From Proteobacteria bacterium SG_bin7 (GTDB taxonomy: Bacteria; Bdellovibrionota; Bdellovibrionia; Bdellovibrionales; SG-bin7), in NCBI GenBank assembly GCA_002083485.1, contig LWDK01000045.1, forward strand, positions 240 through 64,239: 64,000 bases of DNA, read 5' to 3'. Each line of letters starts with the position of its first letter. The first letter of the stretch is position 1. This document shows positions 1 to 64,000 of this stretch, one piece after another. Made by a program: the position numbers and the translations under genes. The notes under the pieces were generated by a model that worked only from the letters and a program-made list of their open reading frames with translations, was not told where the DNA came from and searched no databases.

Positions 1-544
1 GAGGTGAGTCATTTGCAATATAAACAAACGTTGTCCCTGGTTTGAATTTTGGACCATTACGCTCACAGATTCCAGTGCGCACCAAAAAATCTAAAATTTC
101 TTCCGCTTTTAATCGTGATAACTGAAATCGATTGGCAATCTGGTCGAGAGTTTGTCCACCATCAATAAAAACGGAGGAAAAGACGGCAACGTAAATCCAG
201 CTTGAATAAAATATCGCTCGATCATGCGACGAGAGTTCCGTATGTTCGCCAACACGTGATTTTACCTTGGAACGATCTGCGAGGATCTCGTCTTTTTTTG
301 CAAGCCAATACTTTTTCGATTTTTGCGTACCAGCTCTATCAAAATGTACGAGCGTAAAAAAATATTCTTGCTCTAAGGGAGTCGTTTTTAAAGCGTCTGC
401 GAGTTCTTTAGCCTGATCAAAATTCAAATTTTTGATCCCGGAAATAACATGACCTAGGTAGCTTGGGTGCACCCCAACCGTCTTTGCAATTTTTGAAAGA
501 TTTGATGCACCTGCGGTTCCGAAATCATCTTTCAAAAGTCTCAC
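1..544 (-). CDS. TIGR02147/DUF4423-like HTH protein. The 3' end runs off the window and the N-terminus is shortened (GTG at 544-542, in-frame TGA at 562-560)
   Basis: My own minus-strand translation gives VRLLKDDFGTAGASNLSKIAKTVGVHPSYLGHVISGIKNLNFDQAKELADAL...DRAIFYSSWIYVAV...LDFLVRTGICERNG. It is colinear with the full-length paralogs at 10150-10965 and 60885-61697. It is absent from the ORF track because it is open at the window edge. Confidence 0.7.
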   Translation of the reverse strand, partial: MRLLKDDFGTAGASNLSKIAKTVGVHPSYLGHVISGIKNLNFDQAKELADALKTTPLEQEYFFTLVHFDRAGTQKSKKYWLAKKDEILADRSKVKSRVGEHTELSSHDRAIFYSSWIYVAVFSSVFIDGGQTLDQIANRFQLSRLKAEEILDFLVRTGICERNGPKFKPGTTFVYIANDSP

Positions 545-798
545 AGTTAAAAGGTACGATCACTATCCTAATGATTGGACGCCAACTCGCGTTCAGCCAA
601 GAGTTGACCATTAGATCTCGACAAATTTAGTGCGCGCCATTTAAGTCCGAGCTAAACCGACTGTTTTGGTTCCAACGGTTTTGGAACGCTATTTACGCTG
701 ATTTCTAAAAGTATTGATGAAAATTCCTCTAAAATTGTTGTATTATTTGGTATCCTAAGATACAGAAATCACAAAGTATTTTAAATTCTGCACTTTAT

Positions 799-816
799 CT
801 GCCGAATATTCGGCAG
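799..816. repeat. Palindrome CTGCCGAATATTCGGCAG, candidate left inverted repeat or hairpin of the IS (copy A)
   Basis: Perfect 9+9 palindrome 21 nt upstream of the transposase ATG. A related sequence lies at 2025-2046, and both are followed by TTTGGG. Confidence 0.45.
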
Positions 817-836
817 ATAAATTTGGGACAAATAAA

Positions 837-1884
837 ATGAGCTCAGCCATAAAATATCGATCGTATCCGGAAGTCATTAAAAGCGAAGTTGCGCGGACTA
901 AAAACATTTACCTCTTCCCCGACCGCGGCTATTCAAGAATGTGTAAAATATCACAAGCTCAGCCATTGTTTAGATGCTATTGGGCTTACCAAAAGTTCGT
1001 ACCGGCGGTGGGCTTCTGAAATTGGTCTTTGCAATAAAATAAAAAGTCCCTGTGAAAGAAGAAAGCCGTCGCAATTAACTGAAGATGAAGTGTCGATCAT
1101 GAAAAAATTTGTGACTGGCAAGAAATTCGCCCATATTTCGATCGCGTCTTTGCACTGGCTTGCGCAAAGAACTGGGGAGTTATTTTGCTCGCAGGAGACC
1201 TGGTACAAATACGTTAAAGTTTTTGAGTGGAAACGGCCATGGAAGAAAGAAAAAAAGGAAATAAAAAAATTAGGGATTCGCGCAAAAAGTCCCAACGAAA
1301 TCTGGCACATTGACGTGACCGAAGTTTCAATTGCGCCAAAGATAAAATTTTACATTCAAGCGATCATAGATAACTTTTCTAGATACGTACTTGCGTGGCG
1401 AGTAACCAGTGATATCACTGCTCAGGGAACCGTTGAGACTCTTAAGCTTGCCCATCAGAAATCCAGTGAGTTACTAAACACGGAATTATCAACAGAAGTC
1501 ATGATGGATCCAGGAAAAGAAAATAATAACGGCAAAGTGATTCAGTTTATTACATCCAATAATCTTCGCAGAACTCTTGCCCAAGTAGATGTACACTATT
1601 CGAACTCGATGGTGGAAGGACTATTTCACGCTCTCAAGAATCGATTTTTATATCACCAGAAAGTTAAAAGTGCTGAAGATCTTTTAAGAAAGGCTAATTT
1701 CTATTTTGAGCAACACAACAATGTTGTGCCACTGGCTGTACACAGTGGCGGAAAGCCGATTGAGGTTTATAAATCTACGTGGAATGATTCAGAGAAAGCA
1801 AATCTTCAAGAGAATAAAAAGCTAGCCATTTTAGCCAGGAAAAATAAAAACCGACAACCACCTTGCGAGAGTTGCCCCGTCTAA
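837..1884 (+). pseudogene. DDE (rve-type) transposase, frameshifted by an internal deletion
   Basis: The 60-aa ORF (837-1019) matches residues 1-29 of the 425-aa protein at 58812-60089. The 331-aa ORF (889-1884) matches it from AAIQEC onward in another frame. The DDE region is retained (IWHIDVTEV, MMDPGKEN, NSMVEGLF). Confidence 0.85.
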
Positions 1885-2024
1885 GGAAAACCACGAGGCA
1901 TCCAATTAATGTTTTTTAATTTCGCGGTCAACATATCAGACGAATTCCTGGGCAAGAAAAATCTGTGAGTGAGTCTTTTTTAAAGTCGACAAATTCCAAA
2001 AAAAATGATCGTCAAAAATCAAAA

Positions 2025-2046
2025 TTGCCGACGAAAAATTCGGCAG
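2025..2046. repeat. Imperfect palindrome TTGCCGACGAAAAATTCGGCAG, candidate right inverted repeat or hairpin of the IS (copy A)
   Basis: Its reverse complement, CTGCCGAATTTTTCGTCGGCAA, matches the left palindrome over CTGCCGAAT. The position is conserved in copy B (60227-60248). Confidence 0.45.
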
Positions 2047-2157
2047 TTTGGGTTCAAAAAGCCATAATTTTTGCCGCTACAGTTGGGTCAACATTAACGA
2101 ACTTAAATAGACTATCGAAAAATATTTCCTGCTCTTAATTTCTTTGCGTTATTTCTC

Positions 2158-2207
2158 ATGAAAAACTCAGAATGCACGGGATATGAAGCGATTTTTGAGT
2201 TTTTCAT
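2158..2207 (+). other. Conserved stem-loop in the IS 3' tail, with arms ATGAAAAACTCA and TGAGTTTTTCAT
   Basis: 12-bp perfect inverted repeat with a 26-nt loop. Copy B (60361-60410) has the same structure with one arm mismatch. It overlaps the start of a 43-codon ORF (2158-2289) that copy B does not conserve in length. Confidence 0.4.
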
Positions 2208-2322
2208 TGAAGAAACAGAAGGAAATTTCCTTAAAAACGTTTTAAATTGCAATGGGTTAGATTATTTTTTTATGAAGTGCTTGTCCTAAAAACAAATCTC
2301 TAGTCGCATATATGCGTTATCC

Positions 2323-2532
2323 CTACAGCCATCTTTTAACCCGTTTTAAAGGAGCTGCCTCAAAAGGCCAGCGAGGATAGACAGAGGTCAGGATTACCCG
2401 CCTACAACTTTTTTTGGCGGCATCGAGCTGAAAAATGGCAGTCACAATTACGCGATCAATAGGGCGCTGAATCCCGTATAAATACTCAATCGGAAAATAA
2501 GAATGACGTTCAGGATAAAAGAAATTTTTCAA
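2323..2532 (-). CDS. Hypothetical 69-aa ORF in a gene-decay zone (possible remnant)
   Basis: ORF track only. I recognise no convincing motif. Confidence 0.2.
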   Translation of the reverse strand: MKNFFYPERHSYFPIEYLYGIQRPIDRVIVTAIFQLDAAKKSCRRVILTSVYPRWPFEAAPLKRVKRWL

Positions 2533-3305
2533 TCCTGAAAAGTCGTTTGAAGAATTTTGTGAAACCGGGGGAAGTTGCTTTGGGACCTGTGATCATAATT
2601 GCAAACCTTCAAAGGCATACAGGATTAGAGGCGCTTGCCAAATCCAAAAGAAAGGTTTGTTCAGGCTTCCCACAAAACAAACACGCCAGTCCTGAAGTTT
2701 CTCAGGCTGGCGCGATCAGCTTTATTGAACTTTAATTTACAAACTCACCGACAAGAATCGAGGGTTATCTTGCCGAGCTCTTGCCTTGGGTTTTCTGTTT
2801 TTTTGGCTCCAAATAAATGACTTGTGGCCCAGTATATTTACAGTCCTCTGGGGTCATTAACTCCACGGATGAAATTCTTTTACCACCATCGGGGCAAGGG
2901 TAGTATTCGAATGCAGCACTCACGGTTCTTCTACAGGTACCATAAGTTTTTTCGTAGTTTATGTCGGAGACGACTTCCCACCGTTCCCGTCCTTCCCAAT
3001 CTCGCTCGGATCTACAATCTGACTCTACTTTGTGATCTAAGTTAGATATCGCCCCTCTACAAGATCTCCCCCCGGGCAGAAGTAGCGCAGCGGCGGCAAA
3101 ATTGTTTTATTTTTTTGGAGGAGCGATTGCCCTTCCAAAAATGCTTTGGTTTTAAGTCATTCTTTTGTTGGCCTTCTTGATCAATTTCACTTTCGTGATT
3201 TTGTCTACGATTTCAGCGCAAAAAAATCGTAATTTTTTCGTCAAACAAGAAGAAATGGATGACTGGCCTGTCATCCATATGAGTGTTTTTGGCAAATACC
3301 TAGAA

Positions 3306-3893
3306 CTATTTTGCCACAGACGCCCCCGAAGGCGATGCAACAGCACCATTGATACATCGATTGTAAACACGTTCCACTTCACGTCTGTTACCTGTAAAGA
3401 TAGATTGCCACAGATTTTCACGACAATCTTTAAGTGGCTGCATATACATTGGCCCATGCTGAACCCCACCCAATAATTTCTCGCCATTTTTTTGAAGATA
3501 TTCTTTTTCTAACGGTACTTTGAAGAATGCCGTCTCGGTCGATTCACTCTTGTGTTTATCCAAATGGTAAAGCGCACCACTCATTGGAGTGACCTCATCA
3601 TGCTCACCTTGAAAATAAAATATTGGAACATTCGAAATTTTGTATTTATCTGAGTCATATGGGCGGTGGGAACTCCCCGGACACAAACAGTTATCTAGAA
3701 CAAATTGGTCCTCACATTTAATTTCGCCGTCGAAATAGGTTGCTTCTGGATTTGATCCTTTTTTAATCCAGACTTCGTGGCATCCTACATATTGGGAAAT
3801 TAATCTCTCTGTTTCCTCTCGAGGATCACACTTCCGTCCGTAGGCTTTTAAAATCTGGAGAACCAGCTTTTCTCTAGCGTATTTGTTCTCCAC
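3306..3893 (-). pseudogene. C-terminal fragment of an alpha/beta-hydrolase-fold protein
   Basis: VPIFYFQGEHDEVTP (acid-residue strand) and GGVQHGP (His loop) resemble the C-terminal half of alpha/beta hydrolases. There is no GXSXG nucleophile segment, and the region upstream is occupied by the intron. Confidence 0.4.
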
Positions 3894-3975
3894 ACTTAAA
3901 CTAAAATGCGAGAAATTCAGCTATTTGGATATTCCTCAGTAAATAGTTATACGATAATTGGCAAGCATATTGACA

Positions 3976-3996
3976 AGTACGTTAAAATAACGTACT
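3976..3996 (+). terminator. Terminator-like stem-loop AGTACGTTA-AAA-TAACGTACT, 11 nt upstream of the intron 5' end
   Basis: Perfect 9-bp arms with a 3-nt loop, followed by the T-rich sequence atttgaattat. Confidence 0.45.
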
Positions 3997-4388
3997 ATTT
4001 GAATTATGTGCGCCAGGAAAGCTGGCGTCAACTAGCGGAATTAATCCGTCAGCATAGCCGAAGTAAAGGGTGCTGTACCGAAGTTCACACGATTGAAAGT
4101 AATGAAGATCGTGAAGCTGAGCTAAGGGAGCAGGTAGGCCGTAACGCAAGTGAAGCTATTGAGCTCCGTCATGTATTTGAGAGTGTGGGTGCCGAGACTG
4201 TATTTTATGTCGAAGGCAACACGCAGGCGGGAGGAAGTGCCCGAAGCGACCCACCGGAGTCCGAGTGCATGGCATATCTGCAAAAGTTGACGTTGGAACC
4301 TGGGAGATCCAGGAGAGGTTAAACGGATGTTCAAGATTATTTCAAACTTAACAGTAAGAACTGATCGCATTCTTTTTCTGGAAGTCAG

Positions 4389-5822
4389 ATGTCTTCACAC
4401 AAGCTGGGAAGTGAGGTAACTCTCATGGAGCAAAGGGAGACACAAAGGTTGAATCGCAGAAACTTTTCTTCACACGGACGCCGTGCCGACAACGTGAAGA
4501 ACATAATGAGCAAAGAGGAATTCAAACTCCAAGTTCAGAGCAATAGCTGGCTGCGGATAGGTCAGACCGCCAAATTTAAAGAAGTTGTTTTCAACAATCT
4601 CTTTTATCACTTCAATGTTGAGAATTTGCGCGAAGCCTACCATGCCCAAGACGGATCGAAGGCATTGGGGATCGACCAAATCACCAAGAGGGAATACGGT
4701 GCAGACTTAGATGCGAAGCTAAAAGACCTTGTGGATAGACTCCACAAAGGTACCTACAGACCGCAACCTAAGCGTGGTATTGATATTCCCAAACCAAATG
4801 GCAAGACAAGACCGATCGCCATTGGAAGTTTTGAAGATAAACTTGTAGAGTGGGTACTAAATAAAATTTTAAGTACCGTCTATGAGCCACTCTTCATCAA
4901 AACGTCGTATGGGTTTAGACCCAAACGTTCAACTTTCGATGCGATAAAAACTGTGTTCTGTTCGCTTTATCAAAAGAAACAAAACGCTGTAGTCGATCTT
5001 GATATTGCCAGCTTCTTTGACTCAGTCTCGCATAGAAAACTGATCAAGATGATTTCCAAGAGAATCTCTGATCGCAAGATACTGTCTATTATTTCACGCT
5101 TCTTAGAGGCTGGAGTAATCAAAGATGGGAAACTTACTATCAGTGAGCTAGGAACGCCACAAGGTGGTGTTATCAGCCCTACTCTTGCAAACATCTACTT
5201 ACACTACGCACTTGATGTGTGGTTCCTTGAGAACTTCACAGATAGTGGTGGTGTTATCAGTCGCTATGCCGATGACGTTGTGTTTACGTTCAAAGGTAAA
5301 CAAGAAGCTCAAGAGTTCATGGCGAAAGTCAGAGAACGCTTGGGTTTCTATGGTCTCCGTTTAAATGAAGATAAAAGTGGTATCGTCGATTTTAGACCCA
5401 GAAGTGGAAATATTTTTCACTTCACGGGATTTACTTTCTACTGGGGAAAAGATTATTCAAGTCACACAACGAGGCTTCGAGTAAAAACTCAGAAAGAACG
5501 ACTGTACAAAACTATCAACAATTATTGTGAGTGGTTAAAGTACAATCGTAATAAAATCAAACTTGCCGAAATTTGGAGTCAGACCGCTGCTAAATTACGT
5601 GGTCACTACAACTACTATGGAGTTCACTGCAATCGCCTCAAGCTCGTACACTACTATCAAGCGATCATTGGGCTATTATTTAGATGGCTCAATCGTCGCA
5701 GCCAGAAACGTAGCTACAATTGGGATCGATTCGCAGCTAAACTTCGGCAGGAACCACTACCGCAACCACCTCCGGTGGTCGCGCTAAAGAAGCTTTATCG
5801 AGGAGTGATTTATGGTCGTTAA
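4389..5822 (+). CDS. Group II intron reverse transcriptase/maturase, with no En (HNH) domain
   Basis: RT motifs RPIAIGSFEDKL, GFRPKRS, DLDIASFFDSVSH, GTPQGGVISPTLANIYL and RYADDVVF. Maturase X motif RGHYNYYG. The C-terminus has no zinc-finger/HNH segment. Confidence 0.95.
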   Translation: MSSHKLGSEVTLMEQRETQRLNRRNFSSHGRRADNVKNIMSKEEFKLQVQSNSWLRIGQTAKFKEVVFNNLFYHFNVENLREAYHAQDGSKALGIDQITKREYGADLDAKLKDLVDRLHKGTYRPQPKRGIDIPKPNGKTRPIAIGSFEDKLVEWVLNKILSTVYEPLFIKTSYGFRPKRSTFDAIKTVFCSLYQKKQNAVVDLDIASFFDSVSHRKLIKMISKRISDRKILSIISRFLEAGVIKDGKLTISELGTPQGGVISPTLANIYLHYALDVWFLENFTDSGGVISRYADDVVFTFKGKQEAQEFMAKVRERLGFYGLRLNEDKSGIVDFRPRSGNIFHFTGFTFYWGKDYSSHTTRLRVKTQKERLYKTINNYCEWLKYNRNKIKLAEIWSQTAAKLRGHYNYYGVHCNRLKLVHYYQAIIGLLFRWLNRRSQKRSYNWDRFAAKLRQEPLPQPPPVVALKKLYRGVIYGR

Positions 5823-5845
5823 CGGATCGAAACAACACTTTGAAG

Positions 5846-5878
5846 AGCCCGTTGCCTTAATAGGGCACGGCGGGTTCT
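5846..5878 (+). ncRNA. Group II intron domain V
   Basis: GAGCCCGTT/GGCGGGTTC forms a 9-bp lower stem containing the AGC triad. There is a 2-nt AC bulge on the 3' strand and a short upper stem GCC(T)..(A)GGC. Confidence 0.8.
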
Positions 5879-5978
5879 GTGAGGAGCTTGCTCTTCCCCG
5901 ATGGGAAGAGTAGGTTTACTCGATGACTCGCGTTGATTTCATCTTGTATCAAAGGCTTTAAGAAAGTTACCAGGGTTC

Positions 5979-6197
5979 GTGCTTGACAAGTTAAATGCGT
6001 GGGTTCGGTCTGTGGAAGATCATGGTATTCGAGAGGTTAGGAAAATTCCTGGATACCACGATGAGCCGTTGAAGGGGCAGAGAAAAGGTCAACGCTCAGT
6101 TAGACTTTCAAAAGCTTATAGAGCTATTTATACAGAGCATGGCGAAGGCGAAGTTGAAATTATTTTAGTCGAAGAGGTAAACAAACATGAATACTAA
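5979..6197 (+). CDS. RelE/ParE-superfamily (HigB-like) toxin. The ORF as called starts at a GTG and lacks the N-terminal ~19 aa (see findings)
   Basis: IPGYHDEPLKGQRKGQRSVRLSKAYRAIY...VEIILVEEVNKHEY is a typical RelE-fold core. It lies upstream of, and overlaps by 11 nt, an HTH antitoxin (the HigBA gene order). Confidence 0.7.
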   Translation: MLDKLNAWVRSVEDHGIREVRKIPGYHDEPLKGQRKGQRSVRLSKAYRAIYTEHGEGEVEIILVEEVNKHEY

Positions 6198-6510
6198 GTA
6201 TGGTCTTAAAGAATTAGAGTCTGAGTTTGGAAAGTTGACTTTTGGTAGGCTTCTTCGTTCGCACCGCTTGGGTGAGGAGCTTAGCCAGGTGCAGATGGCT
6301 AAGCTTCTTAAGATCTCTAAGCAGAGCTTAAATGATCTTGAAAATGGTCGCACGATCCCATCTATTTCCAGGGCTTCTGAGATTGCGAAGAAGATTGGTT
6401 TGATGGAAGCAACTCTTGTTGAGTTGGCGATTCAGGACCAAATTCATCGTGAAAAATTAAACCTTACCGTTAAAGTCGAAGGTAAGACCAAATCGCGAAA
6501 AGCGTCCTAA
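6187..6510 (+). CDS. XRE-family HTH antitoxin (HigA-like)
   Basis: HTH segment LSQVQMAKLLKISKQSLNDLENGRTIPS. Overlaps the toxin stop codon. Confidence 0.75.
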   Translation: MNTKYGLKELESEFGKLTFGRLLRSHRLGEELSQVQMAKLLKISKQSLNDLENGRTIPSISRASEIAKKIGLMEATLVELAIQDQIHREKLNLTVKVEGKTKSRKAS

Positions 6511-6577
6511 AAAGAATATAAAACGTACTGGCTTTGGCCGAAATCGCATTGAAATCTGGGGTCTCAAATCTTAAAAA

Positions 6578-6608
6578 TTGGAGAACAATTATGGAGAACA
6601 TTTTTTCG
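6578..6608 (+). repeat. 31-bp direct repeat, copy 1: TTGGAGAACAATTATGGAGAACATTTTTTCG
   Basis: Identical to 7127-7157. Lies 8 nt downstream of the stop of the BrnA-like gene. Confidence 0.95.
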
Positions 6609-6615
6609 GGGAGAG

Positions 6616-6858
6616 CTAGCCGGCTTTAACCTTCATAGCTTTTTCAAGTTTCTCAAGTCGCTTCTCAAACGAATTTTCAAGTCCCTCTTTGAGTTTAATC
6701 TGCATAAGCGTTTGGTAACCAATGCCAAGCTTTTCAGCCTCTGCACGATAGGCATTCAGAAGCTCACCGGAAACACGAATCGTGATATTTGCTTTGATGT
6801 TCTCTGGTTTTACATCCTCATCAGTCAGAAGATTTTTAGGTTCTTTATTCCTCTTCAT
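6616..6858 (-). CDS. BrnA-like (ribbon-helix-helix, DUF4415-type) antitoxin
   Basis: ITIRVSGELLNAYRAEAEKLGIGYQTLMQIKLKEGL matches the BrnA signature as I recall it (..tiRld.d.l..fk......GYQT.in..L). Overlaps the upstream gene by 14 nt. Confidence 0.75.
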   Translation of the reverse strand: MKRNKEPKNLLTDEDVKPENIKANITIRVSGELLNAYRAEAEKLGIGYQTLMQIKLKEGLENSFEKRLEKLEKAMKVKAG

Positions 6859-7081
6859 GGTAATGCCTCCACTCGTTCATCAGAACATCGCTGTTTTGCG
6901 CGATGATCGATTGCAATCGTTTAATATCTTTCTGAGAAACGCCTTTATTGCGAATCACTTCTTGGGTCACGATTTCAATAATAACGTAAATCCCTGGCCC
7001 AACACAGTGAACATGGGCTGGCCTATGATCTTTGGTGTTGATGATAATTTTAAACGGGCCAATCACGAAGATCGTCGGCAT
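6845..7081 (-). CDS. DUF4160-family protein (78 aa) in the toxin position of a two-gene cassette
   Basis: MPTIFVIGPFKIIINTKDHRPAHVHCVG matches the DUF4160 N-terminal signature (MPTI...DH.PpHvHv). I chose the ATG at 7081 rather than the track start at 7222, because a consensus promoter sits immediately upstream. Confidence 0.75.
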   Translation of the reverse strand: MPTIFVIGPFKIIINTKDHRPAHVHCVGPGIYVIIEIVTQEVIRNKGVSQKDIKRLQSIIAQNSDVLMNEWRHYHEEE

Positions 7082-7088
7082 GTATTTC

Positions 7089-7117
7089 ATTATACATACA
7101 TTGCACATATATGTCAA
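7089..7117 (-). promoter_or_regulatory. Consensus sigma70-type promoter TTGACA-N17-TATAAT, 7 nt upstream of the DUF4160 ATG (implies a leaderless transcript)
   Basis: The minus strand reads TTGACAtatatgtgcaatgtatgTATAATgaaatacATG. The -35 is at 7117-7112 and the -10 at 7094-7089. Confidence 0.6.
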
Positions 7118-7126
7118 GTCTTGGAT

Positions 7127-7193
7127 TTGGAGAACAATTATGGAGAACATTTTTTCGTGGAGAACAATCTTTTCTCCGGCAAATTTGTTCTCC
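7127..7193 (+). promoter_or_regulatory. 31-bp direct repeat copy 2 (7127-7157) plus a GGAGAACA iteron array
   Basis: GGAGAACA occurs at 7129-7136, 7142-7149 and 7159-7166. The inverted copy TGTTCTCC is at 7186-7193, with a partial TTCTCC at 7172-7177. The array sits directly upstream of the -35. Confidence 0.7.
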
Positions 7194-7701
7194 ATGCTCA
7201 AAGTGAAACGCAAGGAATCCAATTATTTAGAACTTTTTATTTTCAACTATCATGGTTCGAAGATCGTCGGCTAGGGGGCACCATACAATTGAAACGATAT
7301 CTATTCAGTAGTTGCATGCAAAAGATGTTATTTTCTTACTATAGTATTTATGCGATCGGAGTTCATATGAAAAAACTTATTTTATTATTAATTACTATTT
7401 CATTTACTTCGTTCGGTGCAAATGCCGAGTTTTATGTCTGGTCCAAAATGAACAGAGGGCCAGAGTTTTAGTATGACCTTTGGTTCGCGATTTGATCCCC
7501 GCCGTGAGCGGACGTTTGTCTCAGCCAAAATTTAAACGATAGCTTCAAATCCGAGTGATTTTAATTTGTACATTTCTGAAATCTTTCTGGCGCGCAAGGT
7601 TCAGCAAAGATATGGAAAAATGACCGTCAATGACTAACGCGATTCTCAACGGTCAAGAAGCCAGAAACAAACATGTGAATGAAGTACTCGTAAAGGCAAT
7701 T

Positions 7702-7806
7702 TATTTGTGGCGAAATTTTATATCGAGTCGAAAGCTCTTCTGAACCTTGAGACCCTGACGTTTCTTGGCAGGTTTTGCTTTTGAAAGATCGTATTTTGTT
7801 TTCATG
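7702..7806 (-). pseudogene. Truncated BrnA-like antitoxin remnant (34 codons)
   Basis: My translation is MKTKYDLSKAKPAKKRQGLKVQKSFRLDIKFRHK*. It matches a BrnA N-terminus up to the RLD motif and then stops. Its ATG overlaps the BrnT stop (ATGA). Confidence 0.4.
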
Positions 7807-8087
7807 TTTTCACCCTTGAAAAATATTGGTTAATCTCTTCTTTCACGGCCTTTCGTGCCGAGACAATGCGAATAAATTTTTCATCTCGTTCAACAAAGAC
7901 GACGAGCAGAACTTGACTTTTTGCTGATAGCCCAACCAAAATCCAGCGATCCTCTTTGTCGGAGTTTCTATCATCAATAAACTCAATAGCATTGGGATCT
8001 GAAAAAGACTGTTGCGGCCTCAGCAAAGCTTACTCCATGCTTTTTTGAGTCCGACTGCACTATTCACAAAATCTCGTCCTTTTGAAA
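7802..8087 (-). pseudogene. BrnT (DUF497) toxin, frameshifted
   Basis: The 74-aa ORF carries DPNAIEF..DRWILVGLS..VLLVVFVERDEKFIRIVSARKAVKEE (BrnT core). The expected upstream segment KKHGVSFAEAATVFF lies in a different frame at about 8020-8060. Confidence 0.6.
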
Positions 8088-8088
8088 A

Positions 8089-9684
8089 TTAGTCGCCACC
8101 TAATGGAGGTCTTTCCCATGATTCAATTAATACGGATTTTTTGGAATCCTCAAGATATAACTTTAGTAGGCTATAGCCGCCATCAAGAGTATCAGAGTAA
8201 TCCACAAAACGACAAATGAAGCCAATAAATTTACCGTCAAGGGTAACCTCACGCACCGTAGCTCCTAAAAGTCCAGCGTAGGTTTCTCCATTACTGTCTT
8301 GAAATGAAAAAGAGTATCCGTCTCTATACCAAACCCGGTCTCTGAAGAGGCCGAGCAATACTTTTTCCCTTGCATATTCAACTTCAGACCAATCTCCAAT
8401 TTTAATCTGATTAATTCCTGGGAATTGATAATGAAATCCGATCTGCTTACGCCATTTTACTCTAGACCTTCCTAATTCAGATCTAACTAGGCTTTCAAGG
8501 CACTGTTTGGGCGACATATGTAGACCATAATTCTCGTGAGCCGCCCTATTTTCTTCACCATACATATCTGTGTGATGCACCACTCGATACGGTTTACCCA
8601 TATATTCGTGATGCTCCACCTCTTCATAGATGTATTTATTTCTGTTGGGATCGACTACAAAGGAAGAAATTTTTTGGTCTGCAACACAGCGAACACCAAA
8701 ATTGTCGGGATTGGCATTAGCAGACATAACAGATATCATTCCCGTTAAGCCATCATAGAAGTAGGTTCCAGAATCTTGTAATCCCGTATTTTGGCGCGAC
8801 GACGTCCAGATCCAATATTCGCCCTGTTCACCACGTGGTCGTACATATTTATCATGGGAATAATAAAATTGATCTAATATATACTGATAACCTAAAGCCC
8901 AACTACCTATAATATCAATTGAATTTATTTTATAGAATTGGTCAGCGATAAAACCTGGAGGTAGATTTCCTTTTTTGAAGTCTTCGACCTCAACAATCGC
9001 CCCCCCATGTTTTGCAGCGTCCATAGCAGCCATGCGCACCGTTGGTAACATTTGGTAGTTTTCGCATCCGGCTCTTTTATTAATTTTACCATTGGTATCT
9101 CTTAAAAAATCTCCTAAGTCTTGAGTCGCTTGTTCTACAGGTAAAAGTGATACTTGCCGTCTTTCAGTTTTGGAGGAAATTTGGTTAGAATAAAGATAAA
9201 CTGAGTGCGGTCCGCTCGGTGGCTCAATTCCAGCGAGTCCCGCAAATTCGTGGTGAACAAGCCAGTACTGATCGTCACTTGATTTTTTCAAAAATGCGTC
9301 GGTATTGCAGGTTATTTTGGGTCCCCTGTCAGTAAAATTAAATCTGCAGTCCTTATCATACCCATCAACCTTTACCTTTTCGTCAGTACAATTTATCGCT
9401 GTAAACGGCGTGATTGACCGATCTTTATTTACGGTTATAGCGAGAAACTTATTCATTCGATAAGCGTAACTGTCGGCATCGAGACCAATAAAGTAATTCA
9501 GTTTTTTGTGGTTACCGACAGAGATCCAATTTCTAATATTGTCTCGAATAACCTGAATTCTGTTTTCGCATTCTTGTCCGCCGCCGCCGCTGTTTGTGCC
9601 GGCGCGCTCTCCTCTTTCCTCTGCGGGAACCAGAAAAGGTGAGATTAAAATTAGCGATACCAATAGTGTTCTAAAAGTCTTCAT
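8089..9684 (-). CDS. Secreted protein of unknown function, with a Gly-rich GGGG motif after the signal peptide
   Basis: Signal peptide MKTFRTLLVSLILISPFLVPA, then EERGERAGTNSGGGGQEC. An AGGAG Shine-Dalgarno lies 5 nt before the ATG at 9684, so I prefer that over the track GTG at 9690. Confidence 0.7.
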   Translation of the reverse strand: MKTFRTLLVSLILISPFLVPAEERGERAGTNSGGGGQECENRIQVIRDNIRNWISVGNHKKLNYFIGLDADSYAYRMNKFLAITVNKDRSITPFTAINCTDEKVKVDGYDKDCRFNFTDRGPKITCNTDAFLKKSSDDQYWLVHHEFAGLAGIEPPSGPHSVYLYSNQISSKTERRQVSLLPVEQATQDLGDFLRDTNGKINKRAGCENYQMLPTVRMAAMDAAKHGGAIVEVEDFKKGNLPPGFIADQFYKINSIDIIGSWALGYQYILDQFYYSHDKYVRPRGEQGEYWIWTSSRQNTGLQDSGTYFYDGLTGMISVMSANANPDNFGVRCVADQKISSFVVDPNRNKYIYEEVEHHEYMGKPYRVVHHTDMYGEENRAAHENYGLHMSPKQCLESLVRSELGRSRVKWRKQIGFHYQFPGINQIKIGDWSEVEYAREKVLLGLFRDRVWYRDGYSFSFQDSNGETYAGLLGATVREVTLDGKFIGFICRFVDYSDTLDGGYSLLKLYLEDSKKSVLIESWERPPLGGD

Positions 9685-9755
9685 TTTCACTCCTAAGTTT
9701 TCATTGCGACATCCATGCCAAAATATGTTTCCACTTAAAAAAGCCGATTCTTGCG

Positions 9756-10064
9756 CTAAATCCGCGAACTCAAATCTAACCGTAGCTTGCGAACCTGCTC
9801 CTCGATTTTGCTCAATCTCTCAAGAGCATCGGCGAAGTCAGGCTGCTGTCCAACTATTAGCTCTGTGACGGAAATTGACAGCACCTGACAGAGTTGCTCG
9901 AAAGGCGGCAGCTTACGGCCACGTCCTTTCTCCCATCCTCGATAAGTGCTTTCCGCTTCTCCAATCGCATTAGCGACCGCTTTAGCGGTGAGTCCTTGGG
10001 CCTTTCTTAGCCGAGCTAGTCTTTGGTGAATCTGTTCCATTAGAACACTGTAAACGCATCGCAT
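9756..10064 (-). CDS. XRE-family HTH transcriptional regulator (alternative start at 10040, MEQIHQRL)
   Basis: HTH segment LTAKAVANAIGEAESTYRGWEKGR, followed by a C-terminal coiled segment. Confidence 0.75.
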   Translation of the reverse strand: MRCVYSVLMEQIHQRLARLRKAQGLTAKAVANAIGEAESTYRGWEKGRGRKLPPFEQLCQVLSISVTELIVGQQPDFADALERLSKIEEQVRKLRLDLSSRI

Positions 10065-10071
10065 AATTTTT

Positions 10072-10130
10072 TATACTTTATTTAACTAATAAAATTGATA
10101 ATATTTTTATTATTACTAAAATAAAGTATA
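10072..10130. promoter_or_regulatory. Divergent promoter region with a 12-bp perfect inverted repeat TATACTTTATTT (10072-10083) / AAATAAAGTATA (10119-10130)
   Basis: Read directly from the sequence. A possible promoter for 10150 is TTGATA (10095-10100), N16, TAAAAT (10117-10122). In AT-rich DNA a chance match is possible. Confidence 0.35.
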
Positions 10131-10149
10131 TAAATATTTGTAATTAATA

Positions 10150-10965
10150 ATGAAAAATGTATTTGATTTCAATATATATAAGGACTTTTTTAAGGATTTT
10201 GAACAATCTCGCAAAAGTTTTCAACGGGGTTTTCGCTCCAAATTGGCCAAGTTTATTGGCTGCCAAAGTGGGTACATTTCTCACGTTCTGAATGGCGATG
10301 CACACCTGAGTTTAGAGCAGGGATACAAAGCCGCAGAGTTCTTATCGCTAGATGAAAGAGAGAGAAAATATCTTCTCCTGATGATCGAAGCTGCGAGAGC
10401 AGGAACAAAAGAGTTACGCGAGCATTTCAAAGATGAGCTAACTTCTTTACGAGAAGAATATTTAAATATAAAAGAGCGAGTGGGAGACGCTAGAGCCCTA
10501 ACGGAAAGAGAACAATCGACTTATTATAGCAGTTGGCATTATCTCGCAATTCATGTGGTTTCAAGTCTTAAAGATTTTAACGACTCAAAATCCATTGCGT
10601 CGGCGTTGCAAATATCTGAAAGTGTCGTGAAACCAATTTTACTTTTTCTTTTGCAAACTGGAATTGTGAGGGAAGAAAAAGGTTTACTAAAACCAGGGCT
10701 GACAAATGTCCACCTCAATCGCGAGTCTCCGCTTATAAGGCAGCATCACACAAATTGGCGAGTTGCAGCGATTCAGGCGCTCTTGAATAATTCTAAAACT
10801 GACATTCATTATTCTACGGCTTCCACATTGTCAAAAGATGATGCTGAAAGGTTGCGAACAGAAATGGTAAACCTGATTCAAAAATATGTCGAAATTGTTA
10901 AACCATCCAAAGATGAAGTGATGTATGGATTCAATTTGGATTTTTATAATTTACTTCATAAGTAG
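10150..10965 (+). CDS. TIGR02147/DUF4423-family HTH protein
   Basis: N-terminal HTH (FRSKLAKFIGCQSGYISHVLNG), a central coiled region and C-terminal winged-helix-like SIASALQISESVVKPILLFLLQTGIV. Architecture as I recall it for the Fibrobacter/Bdellovibrio paralogous family. Confidence 0.8.
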   Translation: MKNVFDFNIYKDFFKDFEQSRKSFQRGFRSKLAKFIGCQSGYISHVLNGDAHLSLEQGYKAAEFLSLDERERKYLLLMIEAARAGTKELREHFKDELTSLREEYLNIKERVGDARALTEREQSTYYSSWHYLAIHVVSSLKDFNDSKSIASALQISESVVKPILLFLLQTGIVREEKGLLKPGLTNVHLNRESPLIRQHHTNWRVAAIQALLNNSKTDIHYSTASTLSKDDAERLRTEMVNLIQKYVEIVKPSKDEVMYGFNLDFYNLLHK

Positions 10966-11019
10966 CTACTCCCTGGCTTTAATACTTTTTAAAACCTGTT
11001 TTCACTGAGTAGTCGCGGT

Positions 11020-12642
11020 CTATTCGATTTCCTTCCAGATAATCTTTTCTGGTTGAGATCGAGAATTGTTAATGGTTTCTCCCCTTGTATCAACGACGTG
11101 AAAATTAATATTCATCCAGCGCGTCGCCATTTGGGCCGTGGGATAATTAGAAATGTTATTTAGAAACGAAGGAAGCTTAAGGCGTGTAAGAGGTACTTTA
11201 ACGGTTTGGACGGTAAAGCAATTCAAATCCTCACTCACCAAAAAAGGATCGGCGTTACGACACTCCTTTTTTTCTTCATCAAAAAATTGGAATTCAGCTG
11301 AAAAATAATCTTCGTTGGGTTGAACCGAAAATTTTTGAGAAAAATGACGTTCTGTATCTTTTAAAGACAAAGTCTTAAACAAATCTCCGAGAATGGTTTC
11401 ACGTTCACCATAACTAGCTAAAAACTCAGGGCTGTTTATTTTCACAAATGAAGCCAGCACGGCCGTAGCGACATCGGATCCGTGGGAAACACTAAAAGCG
11501 CAGTGACTACCCGTGGGTGTCTCGATGACAACAGCATTTTTTGTGGCCTCACGAAGGCGATAGGAGTTTTGCGATGATTTTACCACGGGATCGTCGGCAG
11601 CACCCCAAGCCAATATTGGAACTTGTGCCTCAGACGCCACACGCAGAAACGAATTGGTTTGCCAATATTCATTAGGGGTTTTTGGAAAACCAAAAATATT
11701 TGATCCGTTCCAATAATCAAGGGATGCAGCTGAAACTATTTCTTTGAGCCGTTCCGAAGACGGCTTTTTTCCGTCAGGAATAAGCCGATCAACAATTTTT
11801 ACCTTTCCCAACATTTCGACAAGCTGTAACCAAATTTTTTGTTGAATAAATCGCGCCTCTTTCTCGGGACGCAAAATATAATCAATCGAAGCCTCTAATT
11901 CAGTGACTGGGCAATGGGCCTGAACGCTACGAATAAATCTTTGGCCTTGCTGTGGTCCATAGACGGAAGAGAAAAAAGCTGCATGTCCCCCTAAGCTGGC
12001 TCCATGAACATGAATACTCGAAACTTGCTGTGAGAAATTTTCACTTACCCATTTTGCGACATCGACTAAGTACTGTCCTTCTTGAAGTCCCCCGACAAAC
12101 AATCGGCCATTGCTGAGTCCAAACTCTGCCGTTGTCGAACTCCCGACTAAAAGAACATGAAAAGGGCTTTCATCAAAAAGATGCATAAGAGGATCACGGA
12201 CGGAACTCGAGTTTAATGTATTACATGTAAGTCCACATTGAGAAATGACTAGAGGTCTGGGTTTATTTCCAGGCTTAAGAGCCAAAACTGCATGGAGTTT
12301 AGCTCCGTCTTTCATGCTTAATGTTACCGGCTTAATATAAGGAACCTCGAAATACTCATATTCGGCATTGGCAAGCTCCATGATCGCCGGAATTCCCGTC
12401 GAACCCATGAAAGTATGATATTCTTCGCACTCCTTAAAATAAGAATTCAGCTTTTCATTTCTCTGGGCAGGATTTTGAAAATTAAAAATAATTTTCTCAA
12501 CTCTTTGCGCTGAACATTTTTCAGGAAGTTCACGCGGACGCCTGCCATCCGGGATCCACTGATAATTTACTTTGGCAGCAAAAACTGTTTGGCTTAACGC
12601 CACGAGTGTAGTTACCAAGAAAGAGGTGAAATTGAAAATCAA
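11020..12642 (-). CDS. Secreted alpha/beta-hydrolase (lipase/esterase-like)
   Basis: Signal peptide, then nucleophile elbow HVHGASLGGHAA (GXSXG). Downstream acid and His candidates are AWGAADDPVV and TGSHCAF. Confidence 0.7.
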   Translation of the reverse strand: MIFNFTSFLVTTLVALSQTVFAAKVNYQWIPDGRRPRELPEKCSAQRVEKIIFNFQNPAQRNEKLNSYFKECEEYHTFMGSTGIPAIMELANAEYEYFEVPYIKPVTLSMKDGAKLHAVLALKPGNKPRPLVISQCGLTCNTLNSSSVRDPLMHLFDESPFHVLLVGSSTTAEFGLSNGRLFVGGLQEGQYLVDVAKWVSENFSQQVSSIHVHGASLGGHAAFFSSVYGPQQGQRFIRSVQAHCPVTELEASIDYILRPEKEARFIQQKIWLQLVEMLGKVKIVDRLIPDGKKPSSERLKEIVSAASLDYWNGSNIFGFPKTPNEYWQTNSFLRVASEAQVPILAWGAADDPVVKSSQNSYRLREATKNAVVIETPTGSHCAFSVSHGSDVATAVLASFVKINSPEFLASYGERETILGDLFKTLSLKDTERHFSQKFSVQPNEDYFSAEFQFFDEEKKECRNADPFLVSEDLNCFTVQTVKVPLTRLKLPSFLNNISNYPTAQMATRWMNINFHVVDTRGETINNSRSQPEKIIWKEIE

Positions 12643-12689
12643 GATTGCCCCGCCTAAGCTACTACAATAATTCTACTTTACGCTGTAAC

Positions 12690-15335
12690 TCAGTCAATAA
12701 GAATAGTGTCGCTTTTGGGGTTAACACCAATGTGCGAATCTTGCGGCCTAAGGCCAGCCAGGCCAACTCCTACCTTCTTAGCGATCTCTAGGGACTCCAA
12801 AATCTGCAATTTGCTAAGCTTACCCAAAGAGAAAGGTCTCATTATTCCAGCTAAACCTAAGGACACGGTTTCGGCGATACAGGAAAACGTACCAATGTCT
12901 GTATAAGGAATCCATGGATGTTGAATTTTTTGGTCATTGGGCAACCTTGCCAAGCCACCCTGAAAACAAGCGACGTCAGATCGCAACCAAACCTCACGAT
13001 GAATATTTGAGGGAACAGAAACATCCAGTACAATTGCATTCGATTTTATATGGGAACTACGAATAAATTCTTGCGTCGAGTTTGTGCCCACCACCACAAC
13101 ATCGCAATCCCTCAAGTCTTCAACATGATGAGAGAGCTTCAAGTTTTCAGGAAGAATTTTTGAACTCACTAATAGGTCCTCAACGGCTTTTTGAAATTTT
13201 GGACTCTTTTCAATTGGCTCCCGGTGAATCAGCGTCATAGACTTCACGCTGTCTGCAAGCAACTGAGATATAACGTGACAGATGTTGCCGCTAAAACCAA
13301 CAACTCCAAGACGAGCGTTTGCAAGATTAAATTTTCGCTCCTCCGCTAAAGATAAAATTCCTTGTACGGCCATTGCTGCCGTCAGACTATTTCCGGTTGT
13401 CAGGTATGTTCCGCAAGGATCGAGTAAAAGGCCATTATCGGAAACAATACTTGTAAACTGACCAAGCCCCAAATTTGTAACACCGTCAGCGGCCGCCATT
13501 TTTACAGCGTCTTGAGTTTTTTGAAAAGCCTGGAGGGATTGGCCCCTCACATTTTTTTCAAAAAAAGCTGTGGACAAAAAAAGGCCATAGATATTTAAAA
13601 AAATCTCCTCGCCATTTCGCCCAGTTATTTTTTGGCGATGAAACTTAAAAGGTATGGCTTGGTTAGCATAGTCTGCTAAAAATTTGTCAATTTTTTCAAG
13701 AGCTACAGGCTTTAAAGAAGTACACATATCACGCGCATGTCTGGCATGTAAAACATGAGTGAGAAAGCCAACCTCCCGAACACCCTCTTCGCGTTTTGGC
13801 AATGGTTCTTTAGCCGGAGCTACAACTTCAAGTTGCAACTGAGAAAACTCCTGCTTCCAGAGATGTGAAGTCAATTTCAAAACTTTTCTTTCGTATAAAA
13901 TCTGACACAACCTTTCAAGTCCCAAGACTAGAGAAGCTTTAGCCTCAGCAGAAATAAAAACCGACGGTTCAATACGGATAGTTTCTGGCGCGCTCAATGT
14001 AACACCGACGCGAACGCCACATTGGCGTAAAAGGTAACTCATGTAGAAATAAGTAGCGTGGCCATTTTCATAAAATCCATGCAAAAGATCCGGAAGTTTT
14101 GTTGATTCCTCAAAGCTAAATTCAATTCCGAGAAAAAAACCACGCCCTTTAAATTTTTTAATCACTTTGGGAAACTTGATATTTATGGTATCGATGCAAG
14201 ACTTTATGTCATGATAAAAATCAATGGCCCGCTTTTCGATATCGTCTTTATGTGTCTCTAGTATGTCGAGTGTTTTTAAGGCTAGAGCAGAGGAGAAATC
14301 GTCTTCCGCGAAGGTCGATGTGTGAATCCATCCAAAATGATCTTGATAGTGTTCCCGCGCGACCAATACGGCACCTATTTTTGCAAGTCCTCCACCTAAG
14401 CTTTTTCCCAAAAGAATATAATCGGGCCGAACTTGGGCACGCGTTACTGCCAAGAATGAACCCGTACGGTAAAGCCCTGATTGAATTTCATCACAGATAA
14501 GCGGTACACCCCGCGGTCGCAGGTACTTCTCAGCACCTTGCAAAAACTCCGACGCAAGTTCATTAATCCCACCCTCGCCCTGAATCGGCTCAAAAATAAA
14601 TCCAATGATTCGTGAAAACGAAGCAAGATTGCATTTACAGTCTAAATCACCAATCAAGTTCTCAAGCTTTTCTAAGGAATTTTCAGGGTTCAAAAAACTA
14701 ACGTCAAATAGCCCACCCGCTCGATACATCGATCGGTAGGCATCATTTGCAGTCGCCGCAACTGAGGCCGCGGTTTTACCATGAAAGCTTCCTTCAACCG
14801 CTAAAAGTAAGGGCTTGAGCGATTCGAGTTCCTTAATATAGTTTTCTAAAAGCGAATTTGGTTCACGAGCATTTTGAGCTTTGATCTTTAAAATAAAATC
14901 TGATTTTTTTTGATTCCACTCTAAGAGAGCATGCTTAATAGCCGCCTCAACCGCTTCTGTTCCTGAATTTGTAAGTGTCGTAATGAAGAGACGCGTATCC
15001 GCAGTATGTTTTTGGATCAAAAAATTTAAAGCTTCGGCAAGATCTGCTGATTTTGCGCGCGTCGAGGCCTGCGTGTGGATGGGCACTTTTTGCCCCAACA
15101 AGTCCGTTGCCAAACGCGTAAGCTCAGGATGGTTATGCCCTAAAATAGTAGAACCAAAACCACCCAAAAAATCATATACAACTTTAGTTTTTTCTTTTTC
15201 TATAAATTCAAGCTTATCGCTGCAGGCTTTGCTGTAAACCACATCTAATTTTAACAAGTTTAAGATTTTGCCTAATTCAGGACGAACAAATTTACTATAC
15301 TTCTCTTGAGGGCTCAAATCCGTGAGCGTTTTCAT
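12690..15335 (-). CDS. Fusion protein: class-III (omega-type) PLP aminotransferase plus an acyl-ACP-reductase (AAR)-like NAD(P) domain
   Basis: N-terminal half: LGHNHPEL, NSGTEAVEAAIK, EGSFHGKT, EPIQGEGGI, CDEIQSGLYRTG, LLGKSLGGG (PLP Lys). C-terminal half: GFLTHVL..ARHARD, GLGQFTSIV, TTGNSLTAAMA, VVGFSGNICHVISQ, FSCIAET. From memory, these are colinear with cyanobacterial acyl-ACP reductase. Confidence 0.8.
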   Translation of the reverse strand: MKTLTDLSPQEKYSKFVRPELGKILNLLKLDVVYSKACSDKLEFIEKEKTKVVYDFLGGFGSTILGHNHPELTRLATDLLGQKVPIHTQASTRAKSADLAEALNFLIQKHTADTRLFITTLTNSGTEAVEAAIKHALLEWNQKKSDFILKIKAQNAREPNSLLENYIKELESLKPLLLAVEGSFHGKTAASVAATANDAYRSMYRAGGLFDVSFLNPENSLEKLENLIGDLDCKCNLASFSRIIGFIFEPIQGEGGINELASEFLQGAEKYLRPRGVPLICDEIQSGLYRTGSFLAVTRAQVRPDYILLGKSLGGGLAKIGAVLVAREHYQDHFGWIHTSTFAEDDFSSALALKTLDILETHKDDIEKRAIDFYHDIKSCIDTINIKFPKVIKKFKGRGFFLGIEFSFEESTKLPDLLHGFYENGHATYFYMSYLLRQCGVRVGVTLSAPETIRIEPSVFISAEAKASLVLGLERLCQILYERKVLKLTSHLWKQEFSQLQLEVVAPAKEPLPKREEGVREVGFLTHVLHARHARDMCTSLKPVALEKIDKFLADYANQAIPFKFHRQKITGRNGEEIFLNIYGLFLSTAFFEKNVRGQSLQAFQKTQDAVKMAAADGVTNLGLGQFTSIVSDNGLLLDPCGTYLTTGNSLTAAMAVQGILSLAEERKFNLANARLGVVGFSGNICHVISQLLADSVKSMTLIHREPIEKSPKFQKAVEDLLVSSKILPENLKLSHHVEDLRDCDVVVVGTNSTQEFIRSSHIKSNAIVLDVSVPSNIHREVWLRSDVACFQGGLARLPNDQKIQHPWIPYTDIGTFSCIAETVSLGLAGIMRPFSLGKLSKLQILESLEIAKKVGVGLAGLRPQDSHIGVNPKSDTILID

Positions 15336-15409
15336 AATCTAAGGGTCCCACGAAGGTCTTTTCAGTTTCAATCACAAGCAAATCGTTTCCGCAACGCGTC
15401 TTTATTTTC

Positions 15410-16117
15410 GTGTTGGAGTCGGCGGAAAATTTCAAAATGCAGAAAAAAACTTTGTGGATCGATCTCGATGGAACTCTTTTAGGATCAAACTCTCTTTTGT
15501 TGCGCCTTGGTTACATTACTTTATTTTGCTGGCAAATGCTTAAAAGAGGAATTAACCCTTGGCAATCGTTGAAAACTCTAAAAACAATGCGAATGCATTT
15601 AGAAATGACCACTTCTCTCAAGGAAAGTAACCTTGAACGAGCCGCACAGATTTTTGCAAAGCTGACGGCAGTGCCACTAAGTGAAGCACGTATTTTTTTA
15701 ACAAAATCTTCACTTGAAAATTTTCGATTGTTACGGCGAGTCTTCCATCCTATTCCTGAAGCTCTTGATTTTTTGAATTGGGCCAACCAGAAATTTGATC
15801 TCGTGCTGGCCACTAACCCTGTTTGGCCACTAGAGGTTGTAAAGTTTCGTATGGCACTTGCGGGAATTGATCCCGACAAGTTTTTGTGCATTACACATGC
15901 TGAAAACATGCATGCGTGCAAGCCCAACGTTCTCTACTACCAGGAGTTACTAGAGCGTTTGAACTTATCGCCAAAAAATTGTCTTATGATTGGGAATGAT
16001 CGTCGCAAAGATTCGCCGGCAAGCTACGTAGGAGTTCCCGTTTTTTTACTTGGTCGCGAAAACAGTTTTGAGCGTCTTAAAGAAAGATTAATTCAAGGTG
16101 ACTTTTGGAATCCATAA
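15410..16117 (+). CDS. HAD-superfamily hydrolase (alternative start at 15437)
   Basis: Motif I LWIDLDGTLL, motif II LATNPV, motif IV MIGNDRRKD. Confidence 0.8.
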   Translation: MLESAENFKMQKKTLWIDLDGTLLGSNSLLLRLGYITLFCWQMLKRGINPWQSLKTLKTMRMHLEMTTSLKESNLERAAQIFAKLTAVPLSEARIFLTKSSLENFRLLRRVFHPIPEALDFLNWANQKFDLVLATNPVWPLEVVKFRMALAGIDPDKFLCITHAENMHACKPNVLYYQELLERLNLSPKNCLMIGNDRRKDSPASYVGVPVFLLGRENSFERLKERLIQGDFWNP

Positions 16118-17136
16118 AAGAATATCGTGATTTACTAATTTTAACTCGCAAATTACCACGCCACCAACAACAAATTAATAATTTATTTGAAGCCGACTGT
16201 GAAATTGTAAAAATAAATAGTAAGTACTATTTTACGGCAACGACGGACTCCATTGGCGAAGAGATTAGTATGGGTCTTTATACTGATCCCGAGACCTGGG
16301 GCTGGATGACAGTTATTTCTTCAGTTTCAGATTTAGCGGCATCTGGCAGCAGCTGCGTGGGACTACTTGTTTCTTCGCAATGGAAATTTAAAACCCCTAA
16401 ACAAGTACAACTTAAAACTTATAAAGGCATCAGAGAGGCTCTTAAGACTTCTAAGACTTGCATCCTTGGCGGCGACTCTGGGTTTGCGGGTGACTTCGTT
16501 TTAACCTCAACGGCTTTCGGAACTTCATCAGTCAAACCTCTAACTCGGGTTGGTGCAAGGCCTGGAGATTGGATAGGTATTATTGGCAAAAAGAAAACAG
16601 GCATCGGACCTGCTCTTGCCTTTTCTTACCTTTTTTCGCCGAGCGATAGATCGAAGTTAGAAAAAGAATTTCGCCCAAGCCCCTCCCTACAAAGAATGTC
16701 AACTCTCAGAAAATATTGTTCAGCTTCTATCGACACGAGCGACGGCATTGCTACAAGTCTAAATATTCTGGGGAGCTTAAACAAGGTAGGTTTCGATTTA
16801 GACTGGCGTGAAGATCTCATCCATCCTCTTGCTAAGAAGCTCTGTCGCAAACTTGGATTTCATGAGCTCATGTTATGGATGGGCGACCATGGTGATTTTC
16901 AAACTTTGGTTTCAATTCCCAATCGCCATCTCGCGAAAGCCAAAAAAACTGTAAGAGACCTAGTAATCATTGGACGCGTTACTGATGAAATCGGAAAAAC
17001 ACAGGTGCGTTTTGGAGAAACTCAGATTCGGTTACCTATTGAACTCGTGACTCGATGTCCACGAGACCTTGAATCTATTAAAAAACTTACTTTAAATGTT
17101 GCGGGTTACTTTGCAAATACCGGCTGTAAAAACTAG
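16105..17136 (+). CDS. AIR-synthase-related (PurM/ThiL-fold) ATP-utilizing protein
   Basis: DCEIVKI...TTDSIGEEI, WMTVISSVSDLAASG, GGDSG, RPGDWIGIIG, ASIDTSDGIATSL. Confidence 0.8.
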   Translation: MESIKEYRDLLILTRKLPRHQQQINNLFEADCEIVKINSKYYFTATTDSIGEEISMGLYTDPETWGWMTVISSVSDLAASGSSCVGLLVSSQWKFKTPKQVQLKTYKGIREALKTSKTCILGGDSGFAGDFVLTSTAFGTSSVKPLTRVGARPGDWIGIIGKKKTGIGPALAFSYLFSPSDRSKLEKEFRPSPSLQRMSTLRKYCSASIDTSDGIATSLNILGSLNKVGFDLDWREDLIHPLAKKLCRKLGFHELMLWMGDHGDFQTLVSIPNRHLAKAKKTVRDLVIIGRVTDEIGKTQVRFGETQIRLPIELVTRCPRDLESIKKLTLNVAGYFANTGCKN

Positions 17137-17887
17137 CGGTATTTTTTATATTTAGAGACCGTGGTAGGAATTTAAATAAAAAAGCCATTGCCTTGTTAGT
17201 AAGTCCTGGAACGGTTATCGACCTGTCACGATTGAGAGTTTTCATGACAGAGTCCGCAACTTCATCTGCCGATAAAATCACTTTGCCGAATTTTTTTATT
17301 ACTCTCTCATCTAACCCTGCCGTACGATGAAAAGTCGTGTCCACTCCTCCTGGACAAATGGCATTTACCTTAACCCCCGCCCGACCGTATTCATAGTTTA
17401 GCGATTCACTCAAAGACGTTACATACGCCTTTGTCGCAGCATAAACAGAAAAATAAGGCGAAGGAATAAAGCCAGCCAGTGAAGAGATATTAATAATTTG
17501 ACCACCACCCGCACTTGCCATTTGACGGCCAATTCGTAGCGTTAAATAGGTAAGTGCCAAACAGTTGAGTTGAATCGAGGTCAACATATCCGGAATAGAC
17601 TCTTTAAGAGCCTCACCGAAAACCCCGCGACCAGCATTGTTCACAAGTAAATCGACACGGCCAATGCGATCAAGCATCTGCGCGCAGGCCTTCTCATCGG
17701 TTAAATCGACGGCTTCAATTTGGACTGACACGTGAGATCTTATTTTTTCGAGATCTATTTTCGTTTGCTCCAAAATCGCCTGACCACGCGCCACTAAAAT
17801 TAAGTCCCAACCATTGGCTACAAGCTTTTTAGCAATGCTTGCGCCAATTCCCGTTGACGCCCCCGTGACTAAAGCACGCTTATTCAT
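17087..17887 (-). CDS. Short-chain dehydrogenase/reductase (SDR)
   Basis: TGASTGIG cofactor motif, NNAG, and catalytic YAATKAY. Confidence 0.9.
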   Translation of the reverse strand: MNKRALVTGASTGIGASIAKKLVANGWDLILVARGQAILEQTKIDLEKIRSHVSVQIEAVDLTDEKACAQMLDRIGRVDLLVNNAGRGVFGEALKESIPDMLTSIQLNCLALTYLTLRIGRQMASAGGGQIINISSLAGFIPSPYFSVYAATKAYVTSLSESLNYEYGRAGVKVNAICPGGVDTTFHRTAGLDERVIKKFGKVILSADEVADSVMKTLNRDRSITVPGLTNKAMAFLFKFLPRSLNIKNTASFYSRYLQSNPQHLK

Positions 17888-18557
17888 TTTTTACCCATTT
17901 TACACTCTGATGAAAGTTTTTATGCTCACTCATTTCTTTAGAGCCGTCGTCCAAAAATTTTTCGAGGTCGTTATGAATTGAATCTTTTAGGTCCAAATTG
18001 CCAGATTCAGTAAAATTCCAAATCCGCACGTAATTATTAAGCGCCTGATACTTGGCACGCACAGTGAATTTTTCATAGGATAATATCGTCAAACCAAATA
18101 ATTTAAGCGGCTTAAGTTTGCCTTTAATAAAAATAAAGCATTCGACATTGGGTTTGGCAAAACAAGAAATTTCATCTGATTTATAAGATGTGAATTTTCC
18201 GCCGTCCATGTTTTCCGTGTCCAATTTGCAGTGGCGAGTCCAAGTACTAGCTGAAGCTTTCTCTGTACAATTCGATAGAAGCTTCGAAGTAATCCCCAAC
18301 GACGAAACGGTCATGATTGAACGGTACTCTAGAGACGAGATACCTTCCACGGTAATTTTCTTAATATTAGTGCCAACGCGGGTCAATAGATCGCCATCTT
18401 TAAAATTCTTTTTTACTAACTCTAAGGAAACCTTCGGAGAAAAAACCAATTGCATTTTAAGACCATAACCTTTTGCATCTATATCAATATTGTATTCAAA
18501 TGAAGGCTTCGTCATTGCCATTGCAAAATTAAAAGTGGCTAGAAACATAAAAATCAT
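17880..18557 (-). CDS. Secreted hypothetical protein, coupled between the MMPL exporter and the SDR
   Basis: Hydrophobic N-terminus. Overlaps both neighbours (8 nt and 4 nt). No motif recognised. Confidence 0.6.
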   Translation of the reverse strand: MIFMFLATFNFAMAMTKPSFEYNIDIDAKGYGLKMQLVFSPKVSLELVKKNFKDGDLLTRVGTNIKKITVEGISSLEYRSIMTVSSLGITSKLLSNCTEKASASTWTRHCKLDTENMDGGKFTSYKSDEISCFAKPNVECFIFIKGKLKPLKLFGLTILSYEKFTVRAKYQALNNYVRIWNFTESGNLDLKDSIHNDLEKFLDDGSKEMSEHKNFHQSVKWVKNE

Positions 18558-20773
18558 TTTTTCAGCCTCCCCTGCAAAAGACCATTAAGCAACCAAAGAT
18601 CTCCTATCAGAGACGTTATCAAACCAAACGCTAAGATCAAACCAAAACCTTTTGGGGGAGAGAAATAAGACCCCAAATAAATAAATGCCGTCAGCGTCAT
18701 CAAAACATTGGTGATGACCGACGCCCCACCGCGACGTTCTATCCCTTCGCGTAAATCGTGCCTTCTGGCTGCAAAAATGTATTGAATCGCATTGTCCCCC
18801 GCAAGACCGACCAAAACACTGGCCACAACACATTTCATAAAATCCATCTGAATACTCAAAGTAGCTAGCATACCAATTGTAAGAAACGGCCCCCAAAACG
18901 CCGTGGCCAAAAGGGGAAAAATCAAATGCTGTTTATAAAATACTTTTGCAAGATAATAGATTACAATGGCTACAAGGAAAAGGCTTGCCATCATACTATC
19001 AAGCAACGTCTTTGGCACAATTGCAGAGAAGTCTGCGTAGGCTATAAGTTCACCGGCAAAATAACATTCCCGATTAGGACAGATGTTTTCGGCCGCTTTT
19101 TTTAATTTAATTAGGGAATCAACCGTCGTATCTTTAATAAAAATCAAGGCTCTGGCAATTCCATTTTCATCAACCGTACGTTTGTAGAGCGAAGAAGTTT
19201 TATAATCAGATTGCGTTAACTCTTTGGGTATGAGGTGGTCTTTATCGAGCCAATTCATAACTCGCTCCGGACTCTCCACCGCAATTATATTATTTTTGAC
19301 CGACTCGTCTCGATTTAAATCACCAATGTACTTTTCAAGTTGAGAAAGTGCCTCTGGCCTTGTTAAAACCAAAGATACATTTGAAACCCAACCCTTGCTG
19401 TTAAGAAACTCCTGCACGCCTAAAGAGAATTCATTTTTCCTTGGAAACATTTGATAAGGGTTGTCATTGACATTTAAATGTGAAAACGAATAGAGCCCGA
19501 TAGGAAATACAATTAGCGAGATAAGACTTAAGCGGCGTGGTAACGACTTAATCCCCCAGCGGTCTAAAAAATGATACCCCCATGCCCGTTTTGGATCCAC
19601 CCACATATTTTCCTTATAAAATCGGATTAAAAATACCGGCATAAAGGAGAACATAAGGAACCACTCAAGCGCCGCACCAAACGCGGCCCAAAACCCTAAA
19701 CGTTTAATCACGGCTAGATCAGAAACATAGAGCGACAAAAAACCCACGATCGTGGTCAGTGAGGTAAAGAAAGACGGTAAGATCATGCGCTTGATTGCAC
19801 TTTTCCATTTTACCCCTTTCATCTGTTCTGAACATATGAAGGTAAAGTCTTCAAGAGAACTGATACCCAATAAAAGAATTAAACCCGTAGACAGAACATC
19901 AAACGGAGATCCTAAAAAACCTTTTAAGCCAATCAATACAAGAGTGCCAAAAATAAATGTACAGCAATAAATCGTTCCGGCGATCCATGTACCGTAGACA
20001 AAACGTAGTGAGAAAAAGAGAAAAAAAATCATTGTTAAATTAAGAATGGAAGAAAAGCGAAACCCTTCTAAGACATACCATTGATAATCCGCGGGCCCGA
20101 CCCAAGAAAATTTTGCACCTTCTAAAAGAGGTTTTAGGTCTCTATCTACGGCTAAACGCAAGTGGTTGAGCATCCGGGGATCAAAACTGCCAAATTTTTC
20201 GCTATTCATTTCAGCGAAAGTAAATCCCATTAAAATACTGAGATGATCTTTTTTATCTTTAAAGAAAACATACGGTGAGTTCTCAAGACGTGATTTGACG
20301 CTCTGAAGGTCGTAGGCTATGGCCTCATCTTCACACCTTAGATGTAAGATATTTTTGTAGCTAACTGATGACGCACCACTGGGTTGAATATCTTTAGCAT
20401 CAAAAGTGGACAAAGTACTTTTTAAAAATGGATAAGTGGCACGCATGACGGAGTACCACTTACGTAAATGGCAAAGCTCCTGCGGAGAAAACGATTTTCC
20501 GGAAGGCTGGATAAACAGAATAGACGCAATCCCTTCGTCATAGCGCACCTTGAGATCGCGCAATTCTTCAGCGCTCGGTATGCCTTCGCCGATCATATCA
20601 TCGGCTGAGAAAATAAATTTTAGCTTCGAGGAGTAAGTAATTGCGATGAAAGTCAGTGCCAATACCAGGCACAGAGTTAGGCGAAATCGACTCCAAAAAA
20701 AACGGCATGAGCGTATAAGAAATAGCGAAAAAACAACAAAACTGCGGCGACTGAGATTTTTCATTGAACTCAT
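18554..20773 (-). CDS. MMPL/RND-superfamily exporter (two 6-TM bundles with soluble loops)
   Basis: Two hydrophobic blocks (about aa 235-390 and 590-735) are separated by large soluble domains. SSD-like helices include FTSLTTIVGFLSL and AGDNAIQYIF. Confidence 0.8.
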   Translation of the reverse strand: MSSMKNLSRRSFVVFSLFLIRSCRFFWSRFRLTLCLVLALTFIAITYSSKLKFIFSADDMIGEGIPSAEELRDLKVRYDEGIASILFIQPSGKSFSPQELCHLRKWYSVMRATYPFLKSTLSTFDAKDIQPSGASSVSYKNILHLRCEDEAIAYDLQSVKSRLENSPYVFFKDKKDHLSILMGFTFAEMNSEKFGSFDPRMLNHLRLAVDRDLKPLLEGAKFSWVGPADYQWYVLEGFRFSSILNLTMIFFLFFSLRFVYGTWIAGTIYCCTFIFGTLVLIGLKGFLGSPFDVLSTGLILLLGISSLEDFTFICSEQMKGVKWKSAIKRMILPSFFTSLTTIVGFLSLYVSDLAVIKRLGFWAAFGAALEWFLMFSFMPVFLIRFYKENMWVDPKRAWGYHFLDRWGIKSLPRRLSLISLIVFPIGLYSFSHLNVNDNPYQMFPRKNEFSLGVQEFLNSKGWVSNVSLVLTRPEALSQLEKYIGDLNRDESVKNNIIAVESPERVMNWLDKDHLIPKELTQSDYKTSSLYKRTVDENGIARALIFIKDTTVDSLIKLKKAAENICPNRECYFAGELIAYADFSAIVPKTLLDSMMASLFLVAIVIYYLAKVFYKQHLIFPLLATAFWGPFLTIGMLATLSIQMDFMKCVVASVLVGLAGDNAIQYIFAARRHDLREGIERRGGASVITNVLMTLTAFIYLGSYFSPPKGFGLILAFGLITSLIGDLWLLNGLLQGRLKK

Positions 20774-20797
20774 TTAAGTTAGTTATACTATAACACT

Positions 20798-22147
20798 ATG
20801 AAAAACAGTCCAATTATTCTTTTGATGGCATTGACCCCAATTGACGCAAGTTTTTTCACAGCGCAAAAGGCCGAAGTATTAAAAGGAAATTTCAACTCCG
20901 CAACCGCGCAGTGGACGACATCAACCCAACGTGAACCAGAATGGGGGTCGTTGCCACGGGCCCCACTGCGTGAAATTAGTTATCAGCCTGATTCCACTGC
21001 CCCTCTTGAGATTGATAACAAAACAATGATGCGTCTTTCTGAAAATAGCGAAGTGGCACTTTATCAGAATGGAAAATCTTTGGAGGCTATACTCAACCTT
21101 GTTAACAAAGCTGAAAAATTTATTTTTATTCAGGTCCTAGCCATAGCTTGCGATGAAAGTACAGAGTCTCTTTTTGAAAAGCTAAAAGAAAAAGCAAGAT
21201 CTGGGATTGACGTTAAGATCATTGTTAATAAAACCTATTCTTTTTTAAGTTATAGCTGTTTACGTGAATTAAAAAATAGTGGTATTGCTATAAGCAAAGC
21301 TCCCACACATTCAACGTATTTGCTCAACGATAAAGGAAACCTATTAATTGGTGCCCAAAGCTTTACCAAAACGTTTTTTTATTCTGACGGATTTAATTTT
21401 CTCGACCGCGATATGATGCTGCATGCACATGGTCCAGTTTCTAAGGAGGCTCTTATCGACTTCATTGAAACATGGAATGAAAATGAAGAAACAAAAATTG
21501 ATAACTTCAAATATATCCTCACCATGGCAAAAATAAATAGTCCCAAAAAATGTCTTTTTGTTTCGCAAAAGCCAAAATCTAAAAAACGTGATTTACAAAA
21601 TCTGCTTCTGAATTTATCTGAGAAATCAAAACAGAGTATCATTGCCAGTGGCGTCAAGATCTTACAAAACGACTCCACAATGAGTTTAATTAAATTGTTG
21701 AAAAATAAATCGATCTCTGGGGTCCGGGTTGATTATATTGGAAATGGTTGGGACGGTGGGAACGGCGAACTTACCATGTACCTTAACGAACTTTACCATA
21801 GATATTTAGATAGAGGTCGAAAGTACTTGGCCAAAACTATAAACTGGTTACGCGAAAAAGATCAAATCAGTCAGAGCAAAAAGCATTTTAAAGCCTATAA
21901 ATCCCTAGTTGCGGATTCAGATATCACGGTCTGGACGTATTTTAATTTTGTTCACTACAAAGTTTGGAGCTTTGATAACTCAGGTATTTTTGTAGGAAGC
22001 GCAAATGTCGCGGAAGATTCTTTCGAGTCTTTTTATGAAGCCGGAGTTTTTTGCTTAGATCGAGCCTTGTCTGAGGAGCTCAATCATGAACTCGCTCGTG
22101 ACAAGGCCAATTCTATTCCGATTTATCGAGAGTCGCTTACCTTATAA
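20798..22147 (+). CDS. Phospholipase D / cardiolipin-synthase-like protein with one degenerate and one canonical HKD motif
   Basis: Motif 1: HSTYLLNDKGNLLIGAQS (Lys replaced by Thr, Asn by Ser; His171 codon at 21308). Motif 2: HYKVWSFDNSGIFVGSAN (canonical HxKx4Dx6GSxN). Confidence 0.8.
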   Translation: MKNSPIILLMALTPIDASFFTAQKAEVLKGNFNSATAQWTTSTQREPEWGSLPRAPLREISYQPDSTAPLEIDNKTMMRLSENSEVALYQNGKSLEAILNLVNKAEKFIFIQVLAIACDESTESLFEKLKEKARSGIDVKIIVNKTYSFLSYSCLRELKNSGIAISKAPTHSTYLLNDKGNLLIGAQSFTKTFFYSDGFNFLDRDMMLHAHGPVSKEALIDFIETWNENEETKIDNFKYILTMAKINSPKKCLFVSQKPKSKKRDLQNLLLNLSEKSKQSIIASGVKILQNDSTMSLIKLLKNKSISGVRVDYIGNGWDGGNGELTMYLNELYHRYLDRGRKYLAKTINWLREKDQISQSKKHFKAYKSLVADSDITVWTYFNFVHYKVWSFDNSGIFVGSANVAEDSFESFYEAGVFCLDRALSEELNHELARDKANSIPIYRESLTL

Positions 22148-23813
22148 ATGGTGTAATGTTGGTGGCTAACATTCTCGCCCCGCGGGTTTCATTAAGAATC
22201 CGCATTGCATCAGCAACAGTGAGTTTACTATTCACATGATTTTTGCATTCTTCGCCGCCGGTACCGCCTATACATGGAAATAATTTGGAATATTTTTCGG
22301 AACTCCAACCTGTTGCACGACCATAGAAATAATTACGCCACGGCTGCGTTTTCTTATTTTTCGTCATTAGAATGATATCACTTTTTTTCTGATCCTTAAA
22401 CTTAAGTTGACCTTCACTATTCTTCACAAAGGACACAACGTCAGCATCCTCATTGTGGTCAAATTGAGTCGGAAGAAGGTCCTTTAAGTCGTCAGGCGCA
22501 GAATCATAAAATCCTTTTAAGTTTACGACAAGTTGATCACCACTCATAGCACTTTTAATCGGTTGACCAGGAGAACTAAACATTATCGACATATTCGATA
22601 GGCCGCTTTCAATTTGTTCTTTACGCCCAACAAGAACTTCAGGATCTAACATCTGATAATCCCATGATGTCTTATCATTGTTATGCTTAATCGCATCCCA
22701 TGCCTTAGTTAGGCTAATATGGGCACCTTCCAGATTTGTGTAGGCGCTGTTCATCCATTCCTGTGATTGCTTTTTATAGAGGCCTGTGTATTTATTTCCA
22801 CTAATAATTTTCACCCGCTCTTCGCGCGTAACACCATCTATAAAATTATCGTCTTGGTCACTTCCCCACGAAAAAATATCGGATTTACTCTTCACTATAT
22901 CAATACCAAATTTACGACCAATTTCTTCGCGCAGTTTGAGATGTCCTTGATAATTATAAGCCGCCAATTGCGAAATCCCAGCCATGCGCCGATGGTAACG
23001 TGCTATAGTCGCATATTTTTCAGCATCGCCAACAATTTTAAATCTGTCGTAAGAGTCGTACGAATCATCGGCAGTGAAGGCTTGCTCACCCCAACGAATT
23101 TTCGCATCAAATACCATTGGCGTCTTAGATCCATCAGGTTGAATGACGTACATTGGAAGCTTACCAAGACGGCGAATAGCTTCTCTTAAAGTATCATACA
23201 CGGGGCCCGCCAAAAATGCGACAAGCCGTCCTTCTGAGGTAAAACGCACTTCCTCGTCCGTAAAAGCTTCGGGTGGAGGGAGACTTAAGAAATTTAGATG
23301 TGCCTTAATTTGGCTTTTAGGAGAATTAATCATAACCTGTTCGGCATAATTTTTAACTGTTGCAAGCAGGGCCTCTTGTGTCACAACGACTTTATGAGCT
23401 AGTGGTACTGCACGCCATATAAACCCTCGAAATGGTAAGAGTGTTGACATACGCGCGACAACAAACTTTGTATCATTGAACTTTAAAGATTCATAACGCC
23501 GATTGTAGTCGCTGAGAACATCGTAGAGAGCTTGACCATTACGAACTGAAATAAGTTTATCTCGCAGTTTCTTCATTTCAGGAGAAATCAAATCCTCGCT
23601 CGGTCGCGCCGCCCCTGAAGGAGTACGATCCGCAACCTTCCCATCATTTTTTATTTTATAGCTCGCAACCAAGGCTGTAAGTTCTTCCAGATTTGGAGTC
23701 GGCATTTTAACAACTTCACTCGCAGGATTTCTCTGTGGCTTCTTCTTTGCTAAAACATCGGAACTAGAGAATAAAAAACAAAAGGCGCTTAGACCCAAAA
23801 AAATTCTTTTCAT
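22137..23813 (-). CDS. Secreted hypothetical protein (558 aa)
   Basis: Signal peptide MKRIFLGLSAFCFLFSSSDVLA. A long ORF with no competing frame. Confidence 0.7.
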   Translation of the reverse strand: MKRIFLGLSAFCFLFSSSDVLAKKKPQRNPASEVVKMPTPNLEELTALVASYKIKNDGKVADRTPSGAARPSEDLISPEMKKLRDKLISVRNGQALYDVLSDYNRRYESLKFNDTKFVVARMSTLLPFRGFIWRAVPLAHKVVVTQEALLATVKNYAEQVMINSPKSQIKAHLNFLSLPPPEAFTDEEVRFTSEGRLVAFLAGPVYDTLREAIRRLGKLPMYVIQPDGSKTPMVFDAKIRWGEQAFTADDSYDSYDRFKIVGDAEKYATIARYHRRMAGISQLAAYNYQGHLKLREEIGRKFGIDIVKSKSDIFSWGSDQDDNFIDGVTREERVKIISGNKYTGLYKKQSQEWMNSAYTNLEGAHISLTKAWDAIKHNNDKTSWDYQMLDPEVLVGRKEQIESGLSNMSIMFSSPGQPIKSAMSGDQLVVNLKGFYDSAPDDLKDLLPTQFDHNEDADVVSFVKNSEGQLKFKDQKKSDIILMTKNKKTQPWRNYFYGRATGWSSEKYSKLFPCIGGTGGEECKNHVNSKLTVADAMRILNETRGARMLATNITPFIR

Positions 23814-23897
23814 AAAACCTCCACCTCAGTATTTTCGCAATTATTTTTATGGAGTAAACAGAAAAACTCGAATATTATAGATAAGCCTAAGGTCTAG

Positions 23898-25079
23898 CTA
23901 AAGATCATTTCCTTCAATAGGCTTAAGTTTAAAAGAAACAACAAAAGCGGTAGCGCTAAACAATACCGCGATATAACCGACCTTTTCAAAACCTAGCAAA
24001 TGCCCACTCGCTGATTTCGTAACCAGTAGCCCGCTCAGGTAAGCAGCAAGAGCTGCCGAGAGTTGCTGAACACTTGCGATGAGGCTTAAGAAACTGGTTC
24101 GACCTTCAAGCGAAACCAATGTTGTAACTAAAGACATCGCCGGAATCATTCGTGCCGTCATGACGATGAAAAATAGTGAGACAAAAGTTAGAATTAGTGT
24201 AAAAGGAAGCACTTTCATATTTGTTACGAAATAAATTGGAATAATTGAAAGCAAAAGTGCAAGAGTAAATATTTTCTTTTTGCCATAACGATCCGAGAGC
24301 CACCCAAATAAAATAGACGCCACGATCGAGACCACCCCACACACAAGATAAATGGTAGGCAATTGACTCTCATCTACTTTTGCATTTGCTATCACCGATG
24401 GAAAAAGAAATGGATTAATGGAAAAGTGTCCCAGAACTAACAAAGACATAAATAAGAGAGCAAAGATCTGATTTCGGGTAAGTGATGGCAATTTAACCTT
24501 AGATTGAGAAACAGTTTCAAACACTTCTGGTAAGAATCTCGTGATGACCAAAACCATTATGAGCGAAAACGTTGCTAAAAGCAAAAACGGTGTCTGCCAT
24601 GAAAATTTTGTCGCGAGAAAAAGACATATCGGTAAACCTAAAATTGCCGCTAAAGCGTGCGCTGTCATCACGATACCAAATGCACTGCTGCGTCGTTCAA
24701 CTTCAAACCTATCGCTAGTAATCGAAAAAATTAATGACCCTACCACGCCGCCAAACAATCCCATCAAACAACGAGCAAAAACTAACATCTCGAAATTCCT
24801 AATGATGCCACAAACAAAGTTACTGACAGCAAAACCCAGTAGAAAAAATATGAGAGCTCTACGTTTATTTACAAAATCAAGAAATAACGAAGCGATGATC
24901 CCCATCGTTCCGGCGCTCAACGTATATCCTGATACTAGCCAACTAAACTGATGTGGCTCGATACCGAAAATTCGCATCAGTTGTGGGCCTAGCGGCATCA
25001 CAATCATAAAATCGACGATGAGTCCGAAATGCACCAGCGTCAGTAGTGTCAATAACCTGATTTCTTTCCGATCAAACAT
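23898..25079 (-). CDS. MFS transporter
   Basis: Twelve predicted hydrophobic helices. MFS loop motifs include WLSDRYGKKK (the D-R-x-G-R-K type). Confidence 0.85.
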   Translation of the reverse strand: MFDRKEIRLLTLLTLVHFGLIVDFMIVMPLGPQLMRIFGIEPHQFSWLVSGYTLSAGTMGIIASLFLDFVNKRRALIFFLLGFAVSNFVCGIIRNFEMLVFARCLMGLFGGVVGSLIFSITSDRFEVERRSSAFGIVMTAHALAAILGLPICLFLATKFSWQTPFLLLATFSLIMVLVITRFLPEVFETVSQSKVKLPSLTRNQIFALLFMSLLVLGHFSINPFLFPSVIANAKVDESQLPTIYLVCGVVSIVASILFGWLSDRYGKKKIFTLALLLSIIPIYFVTNMKVLPFTLILTFVSLFFIVMTARMIPAMSLVTTLVSLEGRTSFLSLIASVQQLSAALAAYLSGLLVTKSASGHLLGFEKVGYIAVLFSATAFVVSFKLKPIEGNDL

Positions 25080-25145
25080 TTATCTCATTAACTCTCACTT
25101 AAATTCTCTTGGCAACCATTAAATGCTTTGTTGATAATTAGAGGC

Positions 25146-26105
25146 ATGCGCGCTTTAGTCACTGGTGCAAATGGATTTCTCGGGTCAAAGCTAACTCGCC
25201 GACTTGTTGAGTTAGGTCACGAGACCATTTGCTTTGTGCGACCCGCGAGTAATCTTTCAAATATCGCCACTCTCAATGTCGACATGGCTTTCGGAAACGT
25301 TACCAATAAAACTGACGTCTTCAACGCTTGCAAAGGCATAGATGTAGTTTTTCACCTGGCGGCTGTAATTGCTTCTGATAAAAGGCAAATGCGCGAGCTG
25401 GATGTCGTTAACATTGGCGGTACCCAGAATATTGTCGAATCCGTTCGCGATTTAGGAGTTAAGAAGTTAGTTCATGTATCTTCGGTTGTCGCCATCGGCG
25501 CCGAAACAAGTCAAGATCGAGTACTGAATGAAAAATCGCCCTATAATAACTTACTTGCCGCTAATAAAAATATGGCGAGTAAAAAACATGGTGAAGAAAT
25601 TGTCCTTGCCGCTTGCCGTCGCAAAGAAGTAAATGCCGTAATTGTGAACCCAAGTTTAATTTTTGGGGCTGGGGATGCCCAAAAAAGTACGCGCACGAGT
25701 AATATTCGCGCTGCCAATGGAAAGTTGAAGTTTTTCACTGAGGGCGGCGTCAACATCGTTGCCGTGGAAGATGTGGTCGACGGAATTGTTGCCGCTTACG
25801 AACGCGGGCGTTCGGGAGAGCGCTACATTCTTGGTGGTGAAAACATCACGATACGCGAGCTGCTAACTCACATCGCCAATTGCGCAGGCGCGACACCGCC
25901 GAAGTACAAGCTTCCCTCAAGCCTTTTAAAAATCGCCGCTCGACTCACGAGTCGTGTAACTCGTGAAAATATTATAGCGGCAACCATGTACCATTGGTTC
26001 GATAACTCGAAAGCCAGACATGAGCTAGGATTTAATCCTCGCCCTGCACGTGAAGCCATAAAAAATTCAGTCACTTGGATGAAAGAAAACGGCTATGTAC
26101 TTTGA
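25146..26105 (+). CDS. NAD-dependent epimerase/dehydratase-family (extended SDR) reductase
   Basis: MRALVTGANGFLGSKL Rossmann motif. The track ORF begins at 25128. Overlaps the next gene by 11 nt. Confidence 0.85.
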   Translation: MRALVTGANGFLGSKLTRRLVELGHETICFVRPASNLSNIATLNVDMAFGNVTNKTDVFNACKGIDVVFHLAAVIASDKRQMRELDVVNIGGTQNIVESVRDLGVKKLVHVSSVVAIGAETSQDRVLNEKSPYNNLLAANKNMASKKHGEEIVLAACRRKEVNAVIVNPSLIFGAGDAQKSTRTSNIRAANGKLKFFTEGGVNIVAVEDVVDGIVAAYERGRSGERYILGGENITIRELLTHIANCAGATPPKYKLPSSLLKIAARLTSRVTRENIIAATMYHWFDNSKARHELGFNPRPAREAIKNSVTWMKENGYVL

Positions 26106-26808
26106 AAGTAAAACGCGCATTATTATCAAAACGATTTCCTGGCGGTTATTTGGTACTCTGGCGACTGTGACACTTGCGTATATCTTTACACGTAAAATAG
26201 AAACAGCGTTTCAAATTGGTAGTCTTGAATTGCTCCTCAAATCTTTGATTTATTACTTTCACGAAAGATTCTGGAACAAAGTTAACTATGGAAAAAAGCA
26301 AAATCCTCCAAAGGTAATTTGGTTCACGGGACTTTGCGGTGCCGGTAAGACAACAATCGCCCAAATTCTTGCGAAAAAATTGCGCACTAAAAATATTAAG
26401 ATCGAGGAACTCGACGGTGATAGTCTTAGAAGTATTTTTCCAAAAACAGGATTTACCCGCCAAGACCGTGATCAGCATATTCGCCGTGTCGGTCATTTGG
26501 CCAGCCGTCTCGAGTCTCATGGCGTTCACGTTATCACGTCACTGGTATCGCCCTATCGGGAATCTCGTGAATTCGCGCGACACATTTGTAAAAACTTTTT
26601 TGAAGTTTATATTTCGACGCCTATAGAGACTTGCGAAAAAAGGGACCCGAAGGGTTTATATGCAAAAGCACGTGCCGGAGAAATAAAAAATTTTACGGGA
26701 ATTGATGATCCCTATGAACCACCAATGAACCCAGAAATCACCGTCGACACCCACAAAATGTCGGCCGAGCAAGCCGCTGACTTAATAATAAAGGGACTCG
26801 ATGTCTAG
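26095..26808 (+). CDS. cysC: DUF2061 membrane domain fused to adenylylsulfate (APS) kinase
   Basis: The N-terminal ~65 aa are hydrophobic (KTISWRLFGTLATVTLAYIF..YYFHERFW). P-loop WFTGLCGAGKTTIAQ and SLVSPYRESRE follow. Confidence 0.9.
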   Translation: MYFESKTRIIIKTISWRLFGTLATVTLAYIFTRKIETAFQIGSLELLLKSLIYYFHERFWNKVNYGKKQNPPKVIWFTGLCGAGKTTIAQILAKKLRTKNIKIEELDGDSLRSIFPKTGFTRQDRDQHIRRVGHLASRLESHGVHVITSLVSPYRESREFARHICKNFFEVYISTPIETCEKRDPKGLYAKARAGEIKNFTGIDDPYEPPMNPEITVDTHKMSAEQAADLIIKGLDV

Positions 26809-27685
26809 TCATCTTGACGAGCTTGAAAGTAAAGGTATTTTTATTCTTCGCGAAGCTCATGCAAATTTTCGCGATCTTGGGATGTTATGGTCCATTGGCA
26901 AAGACAGCACTGTTTTATTGTGGCTCGCACGTAAAGCTTTTTTCGATAAAATTCCGTTTCCACTTATACACATCGACACCGACTACAAAATTCCCGAAAT
27001 GATTGCCTATCGTGATCAGTTAGCTCTCACCTGGAAACTGGATTTAATAGTTGGTAAAAATGTTGAGGCTTTGCAGAAAAAACAGACTTACGCCGACGGA
27101 TACATTGATCGTGTCAGCTGCTGTCGGTCGTTAAAAACCCAAGCCCTCCAACAAACTATCGATGGATCGGGGCCTCAGTATCGTCTCAATCTCCAAACTG
27201 AAAAATTCGATGAACTTAAAGAGAAAAGGCACTTTTCGGGTCTTATCTTAGGCATTCGCGCCGATGAAGAAGGCTCACGCTCTAAAGAGCGATATTTTTC
27301 TCCTCGTGACACAAACAACCACTGGCAAATTATCGAACAGCCGCCAGAATTTTGGAACCAGTTCAATACCGACATCGCACCTAATAGTCATGTTCGAATT
27401 CATCCATTGTTAGATTGGACTGAAGTAAATATTTGGGAGTATATTTATCGCGAAAGAATTCCAACTGTGTCTTTATATTATGATCAAGGTAAGGGATCAC
27501 GGTATCGGTCTCTAGGTTGTTATCCATGTACGTTTCCCGTGACATCTAAGGCAAAATCCCCTGAAGAAATTATTTTTGAATTAAAGTCCGGAAAGTTTTC
27601 TAAAGTTGCCGAGCGCGCCGGGCGCGCTCAGGATAGAGAAGATGGTGGTGGACTCGAAACTCTCCGCAAAGAGGGGTACATGTGA
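26801..27685 (+). CDS. cysD: Sulfate adenylyltransferase subunit 2
   Basis: [13 protein letters not shown] (PP-loop), [16 protein letters not shown], and the C-terminal [20 protein letters not shown]. Confidence 0.9.
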
Positions 27686-28923
27686 ACCACATGAATGTTG
27701 TCGTCGTCGGCCATGTGGATCACGGTAAAAGCACCGTTATTGGTCGATTGCTTGCTGATACAGATTCACTTCCCGAGGGAAAGCTTGAAGACCTCAGGGA
27801 GTTTTGCAAAAGCAAAGCTCGTTCCTTCGAATATGCTTTTTTAACAGATGCATTAAGAGAAGAGCGAGCTCAGGGAATTACGATTGATACCTCACGACTA
27901 TTTTTTAAGACAACACAAAGAAACTACCAAATTATCGATGCACCAGGACACTTCGAGTTTTTAAAAAATATGATTAGTGGGGCCGCTCGTGCCGACGCTG
28001 CTTTTCTGACAATCGACGCAAAAGAAGGAATTACCGAGAACACCCTTCGTCATGCCTATATGCTGTCATTTCTGAGTATTCAGCAAATTGCAATACTCAT
28101 TAACAAAATGGATTTGGTCGATAACCGCGAAGATGTTTTTTTATCACTCGCAAGTGAAATTAAAAAATATCTGGCATCTCACTCAGTCTATCCAAAATAC
28201 TTTATTCCCATCTCCGCCTATTTGGGAGAAAACATCGCACGAGCGTCTAAACAAATCACTTGGTACGTAGGTCCAACGGTATTAGAGGCGCTCGATAGTT
28301 TTAAATTAGGTCTGTCAGTAGACAGCAAACCGTTTCGCCTAGCCGTTCAAGATCTCTATGACGACGTGATTGTTGGACGAGTTTCCAGTGGAACTCTGAA
28401 AGTTGGCGATGAAGTCGTTGCCTTTCCCGGCAACAAGAGGGCCAATATCAAATCCATTTTAGGAACCAAAAATTTTGTTGCCATTTCTGGTCAATCGATT
28501 GGAATAACGTTAAATGGACAAATAAAGGTAAAGCGCGGCGACATCCTTTGTTCCGCTCGTGAAACTCTTCCGCTGACCCTCCAAGAACTCTATGGAAACT
28601 TAATTTGGTTGGGCCAGAAACCATTAAATATTGGACAGACCTGCACTATCAAACTCGGAACCCAAAGATGTTTAGCAAAGTTAGAAGAAATTTTTCGCTG
28701 CCTGCATTCGCGAAATTTACATCGCTCTGAGGCCCATAAAAAACAAATTCAGCAAAACGAAGTCGCAACTTGTCGCTTTTCTCTGTCTTCGCAAATCTCA
28801 TTTGATGTAGGGTCTGAGTTTATAGATTCTAATAGGTTTGTTCTTGTCGACAATCACTGTATCGCCGGCGGTGGACTTATTATCGACCACTCGACTATGC
28901 CAGAAATAACAACGACTAATTGA
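27682..28923 (+). CDS. cysN: Sulfate adenylyltransferase subunit 1 (GTPase), with no fused APS-kinase domain
   Basis: G1 [12 protein letters not shown]3 DAPGH, G4 NKMD. Confidence 0.9.
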
Positions 28924-29177
28924 GACCCTCGTGAAGTATCACCTCCCGCCACAGAGAGACCAAGACGGGCATAGAGTGAAGACAATGATCTGTTGAAGTG
29001 AGCTATATTTTCTTCGCTAAATGTTTTTGGGAAAGTCAGTGAGTGCACGATCACACTGATCTTATACTGGCTCACCATAACCTCTAATTTTTTAGATAAT
29101 TTTTCGATAAAACCAGCTCCTTCACAAGCTACTGCAATTGTTTCTATTGACATACGCGTATTGCTCCTTGCAGACAA
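28924..29177 (-). pseudogene. Possible remnant of a PurM/ThiL-fold N-domain
   Basis: The 107-aa ORF (28854-29177) contains ...LTFPKTFSEENIAHFNRSLSSLYARLGLSVAGGDTSRG, resembling the ThiL/PurM N-domain ending in GGDT. It is squeezed between cysN and the lipid kinase and overlaps both. Confidence 0.25.
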
Positions 29178-30082
29178 GATAAGTGAAACTCTGTTCCTTC
29201 AACAACCTCACCATCGAATTCAAAGCAAATAGGTTTTTGGCATTTAACTATAATGGAATCTGTGGGGATACCTTTTCCCATTACATCTTGACCTAAAGAC
29301 ATTTTCACAAATGCCCTTAGAATATCAAGTTTGCTTTTTTTGGGCAAAACATAGTAGTGAAACATTCCATCAGACAGTTCAGGTTTTTCACACACATGAA
29401 AATCTCCCGCGAAATAAGGATGCTTGATGACGTTTAAATTCGTAATACAAGTCAACTCCCGAAAAACTCCATCAGTGCTAAAATATATTTCAGGTGCAGA
29501 AAAATTTTTTAGAGCTTTTAAAAAAGATAAAGCATCAGCCACTTTTATGCTTACTTTTTTGAAAAACCTAATCATCCTGTCATTACTAAAAATCTGATTC
29601 GCATGTGCAAGAACTCCAAATGAAGCATTGGCAATAAAGTAGCGTGTTTGAAGACTTCCCGACAAATCACGATATATCACACGCCCCAAATCATGACTTT
29701 CATTTTCACTGGAAAGTTTGACCGGACTGCCGCCAATAATCTGACAACCTGAAAAAGGTTTTAGGTAACTGTTGTTACTCCCTAAGCCGATATGACCAAA
29801 AGTAAATCCCGAAACATTTTCAAGTCCAACTCTGGCAATGACGTTGTTTATCAATTGGTTGAGTGTACCGTCCCCTCCCGCCGCAACAAGTTTGTCGCCA
29901 AATGCGATTGGAATTTCATTAAAATTCTCATGTTCATAGATCTCATAATGTCCCACTGACCAATTTTCTCTGAGTCTTTGCCAATATTTTATGGCACTAC
30001 CGGCCCTGGACTGGGAGTTAAGGATGATTTTCAACATACTGAAAAATACCCCTTGTAACTTCCGACATCGGACCAATAGCAT
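29144..30082 (-). CDS. DAGK/LCB5-fold lipid kinase (likely start at 30037, MLKIILNS)
   Basis: LVAAGGDGTLNQLIN and GHIGLGSNNSY match the diacylglycerol/sphingosine kinase catalytic domain. Confidence 0.8.
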   Translation of the reverse strand: MLLVRCRKLQGVFFSMLKIILNSQSRAGSAIKYWQRLRENWSVGHYEIYEHENFNEIPIAFGDKLVAAGGDGTLNQLINNVIARVGLENVSGFTFGHIGLGSNNSYLKPFSGCQIIGGSPVKLSSENESHDLGRVIYRDLSGSLQTRYFIANASFGVLAHANQIFSNDRMIRFFKKVSIKVADALSFLKALKNFSAPEIYFSTDGVFRELTCITNLNVIKHPYFAGDFHVCEKPELSDGMFHYYVLPKKSKLDILRAFVKMSLGQDVMGKGIPTDSIIVKCQKPICFEFDGEVVEGTEFHLSCLQGAIRVCQ

Positions 30083-30614
30083 TTACTGACGTAAGGTTGG
30101 AAACACCAACCAAAATACGTTGCAGATTCTTTCTAACTTTATCTTGGAAGTCTAACGTGTCCCCTAGCTCATAACCTGACCATATTTTTCGGCGAAGAGT
30201 CCCCTCGTCAACATTCATTTGCAAACTGAAAACCATATCTGGTTCTGGAAAGTAGTCTTTCGTTTCATCAATCCAAACCTTATCAGAAACTCCGTATGCG
30301 GCCTCCGTGGCCCAATATTTATAAATATAACCATTAAACAAAATAAAATCGTTTTTTTCGTCACGTCTATCCCATGCGGTCTTTAACGCCGAGATCAGAA
30401 AGTGAGAACGGGCGATGGGCTTCATTTGCAACAAGAGACCGTCGACAATTTTTTTTAGAGTTGTCGAATCAGTAATCTTTAGAAAATCCTCCATCGCCGA
30501 CCAAATTGAAAGAGTCTGTACAGAATAGGCACGAAGGGTAAGTTGCTGTCGCAAATTCTTAATCTGCGTATCTTTACCGCTGGCATCTGGTCCGGTGATG
30601 ACAATAAGTTTCAT
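30018..30614 (-). CDS. P-loop kinase (thymidylate-kinase-like fold)
   Basis: MKLIVITGPDASGKDTQ Walker A at the extreme N-terminus, in a size typical of NMP-kinase-like proteins. Confidence 0.6.
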   Translation of the reverse strand: MKLIVITGPDASGKDTQIKNLRQQLTLRAYSVQTLSIWSAMEDFLKITDSTTLKKIVDGLLLQMKPIARSHFLISALKTAWDRRDEKNDFILFNGYIYKYWATEAAYGVSDKVWIDETKDYFPEPDMVFSLQMNVDEGTLRRKIWSGYELGDTLDFQDKVRKNLQRILVGVSNLTSVNAIGPMSEVTRGIFQYVENHP

Positions 30615-31924
30615 GCGTTAAATTTTTTAAAAACCCTTTGTAGAATCTCTACAGCTGCATCGACGTCACCGGTAGAATGCGTCGCCATTACTGACATACG
30701 AAAGCGCTCATTTCCCACCGGAACCGCCGGCGGCTCAATTGGATTTACAAATAAATTTTGCTCATGAATTTCACGTGCGATCTCACGAAACTTTCCAATA
30801 ACCGGCGGGAATATCGGGACAATCGCACTTCCAGTATTGGTATGACGAATTCCCGCCAATTTAAGTCGTTCCCGCAAGTAAGATGCGTTTGCATGAACTT
30901 TTGCCACTCGCTCAGGTTGATTTCGAATAATATCCACACCCTTAAGTACTGCCGCACATACCATCGGCGGAAGAGACGCCGTAAAGAAATAGGAACGTGC
31001 AAAGAAGCGAATAAAGTTTATGGTCTTTGCATCGCCAGCCAGAAAACCACCAGTTACCGCAAAAGCCTTTGAAAAAGTCCCCATTGTCAGTTTCAGCTTA
31101 TCAACAATACCAAAGTGCTCAGCGGTACCTTTGCCACCGCCCAAAACACCTGTGCCGTGAGCATCATCAACGACAAGAAAACCACGATATTTTTCACAAA
31201 TATAAGAAATTTCTTTTAAGTTTGAAATCTCGCCACTCATCGAAAATACACCCTGTACGGAAACAAAAATGTCGCGACGAGAGTCACGGAAGCGAAATTT
31301 TTTAAATAAATCTTCAAGAGAATTTAAGTTTTGTTCTGAAAAGCGAAAAGCCTTTTTCCGGCCCAAGCGGATGCCATCGATCAATGAAGCATGAGAAGCC
31401 TCATCATATAAAAGAACAGCGTCGTCACTTAAAAGAGAATTTACCCATGCAAGATTAGCCTGATAACCCGTCGGCAGCACAACAGCGTCCTCTTTACCTT
31501 TAAATCGTGCAATCTCTTGTTCTAAAATTTTTTGCAAATCCCCAGATCCATTTAAGATCATAGGCCCAGCCATTCCTACACCATATTCCTGAATAGCCGC
31601 ACTTACAGCAGCTTTAATTTGCGGATCATTTGCAAATCCCAAGTAGTTGTTAGAACCAAACATCAACATTTCTTGATGACGATTCTTCAGATGATCAAAA
31701 ACAGATACGCGAGGACCCATGGCCGAAGACACTCGCCGATGATAAAGTAAGTATCCTTCCCTATGAAGTGGGCGAAAGACTTGTTCAAAAGTTTCAACAT
31801 TTTCTTCAATGTTAGGTCCCAAATAATCGCGCAAATTCATCAAGTGAACTTGATTGGGAAGCGCAACCGGGACGTCTGCGATATCAAAATTTTCACCAAT
31901 AAAGGATGCCTTTTCCAAATCCAT
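30611..31924 (-). CDS. Alpha-oxoamine synthase (serine palmitoyltransferase / KBL / AONS family)
   Basis: GSNNYLGF, VDDAHGTGVLG and MGTFSKAF (PLP Lys). Confidence 0.9.
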   Translation of the reverse strand: MDLEKASFIGENFDIADVPVALPNQVHLMNLRDYLGPNIEENVETFEQVFRPLHREGYLLYHRRVSSAMGPRVSVFDHLKNRHQEMLMFGSNNYLGFANDPQIKAAVSAAIQEYGVGMAGPMILNGSGDLQKILEQEIARFKGKEDAVVLPTGYQANLAWVNSLLSDDAVLLYDEASHASLIDGIRLGRKKAFRFSEQNLNSLEDLFKKFRFRDSRRDIFVSVQGVFSMSGEISNLKEISYICEKYRGFLVVDDAHGTGVLGGGKGTAEHFGIVDKLKLTMGTFSKAFAVTGGFLAGDAKTINFIRFFARSYFFTASLPPMVCAAVLKGVDIIRNQPERVAKVHANASYLRERLKLAGIRHTNTGSAIVPIFPPVIGKFREIAREIHEQNLFVNPIEPPAVPVGNERFRMSVMATHSTGDVDAAVEILQRVFKKFNA

Positions 31925-31939
31925 TTGTGGTCAATCCCC

Positions 31940-32965
31940 TCAATGTATTCTATTATTTGACGCAAACTTTAGCATAGCAAGCACGTAGTTTTTCGGATCA
32001 ACTCCCTCTTGTAACAAATTACGAATAGATGTTAGGTCAAGTGTCTGTAATTTTTCGGAAACCTCAAAACAAAGCGTGTTGTTTTCCGTTACTTTACCAA
32101 TTTTAATAAAATTTTTGCCACTTTCTTTTGCCGCTTGCGTAAACAAACGTTCGTTCTTCGAAGCTACGGTAAATAGAATTTCAAATTCACCATTTTGTGC
32201 GGCCATAAATAAAAAAGGATTTACTTGAGTAAGACGGGCCACTTCTATGGCAACAGGATGGTACAAATGCTCTGAATAGCTAACCTGGAAACCATTGCCA
32301 TTTAGCTGCTGCAAAAGATCTAAGCTAAAGAGAAGTCCATCGCTGGTATCGATGGCCGATGTCGCCCACTTCGCTATGAATTCCGCATCTTCAATGCGAG
32401 CTAGTGGTCGATAGTTGAGATCAAAGTTTTTTGCTTTTTCTCCCAGGGTAAGATTTGCAAAAGCAACGGCATTACCCCAACCAATCGGCCCCGTTATAAA
32501 AACTAAATCTCCCGGTTGCATCCCAATTCTCTGTACTTTTGGACTTTGAGCCGTTTCAGCAAAAGCGGTGCAAGAGGTAATCAGTTTTTTACTTTCAAAA
32601 AATGAAATGTCAAAAAATGGAATTAAGTATTTTTGCAGAGAAGCCTTTATTCCGGAAACGATTTTTAATTTTTCGAGTTCGGATTTATCGTCAGCCCACC
32701 CGATTGCGACGTGAACATTTTGCGTTTCAACCCCAATTGCTGCTAAATCCGAAACACTGGCAGTAACCGTCAACCAACCCAACGCCTCCAACGATTGAAT
32801 CAGTCCCATTTCAATTTCTTCAGACACAGTGTCAATCGTGACACAAGCATAACCACTCTGAGTCTTAATAATTTCTGCATCAGAGGCAAAGGGAAGATTG
32901 AGTTGACGACCAGTTCTTTGATAAGAATCTATCAAAGATTTAACAAAAGACATTTCCTGATTCAC
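31940..32965 (-). CDS. AIR-synthase-related (PurM/ThiL-fold) protein, paralog of 16105-17136
   Basis: SDAEIIKT..TIDTVSEEI, WLTVTASVSDLAAIG, QPGDLVFITGPIG, SAIDTSDGLLFSL. Confidence 0.8.
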   Translation of the reverse strand: MNQEMSFVKSLIDSYQRTGRQLNLPFASDAEIIKTQSGYACVTIDTVSEEIEMGLIQSLEALGWLTVTASVSDLAAIGVETQNVHVAIGWADDKSELEKLKIVSGIKASLQKYLIPFFDISFFESKKLITSCTAFAETAQSPKVQRIGMQPGDLVFITGPIGWGNAVAFANLTLGEKAKNFDLNYRPLARIEDAEFIAKWATSAIDTSDGLLFSLDLLQQLNGNGFQVSYSEHLYHPVAIEVARLTQVNPFLFMAAQNGEFEILFTVASKNERLFTQAAKESGKNFIKIGKVTENNTLCFEVSEKLQTLDLTSIRNLLQEGVDPKNYVLAMLKFASNNRIH

Positions 32966-35262
32966 AAAATTACCACGCTTCCGTCAATGCCGTTCACCGA
33001 AATTTCAGCGCCATCAGGAATAATATTTGTCGCGTCCTCGACATTTAAGACGCATGGGAGAGCATACTCCCGCGAAATCAACGCTGCATGAGAAAGTAAT
33101 CCACCTGTTTCGGTAACGACCGCCGAGGCTAGGCCAAAAAGCGGCGTCCACCCCGGATCGGTAAAAGGAACAACCATGATTTCACCTGGTTTCAACTTCT
33201 GACTTTCGGAAATATCTCTGATAACCCGGGCGCGGCCGCATCGCTCTCCCGCACTACAACCAATACCCGTTAGCACTTTCTTACCATCGACAGGCTTTGT
33301 CTTGGCAGGTCGCAAACTACTGTAGCGAGCCCCAATTTCATTTTGATTTTTGTAGTTCTCGAAACTCTTCGCATAGATTTTTATATCCTTAATAATATCT
33401 TTGGCTTTCTTCACATCAATCTTACCACTTAATAAATCAATAATGTCGTGATGACTTAAATAAAATACGTCAGTATAAAAATTAAACCGCGAACCTACTT
33501 CTAGGGCGAGCTTACGAATAAAATAATACATTCTTGTCGACCGATCTCGTAACTCCTCGCGTAACCAAAGAAAATTGCGCAAATTATTGAGCTTTCGTTC
33601 GATGCCACGGAAAGACCCAGGAATAAATCGGCGCGGTGACTTTTTGTGGGAAAATTTTAGTTTTTCAAATTCTTTCGAGAAATTGTCCTCCACCACAGGA
33701 GAAATCCTGTCGCCGGCCTTGACCAAAGCCTCTAATGTCTGCGTGATAAATTTCGAATCCTCACTCCATCTTGGCACTCGCAGATCAAGTTCACGCTCGC
33801 TGTGATAATAAAATTCTTCGAAAAAAAGATTCAGGCGCCGCTCCAATCCATCGGAATTTTGAGCGCGAATCTGGCCTGCAATCTGCTGCAGTTCCTTGAT
33901 TGGCTTAGTCGCACGCAAGTCACCTAAGCCTGAAATCAAATGAAGGTACTCTAGATTTGGGTCATATTTTTTATAGTACTTTAATTCATCAGCAAATTCG
34001 AGTTTGGCGTTCGACGCGTTGTAGATGGTTTGGAAATATTCTGACTCAACATATTTGTAATCAGTTAGAATAAGCTGGCTTGCCGCATTCAGTAACTCGT
34101 CGCTTCCCAGAGCTGACCAATCCAGTTTTTTATATATATTTTCTATTTTGTAAAAATTCTTTAATAGTTCGGTCGACCTTAGAGTTTGTTTCTTGTATTC
34201 ACGACGTAAGCGCCATAAAATCGGTATTGCTTTTAGAATTCCGAGAAATGAAATCGGCGTAACAACGCCATCCCCTTCATACGTTGCAGGAATTGACATA
34301 TCACGATCGAAATTCCCTTCATTATATCCTGGTAAGGTTTCTTGAGTTTCCTTTACTGCTTTTAAGTTCCAATAAGGACGACCGAAAAATACTTTGTACC
34401 AAGTCGTCGATTGCGCTTTCCATTTTTTAATAAGCCCAAGCTTTAAAAAATAATTTGGCAGGGAGGTAGCAAATATACTTTCGTAAAGCGACCAGATTAG
34501 AGGTGAAACAACTGCCGACGACACACCACCATCACGAAAATCAGCAGTTGTCCATTCGCCCAAGGATTTTGCAAATTGAACTCGCGTAATATCGCGCGAC
34601 TGCAGAATAAAAAGTTCGCCGTTTTTGAAAGCAAACTCTATATCTTGAGGTTTACCGTAGTGACTTTGTATAAGCCACACAGCCTCTCTAAGATTGATAA
34701 GCAGATTCTCAGGAAGACTCAAGTTTTCAGCGTCTTCAAAAGACTTTATCAACTGACCGCCAAAAGTATTTAAGCAATAACGAGTTGGGCGTATTTTTCC
34801 AGAAACAAGTTTTTCGCCACTCCCGCGACACATCTCAACTAGGATTTCACGATCGTCACCTGTGATCGGATTGACTCCAAACGCGACTCCCGCAAAATCA
34901 GGGGCAACGTACTCCTGCACAATGACAGCCATTTGAAGCTGATCAGAGACAACTTCATTTTTTAGACAATAACTTTTCACGCGGTCAGATCTGACCGCCT
35001 CGCGACACTGTTTTACGGCTTCTTCAACTCCCTTGGCCGTTACGTCGAGATAGGTTTCAAATAATCCTGCAAAAGACTGACTAACCCCATCTTCTTTTGA
35101 ACATGATGAACGAACTGCAAATTTTCCATGGCCAAATTCTTGTATTTGTTGACGGTAGTCATTAAACTCTTTGTCTGCAGGGATAACGAAAAAATCAGGC
35201 ACTCTTAGTCCCAAATTTTTCAATTCAATTAGTGTACGAGCCTTGTTACCGAAGTTCTGCAT
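32962..35262 (-). CDS. PEP-synthase/rifampicin-phosphotransferase-like enzyme: PPDK_N ATP-grasp, central domain and swivel phospho-His domain
   Basis: GNKARTLIELKNLGLRVPDFFVI, FAVRSSCSKEDGVSQSFAGLFETYL, AVIVQEYV, GSGEKLVSG. C-terminus: PFTDPGWTPLF..TETGGLLSHAALISREYALPCV. No PEP/pyruvate TIM-barrel domain. Confidence 0.85.
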   Translation of the reverse strand: MQNFGNKARTLIELKNLGLRVPDFFVIPADKEFNDYRQQIQEFGHGKFAVRSSCSKEDGVSQSFAGLFETYLDVTAKGVEEAVKQCREAVRSDRVKSYCLKNEVVSDQLQMAVIVQEYVAPDFAGVAFGVNPITGDDREILVEMCRGSGEKLVSGKIRPTRYCLNTFGGQLIKSFEDAENLSLPENLLINLREAVWLIQSHYGKPQDIEFAFKNGELFILQSRDITRVQFAKSLGEWTTADFRDGGVSSAVVSPLIWSLYESIFATSLPNYFLKLGLIKKWKAQSTTWYKVFFGRPYWNLKAVKETQETLPGYNEGNFDRDMSIPATYEGDGVVTPISFLGILKAIPILWRLRREYKKQTLRSTELLKNFYKIENIYKKLDWSALGSDELLNAASQLILTDYKYVESEYFQTIYNASNAKLEFADELKYYKKYDPNLEYLHLISGLGDLRATKPIKELQQIAGQIRAQNSDGLERRLNLFFEEFYYHSERELDLRVPRWSEDSKFITQTLEALVKAGDRISPVVEDNFSKEFEKLKFSHKKSPRRFIPGSFRGIERKLNNLRNFLWLREELRDRSTRMYYFIRKLALEVGSRFNFYTDVFYLSHHDIIDLLSGKIDVKKAKDIIKDIKIYAKSFENYKNQNEIGARYSSLRPAKTKPVDGKKVLTGIGCSAGERCGRARVIRDISESQKLKPGEIMVVPFTDPGWTPLFGLASAVVTETGGLLSHAALISREYALPCVLNVEDATNIIPDGAEISVNGIDGSVVIL

Positions 35263-36715
35263 AATTTTTTACTACCCCTTCATTGCCGTTAACTTCAATC
35301 TCATCGCCATCACGAATATGCATTAAAGCATCGTTCACATCACTTACCATTGGAATTCCAAATTCACGTGCTACTATAGCACCGTGACTTAAAGAGCCGC
35401 CAGTTTCACTGACAATTCCTCGACAAAAAGAGTAATACGCCGCATAGGTTGGAGTTGGACTTCTTATGACTAAAATGGAGTCCGCTTCCATGCGGCGAAT
35501 ATCGTTGATCGTCTCAACGATCAAGGCCCGACCTTTGGCAATCCCAGCGCTCGCGCCCTCACCGGTGAGATGGGCCTTTGTGGATTTATCTTCAACTGCA
35601 GAATATTTTCCATTAGCTTCTTCGCGAAGCTCGAATGGTGGGCTTATTGCACAAGCTGCACGATATTCGCTTCGCCGCTTCTTGATTGTTTGCAAAGAAA
35701 TATGTCCACTCTGAATTTCTTCAATCGTTAAAAAGTAAATATCATTTGATGCCAACCCGAATTTCTTTTCGAGATTCCTAAAAATTTTTTTTAGCTCGGG
35801 ATACTGAAGAGAGCTAAAAGCCCTAAGCTCCTCGTCAATTAAAAGCAATTCTTCAAAATACAAAATAAGCTGCACAAAATTTTTATTGGACCGGCAAGAC
35901 TTTAGGATTTTTTCAGTTTCTAAAATACGTTCTTGTTGGCGAAGTTTCAAATCTTGGTGAATACGTTCAAATCTACTAAAATCTCGTGGTAGCTTACTTA
36001 ATTCGCGAAGAGTAGGAGCATAGATGTCCCAATTATCCGTTAAGTGGCCATAGCGATTCATAAGTTCTTCGTAACTTAAACGCTCGTCAGCAAAATCGAG
36101 CGCCATTTGTGAGGAAAAGTTACGCGCATGGCCCGAACTTAATTTTTTTAAAACTTCAGACGGCGATTCTATTCCAAGGTCTTTCAGTCCTTGTTTTAAA
36201 AGACGCCCCACAAAATTTTTAAAAAAATAGACGGTAAAATCTTGGCTAAAAAACTGGGCACCATCCAATCGATGCTTTTCAAGATCGCCGTTGTAGTTCG
36301 CCGACATCTTAGCTATTAGACCAGACTTGGTAGCCTCCCAGCTCTTTATTAAATGAAAAAGACTCTTCTCAAACAAGATAGAAAAAAAACGCCGTTCGAA
36401 ACGATAGCGAAATGAAAATCGGTCTATACATATGAGTTCTCTAAACACACAAAAAAGTGCGACCAATACTAGCTTCACCAAAGCAACAAAGTGAAACTCC
36501 CAATTTTTTTTATTAGAAAAGAATCCTTTGGCAGTATAAATATACCCATCAATACGACGCACAACCCGATTTCTATTGATATTTTTTAAGCCAAACGCAT
36601 TCTCAACACCCTTTAAGGCGGCCTCTGTTGGTGTTGCCAAAATAGACCAACCCAGGGGACTTATAGCCTGCGGAAATCTTTCTTTACTCTCTTGTCGTGT
36701 CCATATTTTATTCAT
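35246..36715 (-). CDS. PEP-utilizing swivel-His domain protein lacking the ATP-grasp domain
   Basis: C-terminus: GASAGIAKGRALIV..SETGGSLSHGAIVAREFGIPMV. The N-terminus resembles the central domain of the upstream paralog. Confidence 0.75.
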   Translation of the reverse strand: MNKIWTRQESKERFPQAISPLGWSILATPTEAALKGVENAFGLKNINRNRVVRRIDGYIYTAKGFFSNKKNWEFHFVALVKLVLVALFCVFRELICIDRFSFRYRFERRFFSILFEKSLFHLIKSWEATKSGLIAKMSANYNGDLEKHRLDGAQFFSQDFTVYFFKNFVGRLLKQGLKDLGIESPSEVLKKLSSGHARNFSSQMALDFADERLSYEELMNRYGHLTDNWDIYAPTLRELSKLPRDFSRFERIHQDLKLRQQERILETEKILKSCRSNKNFVQLILYFEELLLIDEELRAFSSLQYPELKKIFRNLEKKFGLASNDIYFLTIEEIQSGHISLQTIKKRRSEYRAACAISPPFELREEANGKYSAVEDKSTKAHLTGEGASAGIAKGRALIVETINDIRRMEADSILVIRSPTPTYAAYYSFCRGIVSETGGSLSHGAIVAREFGIPMVSDVNDALMHIRDGDEIEVNGNEGVVKNYAELR

Positions 36716-38079
36716 TAATCAAGCACCGCGACCTTTCTAAAAACTTCTAGACTCAGACCGTATTCGGCCGCAACTTCAGAAATCGAAAGTTGTTTTCTTA
36801 AAAGCATTGCATTGACAATACTTTTAAGAAGTTCAATATGATGACGAACGGTGACTAAAATAAAAATTTTCAGCCCCAGACTTTGAATCAGCTCACGACT
36901 AATTTGAATAGGCGCCTTAAGTCGAACATGTATTTGTTTACAAAGGCTTTCTTCAGGAAGCTGATGCGAAAGCCTCCAGGCGTCTGTGAGAGGTGCAAAT
37001 AGAAAGTTCTTCCACATCTTTGATAAAAAATAGGCCTTCTCGTGGGGACGCTGGCAGAGTGAGAACATCGCAAAAGATTTTTCGATTTTGGCAACCTGTG
37101 TGGTCCGCATAAATAAAATTTTCTCTGGCGGAGCGATGCGATTAGAAACTTCTTTTTTAACTCGTAAAGAAACAAAAGGTTCAGTTTGTGCTAAAATGTC
37201 TCTGCAAAACTCATTAACAAAAAGAGAGTTTACAATGGAGGCCGCCCTGAAAACCCTATCATGGGAGCCTGAAGCCTTGACTAAAGCTAAAAAAGACTTC
37301 GAATTCAAACTATACTCATGATAAAAAATAAAGTTAAAAAGATCACCGATTTCACGCAAACCAAGCTTATACGGAGAAAGATGCAGGCAAAGGTGATTCA
37401 AGAATTGATCCGTACCAAGCCGATAGAGATTTAGTCCAAAAAAATTAAAAGCTTCTTTAGACTTCCAGAGATCCTCGGCACTTACTTTAGCATCCGCTAA
37501 TGGTGGCACAATATTCCAATGCGTTCCAAAAAAACACTTTAGGTCTTTAGAAAAAAAAGCTGGCCAATGATGCGAGAACTTTTCTTGCCTTCGCCAGCTA
37601 GAACCAAGGGCGGCTGCACATTTCAGACCATGTTTCTCATAGATAAGTGCAACTTTGTCTAAGTCACTTTTTTTTATCAAAATATCGATATCATTCATTT
37701 GTTTGTAGCCAATATCCCCGTAAATGGGAAGTGCAATGGCATTTCCCTTTAAAACTATGATTTCCACACCGTTTTCGACACAATCAGCAAGGACCGGCAA
37801 CGCCACCTTTAAGCGTTCTTCATTGGCAAATTTATTTTTCCAATAACCTCTTTTTAATGACTCCAAAAATTCTTTTGGGACCGAGTTTTCTAAGTTAAAT
37901 TTTTTTATTTGGAGATATATTTGACCTTCAATCCCATTGTGGGTAACAAGGCCCATCCAATTTTTCCAAGTTTCAATGTCATCCAGCCCCGGAAAAATAA
38001 TGTCCGTCGGCTCAGAACTAATCCTATAAAGATTCCAAAGCGCTGAAAGCCTCATACTTTCACCAAACCGTCGTACCAT
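36715..38079 (-). CDS. Uncharacterised nucleotidyltransferase-family protein (NTP_transf_5-like)
   Basis: VLKGNAIALPIYGDIGYKQMNDIDILIKKSDLDKVALIYEKHG matches the family core as I recall it. Confidence 0.6.
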   Translation of the reverse strand: MVRRFGESMRLSALWNLYRISSEPTDIIFPGLDDIETWKNWMGLVTHNGIEGQIYLQIKKFNLENSVPKEFLESLKRGYWKNKFANEERLKVALPVLADCVENGVEIIVLKGNAIALPIYGDIGYKQMNDIDILIKKSDLDKVALIYEKHGLKCAAALGSSWRRQEKFSHHWPAFFSKDLKCFFGTHWNIVPPLADAKVSAEDLWKSKEAFNFFGLNLYRLGTDQFLNHLCLHLSPYKLGLREIGDLFNFIFYHEYSLNSKSFLALVKASGSHDRVFRAASIVNSLFVNEFCRDILAQTEPFVSLRVKKEVSNRIAPPEKILFMRTTQVAKIEKSFAMFSLCQRPHEKAYFLSKMWKNFLFAPLTDAWRLSHQLPEESLCKQIHVRLKAPIQISRELIQSLGLKIFILVTVRHHIELLKSIVNAMLLRKQLSISEVAAEYGLSLEVFRKVAVLD

Positions 38080-38891
38080 TCAAGCCTGTTAACAATAGGA
38101 TTGCCCAGAATACTAGACAGGTAGTGGGCTTCGCGAAAGAGCCTTTCGATTTCAAAATCCTTAATGTATCCCGCACCCCCGAAAACCTGTAGGCAATCAG
38201 AAGCAAAAGCCCCTATCTGGCTTTGAAGAAAAAATAGCGATGATATTTGACTGCCACTCAATAATTCTTCCGCAACATACATTTTCATTTTAAGGTCCGC
38301 AAGAATGCGTTTAAGCTCTGACCACTGAGAAATTTTTCGCCCCCCTTGAATTCGGGACCCCGCATAGCCTTCTGCTAAACGCAACATTCTCCGCATATGC
38401 CCTACTAAAACTCCACACATCATTCCTAAGTGGGAGTTCGATTTTTTTTCAATAATTTCCCCATTCCGCTCGTCAAAAAGAATATCCATCAAATTGACGT
38501 TACGGAATGCGAGTCGCTGTGGACTTGGAATCTTTTCAACTCCATTTCTTAAATCTATCAAGATATAGGTGTTTTTATTTTTAAAGGGAACCAGAGCAAA
38601 TTTGGCTTGATCTGTTAACCAAACAGAACCACCAAAACTTCCAGGACAAAAAGCGAGGCAATCACCCTCTTTTAAACATTTTTTTGACTTTTCAACACCT
38701 AAAATTTCGACAGCGGCGCAATGGCAGTATATCGACATTGCTAAACCAGCGTCGATTTCAGCAATGTCGGGTAAAAGACTCTTGATAAGGTTTTTCGTAG
38801 TACTATCTGGAGCCCCAAAGAACCCTAGTTCAGATAAATGAACCCAGCGATTTTTATCTTTTGGAATATGCCGAAGAGATTCCAGAATCAT
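38052..38891 (-). CDS. Acyl-CoA-dehydrogenase-like protein, short and probably non-catalytic
   Basis: The C-terminal helical domain QVFGGAGYIKDFEIERLFREAHYLSSILG resembles ACAD, but the YEGT catalytic-base motif is replaced. Confidence 0.6.
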   Translation of the reverse strand: MILESLRHIPKDKNRWVHLSELGFFGAPDSTTKNLIKSLLPDIAEIDAGLAMSIYCHCAAVEILGVEKSKKCLKEGDCLAFCPGSFGGSVWLTDQAKFALVPFKNKNTYILIDLRNGVEKIPSPQRLAFRNVNLMDILFDERNGEIIEKKSNSHLGMMCGVLVGHMRRMLRLAEGYAGSRIQGGRKISQWSELKRILADLKMKMYVAEELLSGSQISSLFFLQSQIGAFASDCLQVFGGAGYIKDFEIERLFREAHYLSSILGNPIVNRLEWYDGLVKV

Positions 38892-40297
38892 AGACTCTCC
38901 GCAAAAGGCGCAAAATGACTTGGCGCCAACACATTTTTAAAAACATTTATACGATTGAGCTGATTGGTTCCCTCATAGATTTGCAGGAGTTTAATATCGC
39001 GGAGAACTTTTTCTATTGCATTTTCTTGGCGTAAACCAGCTTCGCCCATCATGGACAAAGCAATCTGCGCATTCTTTACCGCCAGATCACTGGCTGTGTA
39101 TTTTGCCGTCGAAGCTAAAGCTGAAATTTCTTTATCATGACCTCGTTGACGCAGACGCCGTTCGCGCAAAGATCGACGAAGACCAGCAGAAAGCAGAAGA
39201 AACTTCGGCATCATCCGCATTAGAAAATTGATTCCTGTACGATAGACGTCGCGATTTGGCCCATACAATGCAGTAGCAAATCCCGACTCCCAAGTAATTA
39301 ACTTTGCAATTTGGTAATTTCTATACATGTCTGCCAGCTGAATCTGTGCCCACTCGTTTTCAAGAAGATTCTCACTCATCAAAAATTTACGACATAAATC
39401 CATTGATTGACGAGCAGACCCTGCCGCTAATGCCCCCACGCCGGCGCGAGATATTGATAAAATATCATCACCTAACAGCTGACAGTAAATTTCATACTGG
39501 TGCTGCGAACGAAATTGTTGTGGTGAAATTGCTACATTATCGCTAGGAACAACAACATCTTCGTAATAGACTTCGCTAGCAGGACAAAGATGCTGTCCCA
39601 TTTTTTCTTCGATTCTGCCAACGGTCACACCTTTTGCGTTTCCTGGAACGGCCATAATAACGCATGATTTATGTGGTCGAGCGATGTCTTCGTAGCCGAC
39701 AACAATTTGCCAGCGTGCCCATTTGGAATTTGAGATAAAAATTTTGCTACCGCTAAGGAGGTAACCACCATCTTGCAAAACCACTCGAGTTTTAACTTGT
39801 GCTTTGGCCATAAGATCGACATCTTCTAAATCCGTTCCGGCATTAGGCTCAGTAATAGCGACGGCCAATACACACGGTGACTTTTCTTTTTCTCCTCGCT
39901 TTATATCAAGACATAAACGATGCAGTAGTGAAAAATTTTGCGTCATTGAAACAAGGCCCAAAGCCACATAATGAGCGCCAATAATGTTTGCGGTACCAAT
40001 ACAGGTGGCGCCTACTTCTTCGTTAAATGCAATCATTGAAACTGGACTTAGGCCGCCGCCACCAAAAGCCTTAGGCATCCACAGTGACAAAAGTCCCCAT
40101 TCATTTATTTTAGCAAGCACTGTACGGGCAAGAAAGTCTGAGTCAGATTCAATCTTCGCATCTAATTCCAGATAAACGGGATTCACCACTTCTTGCACCC
40201 ATCTCTTGGCCAGAGCGATAGCTTCGGCAATTTCTTTCTGTACGCCCTTTGTAAGTTTCTGCCCAGCACTAAAACTGTAAGGCAACCCGTGTGTCAT
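38888..40297 (-). CDS. Acyl-CoA (or acyl-ACP) dehydrogenase-family flavoprotein
   Basis: AITEPNAGTDL, GSKIFISNS and LLQIYEGTNQL (catalytic Glu). Confidence 0.85.
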   Translation of the reverse strand: MTHGLPYSFSAGQKLTKGVQKEIAEAIALAKRWVQEVVNPVYLELDAKIESDSDFLARTVLAKINEWGLLSLWMPKAFGGGGLSPVSMIAFNEEVGATCIGTANIIGAHYVALGLVSMTQNFSLLHRLCLDIKRGEKEKSPCVLAVAITEPNAGTDLEDVDLMAKAQVKTRVVLQDGGYLLSGSKIFISNSKWARWQIVVGYEDIARPHKSCVIMAVPGNAKGVTVGRIEEKMGQHLCPASEVYYEDVVVPSDNVAISPQQFRSQHQYEIYCQLLGDDILSISRAGVGALAAGSARQSMDLCRKFLMSENLLENEWAQIQLADMYRNYQIAKLITWESGFATALYGPNRDVYRTGINFLMRMMPKFLLLSAGLRRSLRERRLRQRGHDKEISALASTAKYTASDLAVKNAQIALSMMGEAGLRQENAIEKVLRDIKLLQIYEGTNQLNRINVFKNVLAPSHFAPFAESL

Positions 40298-41061
40298 ATA
40301 AGTTCACTGACCTGTTCATAAGCTTTTCGTGCGGCAACCCCGCTTTGCGCCCACAATTGTCCCGCGTCGATTCCAAGCGTTAACATATTCGTACGAAGCT
40401 GCTTATTATAAATTGCGAACTTTGAGGTATTCACATCAGTACGCACAATACTCAGAAAGATTCGCGTGAGTACTAAGTCCCAACGGTCAGTAGTCCTACT
40501 TTTTCTCCACAAAGAAAACAAAATTTTCACCGCGGCTCGATGACGAAACTCATCCTTCTCAATTGCAGTAACTAATTCCGCTAAAGAATTCAAACCATCG
40601 CGTTTTGCCGCGGCCTTAATCTGAACATATAACTTTTCTGAAAAAAGTTCATAAAAATAGAGCCCTGCGAGAAACGGAATTGGTCTTTTTAAAATAAGCC
40701 TTTCAATATTTCCAAACAAAAATTCGTAAATCACTTTATCAGTTAAAGTTTTTTTAGTCTTAACATGTTTAAATATTTTTAAATTGAATTCCTTTAGCGC
40801 ATCCGCATGGCGATGTTCATCAGCAATATGAACATTCATGTAAGCACTTGCTACCGAAGAAAACGAAAATGCGCCAACCATAGGACGTAACACTTTCTCT
40901 TCCATAGATTCGGCCGTGGCAATCGATGACAATATTCCAGACCATGCCATGCGCTTTGCTGCAGTCAATTTCGCGATATCATCAATAAAAATTTTAGGAA
41001 ATTTGGCCTGCGCTTTTACAGCTTCCGGCTGAATTCGCGACAAGTGCTCTTCAATGAGCAT
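40294..41061 (-). CDS. Ferritin-like di-iron carboxylate protein (two EXXH motifs)
   Basis: HIADEHRHADAL and IEKDEFRHRAAV lie about 90 aa apart. A strong GGGAGG Shine-Dalgarno sits 5 nt before the ATG. Confidence 0.55.
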   Translation of the reverse strand: MLIEEHLSRIQPEAVKAQAKFPKIFIDDIAKLTAAKRMAWSGILSSIATAESMEEKVLRPMVGAFSFSSVASAYMNVHIADEHRHADALKEFNLKIFKHVKTKKTLTDKVIYEFLFGNIERLILKRPIPFLAGLYFYELFSEKLYVQIKAAAKRDGLNSLAELVTAIEKDEFRHRAAVKILFSLWRKSRTTDRWDLVLTRIFLSIVRTDVNTSKFAIYNKQLRTNMLTLGIDAGQLWAQSGVAARKAYEQVSELI

Positions 41062-41136
41062 CGGGGCCTCCCTTTTTTCTATATTAATTTAATCAATTAA
41101 GTTGTCTAATTGTCCAGGCTCAAATAGCCTACTTTT

Positions 41137-42198
41137 ATGTCGCAACACGTACATTACGCAAATTGGTGGTCGAAGCTCCTTTTCAAAAAGAGTTTTGAAA
41201 ATCAGTTTTATATTCCGTTACCTGCGACCCGCATAGAAATGATCATAATGCACGCAATTGAACGCTTTAAATTTGATTTGGATCATTCTCAAACTAAAAT
41301 CGATCGACCGATATTTATTGTCGGGCTGCCGCGCTCAGGCACAACGCTTCTCTACAACCTTTTGTGTGCCCATGAAAATTCCGCCTATGTCACGAATTCG
41401 ATAAATGCTTTTCCAACAGCAATCTGTACTATTGAATGGTTGAGAAAAAAATTAAATTTAGACATTCGTGGCGAGAGGTTCTTGGCAGATTCCGTTGAGA
41501 CCGATTTTGGCAGCCCATCTGAACCGATTATGTTCTGGGGAAAGTGGTTTGGACGTGACGTGGAAAGTCTTTATTGGGAAGAAAAGCGCATCAAAGATAT
41601 TTCCGCCGAGAAGATTGATGAAATTTTTAGCGATATCCGTAAAATTCTTTTTTCATTCGCTCCCAACGGAAAACGCTTCATCTGTAAATACCCAGTTCTA
41701 CAGACTGAACTAAGGCTGATCCAAGATATCTTTCCGGACGCCCATTTTATTCATATTGTTCGCGATGCGCGTACCACTGCAAATTCCATGGTTAAACTTC
41801 ATGAAATTTCGAATCAGCAAATTCAGAAAATCAAGCATCCGAAGATCAAATACATCGTCCCCTACCCACGCGTTAAGAATCTCCAGAAGTATATTAATGA
41901 ATTCGGTGCTACAGACGTGCGTTGTACTGCCCATGTTTGGCAAGACGCCATTGAAACCGTCCATGAATGCGCGAAGGATCTAAATAATTTTTTCGAAATC
42001 AAATATGAAATACTTTTAGCTTCACCAAAACTTTCCATGCTTAATGTTTTTAATTTCTGCGGAATGAATTGGCCTGAAAATAAGAAGTTTGATTATGAGT
42101 TCGCAAAAATTGGAAAAATTCGGCATAAAAATAATTATGGTAATTTCGATGTTATTCAAGAAATTACAAAAGAGACCTTAACCCAACTGGGCTATTAA
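41137..42198 (+). CDS. PAPS-dependent sulfotransferase-family protein
   Basis: 5'-PSB loop IFIVGLPRSGTTLLYNLL and 3'-PB-like IHIVRDARTTANSM. Confidence 0.8.
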   Translation: MSQHVHYANWWSKLLFKKSFENQFYIPLPATRIEMIIMHAIERFKFDLDHSQTKIDRPIFIVGLPRSGTTLLYNLLCAHENSAYVTNSINAFPTAICTIEWLRKKLNLDIRGERFLADSVETDFGSPSEPIMFWGKWFGRDVESLYWEEKRIKDISAEKIDEIFSDIRKILFSFAPNGKRFICKYPVLQTELRLIQDIFPDAHFIHIVRDARTTANSMVKLHEISNQQIQKIKHPKIKYIVPYPRVKNLQKYINEFGATDVRCTAHVWQDAIETVHECAKDLNNFFEIKYEILLASPKLSMLNVFNFCGMNWPENKKFDYEFAKIGKIRHKNNYGNFDVIQEITKETLTQLGY

Positions 42199-43289
42199 AA
42201 TAGATTGCACCCATTTTTTGCCTTAAATAGGTAGTCCGTGACAATACTCCAAGCCTTGGGAAGAAGGCTTCGATTAAGAACGAAAGTTGTCCCACTTCCT
42301 TTCATACCAGCAGCGGCGCCGCCACCAGGAATAAAGGTCATCCCCACAGGAGGAACTCCAAAGGGAACACTGATGCTCGCCAAGTTCTTACTTTCAGTAA
42401 AAGTTAGTATCGAGGTTTTGATAAAAGAAAAATCTTCGATTAAGGGAGATTCCTCACCGCGATACTCAATTCGTGGAGAATAAACTGGGCCAAGCGCTAA
42501 AATCGCGAATGGGGAATAAATTTCAGTCGCGTGGCGATATTCGATAGTTGGTTCAACGATAAAACGACGGCGGCCTTCTTCATCTTTTCTAAATCCAACA
42601 GTAAGCCCAAAAGAAGTATACAAATAAAAACCACTGTTCTTCGGCAAGCCCTCAAGGCCAGGAATTTTCTTAACCTTACTAAGAACCCAATCATTAAGAC
42701 CAAAACCCATCGAAAAGCCATATGACAAATTTCGGGTGTGGGCATTGGATCGTGCGAGTACATTGGCGTTGTCGTAAAGAAAGTCATTCGTTTCACCAAG
42801 TACTTTATTTATTTTTGCCGGCTTTAAAACTCTAAAAAATAAAAGTAGTCGATTTAGGCCATTTAAAATTTTTTGCTTTTTCCCAATGAATTTATTCAGA
42901 TCTTCCGAGCTAAAATCTCCGAGCGCATCAAGGCGATGCGTACTATAATTTCCTAAAGGGACTATAACTTTATTTTCTAAACTTTTTAAATATTCTTCGC
43001 TATTCATCCTTTCGCTATCATTTTTAATATCTGTAATTGTAAGCTGTGAGGTTAAATCTTCTTTTACTAACTCGGGATTAATCCGCAGTTCGACCTTCTC
43101 CAAATCATCGATTAATGGGGTATTTTCCTGATTTTCCTGAACCGGCACGATTACCACGGCTCGGTCTTCTGCGACAGCCATTTGTCCTAGAAACAATATC
43201 AAGCACATTACCAGTCGTCTCACCAAAATAGGTCCCTTCTGTAAAAAGAATTGACGGCCAGGACTCTCGAAGTCCAAGCAATTCGACAT
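42195..43289 (-). CDS. Hypothetical exported protein (possibly a beta-barrel)
   Basis: Hydrophobic N-terminus and alternating-pattern C-terminal half. No motif recognised. Confidence 0.55.
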   Translation of the reverse strand: MSNCLDFESPGRQFFLQKGPILVRRLVMCLILFLGQMAVAEDRAVVIVPVQENQENTPLIDDLEKVELRINPELVKEDLTSQLTITDIKNDSERMNSEEYLKSLENKVIVPLGNYSTHRLDALGDFSSEDLNKFIGKKQKILNGLNRLLLFFRVLKPAKINKVLGETNDFLYDNANVLARSNAHTRNLSYGFSMGFGLNDWVLSKVKKIPGLEGLPKNSGFYLYTSFGLTVGFRKDEEGRRRFIVEPTIEYRHATEIYSPFAILALGPVYSPRIEYRGEESPLIEDFSFIKTSILTFTESKNLASISVPFGVPPVGMTFIPGGGAAAGMKGSGTTFVLNRSLLPKAWSIVTDYLFKAKNGCNLF

Positions 43290-43382
43290 AATAAATTCTA
43301 TTTTAAGCGATTCAAAATATGTGCCGTAGCACTCGGAACTTCAGCAGAAACCTATGTAGTCGGTAAAAAATGTACGAGACTC

Positions 43383-43895
43383 TCAATAAACCGGAACATA
43401 GCCACAAACTAAAAGCGAAAAAAACTTATTTTGAGTGTGAACTTTCTTAGCAGCGCCACCATTCCTGACAAGCGGCAGGCCGGCCTGAACCCAACCGATA
43501 ATTCCCCCCCGAAGGTTACTCACAATAAAACTGTCCCTTCTAACGATCTGAGCATATTCAGAAGCTCGGTTTCCAAATGTACAATAAAAAACTAGCTTGG
43601 CCTTACGAAATCTCTCGCGACTGTGTTCAAACTGCACCCGTGTGACCGCGCCCGGTATCATTGATACCGCCCGCTCATTTTCTTCGCGGACGTCAATCAA
43701 TATAGAGTCCCTCGAAACCTCGCCGGGTTTTACATGCGGGAACTCTGGAAAAGCTTTCCCAACTCCAAGAGCAATAACGTTCATTACAAATATTTGACCC
43801 GGACGATATTTAAAAAAAACCGAATAAATCGCTAGAATGGTTATGACAAGAATTAAAAACTTTTTTGTCAACGGCTTCTCCTGAATCGCAACCAA
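43383..43895 (-). CDS. Membrane-anchored rhodanese-domain sulfurtransferase
   Basis: LIDVREENE, the active-site loop YCTFGNRAS, and an N-terminal TM helix. Confidence 0.75.
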   Translation of the reverse strand: MVAIQEKPLTKKFLILVITILAIYSVFFKYRPGQIFVMNVIALGVGKAFPEFPHVKPGEVSRDSILIDVREENERAVSMIPGAVTRVQFEHSRERFRKAKLVFYCTFGNRASEYAQIVRRDSFIVSNLRGGIIGWVQAGLPLVRNGGAAKKVHTQNKFFSLLVCGYVPVY

Positions 43896-44380
43896 ATATA
43901 ATAGATTATGCCCGTGAACGCACCTCCCAAATGTGCACCATGACCTATTGGAAAACCACCTCCCTCAGCCTGAGCCGCCAGACCCCAAATATCTATACCG
44001 ATAAATAAAAGTGCCCCCCAAAGAGCTGGTAATGGAATGAACCCCAACAACAGTATTTTTTCTCTTGGAAATAAAAACGAAAACAAAAGAATCACCCCCG
44101 CGATAGCTCCCGACGCACCAAGTGCCGGTAACTCCGGGGCGCTCAATATAAAATTTGAAACGGCGGCGTGCCCGATGGAACTAACCACTCCAGCGAAAAT
44201 ATAAAATTGAAAAAAACGTTTTTTTCCTAAAACCTTCTCTACAAAAGGGCCAAAACCATTAAACACATACATATTGATAAAGAAGTGTAGAAACATGTTA
44301 TGGGAAAAAACAGAGGTCACCAAAACCCAGACTCGACCTTCGGCAATTGCATTCCAACTTACTAAAAAGTGATTCGCCAT
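43868..44380 (-). CDS. Rhomboid-family intramembrane serine protease (the ORF may extend 5' to about 44451)
   Basis: FSHNMFLHFFINMY, the catalytic GASGAIAG and HGAHLGG. Confidence 0.85.
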   Translation of the reverse strand: MANHFLVSWNAIAEGRVWVLVTSVFSHNMFLHFFINMYVFNGFGPFVEKVLGKKRFFQFYIFAGVVSSIGHAAVSNFILSAPELPALGASGAIAGVILLFSFLFPREKILLLGFIPLPALWGALLFIGIDIWGLAAQAEGGGFPIGHGAHLGGAFTGIIYYIWLRFRRSR

Positions 44381-44617
44381 GAATTCTGGGCTAAAAAATG
44401 GAAACTTCCAAAGGACAAAAATAACTATATTGAAAAATGTAATTAGGGGAACGATTTTAATAAATCACCTATTAAAATCAGTTTTCACAAATGACTGTCT
44501 CCACGAATGGCGGCACCGTTTGGGTCGCTTGAAAAAAATATTTTCATAGATTGAAAACTACATTTACTTACACGAACTTGCAAATAGAAATTGACGCGCC
44601 ATGGACTCGAAAAAGTC

Positions 44618-45487
44618 TCAGGCACCCAAAAACAAACTTTGCCCCACGAGCACGTGAGATTTTTTTATTTTTTCGGGATCTATGTTGGCTCGCGGCGAAT
44701 AAATCATGATGACTGTGCTTCCCATATGGAATGCCCCAAAGGAATCACCTGCCCTCATCACCACTGGAGGCTTATAATCTCGGGACTTAATTTTGTTTTC
44801 TAGATTGTTAGTAACAAAACGCGAATCGAAACTGAGAGTCATTTTTCCGACATTGGTAGCACCGACCATGACAAGAGCCGCTGGGTTTTTGTCAATTTCA
44901 AGTTTGGCAACCAATCTTTCATTGCACGGAAACAAATTTTTGATATTTCTCACACTCCATGGATTGACTGGCCACAAGTATCCGGGAATATGGATAGATG
45001 AATGAATCAACATGTCGGCAGGTGCGTGAACACGGTGATAATCCGAAGGGCACAGATAGTAAGTAATGTAAGTTCCACCTTCAAGCTCACCGGCAAGATC
45101 CTGAGAACGTAACAAATCAATAAGCTTATAATTCATTCCCTTAGCTTGAATCATTTTTTGATCGTGAATTTTCCCAACTTCGGTAATCGCCGCATCACAA
45201 GGATGGACGATTCCTTCGCCAATTGGTCGTGCCCCTTCCTTAAGGGTACGAACGAAAAAATCACCCAAAGACTTGTAACTAGAAATCTCACGATCAATTT
45301 CATCCAAGTTAATTTTATAGGTACTAGCGAACCAAGAAATTAAGGCTGTGTTAAGAGGTCTGGGCCAAGGTACATGAGCTAGTTTTCCTAACCCATAACT
45401 TAAATAATTCTTTGGTAAAAATCGTAGGATATTCAAGCGTCTTAGTCCTAAAGCTAAAATATATGCGAGATAACGATAAACGGTCAA
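44618..45487 (-). CDS. psd: Phosphatidylserine decarboxylase proenzyme
   Basis: FHMGSTVIM (the G-S-T self-cleavage motif), YHRVHAP and LCPSDYH. Confidence 0.9.
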   Translation of the reverse strand: MTVYRYLAYILALGLRRLNILRFLPKNYLSYGLGKLAHVPWPRPLNTALISWFASTYKINLDEIDREISSYKSLGDFFVRTLKEGARPIGEGIVHPCDAAITEVGKIHDQKMIQAKGMNYKLIDLLRSQDLAGELEGGTYITYYLCPSDYHRVHAPADMLIHSSIHIPGYLWPVNPWSVRNIKNLFPCNERLVAKLEIDKNPAALVMVGATNVGKMTLSFDSRFVTNNLENKIKSRDYKPPVVMRAGDSFGAFHMGSTVIMIYSPRANIDPEKIKKSHVLVGQSLFLGA

Positions 45488-45644
45488 GAATTCGCATAAT
45501 TTGCATCAAAAATTTCGGTCACGGCAATTTCCTTTTCGTTGGGGCAAAGCCAAATTTGACGAGGAGAATTCTACAAATTTGAAGGGCCATGTAGACATCA
45601 CTATGAGGTAGTGATAAACCTCACTCGATTTTCAAGGAGTCCAC

Positions 45645-46166
45645 GTGAAATTATTTCTCGTTTTCATTTCTTTTATAAGTACACTTATAAGTATCAGTGC
45701 CGAAGCCGTAATCATTAACCTTGATGCGGATGTGCGTGTTACGGCAGGGACGCGCGGATGCCGCATCGAAGACAAAATGATAAGAACAGAATTTAGCTAT
45801 CAAGAGGACCAAGAAAACGGTTTTGCCGACTGGATCGGAATCGTCCAAATTAAGCCGAAAATTCGCAATCCTTCACGTATTCCTTCAGGCGGTTTAGACC
45901 TGACAAAAGCCAAAGATGTCGTGTTTCCTGTTGAGGATCCTCCCAACTGTGAATTTAAAATGACTATTGGAACAATCTCAGGTACTGAACAAGACGAAAT
46001 TAATCTCATTTTCCGCGGTCGAGGATGCAAACCAGTAATCGATATTTTTGCTCAAGATAATTTCAAGGAACTTGGTTTAGAGTGGGCTGTCGTGCCTGTA
46101 GGTGGTGGGCAAGAAAAAATCGACGGCCTCACAATGACAATCTATAACTCTTGCAAGGATAACTAA
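45645..46166 (+). CDS. Secreted hypothetical protein
   Basis: AAGGAG Shine-Dalgarno with a GTG start. Signal peptide KLFLVFISFISTLISISAEA. Confidence 0.65.
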   Translation: MKLFLVFISFISTLISISAEAVIINLDADVRVTAGTRGCRIEDKMIRTEFSYQEDQENGFADWIGIVQIKPKIRNPSRIPSGGLDLTKAKDVVFPVEDPPNCEFKMTIGTISGTEQDEINLIFRGRGCKPVIDIFAQDNFKELGLEWAVVPVGGGQEKIDGLTMTIYNSCKDN

Positions 46167-48172
46167 ACCTTTTGCCGTAGCGCGCGACGCATGATCTTAT
46201 TAGATGCCGTGCGCGGCAGCGAATCCACTATTTTTACGTCTTGAATTTTAAACAGTGGATTTAACTTCTCACGAATTCTGTTTTGCATTTTTTCTTTGAG
46301 AAGATTTTGATTTTCTCTTTCATTTTTCAAAACAGCAAAAATCACCAATAAGCTTGGACCTCCACCCGGGGGGGTGACCGCAATGGCCGCAGTTTCACTT
46401 ACGCCATCGACATAGTTTAATGTCCTCTCGATTTCCGCAGAGCTGACTTTAATGCCCCCTAGATTCATTGTATCATCAGCTCTCCCGTGGGCTCGCCAAT
46501 ATCCACCCGGCAATTTCTCAACCTCATCACCATGGCGACGGAGTATTTTACCATCCTGTCTAGCTGGAGATCCGTGGAAATAAACTTCATCGTGATTTTT
46601 GTTCAGTAACTCCTGCGACAGCCCAATCGACGGCGGCACCAAATAAAGCTCCCCGAAATTGGTGTCGTGATTTTTTTCGTCCAGAATAACGAGCTCCAAA
46701 CCCAACGCTGGGGTTGTAAAAGTGGATGGGCTTGCCTTCTGAACCACTGTTCCAGTGACGTACCCACCACCAATTTCAGTTCCTCCACAATACTCGATAA
46801 CAGGTTTATAGTTAGCAAGCGACATCACAAAAAGATAGTCGTCGACGTTGCTACATTCTCCGGTGGAACTAAACAGTTTTAGTTTGTCCCATTTTAGATT
46901 CTTCATACAGTCGGTATTTCGCCAAGCTTTCACAATGCTCGGCACGAGCCCCAGAACATTTACTTTTGCTCTTTGAACGAACTCGCCAAACTCTCTACCT
47001 GTGGGGGCGCCATAATAGAGCGCAATAGTCCCTTTATTTATAAGGGTTGCATAAATTAACCACGGCCCCATCATCCACCCTAAATTTGTTGGCCAAGTCA
47101 AAATATCGCCCGCATGGACATCGTGATAAAAAAATCCATCCGCAGCGCACTTTATAGGAGTAACGTGAGTCCAAGGAATCGCTTTGGGATCACCTGTTGT
47201 TCCTGACGAAAAAAGTACATTCGTTATTTCATTGGGATCACTGGGAAGTGACTTAAATGTTTTTTTCTTAGAAAGAAATTTATCCCAATAAATTGTGTTA
47301 GCGCGACCCGTGAGAACTAAAGCTCTCTCAGATGGTAATACAATTATTTTCTCTGGATTGGCGGCAACAACTTTTTCATACATTGGAAGCTTTTTTCCAG
47401 AGCGAATAATATGGTCCTGAGTAAATACAGCTTTGGCATTGGAAATTCGCAATCTCGTGGCAATTTCATCTGGCGCAAAACTATCGGCGATCGACACGAC
47501 AGCACAACCGGCCATGACAATTCCAAGATAAATTGCCACGGACTCCGCAGTCATCGGCATGGCGATACCAACACGATCACCTTCTACAAAACCGTTCTCT
47601 CGTAAACCATTGGCGACTTGACAAGAAAGCTTTTTGAGCTCTCCGTAAGACATTTTATTTATTTTGTTTTTTCTGCCTTCAGACTGAAAAATAATCGCAG
47701 TTTTTTGGGCGGGTGCCATAAAACAACTGTCAGCGATATTTAATTTTGCGCCCACTAACCAGTTTGGGTGCTGAGGAGTTCCTGAAAAAACCCTTTTATA
47801 TTTCTTATGCAGTTTTATTTTTAATTTTTTTACCGTATAATTCCAAAATTTCTCTCTTTCATTTATCGACCAAGAGTAGAGATCGTCGTAGTTCTGAAGC
47901 TTGAGCTCATTTAAAACTTTTTGTATATTTGACTCTTTAATAGTCTCTTCTGAAGGTGTCCATGCCGGCGGGGGACCACTCTTTTCATGATTCCATTCGG
48001 CGTAAACTTTTTCATAAATAATTCTTTGAATCGCAAAAGGCTGGGTGTTTTTAAAAACTTTACTAACTAGAAACTCCCAAACCTGTTCTGCTTTTTTAAT
48101 TTTATCCAGTTGTCGAACGATCGCCTTAGCTTTGGCGGATTTCAACCCCAATTGTTCAAGTTCTATTTGCAT
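46163..48172 (-). CDS. AMP-forming acyl-CoA synthetase (acetyl/acetoacetyl-CoA-synthetase-like)
   Basis: LFSSGTTGDPKAI, YCGGTEIGG, GDEV...GYWRAHGRADD and PRTASNKIMRR. Confidence 0.9.
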   Translation of the reverse strand: MQIELEQLGLKSAKAKAIVRQLDKIKKAEQVWEFLVSKVFKNTQPFAIQRIIYEKVYAEWNHEKSGPPPAWTPSEETIKESNIQKVLNELKLQNYDDLYSWSINEREKFWNYTVKKLKIKLHKKYKRVFSGTPQHPNWLVGAKLNIADSCFMAPAQKTAIIFQSEGRKNKINKMSYGELKKLSCQVANGLRENGFVEGDRVGIAMPMTAESVAIYLGIVMAGCAVVSIADSFAPDEIATRLRISNAKAVFTQDHIIRSGKKLPMYEKVVAANPEKIIVLPSERALVLTGRANTIYWDKFLSKKKTFKSLPSDPNEITNVLFSSGTTGDPKAIPWTHVTPIKCAADGFFYHDVHAGDILTWPTNLGWMMGPWLIYATLINKGTIALYYGAPTGREFGEFVQRAKVNVLGLVPSIVKAWRNTDCMKNLKWDKLKLFSSTGECSNVDDYLFVMSLANYKPVIEYCGGTEIGGGYVTGTVVQKASPSTFTTPALGLELVILDEKNHDTNFGELYLVPPSIGLSQELLNKNHDEVYFHGSPARQDGKILRRHGDEVEKLPGGYWRAHGRADDTMNLGGIKVSSAEIERTLNYVDGVSETAAIAVTPPGGGPSLLVIFAVLKNERENQNLLKEKMQNRIREKLNPLFKIQDVKIVDSLPRTASNKIMRRALRQKV

Positions 48173-48219
48173 AGCGCTATCTTAAATGCCCATTTTTAGG
48201 AAAGCAATAGACTACCAAT

Positions 48220-48558
48220 TTACCTCGTAAAGTCGACACAATGAACTAAACCTTGAGCGCAAGCATTGAGCTTTGCCTCAGCAAAACCATTGCAGACTTT
48301 ATTTTTTTCATCCGGAACGGATTGCACCATTCCAACTTTACAGCTGTCCCCGGCCTTTGCATTTGCAGCGCAATTAACGCAAGCACTCCACAAGGCTGCT
48401 TTGCCGGCGGCTAAACAAGTAATACTCATTTCATTTTCATGGTCAGCGAGAAACTCGTAGTCCTTCGCAGAATAGGTAACCTCTTTGCACTCGCTCGCCC
48501 AACACAAATTGATCGCGTGGATAAAAAACAGTACCGAAAAAATTTTTATTAACTTCAT
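48220..48558 (-). CDS. Small secreted Cys-rich protein
   Basis: Signal peptide followed by 10 Cys in about 90 mature residues. Confidence 0.6.
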   Translation of the reverse strand: MKLIKIFSVLFFIHAINLCWASECKEVTYSAKDYEFLADHENEMSITCLAAGKAALWSACVNCAANAKAGDSCKVGMVQSVPDEKNKVCNGFAEAKLNACAQGLVHCVDFTR

Positions 48559-48667
48559 TAAATAATTCTAATCTCTATGGCCTAAACTATCAATTTTACC
48601 CGCACCAAGGACTAGTTGAAATTTTAAGAGGGCGACAAACCGTCCTCGCCTAAATAATCTTTAAGTA

Positions 48668-49585
48668 ATGAAAGAATTCAGAATTCACGGCAAAAATTTC
48701 TTTTGGCTCGACCTCGTGAATCCATCGAAAAAGGAGCTTGCCGTCGTTGCTAAAGAGAATTCACTCTCCTTAACTCTTGTCGCTGACTGTTTAGATCCAG
48801 AGCATTTGCCTAAATACGAAGAAAGCGACACTTACACGTTTATAATTTTGCGGGCGTTTGATCCCAACGCACCCAAAGATGGTGACACAGTTCAAGAATT
48901 AACTCGAAAGCTGGCTATCTTCGTCAGCGAAAATTTTTTGATAACAATCCACCGCAAAGAATTAAGTTATGTTACGAGCGTTCGTGAGCGCTGGGAAAAG
49001 ATAAATGGTGAGGCCATCGACGAAGACTCCATGCCACTGATGATTAACGAGATACTTTTATCTGTAATCGAGTCGTATCGCATTCCGATTTCGAATTCAC
49101 TTGATGACCTTGAAAAATTCGAAATGGCAACCTTCGGAGCCAGTGGCGCAAAGTCAGCGGTACTTCTGAGCGGTTACTACTTAAGAAGGAAAGCTTCCGT
49201 TTACAAACGCATGCTAAGAATGACAGGCGACATCGTTTATCGAGTTCAAAACGGGATACTTGCCGATCACCCTCACCATGGTCAAAATTTAAAAGAATCT
49301 ATCGACGGCCTTTACTTTTTTGCCGACGAACTGCTCGAAAGCTCAAACAATATCTTAAATCTTCACATCTCCTTGTCGGCCCAAAAAACAAATGAGGTTA
49401 TGAGAATCCTAACGCTTTTTTCTGTATTTTTCTTACCCCTTAACTTCATCGCTAGCATTTACGGAATGAACTTCGAATTTATGCCGGAAATAAAATCCCA
49501 CTACGGCTATCCAGTAACCCTAACAATTATGGGTGCTGTGGCTTTAGGAATTTATTTTTGGTTCCGCCGTAAAAAATGGATTTAG
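48668..49585 (+). CDS. corA: CorA-family Mg2+/Co2+ transporter
   Basis: YGMNFEFMPE signature followed by two C-terminal TM helices. Confidence 0.9.
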   Translation: MKEFRIHGKNFFWLDLVNPSKKELAVVAKENSLSLTLVADCLDPEHLPKYEESDTYTFIILRAFDPNAPKDGDTVQELTRKLAIFVSENFLITIHRKELSYVTSVRERWEKINGEAIDEDSMPLMINEILLSVIESYRIPISNSLDDLEKFEMATFGASGAKSAVLLSGYYLRRKASVYKRMLRMTGDIVYRVQNGILADHPHHGQNLKESIDGLYFFADELLESSNNILNLHISLSAQKTNEVMRILTLFSVFFLPLNFIASIYGMNFEFMPEIKSHYGYPVTLTIMGAVALGIYFWFRRKKWI

Positions 49586-49848
49586 TTATCATAAAAAGAG
49601 ACCATTGCTTAAAGTCCTTAGTGATCAAGAGAGCATACTTTTTGTTATTGGTGCTATAAGCGACACTATGGAGAAACCTGGTTGCGAAAAAGAACCTGGA
49701 ACCTTTTGAAAAATTTTCTTCTCCGCTCCCATTTTGGAGTTCGGGTGAAACTACTTGTTACACCATCAAACTTCTAGTCCATCCTATTGCTCCCCTCACG
49801 ACTAATTGTCGGCACGAATTTCGTACTTGGCACACTAGCCGAGGATAA

Positions 49849-52455
49849 ATGAAAAACCGTAGCTACTCAGTCATTCTATTTGTAGTCATATTCAGCCAAA
49901 TCCTAACCAGTTGTAGAGTTTTAGTTTCACAAAATCCTAGCGATAGTTTCGCTGACAAAAAATTGCCTTTACAACTTGAGCTTCTAGCTAACCAGAAACA
50001 GGAACTACCTTCGGACTTAAAAAAGCATATCATCGAACGGGTAAAAAACGATAGAAATAACCCGAATATCTTTGAGGTCGCGGTTATCGATAGTGGCTTG
50101 GATCTTTGGCACCGGGATTACGTTGATCAGCTGGCGTTTGAAGTCGAAGCCGGACAAATTGCTGGCGTGGGCGTTGATATCATGGGTAAAGACCGCTTCC
50201 CATCCTACGTCATGATTGAACCAACCTTGTTCGCTTTTGGCGCCGAGGCTATTCGCGACGGCCTCATCATTAAACCTTTAGAGTCCCCACTGCCATTTAT
50301 TAAGAGAATAAATGATCGGTTTACGCAAATCCTGCTTGAAGAAGTTGGAAAAAATCCAGAACTCAACAAATCGCTTTTTTCAAAGCTCCAACCAGGCACA
50401 CTGACTGTTTTTGGAATCGAAAAAGCACTTTATGATTGGCAAAAAAACGACGCCCTCGAGGCCTACCTAAAGAGAAAAGAAAAATATCCAGATCAAATCA
50501 TTACCGCAGACACAAAATATGTGGGTGACGGCCAAACCATCACAGATAGCTATGTTGACGAAGCCCAAAGGGGTTGGATACTTGATGTTTCTAAAAATTT
50601 ACCCTTTGCATTGAGTGCAGCGGCTTACATTTCTGGATTTGATCATTTTTTAAAAGCGGTAGAAAACTCTCTTGAAAAAATAGATAAAGAGATGGACTTT
50701 AACCGACACGTAAAACAGCTGAAAGATTTTCTTTCTGCTCATAATAAAAAAGAGGATGGAACACCTGATAAAAGTATTGTCGAGTCCACATACTGGGATA
50801 TTTCTCACCAAGCTGGCGCCTACATTCTTTTGAACTATAAAGCGCAAGATCCTTTGAGAAAACTGCGCGATATAGTCGCTAGAATTACTAGACATCCCGC
50901 GATCCCTACAAATGAAGCCCTTTCGACGCTCCCTAAAATCGTCGATGAAATATTTGGACGTTTAGAAAAGCTTGATTTTTCCAAAGAAGAGCGGGAGCAG
51001 CTAAGCGCTCGACGGCGCGCTTTCGATGCGTATCTCGAAGCCGCGCGGCAAATGACAGTCATGGTAGAAGATTCTGCTGAAGGAGACAAGGCGCGAGCAA
51101 ATTTTCGTCGTTTTTCTGTCCGAAATTATCATCCATTTATATCTATTGAAACTCTAAGCAATTTACATCATTCTCACGTCACCTCTACAGTGGCGCGCCA
51201 AAGTCCAAATATTCGTATTTATCCAGTTAAGGTTGTCGTACAGTCCGTGTCATCACCCAATGAAGAAAAAGAATTAAGTGCTGAAATGATAAGAAATTTG
51301 AAAGCGTGGCTCGATAATTCGATTGTCAATAAAATGATTGCGGAAATTGAAAAAGAATATTCATTAAAAAACCTAACCCGAGAAAAACTCCTCAAGCACC
51401 TTGAGAAGTTCTTAAAAAAGAATCAGGAGAGTGTTTTATTTATAAATCAGGTTTTTGAAGCCATCAAGGCAGTTGGTCAGCGAAAGATAAAAATTGCCAA
51501 CGTTTCTTTAGGCATTGCGTACGAAAAAAAGTATATAAAAGAACAAACTTTTGACTCAATCGCCGAAGACGTCTTCGCCGAATTCGTGCGTTATCAAATT
51601 GGCGATACTATAGAAAAATACGCGCCCAAAACCCTATTTTTCATCGCCGCCGGAAATGAAAAAGCTTGGGCCGATGGCATTTCGCGTACGGCATTTCCAG
51701 TGGGTATTACTTCTCATAGATTCAAAATGATTAGTGAACGGGAAAAACTACCACACGTTCCAAATAACCGGATTCACAACATTGTAGCGGTTGGTAGTAT
51801 CAACCCAAACCGCGGAACACTAACCCCATTCACAAATCTTTTGATTGACCCCAATATTCCCCAAATATTTTCCACCGGTGAAGAAGTCATGGGTAGCATT
51901 CCGAGTGGAACGAGTGACCAATTTCAACATTTTTCCGCCGAAGCCCTTAAAGAAGTTCATAGGACTATGAGTGGCTTTGATGGCACGTTAAATAAATTTA
52001 ATGGTAAAATATTTAAGAACAAAGATTTTATTGACCTAAAAGAAAAACTGGCTGCCCTGAGCCTGGTAGGACCCAACATTGGTACCGCTTACCCAGTATT
52101 TTTAAAGACGCAAATACCGATGGAGCGTGAAGAGCTATCAGGCACCAGTATGGCAACACCTACTGCCGCTGGAAAGACTGCGGACGAAGAAAATAAGCTG
52201 CAAATGAAGTTAGGAGTTCTTCCTAGTGATCTCTATGATCACCCGGAGTTTACACCTGAAAAAATGATCGAACGCATACTGACTCGCGCTGAGAAAAGTT
52301 CAATGTCTCAATCGTTTGATATACGTATGCTGATAAAACAAATCGAAACTTGGCCCGAGGCACCGGGTACAGCACAACTTAAGGCCGCGACAGCGAAGGT
52401 GAAGTCTTTATCTGATTCTCTGAAAAAGCCAGAGCCCGTTCTAGAACAACCTTAG
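49849..52455 (+). CDS. S8 (subtilisin-family) peptidase with very large inter-motif insertions; probable lipoprotein
   Basis: Asp81 in VAVIDSGLD, His443 in HHSHVTSTVA, AAGNE, Ser767 in LSGTSMATPTAAG. Signal peptide and lipobox-like ILTSC. Confidence 0.85.
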   Translation: MKNRSYSVILFVVIFSQILTSCRVLVSQNPSDSFADKKLPLQLELLANQKQELPSDLKKHIIERVKNDRNNPNIFEVAVIDSGLDLWHRDYVDQLAFEVEAGQIAGVGVDIMGKDRFPSYVMIEPTLFAFGAEAIRDGLIIKPLESPLPFIKRINDRFTQILLEEVGKNPELNKSLFSKLQPGTLTVFGIEKALYDWQKNDALEAYLKRKEKYPDQIITADTKYVGDGQTITDSYVDEAQRGWILDVSKNLPFALSAAAYISGFDHFLKAVENSLEKIDKEMDFNRHVKQLKDFLSAHNKKEDGTPDKSIVESTYWDISHQAGAYILLNYKAQDPLRKLRDIVARITRHPAIPTNEALSTLPKIVDEIFGRLEKLDFSKEEREQLSARRRAFDAYLEAARQMTVMVEDSAEGDKARANFRRFSVRNYHPFISIETLSNLHHSHVTSTVARQSPNIRIYPVKVVVQSVSSPNEEKELSAEMIRNLKAWLDNSIVNKMIAEIEKEYSLKNLTREKLLKHLEKFLKKNQESVLFINQVFEAIKAVGQRKIKIANVSLGIAYEKKYIKEQTFDSIAEDVFAEFVRYQIGDTIEKYAPKTLFFIAAGNEKAWADGISRTAFPVGITSHRFKMISEREKLPHVPNNRIHNIVAVGSINPNRGTLTPFTNLLIDPNIPQIFSTGEEVMGSIPSGTSDQFQHFSAEALKEVHRTMSGFDGTLNKFNGKIFKNKDFIDLKEKLAALSLVGPNIGTAYPVFLKTQIPMEREELSGTSMATPTAAGKTADEENKLQMKLGVLPSDLYDHPEFTPEKMIERILTRAEKSSMSQSFDIRMLIKQIETWPEAPGTAQLKAATAKVKSLSDSLKKPEPVLEQP

Positions 52456-52488
52456 TCTATTGGCTTTACATTTGCTAAAGCTCCTGGA

Positions 52489-53871
52489 GTGTGTAAGCAA
52501 ATATTTAAAATCACTGCAATGGCACTCCTTTTAACTCACCAAATATTGGCAAATGTATCGATATTTGTCTCCCTTAGCTTACTGTCACTAGTCATCGAGG
52601 CTCAGGATACACCAGAGAGCCTTCTCTTTGAGGTGAAAACCTTACGTACAATCTCAGATTTTAAAAATCTTAAAGAAAAAATAAAAAAGTTCGGTAGCCT
52701 TGAAAGTAAACTTACAGAGGCCATCGCCGAAAGGCTTTCTGAAGAGGCTGCCCGAGGTGACCTTGCAGGCGTTGATAACTCCAAGCTTTTTTATCTAGCC
52801 CGCGAGTGGACTCTACGCGAACTTTTTGATGAGGAACGTAAAGTCTTAACTGATGTAACCTGGATTCCTGACTACGGCAAAGTAACTCCCGTTATATTAA
52901 GTTCCTACCCTATTGATGACAATAGCATAGCTAACCCTCAAGGCATTTATTTTAAGAAACTATCTGATCTTTACCTCGACACAAAGAACACTATTTATGT
53001 CGATCAGACTTGGAATACCGGCGGACAGAAGTTAAGTGCAGAAATTAAGATCCAACATATCCCCGTTGGAGGAAAACTCGTTACCACCGAACCTTCTCCC
53101 AAATATGGCGATTACTGGAAAGATCGAAAAAAATTTGGGATTATTTTCGCAAGCCCCAATATGACTTGGTCAGCACAAAGTCATTATCTCGATCATTACA
53201 CAAGATTTTTTCAGGAAAGAGATTTTGTTTTAAGCCTATCACAAGAAAAAATAAATTTGCGCTCTCTTATTAAGGAAAAAATTATCTCCGGCGAACTTGA
53301 TTATCTTATCAAAAACAGCCATAGCATGGGAGATGATCGCAATATATTTGAGCTTGATAGTTACGTTCAAATCAAGCGTGGGTTAAAAGACTCAGAGAGT
53401 GGAATTGAGGAAGTATTCATCGCATATCCCCATAAAGATGCCAAAAGCGAGTTGGTCACCAATAACGAATTTGGCGCGTGGATTCGTGAACGACAAGAAA
53501 AGGGAGGCGGCGAATTATTCTATATCAATGGCAGCTGTACCTCTTACGGAAAAGCTATCAAAGAAATTCAGGCTACGCGATCTCCATTGTTTGTAAACAT
53601 ACCGACTCTAAACACGTATAATTTTTTTGTGAATAACGATGAATCCGGCTTAAAAATGATATTGGATGTATTTTTTCTGGAAAAAAGCTATGCGGAAATG
53701 GATAAAAGTATGCGTCAAAGCGACTGGTTTAAAGAAAACGATGACTACTTTATTTTTCCAGGCAGCGAAGAATACAAAAAAGAAATCGAGAAGAACATTA
53801 GAACCCCGGTGGAAATCGAAATTAAATTAATCGACGGCAACGGGGTTGAATACTATCCTAAATATCTCTAA
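52489..53871 (+). CDS. Hypothetical exported protein (alternative start at 52519)
   Basis: Hydrophobic N-terminus MALLLTHQILANVSIFVSLSLLSLVIEA. A long uninterrupted ORF. Confidence 0.65.
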   Translation: MCKQIFKITAMALLLTHQILANVSIFVSLSLLSLVIEAQDTPESLLFEVKTLRTISDFKNLKEKIKKFGSLESKLTEAIAERLSEEAARGDLAGVDNSKLFYLAREWTLRELFDEERKVLTDVTWIPDYGKVTPVILSSYPIDDNSIANPQGIYFKKLSDLYLDTKNTIYVDQTWNTGGQKLSAEIKIQHIPVGGKLVTTEPSPKYGDYWKDRKKFGIIFASPNMTWSAQSHYLDHYTRFFQERDFVLSLSQEKINLRSLIKEKIISGELDYLIKNSHSMGDDRNIFELDSYVQIKRGLKDSESGIEEVFIAYPHKDAKSELVTNNEFGAWIRERQEKGGGELFYINGSCTSYGKAIKEIQATRSPLFVNIPTLNTYNFFVNNDESGLKMILDVFFLEKSYAEMDKSMRQSDWFKENDDYFIFPGSEEYKKEIEKNIRTPVEIEIKLIDGNGVEYYPKYL

Positions 53872-54551
53872 TTCTTATCAAGCTCCCAAGCCATCAACGA
53901 ATGCCCCGCGATGTCATCGTCTAACACATATTCACCCGTAGCACTGTTACATTTCACGTGGCCAAAAATATAGTAGAGCGCACCATTCCGATAAGGTATG
54001 TATACAAAACCGTCTAATGCCAAATCGTCACCAACGTATACGCCGCTTCCATCGTAAGTTAAGGAATAGACATCAGACTTAGTGACTTTAGCGTAGGGAT
54101 CAAATCCGTTGAGATTTCTTGTCGCATCATCAATGAACGCCTCTATCGCCGAATTCTCTTTTCCAGCACAAGGAGTTGGGTTTGGCCCAAAATAAATTTC
54201 GTGTTTTTGGCCACGAATTGCATAGTAACCGTTCTCCAAACGAGAGGCACCTGTCAGGGGATCACAAGCTACATGACCGCTGAAAAGCTTGTTGTAGTCA
54301 CGCTTTTCATTTTTAATGTCTGTTCCAATAAATAGATAGTTACATTGCTTTGAATTACAAAGCGGTTCAGTTTGCACAAACTGAAAACTCTCATCACGAA
54401 TTTCAAATTTACTTTCTTGCCTACCGTTCATCGCCTTCATCACTATCTCTTTGACATCAGAGCCACCACACTTATTTTCACCAGCTAAACCCAATTGACC
54501 AGAAAATACTAAAGCGATAATCACAGAAATTTTTTTCATCCCATCCTCCAA
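53868..54551 (-). CDS. Secreted hypothetical protein
   Basis: Signal peptide KKISVIIALVFSGQLGLA and several Cys residues. Confidence 0.65.
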   Translation of the reverse strand: MEDGMKKISVIIALVFSGQLGLAGENKCGGSDVKEIVMKAMNGRQESKFEIRDESFQFVQTEPLCNSKQCNYLFIGTDIKNEKRDYNKLFSGHVACDPLTGASRLENGYYAIRGQKHEIYFGPNPTPCAGKENSAIEAFIDDATRNLNGFDPYAKVTKSDVYSLTYDGSGVYVGDDLALDGFVYIPYRNGALYYIFGHVKCNSATGEYVLDDDIAGHSLMAWELDKN

Positions 54552-54917
54552 ATTATAATTCCATGGTTTAAAAGCTTAGCTTTACTCTTCGAAATGTCAA
54601 ATAGTTATGGAGCACAGAAAAGCAGGAAATGATCCTCTCAATAAAACTTTCGAGGTAAGCGTCATCACTAACTCGCCCCTGATGTGCTCGCAAAAACTTG
54701 GTAAAGTCCAAAATTGCCTGTGACTGGTGGCGAGCAAAAATCAAAACTTTGCTGGGAATTAAAAACGCCAAAAAATGGTAAACAACTTGGCACACTTTTT
54801 CCACTGCTCTCAGCAAGATAGCGTAATGAAAACCAAGGGCAATTTGGCTGGTCCATAGGGCTCCTTTTTGGCACTATTTGGACGGAATCTGTTCGTGAAT
54901 TTTTTTGGAGAACAACT

Positions 54918-55469
54918 GTGAATAAATTTTTGTTTTTATTATTGTTTTCGTCTTGGAGTATTTCATTTGCCAGCTCATCCCCCACCATAATTACGCTTAA
55001 AAGCGATAATGACTCTATTACCTTTGCTAAGGAAGGATGGGAGGGTTCGGCGACTCCAGGAGTTTTATACGAAGCCTCGAATCGCCTCTGCGTCAGGACC
55101 GCGCCGGCTCATGGATATCCCGTACCAATACCGGAACGCAGATCAAAATTTGTTCTCTTTAATTTCTCAAAAAAATCTCTTGCGACACCAGAAAATGCGG
55201 GTGGTAGCTTTTGTCGTTACACCCCAAGGAACGCCGTCGCTTATTTAAGTGGAATGAGCTCGGATGGTTCACAACCCCTTATCGCTGAGCTTGAGATCTA
55301 CAACAATACGAACGAGCGTGTGGTCGAAATCTTTTGTAAAAGAAATATAGAGTACGGAAAAGAATATCTTCGCTGCCGCAACGTCAATGAAGCTTATCCG
55401 GAATCTGCTTCGCGAATATCCCTCAGCCTATCAGAGGGAGTTTCTACGATTATTGTTCATCGAGAGTGA
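54918..55469 (+). CDS. Secreted hypothetical protein
   Basis: GGAGAA Shine-Dalgarno with a GTG start. Signal peptide NKFLFLLLFSSWSISFA. Confidence 0.6.
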   Translation: MNKFLFLLLFSSWSISFASSSPTIITLKSDNDSITFAKEGWEGSATPGVLYEASNRLCVRTAPAHGYPVPIPERRSKFVLFNFSKKSLATPENAGGSFCRYTPRNAVAYLSGMSSDGSQPLIAELEIYNNTNERVVEIFCKRNIEYGKEYLRCRNVNEAYPESASRISLSLSEGVSTIIVHRE

Positions 55470-55780
55470 AACCAAAACTTGTTGTTAGTAAAGTGTGTTA
55501 CGATTCACTTCGTTTTTGAAAGAGAAGCTCTGAAGTTCTCCTTTATCCTTTTTAAATAAAGTAAATGTATATCCTAAACATCTCGGTGGAGATTTCGTAA
55601 CCATTTCGATTTCGATCCAGGATTTATTATTCCCATTTTTGGTCGCCTCTCTATTCATTCTGAAAAATTTACAAATTATTTAATGCGGTATGACACGCCG
55701 ATCTTTGAATGTTATATTTACAAAATATTTTTTACGCAATTACGCGTAATTTTTAGTTGACCGTATAAGGAGAAAAACTT

Positions 55781-56578
55781 ATGAAAAAATTACTCTCAGT
55801 TCTTTTGTTGGCTGCTGCACCGTCGGCATTCGCACAAGTTGACGCTGTCACTTTCAAGGTTCCCGCTGGCTTTCATCCAAGCCTTGGTACAGCACACGCA
55901 CTTTGCAAACGCAAAGGCTATAATCGGTCTGTTGGATTTACTCAGTTTAAACAGGCCGGAGATAAAATTGGTGGCCAATATTCACCCGATGGTACAACGC
56001 TGCAACCCTTCGATTGGGGTGGCGGTATGGCTATCGCGACAATCAGCTGCACTTCACAGGTAGCTCAGCAACCAGTACCACAATCAAGACCTTCTCAACC
56101 GGTACCAGTGCCACAACCGGCTCCAAGTCCAAATGGAGTTGTAAAAGTAAATATCAACGGTGGGTACTACCCCGACGAAAATACCGCACACGCTCTATGC
56201 CGAATGAAAGGATATGATTCGTCTGTTGGATTTACTCAATTTCGCCAAGCGGGAAATTGGATCCGTGGTCAAATATCTTACGATGGCCGTCCATTCTTCG
56301 ATACTTACGATTGGAGCGGCGGTATGGCAATTGCGGTGGTTTCATGTCTTCCAATTCGCCAACCCGTTAATGTAAATGCGCGCGGTGGTTATTATCCAGA
56401 TCAAGATACTGCAGATGCGGTATGCCGTCTGAAAGGCTATAATCAAGCCGTTGGTTTTACACAATGGCAACAAGCAGGAAACCGGATCCGCGGTCAACGC
56501 TCTTTCGATGGTCGTCCATTCTTCAGTACCTACGATTGGAGCGGTGGTATGGCATTGGACGTCGTATCGTGCCTTTAA
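55781..56578 (+). CDS. Secreted protein built of three ~70-85-aa Cys-containing repeats
   Basis: AAGGAG Shine-Dalgarno and a signal peptide. The repeat pattern is GGYYPD..TA.A.C..KGY..(S/A)VGFTQ..QAG..I.GQ.S.DGRPFF.TYDWSGGMA..VVSC, present three times, with the first copy more diverged. Confidence 0.8.
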   Translation: MKKLLSVLLLAAAPSAFAQVDAVTFKVPAGFHPSLGTAHALCKRKGYNRSVGFTQFKQAGDKIGGQYSPDGTTLQPFDWGGGMAIATISCTSQVAQQPVPQSRPSQPVPVPQPAPSPNGVVKVNINGGYYPDENTAHALCRMKGYDSSVGFTQFRQAGNWIRGQISYDGRPFFDTYDWSGGMAIAVVSCLPIRQPVNVNARGGYYPDQDTADAVCRLKGYNQAVGFTQWQQAGNRIRGQRSFDGRPFFSTYDWSGGMALDVVSCL

Positions 56579-56593
56579 TCTTTGATTTTAGTG

Positions 56594-56620
56594 GGAAGGG
56601 TTTGTTAGACCCTTCCTTTT
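56594..56620 (+). terminator. Rho-independent terminator
   Basis: GGAAGGGT ttgttag ACCCTTCC followed by TTTT, 16 nt after the stop at 56578. Confidence 0.65.
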
Positions 56621-56739
56621 CCTTTTAAAACTCTAAAACATAAGAAATGAACCGAAGAATTCCTCTAAGTAAGTCTAAGTAAGTTAATTTTCGTCTCTAC
56701 TTTGTCTATTATTGGCTTCTAACTATCAAGGAGCCCAAT

Positions 56740-57507
56740 GTGAAGTCTTTACGAAAATACATTATTTATTCCATTTCTGCGATCATGCTAGCTGGATCAT
56801 TGAGCGGTAAAGTACACGCCGATTCCACTTTAATGACCGACGAATTGCTGACCGAAGAAGAGAAAAGCGAAGAGCTCCCAGTTACCGATACCGACAGAAT
56901 GGTGATTGATATCTTTAAAGGTCGACAAAAGTTAATTTCGCGAAAGAAATTAGTTCTCGAAGACATTGCTCAGTATATTAGTACGAAGCCTGCTCTAAAG
57001 GAGAAATGGGGCCAAGACAACCAGCTCATGAGTTTGTTTCACGAAGATCTTTGGCCAATCATTCTTGGTGGTGGTTATGCCGTTAGAAATTTCTTTCAGA
57101 TGCTAAAATCCTATCACGATGCGAATCCCACAGATGATCGAGTCATATATAACCGCGTTGGACGAGGACAAATTGAATATTATGCTGTTCCTAACTCCTA
57201 TGTTTATGTCTCTCGAGCTGTTCCCAATGGCGTCGATGACATTTCTACTTACGCAATGGTAACTCGCTCCCCAGATATCTGGCGAGTTTCATTTTCGATT
57301 CACAAACCTACGGACTCGGACGTTACATCAAGTTTTGGAGTTGATAAACGCTTTGCACAGGACATACTTCATATCATTAAAAGCGTACAACCTGAAGCGG
57401 TTGAGATCAAAGAAGATTGGTCAACCTATTCACATCTAGTCAAAATTACCGCTAAAAAATTATATGAAACCAAAGTAAAAACGAAGTGGTTTTTCGGCTT
57501 ATTTTAG
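56740..57507 (+). CDS. Secreted hypothetical protein
   Basis: AAGGAG Shine-Dalgarno with a GTG start. Signal peptide YIIYSISAIMLAGSLSGKVHA. Confidence 0.65.
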   Translation: MKSLRKYIIYSISAIMLAGSLSGKVHADSTLMTDELLTEEEKSEELPVTDTDRMVIDIFKGRQKLISRKKLVLEDIAQYISTKPALKEKWGQDNQLMSLFHEDLWPIILGGGYAVRNFFQMLKSYHDANPTDDRVIYNRVGRGQIEYYAVPNSYVYVSRAVPNGVDDISTYAMVTRSPDIWRVSFSIHKPTDSDVTSSFGVDKRFAQDILHIIKSVQPEAVEIKEDWSTYSHLVKITAKKLYETKVKTKWFFGLF

Positions 57508-57776
57508 TTGGTTTAAAAAAGCTTAAGTCGTGATCCGAAAGACACGTTGATCTACTCTAGGTGTCCAATTTTGGGTTTTTAAATTTACAAAAGTAACGAA
57601 CGGAATTGATGGAGAATAGAGAGTATGTGGCATTTTTAAAATGGGTATTTGAAGCCAAAAATTAAAACAATGCTTGCGGGAACCTACTCAATTTTATTTT
57701 GGTTATTGCCAGTTACTAAACCGCTACCGCAACCTAACAAACTGACCAGTGAGAGGCAAGCGCGTTACCAACACAC

Positions 57777-57953
57777 TTGTTTTCGGCTGGAGCGCTGGTA
57801 CCTCACCTTGGCGAACAGCGAGTTATTCAGTCAGTAAAAAAGATGTCGATTGATGGGCTTTCTTACCATAAGATTTGTGACTTTCTTACGAGCGTTGGAG
57901 TGCCAACGAAAAACAAGGGAAGGGGGTGGCAGCCTGTGCGCTTCAAAAAGATT
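57777..57953 (+). pseudogene. Fragment of a large serine recombinase (start of the recombinase domain)
   Basis: ALVPHLGEQRVIQSVKKMSIDGLSYHKICDFLTSVGVPTKNKGRGWQPVRFKKI fits the pattern lv.n..Ea..V..If....G.S...Ia..Ln..gi.T..g..W....v..IL. No catalytic N-domain lies upstream in any frame. Confidence 0.5.
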
Positions 57954-58338
57954 TGCTTAGTTCCCTTACTAGCCCTTGCTTTTCAAGCTCAAAAAGCAAA
58001 GTCGCGCCTAGATTTTTACATGTTGAGACCGACTCAGGCTCCAAAGAAAAGTTAACGAGTTTTGAAATATAATTAAGTTCCATAGTAGGTAACTTGTAGG
58101 TCTGTCCTTTTGCGGTATAAAACATTTCACTTTTGTCGTTAGTGACGGACATTTCGGTTCCATCTTTTTTTGGCGGTGTGAACCTCACGATTTGGGCACC
58201 TGTAAGATCCGGCTCATTGGTATATTGAGTTTTGATTTTACAGGGTTTTCCATCTATCTTTACGGTCTGTACTGAGGTTGTCCCCTTGGGATTCATGAGA
58301 ATGCCAAAAGCGGCAAACGTACGCCGCGCCATTGGCAT
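57943..58338 (-). CDS. Hypothetical protein (131 aa) next to the IS, possibly truncated
   Basis: ORF track only. No motif and no clear signal peptide. Confidence 0.35.
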   Translation of the reverse strand: MPMARRTFAAFGILMNPKGTTSVQTVKIDGKPCKIKTQYTNEPDLTGAQIVRFTPPKKDGTEMSVTNDKSEMFYTAKGQTYKLPTMELNYISKLVNFSLEPESVSTCKNLGATLLFELEKQGLVRELSKSF

Positions 58339-58773
58339 GAACGCTAATTCTAGTTATGAAGACTTTAAGGGTGAAAGCTTTGTCGACGCGATAGAGATCT
58401 TAAAGAAATTAGTTGAGAAAGATCTTAAGAGAATTAAGACGGGACGAGAGCCGCGAAAACCTCGCTTTCCCGGAGATTATGGCTTCTGAGTGTTAAAGAT
58501 TTTTTCGTGATTAAACATTTTAACGATCCCCGCACCTCGAAAACAAATGATTGTACGCCAATTCGCGTTCGGCCAAGAATTGACCTTTAGAACCCCCAAA
58601 ATTTAGTGCACGCCATTTAAGTCCGAGCTAAACAGGCTGTTTTGATTCCAACGGTTTTGGACCGCTATTTTCGCTGAATTTTTGAGGAAATGATTAAAAA
58701 CCCCTATAAATGGTTGCATTTTTTGGACTCTAAGATACAGAAATCACAAAGCAATTTAAATTCTGCACTTTAT

Positions 58774-58791
58774 CTGCCGAATTTTCGGCAG
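58774..58791. repeat. Palindrome CTGCCGAATTTTCGGCAG, candidate left inverted repeat (copy B)
   Basis: Compare the reverse complement of 60227-60248, CTGCCGAATTTTTCGTCGGCAG. Confidence 0.5.
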
Positions 58792-58811
58792 TTAAATTTG
58801 GGACAAATAAA

Positions 58812-60089
58812 ATGAGCTTAGCGATAAAATATCGATCGTATCCAGAAGTCATTAAGAGCGAAGTTGCGCGAACTAAAAATATTTATCTTTTCCCCGACAT
58901 GGGAATCCCGCGAACAACAGCTCAGTACTGGGTTAAAAACCAAAGACCAACGGTAACGTTAGAAGTTACCGAGTTTGAGTCGGTTTACAAAAAGAAATCG
59001 GAATTTTTGGAAGAGGAACTTGCTAAAGAAAAAGCTATTCGGGTTTTACTTGAGACGGTCAGGAAAGTGTTCCCATTTGATTTTAGAACTAAGCAGCTTC
59101 GTAATAAACAATCCCGAGCCCAAATAATTGCTGCAATACAGGAATGCATAAAATACCACAAGCTAAGCCATTGTTTAGATGCTATTGGGCTTACGAAGAG
59201 TTCGTATCGGCGCTGGGCCTCTGAAATTAGTCTTTGCAATAAAATAAAAAGTCCCTGTGAAAGAAGAAAGCCTTCGCAGTTAACTGAAGATGAATTGTCA
59301 ATCATGAAAAAATTTGTGACTGGCAAGAAATACGCTCATATCTCGATCGCATCTTTGCACTGGCTTGCACAAAGAACTGGGGAGTTATTTTGCTCCCAAG
59401 AAACTTGGTACAAGTATGTTAGAGTTTTTGAGTGGAAGCGACCCTGGAAGAAAGAAAAAAAGGAAATAAAAAAAGTAGGGATTCGCGCAAAAAATCCCAA
59501 CGAAATCTGGCACATTGATGTTACCGAAGTTTCGATCGCGCCGAAGACAAAATTTTATATTCAAGCGATTATAGATAATTTTTCCAGATACGTACTTGCG
59601 TGGCGAGTAACCGGTGATATCACAGCTCAAGGAACTGTTGAGACCCTAAAGCTTGCTCACCAGAAGTCCAGTGAGTTACTGGACAAAGAAATTTCAACAG
59701 ACGTTATGATGGACCCTGGAAAAGAAAATAATAACGGCAAAGTGATTCAGTTTATTACATCTAATAATCTTCGCAGAACCCTTGCTCAAGTTGATGTTCA
59801 TTATTCTAACTCAATGGTTGAGGGATTATTTCATTCGCTGAAGAATCGATTTTTATACCACCAGAAAGTTAAAAGTGCCGATGATCTTTTAAGAAAAGCA
59901 AATTTTTATTTTCAGCAACACAACAATGTGGTACCTCTGGCTGTACATAAAGGCGGACGGCCGATTGAAGTTTACAAATCTACGTGGAATGATTCAGAGA
60001 AAACAAATCTTCAAGAGAACAAAAAGCTAGCGATTCAAGCCAGAAAAAATAAAAACCGACAACCACCTTGCGAGAGCTGCCCTGTCTAA
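58812..60089 (+). CDS. DDE (rve/integrase-core) transposase, 425 aa, single ORF (IS3/IS481-like; family not resolved)
   Basis: N-terminal HTH (GIPRTTAQYWVKN). Catalytic triad context is IWHIDVTEV ... VMMDPGKENNN ... HYSNSMVEGLFHSLKNRF. Confidence 0.9.
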   Translation: MSLAIKYRSYPEVIKSEVARTKNIYLFPDMGIPRTTAQYWVKNQRPTVTLEVTEFESVYKKKSEFLEEELAKEKAIRVLLETVRKVFPFDFRTKQLRNKQSRAQIIAAIQECIKYHKLSHCLDAIGLTKSSYRRWASEISLCNKIKSPCERRKPSQLTEDELSIMKKFVTGKKYAHISIASLHWLAQRTGELFCSQETWYKYVRVFEWKRPWKKEKKEIKKVGIRAKNPNEIWHIDVTEVSIAPKTKFYIQAIIDNFSRYVLAWRVTGDITAQGTVETLKLAHQKSSELLDKEISTDVMMDPGKENNNGKVIQFITSNNLRRTLAQVDVHYSNSMVEGLFHSLKNRFLYHQKVKSADDLLRKANFYFQQHNNVVPLAVHKGGRPIEVYKSTWNDSEKTNLQENKKLAIQARKNKNRQPPCESCPV

Positions 60090-60226
60090 GGAAAACCACG
60101 AGGCATCCAATTAATTTTTTTAATTTTGCGGTCACATACCAGATGAATTCCTGGGCAAGGAAAGTCTGTGAGTGAGTCTTTTTAAAGTCCGAGAAATTCC
60201 AAAAAGGTGATCGTCTAAATTCAAAA

Positions 60227-60248
60227 CTGCCGACGAAAAATTCGGCAG
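60227..60248. repeat. Imperfect palindrome CTGCCGACGAAAAATTCGGCAG, candidate right inverted repeat (copy B)
   Basis: Read directly from the sequence. It is followed by TTTGGG, as at the left end. Confidence 0.5.
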
Positions 60249-60589
60249 TTTGGGTTCAAAAAGGCCAGTCCTTTTGCCGCTACAGATGGGTCAACATTAA
60301 CGAACATAATTGAACTAGAGAAAAATATTTTCTGCTCTCAATTTCTTAGCGTTATTTTTCATGAAAAACTTAGAATGCACGGGATATGAAGCAATTTTTG
60401 AGTTTTTCATTGAACAAACTGAGAGAAAATTTCCTTAAAAACGCTTTAAATTGCGATGGGTTAAATTATTTTTTTATGAAGTGCTTGTTCTAAAACCACC
60501 TTTAAGAAAGCAAGCCAAAAAATAATAGGTTCCACTTCAGATTGAATTAAATCGATCTGACGATGTCGGTTGCGTCCAACCCTTCTTAG

Positions 60590-60745
60590 ATGGCGCTCAG
60601 ACGTCGCCGCGGCGTCGTTTTAGAAACTGTAAAAGAAGCCCTATGGCTTTATACCTGGTATCTGCGACTGGGGTTTAAAGAATGTGGAAGGCATCGTTAT
60701 CCAGGATCAAGCCTTGACACTCTTTTGCTGGTAAAAGGTTTTTAG
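60590..60745 (+). pseudogene. GNAT acetyltransferase C-terminal remnant (51 codons)
   Basis: My translation is MALRRRRGVVLETVKEALWLYTWYLRLGFKECGRHRYPGSSLDTLLLVKGF*. It shows the GNAT motif A/B pattern (R..G....L......Y..lGF) but lacks the N-terminal half. Confidence 0.35.
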
Positions 60746-60884
60746 CGATGGCCGGAACTTCTTAATTTCTTAGCCAACGGGCCTGATATAGTTAAAAACA
60801 CTCATGTTTTGGGACGTTTACCGAGAAATTCACAAGCGGCCAGCAAGTTTTTAATTAAGTATATCGGGTGGCGACGTGGAATGA

Positions 60885-61697
60885 TTACTTTCGTATCCAA
60901 AAAAAATCTAAGTTGAGGCAGGCTATTTCTTCTGCTGATGAGTTGTGAACTCTCTCTAGGAATTTTTTTATAAATACAGCCATTTCTTCTCTGAGAATTT
61001 CAAAGTCCTTTCGAGACAAAGAGACCGGCGCCGTGTACATCATTTCGCTTTCTAAAAGGCTTTCGCTATAATAAATAGCTCGGGAGCGCCAATTGCTATG
61101 ATGTCGAAGCAAGTGAGGTGAATCGTGTTCGAGATGTGTCTTTTGGGCTCCTAATAAATAGCGGTTATTTTTTTCTTCACATAGTCCAGCTTTCACCAAA
61201 AAATTAAGTATATTTGCAGCCTTTGCTCGCGAGATCTCAAATCGTTCACAAATTTCAAATAGATTCTTTCCATTTTCACCGACAGAAGTGTATAGCCTGA
61301 TAGCTGAATAAAGAGGGCTTGAGTAAAAAACCACTCGCTCTTCGTCATTTAGAATTTTATCGATTTTGACTCGATTAGAAATTTTAAGAGAATCTTCACG
61401 AATTTGACTCAGCTTTGAATTCCAATATTTTTTTAGATCAGCAGTTCCGGCTCGCTCTTTATGAACCATAAAAGTTAAGTAATCGGCCTCTAGAGAGGTG
61501 AGGCCAAGATAGGCAATTAATCTCTGAGTTTGTTCCGGAGTCAGTGACTTGGCGCCCGATAATACTTGGCTGATTAGAGTTGTGCTCACGCCTAAACTGT
61601 TTGCTAATCGACTGGCTTCACCCCTGCCTTTTTTGGGTAGATTGCCAATATAATTCTTCAAAAAAGACCTGACTTCTTTAAAATTAAATATACTCAT
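60885..61697 (-). CDS. TIGR02147/DUF4423-family HTH protein
   Basis: ASRLANSLGVSTTLISQVLSGAKSL HTH, C-terminal ICERFEISRAKAANILNFLVKAGLCEE. Colinear with 10150-10965. Confidence 0.8.
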   Translation of the reverse strand: MSIFNFKEVRSFLKNYIGNLPKKGRGEASRLANSLGVSTTLISQVLSGAKSLTPEQTQRLIAYLGLTSLEADYLTFMVHKERAGTADLKKYWNSKLSQIREDSLKISNRVKIDKILNDEERVVFYSSPLYSAIRLYTSVGENGKNLFEICERFEISRAKAANILNFLVKAGLCEEKNNRYLLGAQKTHLEHDSPHLLRHHSNWRSRAIYYSESLLESEMMYTAPVSLSRKDFEILREEMAVFIKKFLERVHNSSAEEIACLNLDFFWIRK

Positions 61698-61842
61698 ATA
61701 GTTAATGATATCGGATATTTATATTTATAACTTAACTATAAAGTAAAATTTAATAAGGTAATTTTACTATTAATTCCTAGATTATTTGACTCATTGAGTT
61801 ATTATTGGCTCAGATATTGAATAATCAAATTGAGGAGTTTTT

Positions 61843-63027
61843 ATGTGTCTTTATTTCAGAATTAACAAAGTTTTTCCGCTCATTTTATTTACATTTGCGT
61901 CCTTTTTTGTCCCGTTCGCTTTGGCTCAGGAAAGAAGAGGCGGTTCAGATGGCGGCGGTGGGGACCCCAAAGCTATCGATTTTTTAATGCATAGTTATAA
62001 GGTCGCTGCGTGGCTAATAACCCATTCGCATGCAAATGTAGATGTAGACGGATCACAATTGGTTGCCGACATAAAAGAGTGGGAGAAATCTTTGGATACC
62101 CATGACCCATTAATAAGGGTGCAAGAGGTTCGAGAAATTTCGGATTGCTGGAATGTCGAAAAAAAAGCCTGTACTCGAGTTAATGGGCGTATAGATATAG
62201 CCGGAATTTCGTGGACAAATTCCGATGTTCATTTCAAGTGTGTTCTCGCAGCTCAAGAGCTTTTTGTACCCTATGTAAAAGACCGTCGCTATGGCAAAGC
62301 CCTTGCGGTTTGTGATGAAATTTATCAATCCCAAAAAAGTTCCAAACTAACCTCTATCCCAGGAGGTAAAAGGTTTATTTGCTCGGGTTCTTGTGTGCGC
62401 GAAGAATGTAGAATAACCAGGTCGGCCAATCCACTAAACTCGTTTTTCCTTGGCGGGGCCTCCTGCAGTACTAAATCGACGTATCAATCAATTTCAACGG
62501 AGGGATCTTCACCTCAGGAAGCCTTTGGAAAGTTATTTGATACGTGTTCCAAAAAGAATAGCGAAGACGAAGCGTACCCAAAATACTATCTTGTAAGCGG
62601 TCGGAATGACGTCGCTTGGTATATCTCCTCAAGCCGTGCGGCAAGTGACACAGAGTTAAGAGATTACTGCCAAGATGCATCCTACCACCCTGAAATGCCC
62701 AAAGACCCTCGCGATAGTATTCCTAGAGAGAGCGCAGAAGTTTGTGCCCAAAAAAAGCTAAAGCATACTTTTATTCAAATCGGTGGAGAAGACTACATTC
62801 TTGAAGAGAGAAATTTTTATATGAACGTAGAAGTAAACGGAGTTGGGAGCATCCCTGTAGAAGAGAAGTTCGCTAATTTCGCTCGCAAAAATGAAGAAGC
62901 ACAAGGACCGGGATGGAGCTGCTACAAGAGCTATGCTAGCAAGAGTGACTATAATGCCTACAATGTATATGGCACCTGTGATCGTCGTATAAAATTGTCC
63001 AGCTTTACAGCGGCCCTTTGTCTATAA
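61843..63027 (+). CDS. Secreted Cys-rich protein with a GGGG motif after the signal peptide
   Basis: GAGGAG Shine-Dalgarno. Signal peptide ...FFVPFALA, then QERRGGSDGGGGDPK, with many Cys residues. Confidence 0.7.
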   Translation: MCLYFRINKVFPLILFTFASFFVPFALAQERRGGSDGGGGDPKAIDFLMHSYKVAAWLITHSHANVDVDGSQLVADIKEWEKSLDTHDPLIRVQEVREISDCWNVEKKACTRVNGRIDIAGISWTNSDVHFKCVLAAQELFVPYVKDRRYGKALAVCDEIYQSQKSSKLTSIPGGKRFICSGSCVREECRITRSANPLNSFFLGGASCSTKSTYQSISTEGSSPQEAFGKLFDTCSKKNSEDEAYPKYYLVSGRNDVAWYISSSRAASDTELRDYCQDASYHPEMPKDPRDSIPRESAEVCAQKKLKHTFIQIGGEDYILEERNFYMNVEVNGVGSIPVEEKFANFARKNEEAQGPGWSCYKSYASKSDYNAYNVYGTCDRRIKLSSFTAALCL

Positions 63028-63062
63028 AATAGAAGTTACTAAGTTTAATAATGAGTTAAAAA

Positions 63063-63776
63063 ATGTGGAAATTAGTTTTTAATATAATCAGTTTCTTATT
63101 ATTGATTAATGCAAATCTAGCATTTGCAGACTTAGGTAGCGATAGAATCGATTTATCGCTTCAGCCAATGTCTCTCAAAATACCAGTTACCTCGTATCAG
63201 AAATCACCAGAGGACAAAATTGAGCGGATTAATAAAGTCTTCACAGAGCTCGAGTGCAAGTACTCGGGCCCCTTGTCGTCACGATTTGAACGCATTGGAG
63301 TTTTAGAATTATCAGAATATCGATTTGATCAAGCCGATCAAAGTATCAATATGATATTACCAAAGATTAATCTCGTAAAAAATGATTTACCAATTCTTTC
63401 AATGGTGAGGTTATGTCAATTTCACCTTATTTTTGAGGCGACATTATTTGGTTCAGAGCGGAAGCACTTTTGGGAGTACGAGATTAATATTGCAAAAAAA
63501 TCAAAAGATTGGCTCCTTCCTGAAAAAACAATTTTTGTATCGGACTATGTGGGTGATGTGACAGACAAAGTAAATAGGCTTTTAATCAATACCTCAGCGG
63601 CTGGCATGGTCGTTCCATATGAAAGACCTGAAAAACTCAATTTACCTAGTGGTGGCGACTTTTTTAATACTCTACCGACTTGGTCGTTAGGAGGTTCGGG
63701 TTCATATGCTTGCTTTCTTCCAAACCAGAAATGCTTAGATGGAATCCAAGACAGAATAACCGCCAAGGCTGCATAA
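63063..63776 (+). CDS. Secreted hypothetical protein
   Basis: Signal peptide WKLVFNIISFLLLINANLAFA. Confidence 0.65.
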   Translation: MWKLVFNIISFLLLINANLAFADLGSDRIDLSLQPMSLKIPVTSYQKSPEDKIERINKVFTELECKYSGPLSSRFERIGVLELSEYRFDQADQSINMILPKINLVKNDLPILSMVRLCQFHLIFEATLFGSERKHFWEYEINIAKKSKDWLLPEKTIFVSDYVGDVTDKVNRLLINTSAAGMVVPYERPEKLNLPSGGDFFNTLPTWSLGGSGSYACFLPNQKCLDGIQDRITAKAA

Positions 63777-63795
63777 AACCGAAAAGATAAAACAA

Positions 63796-64000
63796 GTGAA
63801 TGTGACGGAACAACGAGTCTGGGAGTTATTTTCTGAGCCGATAAAAAGCATATCCATAGATGAAAAACTCGCTGATTTTATAATGGCTGAAATAAATCAG
63901 CTCAACGAGAATTCGGCGCAGTCCAAACTCGAATTGCTAAAAAAGACAAAAGAGAGAATTGAGATTTTAAACAAACGTGAAGATGAACTTTATGAACATT
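63796..64000 (+). pseudogene. Serine-recombinase C-terminal (coiled-coil) fragment, open at the window edge
   Basis: My translation from the GTG at 63796 is VNVTEQRVWELFSEPIKSISIDEKLADFIMAEINQLNENSAQSKLELLKKTKERIEILNKREDELYEH. It resembles the post-zinc-ribbon region of large serine recombinases. An in-frame TAA lies about 40 nt upstream, so there is no catalytic domain. Confidence 0.4.

Follow-up and report, generated by a model that had tools for sequence, protein, structure and literature searches.

Single polypeptides that turn a thioester into an amine have been known since TamH, PigE, and KecF and are already pursued as fatty-amine biocatalysts. PtTamH of Pseudoalteromonas tunicata (tambjamine YP1 pathway; UniProt A4C5V8) is a fusion of a transaminase (TA) and a thioester reductase (TR) that in vitro converts C12-ACP via the C12 aldehyde to the C12 amine (dodecylamine) and refuses acyl-CoA; its authors modelled the reductase domains lateral to the transaminase dimer core and reported no tunnel (PMC9594044). 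The amine made by TamH is coupled to an aldehyde by TamQ, a PigC homologue (PMC6667630). PigE (Serratia, prodigiosin MAP branch; PDB 4PPM) also reduces a thioester, in this case 3-acetyloctanoyl thioester, and then transaminates the aldehyde, as part of a pigment pathway (PMC8341465). The TAm-AAR architecture is further found in KecF and PP_2782 (PpKTFusion) and in the thermophile enzymes TmFusion, TsFusion, and TfFusion; KecF/PP_2782-type enzymes belong to type-II-PKS-like clusters making tetrahydropyridine alkaloids (koreenceines), and of their activities only the transaminase was measured, that of the reductase being inferred (PMC10829540; PMC6498172). A previous sequence-only reading of the DNA analyzed here was aware of no characterised fusion of an acyl-ACP reductase (AAR) and a transaminase; a claim of novelty on this ground is wrong given the publications on PigE (PMC8341465), PtTamH (PMC9594044), KecF, PP_2782, and the three thermophile enzymes (PMC10829540, PMC6498172).

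We compared these systems with an ORF in a 64,000-nucleotide stretch of the SG_bin7 genome (the window; features in Table 1). The ORF does join a PLP transaminase to an acyl-ACP-reductase-like domain: the ORF listing returned the same coordinates and strand as the sequence-only reading, and the proposed architecture of a class-III aminotransferase and an AAR-like reductase with a catalytic Cys was borne out by Pfam, NCBIfam, PDB profile, and fold comparisons. All quoted motifs were located in the protein (LLGKSLGGG at residue 308, GFLTHVL at 523, ARD at 534, GLGQFTSIV at 623, TTGNSLTA at 646, VVGFSGNICHV at 678, and FSCIAET at 817, which places the Cys at 819). An AF2 model of the full-length fusion (pLDDT 90.9, pTM 0.89) provided the two-domain structure prediction that had been proposed as a check, and matched a transaminase fold in the N-terminal part and the fold of the Synechococcus elongatus AAR (SeAAR) in the C-terminal part. 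K311, G680, G683, and C819 were invariant in 40 homologues. BLASTP aligned residues 34-865 with residues 25-928 of PtTamH in a single collinear HSP (E = 3e-84, 28% identity), in which the PLP Lys, the GxxG motif, and the catalytic Cys all met their PtTamH counterparts. On its sequence, the protein has the features of a TamH-type (TAm-AAR) enzyme, namely a transaminase domain with its Lys followed collinearly by an AAR-like domain with its Cys.

The assignment of the first ~480 aa to the class-III PLP transaminases, including the Lys, held up in each comparison: Pfam Aminotran_3 (PF00202) matched residues 44-470 (E = 1.2e-51), and the best Foldseek matches of this domain were CrmG (5DDW; E = 2.5e-36, TMt 0.82), YgjG, and PigE (4PPM). 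The Asp of the DEIQ motif is presumably the residue that, in class-III transaminases, binds the pyridine N of PLP. Lys311 aligned with the lysine of PtTamH LAKSLGGG, designated K340 in the PtTamH paper (PMC9594044).

In NCBIfam, the C-terminal 379 aa matched the AAR model TIGR04058 (E = 1.2e-12; positions 3-315 of the 339 in the profile) and, with a better score, the N-terminal portion of the model for PigE (E = 6e-32). [quoted passage not shown] The modelled domain matched SeAAR (6JZY/6JZU) with E = 4e-21 and TM 0.71–0.78, compared with TM ~0.3 for the next fold class beyond AAR and the AAR-like TAD. Of the five motif pairs listed in the sequence-only reading, four appeared in the SeAAR alignment (GLGQFTSIV/ALGGFTSII, TTGNSLTA/TTGNTHTA, VVGFSGNI/VVGATGDI, and FSCIAET/FACFAEA), and the fifth (GFLTH...) falls at TIGR04058 profile position 3, consistent with the claimed match. 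Dehydrogenase families, to which the domain might instead have belonged, scored 13–24 bits (shikimate dehydrogenase, HemA, FolD, and SbnB) versus 48 for AAR and 111 for the PigE N-terminus, and the Cys invariant among the 40 homologues aligned with that of AAR; the outcome that the sequence-only reading had named as refuting did not arise. More specifically, Cys819 aligned with SeAAR Cys294 (FACFAEA), PigE GCMAET, and PtTamH C887, the glycine motif GFSGNIC aligned with SeAAR GATGDIG and PtTamH GAAGNIG (G707/G710), and HRE after strand beta-2 aligned with TARN of SeAAR. The pocket residues F550/L554/I555 of PtTamH correspond to a conserved GF-x-T-H-x-[IL] motif, with F524/V528/L529 as the counterparts in the fusion.

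Table 1. Features of the fusion gene and the surrounding locus (window coordinates)
Feature	Coordinates	Strand	Evidence or conservation
Alpha/beta hydrolase, signal-peptide-like N-terminus	11020..12642	-	Weak Abhydrolase_1 match; 47 bp downstream of fusion
TamH-type transaminase/AAR-like thioester reductase fusion (predicted)	12690..15335	-	Complete ORF, ATG start, 881 aa
AAR-like thioester reductase domain, residues ~520-865	12741..13778	-	NCBIfam, PDB profile, Foldseek
Cys819 codon, predicted acyl-enzyme nucleophile (FSCIAET)	12879..12881	-	Invariant in 40 homologues
Predicted nucleotide-binding glycine motif GFSGNIC (G680-x-x-G683-N-I-x)	13278..13298	-	G680, G683, N684, I685 invariant (40 homologues)
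Inter-domain linker, residues ~491-519	13779..13865	-	Weak conservation between two domain matches; mostly non-regular secondary structure in model
Class-III (fold-type I) PLP transaminase domain, residues ~1-490	13866..15335	-	Pfam, Foldseek
Lys311 codon, predicted PLP Schiff-base lysine (LLGKSLGGG)	14403..14405	-	Invariant in 40 homologues
DEIQ motif, Asp282-Gln285	14481..14492	-	D282, E283, I284, Q285 invariant (40 homologues); aligned to PtTamH DEIQ
HAD hydrolase	15410..16117	+	Pfam, NCBIfam
ThiL-like AIRS/PurM-superfamily protein	16105..17136	+	Pfam, NCBIfam
SDR	17087..17887	-	17087..22147 block: genes occur together with fusion in 8-14 related loci
Conserved 225-aa protein without assigned function	17880..18557	-	Same block
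HAE3/HpnN/MMPL-like RND exporter	18554..20773	-	Same block
PLD-like protein	20798..22147	+	Same block
HpnA/OleD-like NAD-dependent reductase (epimerase family)	25128..26105	+	Family scans
PAPS genes CysC (with DUF2061), CysD, CysN	within 25128..28923	+	Family scans
Lipid kinase (DAGK_cat/YegS-like), P-loop kinase-like protein, second ThiL-like protein	within 29144..36715	-	29144..36715 block recurs in Bacteriovorax relatives L001, L003-L007
Spt-like alpha-oxoamine synthase	30611..31924	-	Serine palmitoyltransferase model; same block
Two PEP-synthase-like/Rph/PigC-like proteins	32962..35262, 35246..36715	-	Same block
NTP_transf_5 protein, two acyl-CoA-dehydrogenase-like proteins, conserved 255-aa protein	within 36715..42198		Distal part of locus, partly conserved in L008, L015, L025, L033, L044
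Sulfotransferase	41137..42198	+	Distal part of locus

The fusion sits in a ~30-kb lipid-type locus (about 12.7–42 kb) without pyrrole or PKS genes. As previously read from the sequence, the HAD and PurM-like genes are divergent from the fusion, and this pair is kept beside it in the Bacteriovorax relatives that share the 29144..36715 block (L001, L003-L007). The locus was also compared with bacterial sphingolipid (Spt/bCerS/CerR) clusters. The best model for the oxoamine synthase was serine palmitoyltransferase, at 355 bits versus a cut-off of 640 and with BioF and Kbl close behind, the HpnA/OleD-like protein is a reductase of the epimerase family, and family scans of the locus found no recognisable bCerS acyltransferase. 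Three conserved ORFs of the locus had no family match in Pfam/NCBIfam scans. A Psd gene was also counted in the lipid context, beside the Spt-like synthase, YegS-type lipid kinase, PLD, HpnN/MMPL-like RND, and PAPS/sulfotransferase genes. As for the hydrolase, which had been suggested to be co-transcribed with the fusion, its gene shares the strand of the fusion after a gap of 47 bp and its N-terminus resembles a signal peptide; the neighbour link is not conserved (a hydrolase homologue adjoins the fusion in 0 of 81 related loci). A promoter-like site (TTGACT-16-TAGAAT, 12697..12670) lies just upstream of the hydrolase gene, and the hydrolase is probably outside the fusion system.

We consider the best joint explanation, with a probability of roughly 0.75, to be that the fusion is a TamH-type bifunctional enzyme that converts a thioester via an aldehyde to an amine, and that this amine is a building block of an envelope lipid. 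Homology, fold, conserved catalytic residues, and domain order were observed for the fusion itself, and the chemistry is taken from the homologue; the thioester-to-aldehyde-to-primary-amine sequence anticipated in the sequence-only reading is well supported by the end-to-end alignment with PtTamH together with the in vitro activity of the latter. By this analogy, the fusion probably converts fatty acyl thioesters to fatty amines. The AAR-like domain would load Cys819 with the acyl chain of a phosphopantetheinyl thioester, and the acyl-enzyme would be reduced by NAD(P)H at the G680-x-x-G683 Rossmann site (the cofactor is NADH in PtTamH and NADPH in SeAAR), releasing a fatty aldehyde. The N-terminal transaminase, with PLP on Lys311, would then aminate the aldehyde to a long-chain primary amine using an amino-acid donor, which is L-Glu or L-Ala in characterised relatives; we infer the substrate, cofactor, and amino donor of the SG_bin7 enzyme from such analogies. 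No ACP-like ORF was detected in the window, no acyl-ACP synthetase or fatty acyl-AMP ligase in the locus, and no AMP-binding or ACP family member in the first 46 kb of the window in the locus comparison; the only AMP-binding gene (46163-48172) is Acs-like and lies beyond both this range and the locus. Because the locus has no dedicated ACP or ligase, the thioester donor is most likely acyl-ACP of fatty-acid synthesis. With the conserved gene neighbourhood as its basis, the proposed fate of the amine is incorporation into a putative amino- or sphingo-like envelope lipid, probably phosphorylated and/or sulfated, which the ~30-kb locus would make and the RND transporter would export. The searched literature documents no fatty-amine-containing lipid of Bdellovibrionota.

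Relatives of the fusion were counted in at least 374 species-level genomes, many of them from Bdellovibrionota, Acidobacteriota, and Gemmatimonadota. We compared the neighbours in 81 related loci and, for the partner counts, in 49 well-flanked loci, with the first 46 kb of the window entered. In Acidobacteriota relatives, the fusion adjoins an AMP-binding ligase, a stand-alone ACP, an acyl-CoA dehydrogenase, and a desaturase, an arrangement that follows the TamA/TamT/TamH logic. The commonest neighbour was the PPDK-like (PEP-synthase-like/Rph/PigC-like) family, present in 22 of the 49 well-flanked loci and adjacent in 12, with overlaps of 0–10 bp with the fusion gene in several phyla, in both gene orders and with overlapping stop and start codons. 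AMP-binding ligases were present in 10 of the 49 and never together with a PPDK-like gene (Fisher p = 0.001, phylogeny uncorrected), and 17 had neither. One way to account for this pattern, although we judge it unlikely, is carrier-free activation within the same acid-to-aldehyde-to-amine chemistry, in which a PPDK-like enzyme or an ATP-utilising ThiL-like protein would convert a carboxylate to an acyl-phosphate that is captured directly by Cys819, comparable to ArgB-ArgC-ArgD, with no ACP or CoA thioester and a substrate that is not necessarily a plain fatty acid. The mutual exclusion, the gene overlaps, the ACP-free window, and the ArgD/ornithine-type class III character of the transaminase domain are in line with this. 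Yet the enzymes known from the PPDK/Rph/PigC class use phospho-His to phosphorylate oxygens of hydroxyl or carbonyl groups, and we know of none that makes an acyl-phosphate; moreover, the characterised AAR-type domains (SeAAR, PtTamH, and PigE) all take phosphopantetheinyl thioesters. The loci with neither partner, and the 18 kb separating the PPDK-like genes from the fusion in SG_bin7, also speak against it, and the exclusion itself tracks clades of the distance tree and so may reflect phylogeny instead of function.

A catabolic direction, as also floated in the sequence-only reading, seems very improbable. It would run from a long-chain amine or an amino lipid to an aldehyde and, with NAD(P)+, to acyl-Cys819 and on to CoA or ACP, as in an acylating aldehyde dehydrogenase. 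Transamination is reversible, acylating aldehyde dehydrogenases share the same Cys-thioester chemistry, and the taxonomy of its matches suggests that the host is a relative of predators that feed on the lipids of their prey. The characterised homologues are nevertheless all biosynthetic, and the conserved neighbours (Spt-like synthase, PAPS/sulfotransferase, PLD, and RND exporter) serve biosynthesis and export, not beta-oxidation or uptake, as do the ligase, ACP, and desaturase that accompany the fusion in Acidobacteriota; this biosynthetic context gives the reverse reaction no support. We give still less credence to a TAD-like C-terminal domain, where a nitrogen would attack acyl-Cys819 to form an amide and the transaminase would supply or process the nitrogen donor (compare carmabin-type NRPS). 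TAD structures (9E4S-9E56) were the second-best class for the modelled domain (E ~1e-15, TM ~0.67), and the Cys and NAD site are common to TAD and AAR (bioRxiv 10.1101/2024.10.28.620694). The profile matches nonetheless place the domain far closer to AAR and PigE than to TAD; TADs occur in fusion with NRPS carrier domains and not with transaminases, dimerise through a macrodomain-like N-lobe, and have an activity that is itself undemonstrated (bioRxiv 10.1101/2024.10.28.620694), whereas the release of an aldehyde has been demonstrated for the homologue TamH (PMC9594044). We rejected membership of the NRPS TAD family, as an NRPS is absent and TAD is not the closest sequence family.

Returning to a TamH-type enzyme that supplies an amine for an envelope lipid, the strongest candidate for the step that couples or modifies the amine, by analogy with TamQ, is the PigC/TamQ/Rph-like ATP-dependent enzyme. 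The comparison with TamQ is an analogy only, since the PPDK-like proteins match the Rph, PEP-synthase-like, and PigC/RedH families about equally and below all cut-offs. A bolder and decidedly tentative reading is that an ancient module of two genes, the fusion and the PigC/TamQ/Rph-like gene that overlaps it, is shared by Bdellovibrionota, Planctomycetota, Sericytochromatia, Spirochaetota, and further phyla. In this module, a fatty amine would be made and then coupled or activated with ATP, as by TamH and TamQ, and enter an as yet undescribed class of N-alkyl or amino(sphingo)lipids in the cell envelope, with phosphorylation, sulfation, and HpnN/MMPL-like RND export added in the SG_bin7 lineage; in a sub-variant, the PPDK-like enzyme would replace the ligase-ACP pair in acid activation. 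In size and in taxonomic range, the family in any case extends far beyond the pigment and alkaloid clusters where it has been studied, and in Bdellovibrionota, Acidobacteriota, and Gemmatimonadota lineages the fusion lies in loci of the membrane-lipid type, where its translation is often coupled to that of an ATP-dependent enzyme of the PigC/Rph class. If these loci make an amine-containing envelope lipid, this would add a lipid class for predatory bacteria and give biocatalysis TamH variants that work independently of ACP or with housekeeping ACP.

Among the known systems, the fusion and PtTamH share the order of a class-III transaminase, a ~40–50-aa linker, and a C-terminal AAR-like thioester reductase, as well as their structural homologues (CrmG/YgjG/PigE and SeAAR). 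Their loci both hold a PigC-family gene and acyl-CoA-dehydrogenase-like genes (TamQ- and TamT-like roles). The fusion is, however, 60 residues shorter than PtTamH and only 28% identical to it, and its locus has neither a TamA-type ligase-ACP partner nor bipyrrole (MBC) genes. Pfam and NCBIfam scans of ORFs of at least 90–100 aa between 8 and 54 kb revealed no MBC genes or PigI/G/A/J/H/M/F homologues, and no prolyl-AMP ligase, PCP, ketosynthase, and O-methyltransferase set. The only prodiginine-pathway-like matches in that region were the PigC-class protein, the oxoamine synthase, and the ACAD-like proteins. Each half of the fusion had PigE as its best match in NCBIfam, but PigE carries its two domain types in the opposite order, with the reductase N-terminal, and in the PigE model NF053554 the transaminase accordingly aligned to positions 506-732 and the reductase to 73-333; an assignment as PigE equivalog was rejected (288.9 bits versus a cut-off of 850). 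KecF-type loci of Cellvibrio and Zoogloea were among the relatives (30–31% identity, residues 9-867), although the KecF/PP_2782 type and the SG_bin7 fusion fall in different clades of the distance tree. SeAAR (TIGR04058) shares its fold with the C-terminal domain at ~19–21% identity, and with the equivalent of Cys294 and a glycine-rich NAD(P)H motif in place, a ping-pong acyl-enzyme mechanism would be expected. SeAAR is a stand-alone enzyme paired with an aldehyde-deformylating oxygenase to yield alkanes, and no member of the ferritin-like ADO family was found in Pfam scans of the locus ORFs; the fusion was also rejected as an AAR equivalog (47.9 bits versus a cut-off of 449.7), being fused and not a stand-alone protein of ~340 aa. 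The pairing of an SDR-type TR from PKS/NRPS with a separate omega-transaminase (for example, coelimycin CpkC-TR/CpkG), like CAR and omega-TA cascades, leads overall from an activated acid via an aldehyde to an amine, but the PKS/NRPS TR has the SDR "NAD_binding_4" fold, which is not AAR-like, and the partner proteins are unfused. PtTamH belongs to a pigment cluster, compared with the membrane-lipid-type locus of the fusion. The enzyme type is already characterised and widespread; what is new is to find it within a large membrane-lipid gene cluster, in a Bacteriovorax-like predator.

In the fusion both catalytic domains are intact, their catalytic residues are invariant, and the domains follow the TamH order. 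Each motif quoted in the sequence-only reading, which had described a class-III transaminase fused to a domain like cyanobacterial acyl-ACP reductase (AAR), was located at a defined residue position in the 881-aa protein (table below). Pfam assigns residues 44-470 to a class-III aminotransferase domain (E = 1.2e-51), and across 40 aligned full-length homologues, 32-50% identical to the window protein, Lys311, Asp282-Gln285, Cys819, Gly680, Gly683 and Asn684 do not vary. A confident model of the full-length fusion (pLDDT 90.9, pTM 0.89) had as its best structural matches CrmG, YgjG and the transaminase domain of the prodigiosin enzyme PigE. CrmG is an aldehyde-aminating transaminase. The same set makes up the published structural homologues of PP_2782 and of PtTamH, the tambjamine enzyme of Pseudoalteromonas tunicata.

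For the C-terminal domain, Pfam gave only a generic Rossmann match over residues 663-789 (Shikimate_DH, 31 bits). When the last 379 residues alone were scanned against NCBIfam, they matched the N-terminal part of the PigE model (profile 73-333; E = 6e-32, 111 bits) and the AAR model TIGR04058 (profile 3-315 of 339; E = 1.2e-12, 48 bits), and the SbnB, HemA, FolD and shikimate dehydrogenase models reached 13-24 bits; the protein lies below the equivalog cut-offs of both the PigE and AAR models. In the PDB, a profile from 14 homologous C-terminal domains recovered the N-terminal region of PigE (4PPM, E = 2e-40), Synechococcus elongatus AAR (6JZU, residues 32-317 of 341, E = 6e-25), the AAR-like terminal amidation domain (TAD) of the carmabin NRPS (E = 3e-9) and, over ~80 Rossmann residues only, malate dehydrogenases (E = 1e-4 and weaker). 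These alignments pair the Cys of FSCIAET with AAR Cys294 (FACFAEA) and with GCMAET of PigE. Modelled with AlphaFold2 (pLDDT 88.7), residues 505-881 matched AAR crystal structures best (E = 4e-21, TM 0.71/0.77), with TAD second and a sharp drop to TM ~0.3 for other dehydrogenases. Scores and fold together rule out a shikimate/HemA/FolD-type dehydrogenase and bear out the AAR-like assignment, with the catalytic Cys aligned and no higher score for shikimate/HemA-type models.

PtTamH, from the tambjamine pathway, has its transaminase at the N-terminus and an AAR-like reductase, bearing a GxxGxxG motif and Cys887, at the C-terminus. When coupled to TamA, a ligase-ACP protein, it turns C12 acid into C12 amine by way of C12-ACP and C12 aldehyde; it uses NADH and L-Glu, and C12-CoA is not a substrate (PMC9594044). 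Its sequence, machine-read from the supplement of PMC9594044 with a few characters lost, aligned at residues 25-928 with residues 34-865 of the window protein in a single collinear HSP (E = 3e-84, 28% identity) that brings the catalytic Cys, the Schiff-base Lys and the glycine motif of the two proteins into register. The published acyl-pocket residues F550/L554/I555 of PtTamH correspond to F524/V528/L529, in a conserved GF-x-T-H-x-[IL] motif. The chemistry of PtTamH and this collinear alignment make the earlier inference of a thioester-to-aldehyde-to-amine module mechanistically well founded, but not novel. The accompanying statement that no AAR-transaminase fusion had been characterised was wrong: in addition to PtTamH, natural fusions have been published in KecF, PP_2782 and three thermophile homologues (PMC10829540; PMC6498172), and PigE, long labelled a transaminase, also reduces the thioester intermediate with its AAR-like N-terminal domain (PMC8341465, summarised in PMC10829540). 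The observed fusion is confirmed, and among proteins of the TamH/KecF/PigE kind the window protein is a new and divergent one.

More than 1,000 relatives of the fusion (E ≤ 1e-10) are present in the protein database, the nearest (~50% identical) in Bacteriovorax and Bacteriovoracaceae MAGs. A locus search with a single sequence returned only an unrelated Neobacillus transaminase; querying with an alignment (A1), at one genome per species, gave 374 relatives, placing the fusion in at least 374 genomes. The closest group (37-50% identity) comprises Bdellovibrionota, Gemmatimonadaceae and Terriglobia, and remoter groups (30-33%) comprise Acidobacteriota, Planctomycetota, Bacteroidota, Sericytochromatia and Spirochaetota, as well as Cellvibrio and Zoogloea, which are among the genera with PP_2782-type clusters listed in a 2024 paper (PMC10829540). 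One 1107-aa homologue (76% query coverage) is annotated from the chytrid fungus Chytridiales sp. JEL 0842; horizontal transfer into a eukaryote and contamination are both possible explanations. Literature searches returned no papers on the fusion in Bdellovibrio and none tying it to Bdellovibrionota or membrane lipids.

Features of the fusion protein and of its locus in the window
Feature	Position	Strand	Remarks
Fusion ORF	12690..15335	-	ATG start, 881 codons
LLGKSLGGG	residue 308		Lys311 in motif
GFLTHVL	residue 523
GLGQFTSIV	residue 623
TTGNSLTA	residue 646
VVGFSGNICHV	residue 678
FSCIAET	residue 817		Cys819 in motif
HAD hydrolase and ThiL-like AIRS protein (the first paralogue of the next row)			divergent from fusion
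Two ThiL-like (AIRS/PurM-superfamily) paralogues	16105-17136; 31940-32965	+; -	112-130 bits, under ThiL cut-off 184
SDR	~12.7-42 kb locus
Conserved 225-aa ORF	17880-18557	-	no Pfam/NCBIfam match
HAE3/HpnN/MMPL-like RND transporter	~12.7-42 kb locus
PLD-like protein	~12.7-42 kb locus
558-aa ORF	22137-23813	-	no Pfam/NCBIfam match
MFS transporter	~12.7-42 kb locus
HpnA/OleD-like NAD-dependent reductase	~12.7-42 kb locus
CysC, CysD, CysN	26095-28923	+	PAPS synthesis
YegS/DAGK-type lipid kinase	~12.7-42 kb locus
P-loop kinase-like protein	~12.7-42 kb locus
Alpha-oxoamine synthase			best model serine palmitoyltransferase, 355 bits, below cut-off 640
Two PEP-synthase-like/Rph/PigC-like (PPDK-like) proteins	32962-35262; 35246-36715	-
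NTP_transf_5 protein	~12.7-42 kb locus
Two acyl-CoA-dehydrogenase-like proteins	~12.7-42 kb locus
255-aa ORF	40294-41061	-	no Pfam/NCBIfam match
Sulfotransferase	41137-42198	+
Phosphatidylserine decarboxylase	44.6 kb		after locus

The fusion gene lies outside any pigment, alkaloid or PKS/NRPS cluster, and gene order around its orthologue is near-identical in Bacteriovorax MAGs (six loci). The downstream alpha/beta hydrolase, previously proposed as its co-transcribed partner, lacks any counterpart across 81 related loci and was discarded as a pathway member; an unrelated 186-aa ORF takes its position in the Bacteriovorax relatives. The full PAPS-synthesis set and sulfotransferase in a lipid locus hint at a sulfated lipid product. 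CysC in the window carries a DUF2061 membrane segment at its N-terminus. Both ThiL-like paralogues are kept in the Bacteriovorax relatives and may use ATP to phosphorylate a lipid head group. One of the 225-, 558- and 255-aa ORFs could encode the N-acyltransferase that is missing from the pathway. All three co-occur with the fusion, each in 5-9 related loci, and wherever the 225-aa ORF is found the PLD-like gene is present too. A motif scan of window ORFs of 55-140 aa gave no credible ACP-like ORF (a 107-aa ORF at 28854-29177 is not ACP-like), and the locus contains no AMP-binding ligase, the only one in the window being Acs-like and beyond it (46163-48172). Counts from a promoter/terminator scan were no higher than the shuffled expectation.

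Just outside the locus, at 8089-10965, are a 533-aa protein (signal-peptide-like N-terminus, no family match), a 102-aa HTH protein and a 271-aa DUF4423 protein, none of them conserved beside the fusion elsewhere. Mobile elements are abundant at the left end of the window, which has an IS-type integrase (rve) ORF at 889-1884 and a group II intron at 3900-5822 (+), with Rfam RF02005 (domains D1-D4) at 4041-4269 (82 bits) and a 477-aa reverse-transcriptase/maturase ORF downstream (4389-5822).

ORFs were called in all fetched loci and clustered, and recurrent families were named. Across phyla, PPDK-like three-domain enzymes neighbour the fusion more often than any other family (the window and nine further loci). 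Such a gene adjoins the fusion in Bdellovibrio and relatives, a second Bacteriovoracaceae group and single Planctomycetia, Sericytochromatia and Spirochaetes loci, often with overlapping stop or start codons (gaps of -10 to 0 bp, in both gene orders). Of the 49 loci in which the fusion is flanked by three or more ORFs per side, 22 carry the PPDK-like family (adjacent in 12), 10 an AMP-binding ligase, none both and 17 neither (Fisher p = 0.001, uncorrected for phylogeny); in a distance tree, both associations track clades. The window PPDK-like protein and eight fusion-adjacent homologues were no nearer PigC than Rph or PEP-synthase-like models; a specifically PigC-like assignment was rejected on these equal scores, all under cut-off, and the proteins are assigned to the class only. 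In Bacteroidota and some others (six loci) the fusion is followed immediately by a FemAB/Acetyltransf_6-type acyltransferase. In eight Bdellovibrio-type loci a class-I methyltransferase comes after it and a P450 is close by; further recurrent immediate neighbours include CarS-like and UbiA-like membrane enzymes. Several of these families are plausible modifiers of an amine or a lipid, the acyltransferase and methyltransferase being candidates to N-acylate or N-methylate the amine.

In a homologue, acyl-ACP has been shown to form an acyl-Cys intermediate, from which hydride transfer yields an aldehyde for PMP-dependent amination to a primary amine; the window protein would follow the same steps. 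The substrate of the window protein is probably a fatty acyl thioester, for which housekeeping acyl-ACP would be the simplest donor because the locus has no dedicated carrier, and the amine would then enter the surrounding lipid pathway. Activation without a carrier, carried out by the PPDK-like or the ThiL-like enzymes, is an attractive alternative given the mutually exclusive distribution of PPDK-like enzymes and ligases, but is without precedent in the PPDK-like class. The genomic context argues against the fusion running in reverse as a catabolic enzyme. Amidation by the C-terminal domain in the manner of TAD is unlikely, as the similarity to TAD is lower than to AAR and the activity of TAD is itself unproven. 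Support for acyl-ACP having been the ancestral substrate type comes from eight Acidobacteriota loci. There, a conserved block runs from an oxoamine synthase, acyl-CoA dehydrogenase, SCP2 and an amino-acid-permease-like protein through the fusion to an AMP-binding ligase, fatty-acid desaturase, ACP, SDR, PAP2 and GMC oxidoreductase.

Among known systems, the Caulobacter ceramide and ceramide-phosphoglycerate genes were rejected as a direct template for the locus: CpgA is PgsA-like, CpgB LCB5-like and CpgC without a conserved domain, and PPDK-like, AIRS-like and transaminase-AAR genes are missing. TamQ condenses the amine made by TamH with the aldehyde MBC (PMC6667630), and by analogy the PigC-class neighbour suggests a TamQ-like, ATP-dependent coupling or activation step. 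Underexplored aspects of the fusion are its lipid-type genomic setting and how tightly and recurrently it is coupled to a PigC/Rph-class enzyme. The window protein has a domain order identical to that of PtTamH, and the Acidobacteriota block, which has the appearance of a self-contained pathway to an aminolipid or sphingolipid-like product, reproduces the logic of TamA/TamT/TamH in a lipid-like setting.

Follow-up and report, generated by a model that had tools for sequence, protein, structure and literature searches.

A conserved Bdellovibrionota gene cluster that may build an exported, phosphorylated and sulfated long-chain-base lipid

What does a bacterium make with a gene resembling serine palmitoyltransferase (SPT) that is packed among about six nucleotide-dependent group-transfer enzymes? 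The question is posed by ten minus-strand genes in the window considered here (the whole 64,000-nt stretch of DNA that was analysed), which the original prediction took for one operon and one assembly line. The operon sits in an island of about 30 kb, whose most likely role is to make a sphingosine-like lipid, to add phosphate and sulfate to it, and to export it.

The operon and its junctions

All ten ORFs were recovered at their exact coordinates in the ORF listing, and every domain call made for them holds. The count of ten falls short by one, since a small eleventh ORF (g11), overlapping g10 by 10 nt, had been overlooked.

g01, 40294..41061, minus: first operon gene, predicted ferritin-like di-metal (R2lox/ADO/desaturase-like) lipid oxidase, from fold and invariant residues
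g02, 38888..40297, minus: acyl-CoA dehydrogenase (ACAD), catalytic subunit; three ACAD Pfam domains
g03, 38052..38891, minus: ACAD-like, C-terminal domain only, without the catalytic Glu; sole Pfam match Acyl-CoA_dh_1 at residues 229-263
g04, 36715..38079, minus: PF14907 (NTP_transf_5) pol-beta-fold nucleotidyltransferase; Pfam 115 bits
g05, 35246..36715, minus: Rph/PEP-synthase-like, without ATP-grasp domain; Pfam PEP-utilizers alone, at residues 410-480
g06, 32962..35262, minus: Rph-type phosphotransferase (ATP-grasp, central domain, swivel-His); PPDK_N and PEP-utilizers
g07, 31940..32965, minus: PurM-superfamily, ThiL-like ATP-dependent kinase; AIRS and AIRS_C
g08, 30611..31924, minus: alpha-oxoamine synthase, SPT-like; Aminotran_1_2, 159 bits (Pfam)
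g09, 30018..30614, minus: P-loop kinase, distant dTMP kinase (Tmk) relative; weak Thymidylate_kin match
g10, 29144..30082, minus: DAGK_cat/YegS-type lipid kinase (LCB5/sphingosine-kinase superfamily); DAGK_cat and YegS_C
g11, 28854..29153, minus: small protein, 99 aa, last operon gene; resembles the end of the AIRS N-domain (GGDT motif; weak match, E 0.0025)

Re-reading the junctions gave back the 4-nt ATGA overlaps at 40294/40297, 38888/38891 and 30611/30614, the overlaps of 1 nt at 36715, 17 nt at 35246-35262 and 28 nt at 38052-38079, and the 15-nt gap at 31925-31939. The 4-nt overlap claimed at 32962/32965 stands with a GTG start, but gives way to a 9-nt gap with the ATG at 32953, the start in the public call of g07. 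The g09/g10 junction, absent from the original prediction, is an overlap of 65 nt (first ATG) or 20 nt (ATG at 30037); 30037 is the probable start of g10 and that of the public gene call (297 aa). The GGGAGG Shine-Dalgarno ascribed to the first gene only lies 5 nt 5' of the g01 ATG, the later genes having merely partial purine-rich motifs (e.g., GGAGAG ahead of g03). Promoter and terminator scans returned matches at chance level and are uninformative on transcripts.

That the genes form one unit is borne out by synteny. The full order and tight junctions (overlaps, or gaps of at most 10 nt) are identical in the independent genomes (MAGs) of at least seven Bacteriovoracaceae species, despite protein identities of 30-66% (about 40% overall), and the operon there extends into a PLD gene and a 225-aa gene. 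At the position of g11, a 94-aa gene is called in loci L002-L006, and tblastn identity is 45-47%. Together with g11, the ten genes are read as one conserved operon, that of a Bacteriovoracaceae-like member of the Bdellovibrionota.

Predicted enzymes of backbone and head group

The closest solved relative of g08 is, in keeping with its SPT-like label, the SPT of Sphingobacterium multivorum (276 bits, as compared to 213 for KBL and 199 for cysteate acyltransferase). The HAS, DDAH, TFSK and R motifs align, and homologues linked to the cluster, whatever their phylum, group in a single clade that is sister to that enzyme. However, g08 misses every curated SPT cut-off (its best NCBIfam model, the Bacteroidetes-type SPT, gives 355 bits vs 640). 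The window and the core loci yielded neither a ceramide synthase (bCerS-type N-acyltransferase) nor a dedicated ACP. With no ceramide synthase found there, a "sphingolipid" in the strict, ceramide-based sense is unproven, and the product may instead be a free base, or one with some other N-modification.

By its invariant residues, AF2 model and fold comparison, g01, originally called a di-iron protein, is a ferritin-like di-metal oxidase. Pfam gives weak AurF/rubrerythrin matches only, and the family has 80 members in 1.84 billion representatives. Across 56 members, residues E51, E54, D81, E82, H85, E138, D170, E171 and H174 do not vary, and the model (pLDDT 95.5) is closest to R2-like ligand-binding oxidases (TM 0.65-0.70), followed by aldehyde-deformylating oxygenase and acyl-ACP desaturases. 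The two ACAD genes likewise fall out as predicted. The catalytic one, g02, has the YEGT motif with its catalytic Glu (NCBIfam matches all under equivalog cut-offs); g03, with ILGN in place of YEGT and a weak IpdE2-type NCBIfam match, adjoins g02 in Bacteriovoracaceae loci too and is probably a non-catalytic partner.

As for the group-transfer enzymes, six that depend on ATP or NTP do keep their catalytic motifs, and for every transferase conservation of such motifs extends from phylum to phylum. No sequence relatives of g04 were found in the PDB; the nearest folds to its AF2 model (pLDDT 89.6) are LnuA, ANT(2'')-Ia, MenT1 and TM1012, then FKRP. Its G112, D130, D132, H170 and H171, among others, are conserved in 33 loci, and its C-terminal half (about 170 aa) is helical. 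The g05 protein, made up of a central substrate domain and a swivel-His domain, covers only the C-terminal two thirds of the Rph/PEP-synthase models of NCBIfam, with the swivel His444 (LSHG) conserved in 22 loci. For g06 (swivel motif LLSHAA), the best solved relative is the Listeria rifampin phosphotransferase (5fbs/5hv1), Rph_4th is among the precomputed matches, and PigC, RedH and Rph of NCBIfam score 213-252 bits, all under cut-off. In the PDB g07 matches ThiL structures only (47 bits); its Asp ligands are conserved and the thiL model gives 130 bits vs a cut-off of 184. Conserved in g09 are G8, D10, G13, K14 and T16 (24 sequences), and in g10 GGDG (69-72) and ExDGE (288-292; 25 sequences). 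I rejected g09 as a Tmk orthologue, with Thymidylate_kin (23.8 bits) and DTMP_kinase (29.6 vs 83) both under cut-off; the comparison with PDB Tmk gives E about 0.02, and reading by eye, without an alignment, suggests NGY in place of the Tmk DR(Y) motif.

The wider island and the conserved core

The original account overlooked the distribution across genomes and the island surrounding the operon (12.7-42.2 kb of the window), which adds a sulfation arm, a HAD phosphatase, an SDR, an RND exporter, a PLD-type transferase and a further ThiL-like gene.

12690..15335, minus: class-III aminotransferase fused to NAD(P)-binding domain (PigE-like), 881 aa, accessory; Aminotran_3 and Shikimate_DH-like; PigE 289 bits vs cut-off 850
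15410..16117, plus: HAD-family phosphatase, orthologous to the HAD of the core; Hydrolase and HAD_2
16105..17136, plus: second ThiL-like AIRS protein; AIRS 52.8 bits, thiL 112 bits (under cut-off)
17087..17887, minus: classical SDR, candidate 3-keto long-chain-base reductase; adh_short 156 bits
17880..18557, minus: 225-aa protein, no family assigned (no match in Pfam search); conserved alongside the operon and, in other loci, its 13th gene
18554..20773, minus: predicted RND (HpnN/HAE3/MMPL-like) lipid exporter; ten hydrophobic segments, weak MMPL match
20798..22147, plus: PLD-superfamily (cardiolipin-synthase-like) phosphatidyl-type transferase; PLDc_2 in two stretches, weak cardiolipin synthase matches
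22137..23813, minus: 558-aa secreted protein, no family assigned (no match in Pfam search); N-terminal hydrophobic segment
23898..25079, minus: MFS transporter; MFS_1, ten hydrophobic segments
25128..26105, plus: HpnA/3-beta-HSD/OleD-like NAD(P) reductase, putatively on lipids; Epimerase, 3Beta_HSD, NAD_binding_4
26095..28923, plus: cysC (DUF2061-APS kinase), cysD, cysN, for PAPS synthesis; APS_kinase, PAPS_reduct, GTP_EFTU
41062..41136, no strand: 75-bp divergent spacer separating g01 from the sulfotransferase gene (from the ORF listing)
41137..42198, plus: divergent PAPS-type sulfotransferase; Sulfotransfer_3 and Sulfotransfer_1

The sulfotransferase contains PRSGTT and RDARxxxNS stretches, which I take to be the PAPS-binding motifs of the family. 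It holds the identical position in Bacteriovoracaceae loci (62-64% identity), and a homologue adjoins the core in Planctomycetota (L033). The cysC/D/N genes converge on the operon, and cysD and cysN likewise follow it in L009; this conservation and company would argue for sulfation. The divergent layout recurs in L002-L006 with a spacer of about 80 bp, and the region would serve as a shared promoter region; it has a sigma-70-like match at 41108-41081, such matches being no commoner there than by chance.

In Bacteriovoracaceae the RND exporter (HpnN and HAE3 models 44-45 bits) and the 558-aa protein (38-40% identity) also adjoin the operon, the PLD-type gene is its 12th gene in other loci, and the 225-aa gene lies directly 3' of PLD in L002-L013 (35-37%). 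The HAD phosphatase, with DxDGT, T135/N136, K171 and D201 conserved in 21 loci, shares up to 48% identity with the HAD of the Legionella cluster. The SDR (best NCBIfam model mycolate reductase, under cut-off) forms one family with the terminal SDRs of the Legionella and Nocardia clusters; the Bacteroides 3-ketosphinganine reductase is a classical SDR (PMC9278070). Bdellovibrio-type clusters have a second AIRS gene too, and an epimerase-family gene related to the 25128-26105 reductase (HpnA 244 bits, SdmB 174, OleD 119; all under cut-off). Homologues of the 881-aa fusion adjoin the core in L014, L023, L027 and L053. Conservation of the MFS transporter with the cluster was looked for in the other loci and not found.

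Co-occurrence was counted within 10 kb of the PF14907 relative in the best 80 species genomes that have one: an Rph-like gene is present in 74/80, SPT-like in 65/80, Tmk-like and DAGK-like in 63/80 each, and HAD in 61/80. An eight-gene core (SPT-like, PF14907, Rph-like, HAD, one or two Tmk-like, DAGK-like, SDR), of which g04 is the cross-phylum signature gene, stands beside the PF14907 gene in Nocardia, Mycobacteroides chelonae, Legionella, Planctomycetota, Acidobacteriota and Spirochaetota, in compact eight-gene form in Legionella drancourtii and Nocardia. Bacteriovorax stolpii, a cultured sphingophosphonolipid producer, is not in these best 80. Only about half of the operon is found universally, namely its SPT-like, PF14907, Rph-like, Tmk-like and DAGK-like genes. 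For the most part, this lineage has added the sulfation arm with its sulfotransferase, the ACAD pair and the di-iron gene, though g01 homologues also occur in three loci outside it (L014, L039, L045). Other lineages have their own extras: a fatty-acyl-AMP-ligase-type gene and P450 in Nocardia, FA_hydroxylase or P450 in Bdellovibrio and Bacteriovoracaceae. MacB-type ABC exporters end both actinobacterial clusters examined (M. chelonae L036, by Pfam; Nocardia L043, by family clustering).

In 15/80 loci, some of them truncated at contig ends, there is no SPT-like gene within 10 kb, so other acceptors may also be served by the phosphotransfer/PF14907 module. A family of phosphonate clusters likewise has a pair of thymidylate kinase and PF14907 genes (PMC8942020).

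A proposed pathway and its relatives

For the locus at hand I prefer an exported long-chain-base lipid, multiply phosphorylated and, in this lineage, sulfated, with a probability of roughly 0.5. The lipid is argued for by the kinship of g08 to SPT, the co-located SDRs, the fold of g01, like that of fatty-acid-binding R2lox, ADO and desaturases, and the extra genes given above for the Nocardia, Bdellovibrio and Bacteriovoracaceae clusters. (1) The ACAD pair g02/g03 would tailor a fatty acyl thioester (alpha,beta-dehydrogenation), and g01 would oxidise the chain. (2) g08 would join the acyl group to an amino acid, serine or one like it, to form a 3-keto base. (3) Reduction of the ketone would be the work of the SDR (17087-17887), the HpnA-like reductase (25128-26105) or both. 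(4) g10 would phosphorylate a hydroxyl, as does CpgB in Caulobacter. The ThiL-like proteins (g07 and 16105-17136) and Tmk-like g09 are of kinase families that add a phosphate to one already present, and would extend that of g10. The Rph-type pair g05 and g06 would phosphorylate further hydroxyl or amine positions via phospho-histidine (ATP to AMP and Pi), g04 would act either by O-nucleotidylylation of the lipid (ANT/Lnu-like) or by transfer of a phospho-alcohol (FKRP-like), and the HAD phosphatase would take one phosphate off. (5) The PLD-type transferase and the sulfotransferase, supplied with PAPS by the adjacent cysC/D/N, would complete the head group, and (6) the RND pump, with two conserved secreted partners, would export the product. 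Steps 1-3 are the best supported. The repeated phosphorylation or nucleotidylation of the original prediction is a reasonable reading of enzyme families; the order within step 4 and of the head-group steps in general, and the identity of the product, I infer.

Carriers of the core, so far unnoticed, include Nocardia, Mycobacteroides, Legionella and members of other phyla, and its presence in cultured bacteria makes an undescribed lipid pathway testable there. A literature search found no published description of this cluster; the original prediction, too, could name no described system of its composition. The nearest comparison is the Caulobacter CPG pathway, whose enzyme set does differ (PMC9393093, PMC12275187). 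Common to both are only SPT and the lipid kinase, and in Caulobacter it is an LCB5-type kinase that starts the anionic sphingolipid head group (PMC9393093).

Layout of the operon, its relatives and its island

The ten minus-strand reading frames that the original prediction placed between 29144 and 41061 were all reproduced by an ORF listing. They encode, in order, a di-iron protein (g01), an ACAD (g02), an ACAD-like protein (g03), a PF14907 nucleotidyltransferase (g04), a swivel-His protein (g05), and then Rph-type (g06), ThiL-like (g07), SPT-like (g08), Tmk-like (g09) and DAGK-like (g10) proteins, within a window of about 41% GC that corresponds to a metagenome contig of 64 kb (ENA ERZ2854929, NODE_615). 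Inspection of the starts finds the genes packed much as had been claimed: there are 4-nt overlaps of the ATGA type at 40294/40297, 38888/38891 and 30611/30614, a 1-nt overlap (TAATG) at 36715, overlaps of 17 nt (35246-35262) and 28 nt (38052-38079), and a gap of 15 nt (31925-31939). A further 4-nt overlap, at 32962/32965, holds with a GTG start, but with the ATG at 32953, that of the public gene call, it gives way to a 9-nt gap. The junction between g09 and g10, previously passed over, is an overlap of 65 nt if the first ATG is used and of 20 nt with the ATG at 30037. The motif GGGAGG sits 5 nt upstream of the first ATG of the operon and, as predicted, before no other gene, only partial purine-rich motifs being found elsewhere. 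Scans for promoter and terminator consensus sequences were uninformative, their counts equalling the shuffled expectation. Every domain that had been named is borne out by Pfam and NCBIfam. The NCBIfam matches all fall below their equivalog cut-offs, and the operon proteins are therefore divergent members of their families.

The operon proteins have their best hits in Bacteriovoracaceae/Bacteriovorax MAGs, and the host, judged by those hits alone, is probably one of the Bdellovibrionota. Close relatives of g04 number only about 22 among 5.8 billion clustered proteins. On the contigs of these relatives, which include one of 1.97 Mb and one of 0.96 Mb, the genes run FA_hydroxylase, sulfotransferase (divergent), di-iron, ACAD, ACAD-like, PF14907, PEP-utilizers, PPDK_N/Rph, AIRS, Aminotran_1_2, Tmk-like, DAGK, a 94-aa gene, PLDc_2 and a gene of about 230 aa, with junctions that overlap or leave gaps of at most 10 nt. 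The proteins of the window and those of the relatives are 30-66% identical, so both the order and the tight packing have been kept through a long divergence. The sulfotransferase (62-64% identity) and g08 are the most conserved proteins of the set. The claim that the ten genes form one unit is strengthened by the order and packing they share with related genomes and by the recurrence of their neighbours, and the operon appears to be one functional unit, with the strongest support that sequence alone can give.

The operon belongs to a larger island, whose other genes are listed below.

Table. Genes of the island outside the ten-gene operon (positions in the window; strand where noted)
12690-15335: PigE-like aminotransferase-reductase fusion, 881 aa; farther along the island
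15410-16117: HAD phosphatase, with DxDGT and the other HAD motifs kept; farther along the island
16105-17136: second ThiL-like gene; farther along the island
17087-17887: SDR; farther along the island
17880-18557: 225-aa gene, like the PLD gene moved 7-11 kb from the operon
18554-20773: RND pump, HpnN/MMPL-like (a)
20798-22147: PLD gene, moved 7-11 kb from the operon
22137-23813: 558-aa secreted protein (a)
25128-26105: HpnA/3-beta-HSD-like reductase (a)
26095-28923: cysC/D/N, between the operon and the genes marked (a)
28854-29153, minus strand: g11, 99 aa, overlapping g10 by 10 nt
41137-42198: sulfotransferase, divergent from g01 with 75 bp between them
(a) These three and an MFS transporter make up four genes that flank the operon in sister genomes or lie in the same island here.

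A 94-aa gene is called at the position of g11 in every related locus. Here g11 on the minus strand and cysN on the plus strand share 70 nt tail to tail (28854-28923), so that transcription of the two units must either collide or share a bidirectional terminator region. The sulfotransferase contains the stretches PRSGTT and RDARxxxNS, which I take, from the family, to be its PAPS-binding motifs. The RND pump is only weakly similar to MMPL and HpnN. The FA_hydroxylase, P450, acyl-AMP ligase and second Tmk-like gene of other loci have no homologue within the window. Convergent with the sulfotransferase, and overlapping it by 4 nt, is a minus-strand gene (42195-43289) whose product, of 364 aa, has a hydrophobic segment at its N-terminus and matches no family; it was found in none of the related loci.

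Several features elsewhere in the window may be recorded here. Near the left end of the contig is a mobile element, consisting of a group II intron RNA (4041-4269, plus strand; Rfam RF02005, 82 bits) followed by an RVT_1 reverse-transcriptase ORF (4389-5822, plus strand). A BrnT_toxin-like gene of 74 aa (about 7802-8026, minus strand) and small HTH/CopG-like genes at about 6.2-6.9 kb may constitute a toxin-antitoxin module. Two paralogous DUF4423 genes, encoding about 270 aa each, lie at 10150-10965 (plus strand), adjoining a small HTH gene, and at 60885-61697 (minus strand), and an rve-family integrase or transposase gene is found at 58812-60089 (plus strand).

The enzymes of the operon

Over 386 aligned residues g08 matches the SPT of Sphingobacterium multivorum with 276 bits and about 38% identity over trimmed columns, and its stretches HASLIDG, VDDAHG, GTFSKA and PAVPxxxxRFR coincide in the alignment with the corresponding motifs of that enzyme (catalytic His, Asp-x-x-His, PLP-Lys and Arg). 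The corresponding scores against other PDB entries are 213 bits for KBL, 199 for cysteate acyltransferase (CFAT) and 197 for ALAS. In a rough neighbour-joining tree with few references, the homologues of g08 linked to similar clusters form one clade, sister to the S. multivorum SPT. By these comparisons g08, which has an N-terminal extension of about 48 aa, appears to stand nearer to the characterised SPT enzymes than to KBL, AONS, ALAS or cysteate acyltransferase. It nonetheless misses all the curated SPT equivalog cut-offs (SerpalmtaseCFB 355 vs. 640, BetaP 287 vs. 500, AlphaP 209 vs. 670), and the bioF and KBL models give it scores not far below those of the SPT models. Two candidates for a 3-keto reductase are present in the island, the SDR and the HpnA-like reductase. 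No protein of an acyltransferase family (ceramide synthase) was found in the island, four of whose proteins have no family assignment, or in the clusters of Legionella and Nocardia, nor was a dedicated ACP found, so it is not established that the locus belongs to the canonical pathway of ceramide synthesis.

Three proteins could act on a fatty chain. An exhaustive HMMER search found only 80 representatives of the g01 family among 1.84 billion. Its ligand set E...ExxH...E...ExxH (E51, E82-H85, E138 and E171-H174) is invariant in 56 sequences, and its all-helical model (pLDDT 95.5) is closest to the R2-like ligand-binding oxidases (R2lox; TM 0.65-0.70) and next to aldehyde-deformylating oxygenase and acyl-ACP desaturases; the enzymes of all three kinds bind fatty chains. 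Falling as it does below the Pfam gathering scores, g01 represents a separate small family within the ferritin-like di-metal carboxylate oxidases. The next protein, g02, has three ACAD domains and keeps the catalytic Glu (YEGT); g03 has the C-terminal ACAD domain alone, with ILGN in place of the catalytic Glu and a weak match to IpdE2. In heteromeric ACADs such as FadE26/27 and IpdE1/E2, one subunit carries the catalytic Glu and the FAD domains and its partner does not, and g02 and g03 appear to follow this alpha-beta pattern, as in IpdE1/E2.

The remaining proteins are group-transfer enzymes. An ATP-grasp domain, a central substrate domain and a swivel domain with a conserved His make up g06, whose best solved relative is the rifampin phosphotransferase of Listeria, although it misses the equivalog cut-offs by far (Rph 213 vs. 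999, PigC 237 vs. 1300). In the chemistry of the family, established for Rph, ATP is converted to AMP and Pi and a phosphate passes by way of phospho-His to an oxygen of the substrate; Rph-like enzymes are routinely mis-annotated as 'phosphoenolpyruvate synthase'. The protein encoded directly upstream, g05, resembles g06 minus the ATP-grasp domain, having only the substrate and swivel domains, with the swivel His kept, which suggests one loader serving two substrate modules. The model of g04 (pLDDT 89.6) resembles in its N-terminal half the small-molecule O-nucleotidyltransferases LnuA and ANT(2'')-Ia, the MenT toxins and, to a lesser degree, FKRP, the enzyme that moves ribitol-phosphate from CDP-ribitol; structure comparison gave no match for the helical C-terminal half. 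Over 33 loci g04 conserves a G...DxD motif together with numerous His, Lys and Glu residues. In g10 there is a DAGK_cat domain with GGDG and DGE motifs, and its likeness to CpgB, a lipid kinase of Caulobacter, is at the level of the family.

The best models for g07 and g09 are named thiL and DTMP_kinase, as would be expected if ordinary thiamine-phosphate and dTMP kinases had come by chance to lie among unrelated metabolic genes. The two proteins are far below the equivalog cut-offs, however: 130 for g07 and 112 for the second ThiL-like copy against 184, and 29.6 for g09 against 83. The P-loop of g09 (GxDxxGKxT) is kept, but the DR(Y) nucleotide-binding motif of Tmk is apparently absent, replaced by NGY as read from the unaligned sequence. 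There are, moreover, two ThiL-like copies in the island, and the genes accompany the cluster in at least eight phyla. Scores and motifs speak against a housekeeping ThiL and Tmk, and I give chance juxtaposition hardly any weight. The ThiL and Tmk families phosphorylate a phosphate monoester.

A core shared among phyla

A scan with the PF14907 profile of one genome per GTDB species found 143 relatives, and I analysed the best 80 loci. Neighbours were counted by tblastn with each protein of the window as query; single-linkage clustering of ORFs was set aside because in high-GC loci it joined the families of PPDK, Tmk and DAGK by way of fused or shadow ORFs.

Table. Homologues of window proteins within 10 kb of a PF14907 relative (best 80 of 143 loci)
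Rph-like: 74/80
SPT-like: 65/80
Tmk-like: 63/80
DAGK-like: 63/80
HAD: 61/80

The carriers among the best 80 of the 143 include 37 species of Nocardia, Mycobacteroides chelonae and other mycobacteria, four Legionella (among them L. drancourtii LLAP12), Bdellovibrio-type MAGs, and members of the Planctomycetota, Acidobacteriota and Spirochaetota. The core is seen as eight consecutive genes in L. drancourtii: SPT-like, PF14907, Rph-like, HAD, Tmk-like, DAGK, a second Tmk-like and SDR. In Nocardia the cluster is enlarged by another Rph-like gene, a P450 and a gene of the acyl-AMP-ligase type. A MacB-type ABC exporter stands at the end of the cluster in M. chelonae (locus L036) and in one Nocardia (L043). 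Genes found besides the core in the Bdellovibrio-type loci are an FA_hydroxylase, a P450, two ThiL-like genes and one for an epimerase-family reductase. The version found in Bacteriovoracaceae is essentially the only one to have the ACAD pair and the sulfotransferase, with a sulfotransferase homologue also beside the core in one locus of Planctomycetota; homologues of the di-iron protein occur outside that version in three loci (L014, L039 and L045).

In three of the Bdellovibrio-type loci (L015, L018 and L020) the Rph-like gene apparently lacks the ATP-grasp domain, as judged by tblastn only, the swivel region alone having matched. A ThiL-like AIRS gene directly follows the Rph-like gene in the same loci (at about 11.3-13.9 kb in L015). 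A PurM-fold ATPase as the loader of a swivel His would, to my knowledge, be unprecedented.

The actinobacterial versions, with their acyl-AMP ligase, P450, two Rph-like proteins and MacB-type exporter, resemble a natural-product cluster, and the locus could be thought to make a diffusible specialised metabolite (an antibiotic, a signal or a siderophore-like amphiphile) on a 2-amino-3-hydroxy-alkyl scaffold rather than a structural lipid of the envelope. The kinases, PF14907 and HAD would then serve in tailoring, in self-resistance or in a pro-drug step, with the transporters as efflux pumps. It fits this reading that the nearest folds to PF14907 are the antibiotic-modifying LnuA and ANT(2''), that the solved structure nearest to g06 is of an antibiotic kinase, and that enzymes of the AONS family also make signals (CAI-1 and LAI-1). 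Against it, the core is spread over much of a genus (the 37 species representatives of Nocardia), it lies on the chromosome of predators and of intracellular bacteria whose secondary metabolism is small, and here it is coupled to a PLD-type lipid transferase, an HpnN/MMPL-type lipid pump and a supply of PAPS. I consider a diffusible metabolite unlikely, though deserving of some weight.

The counts bear also on what is decorated. PF14907, Rph-like and Tmk-like proteins form an invariant module, while an SPT-like gene is absent within 10 kb in 15 of the 80 loci, including one of Flavobacteriales (L073) and one of Planctomycetota (L033). The module might build a nucleotide-activated donor instead of decorating a lipid directly: an Rph/PPDK-type kinase would phosphorylate a small molecule, the nucleotidyltransferase would convert it to an NDP-derivative, the P-loop kinase would phosphorylate it further, and the group would then be moved to a lipid or another surface acceptor. 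There is precedent for such logic in the O-methyl-phosphoramidate (MeOPN) pathway of Campylobacter (Cj1415-Cj1418), and FKRP is among the structural neighbours of g04. Nevertheless, g04 has a pol-beta fold, and the phospho-sugar and phospho-amide cytidylyltransferases known to me have the GlmU/IspD-type fold instead; no glutamine-amidohydrolase-type gene is present; and among the neighbours of g04 only the Rph-like gene is commoner than the SPT-like one. Even with a PEP-mutase cluster family (GCF 540) that is flanked by a thymidylate kinase and PF14907 pair (PMC8942020), I find the activated donor doubtful, and prefer direct modification of a long-chain base.

A proposed pathway and its relation to known systems

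My verdict is that the locus may well encode a bacterial pathway to the head group of a sphingoid lipid, with an unprecedented set of enzymes. The analysis establishes the gene content, the conserved order and motifs, the fold assignments and the linkage to PAPS synthesis and to exporters. I put the probability of the overall picture, an exported, multiply anionic long-chain-base lipid, at about one half, and I am much less confident of any particular order of the head-group steps. From the chemistry of the families, I infer the following route. The ACAD pair and the di-metal oxidase would tailor an acyl chain, which g08 would join to serine or a similar amino acid. The 3-keto group would be reduced by the SDR and/or the HpnA-like reductase, as a classical SDR does in Bacteroides (PMC9278070), and g10 would phosphorylate one hydroxyl, in the manner of the LCB5-type CpgB of Caulobacter (PMC9393093). 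That phosphate would be extended by the ThiL-like and Tmk-like kinases, and the Rph-like pair would put phosphate on other positions by way of phospho-His. Nucleotidylylation of an intermediate, or transfer of a phospho-alcohol, would fall to g04, and removal of one phosphate to the HAD. The PLD-type transferase and the sulfotransferase would complete the head group, and the RND pump would export the product. It is possible, and I say so only tentatively, that the core (the SPT-like synthase, SDR, DAGK-like, Tmk-like and ThiL-like kinases, Rph-type phosphotransferase, PF14907 and HAD) is an unrecognised cross-phylum pathway to a new class of lipid, a sphingoid base with a poly-phosphorylated or nucleotide-capped phosphate, with sulfate besides in Bacteriovoracaceae.

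The study of bacterial sphingolipids and their anionic head groups is a young field, in which the anionic sphingolipids of Caulobacter have been found able to replace LPS and to be the target of polymyxin. I know of only a few head-group pathways of bacterial sphingolipids and of no report of sphingoid lipids in Actinobacteria. If the proposal is true, Actinobacteria (Nocardia, Mycobacteroides) and some Legionella make sphingoid-type lipids, PF14907 and the small orphan family of di-metal oxidases represented by g01 acquire their first functions, Rph-like enzymes acquire a lipid substrate, and predatory bacteria have a candidate sulfated envelope lipid. The locus would thus indicate another kind of head-group pathway, with many phosphotransfer enzymes, in genera that are cultured and in part pathogenic (Nocardia, M. 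chelonae, Legionella). In a single paper, ceramides have been reported from Legionella gormanii with no SPT or synthesis genes assigned (PMC9146996), and other species of that genus carry the eight-gene core. Since this core occurs in cultured bacteria (L. drancourtii), the proposal is directly testable by deletion or heterologous expression combined with lipidomics.

Some known systems were considered and set aside. The matches to NCBIfam models of prodigiosin synthesis (PigA, PigC, PigE and PigH-like) are far too low (PigA 77 vs. 500, PigC 237 vs. 1300, PigE 289 vs. 850), and no PCP, adenylation or ketosynthase gene of that pathway is in the window. For anti-phage defence, PADLOC gives a single marginal match, of g09 to a candidate model (18.9 bits). 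A sphingophosphonolipid of the Bacteriovorax stolpii type is rejected as well, the window having no PEP mutase and B. stolpii lying outside the best 80 of the 143 relatives. Full-text searches of the literature on PF14907/NTP_transf_5, on SPT of Nocardia and Legionella, and on sphingolipid genes of Bdellovibrio turned up no description of the cluster, in line with the original prediction, which could name no described system of this composition. As far as can be told, the finding is real, conserved and undescribed.

The sulfolipid-1 systems of mycobacteria combine a PAPS-dependent sulfotransferase with an MmpL exporter, acting on an acylated trehalose backbone from polyketide synthases. The locus likewise links a PAPS-dependent sulfotransferase and an RND/MMPL-like pump to a predicted exported anionic lipid, but its backbone would be the product of an alpha-oxoamine synthase, and its pump is only weakly MMPL/HpnN-like. 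With the Rph/PigC family g06 shares architecture and His, at scores far below the cut-offs of either. In phosphorylated lasso-peptide clusters a kinase and a nucleotidyltransferase are encoded together (PMC10368454). These and the PEP-mutase pairs are like the locus in that a kinase and an enzyme of nucleotidyltransferase fold modify, or are proposed to modify, a single hydroxyl or phosphonate in turn; unlike the lipid proposed here, the acceptors are peptides (PMC10368454) or phosphonates (PMC8942020). Of the two papers, only that on phosphonates names PF14907 (PMC8942020).

The closest comparisons are with known sphingoid pathways, of which the locus might simply be a version: that to ceramide (di)phosphoglycerate in Caulobacter or that to capnine and sulfonolipids in Bacteroidetes. 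Sulfur chemistry is indeed linked to the locus, but it would proceed through PAPS and a sulfotransferase (O- or N-sulfation) and not through cysteate; no cysteate synthase was seen, and g08 scores lower against the solved cysteate acyltransferase than against SPT (199 vs. 276 bits), so that capnine is rejected. The pathway of Bacteroidetes begins with an SPT (Sphingobacterium, Bacteroides) and an SDR (BT_0972), and the cluster likewise contains a classical SDR, with the same logic of SPT followed by KDSR (PMC9278070); g08 and its cluster-linked relatives differ in forming a clade of their own, below the curated SPT cut-offs.

The nearest described system is CPG/CPG2 (spt, cpgA-D), whose product is an anionic surface sphingolipid and in which a nucleotidyltransferase acts in head-group synthesis (PMC9393093, PMC10331486, PMC12275187, PMC11324152). 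The SPT-like gene together with an LCB5/DAGK-type kinase parallels spt and cpgB (PMC9393093). CpgA is PgsA-like, CpgD an IMPCT-like cytidylyltransferase, and no domain is known in CpgC (PMC9393093, PMC12275187). None of the three has a counterpart here, which upholds the claim that the CPG enzyme set differs: the Pfam domains of CpgA (PgsA CDP-alcohol phosphatidyltransferase) and CpgD occur in no gene of the window, and the island has no PgsA-type or NTP_transferase-type gene. Genes for bCerS, ACP and acyl-ACP synthetase, as found with CPG, were not found at the locus. With only Spt and the lipid kinase in common, homology to CPG is rejected, and a variant of either known sphingoid pathway seems very unlikely. 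What the two systems have in common is an SPT-family enzyme encoded together with an LCB5/DAGK-type kinase; in place of CpgA, CpgC and CpgD, the locus has its Rph-type, ThiL-like and Tmk-like proteins, the pol-beta protein of PF14907, the HAD, the PLD-type protein and the sulfotransferase.
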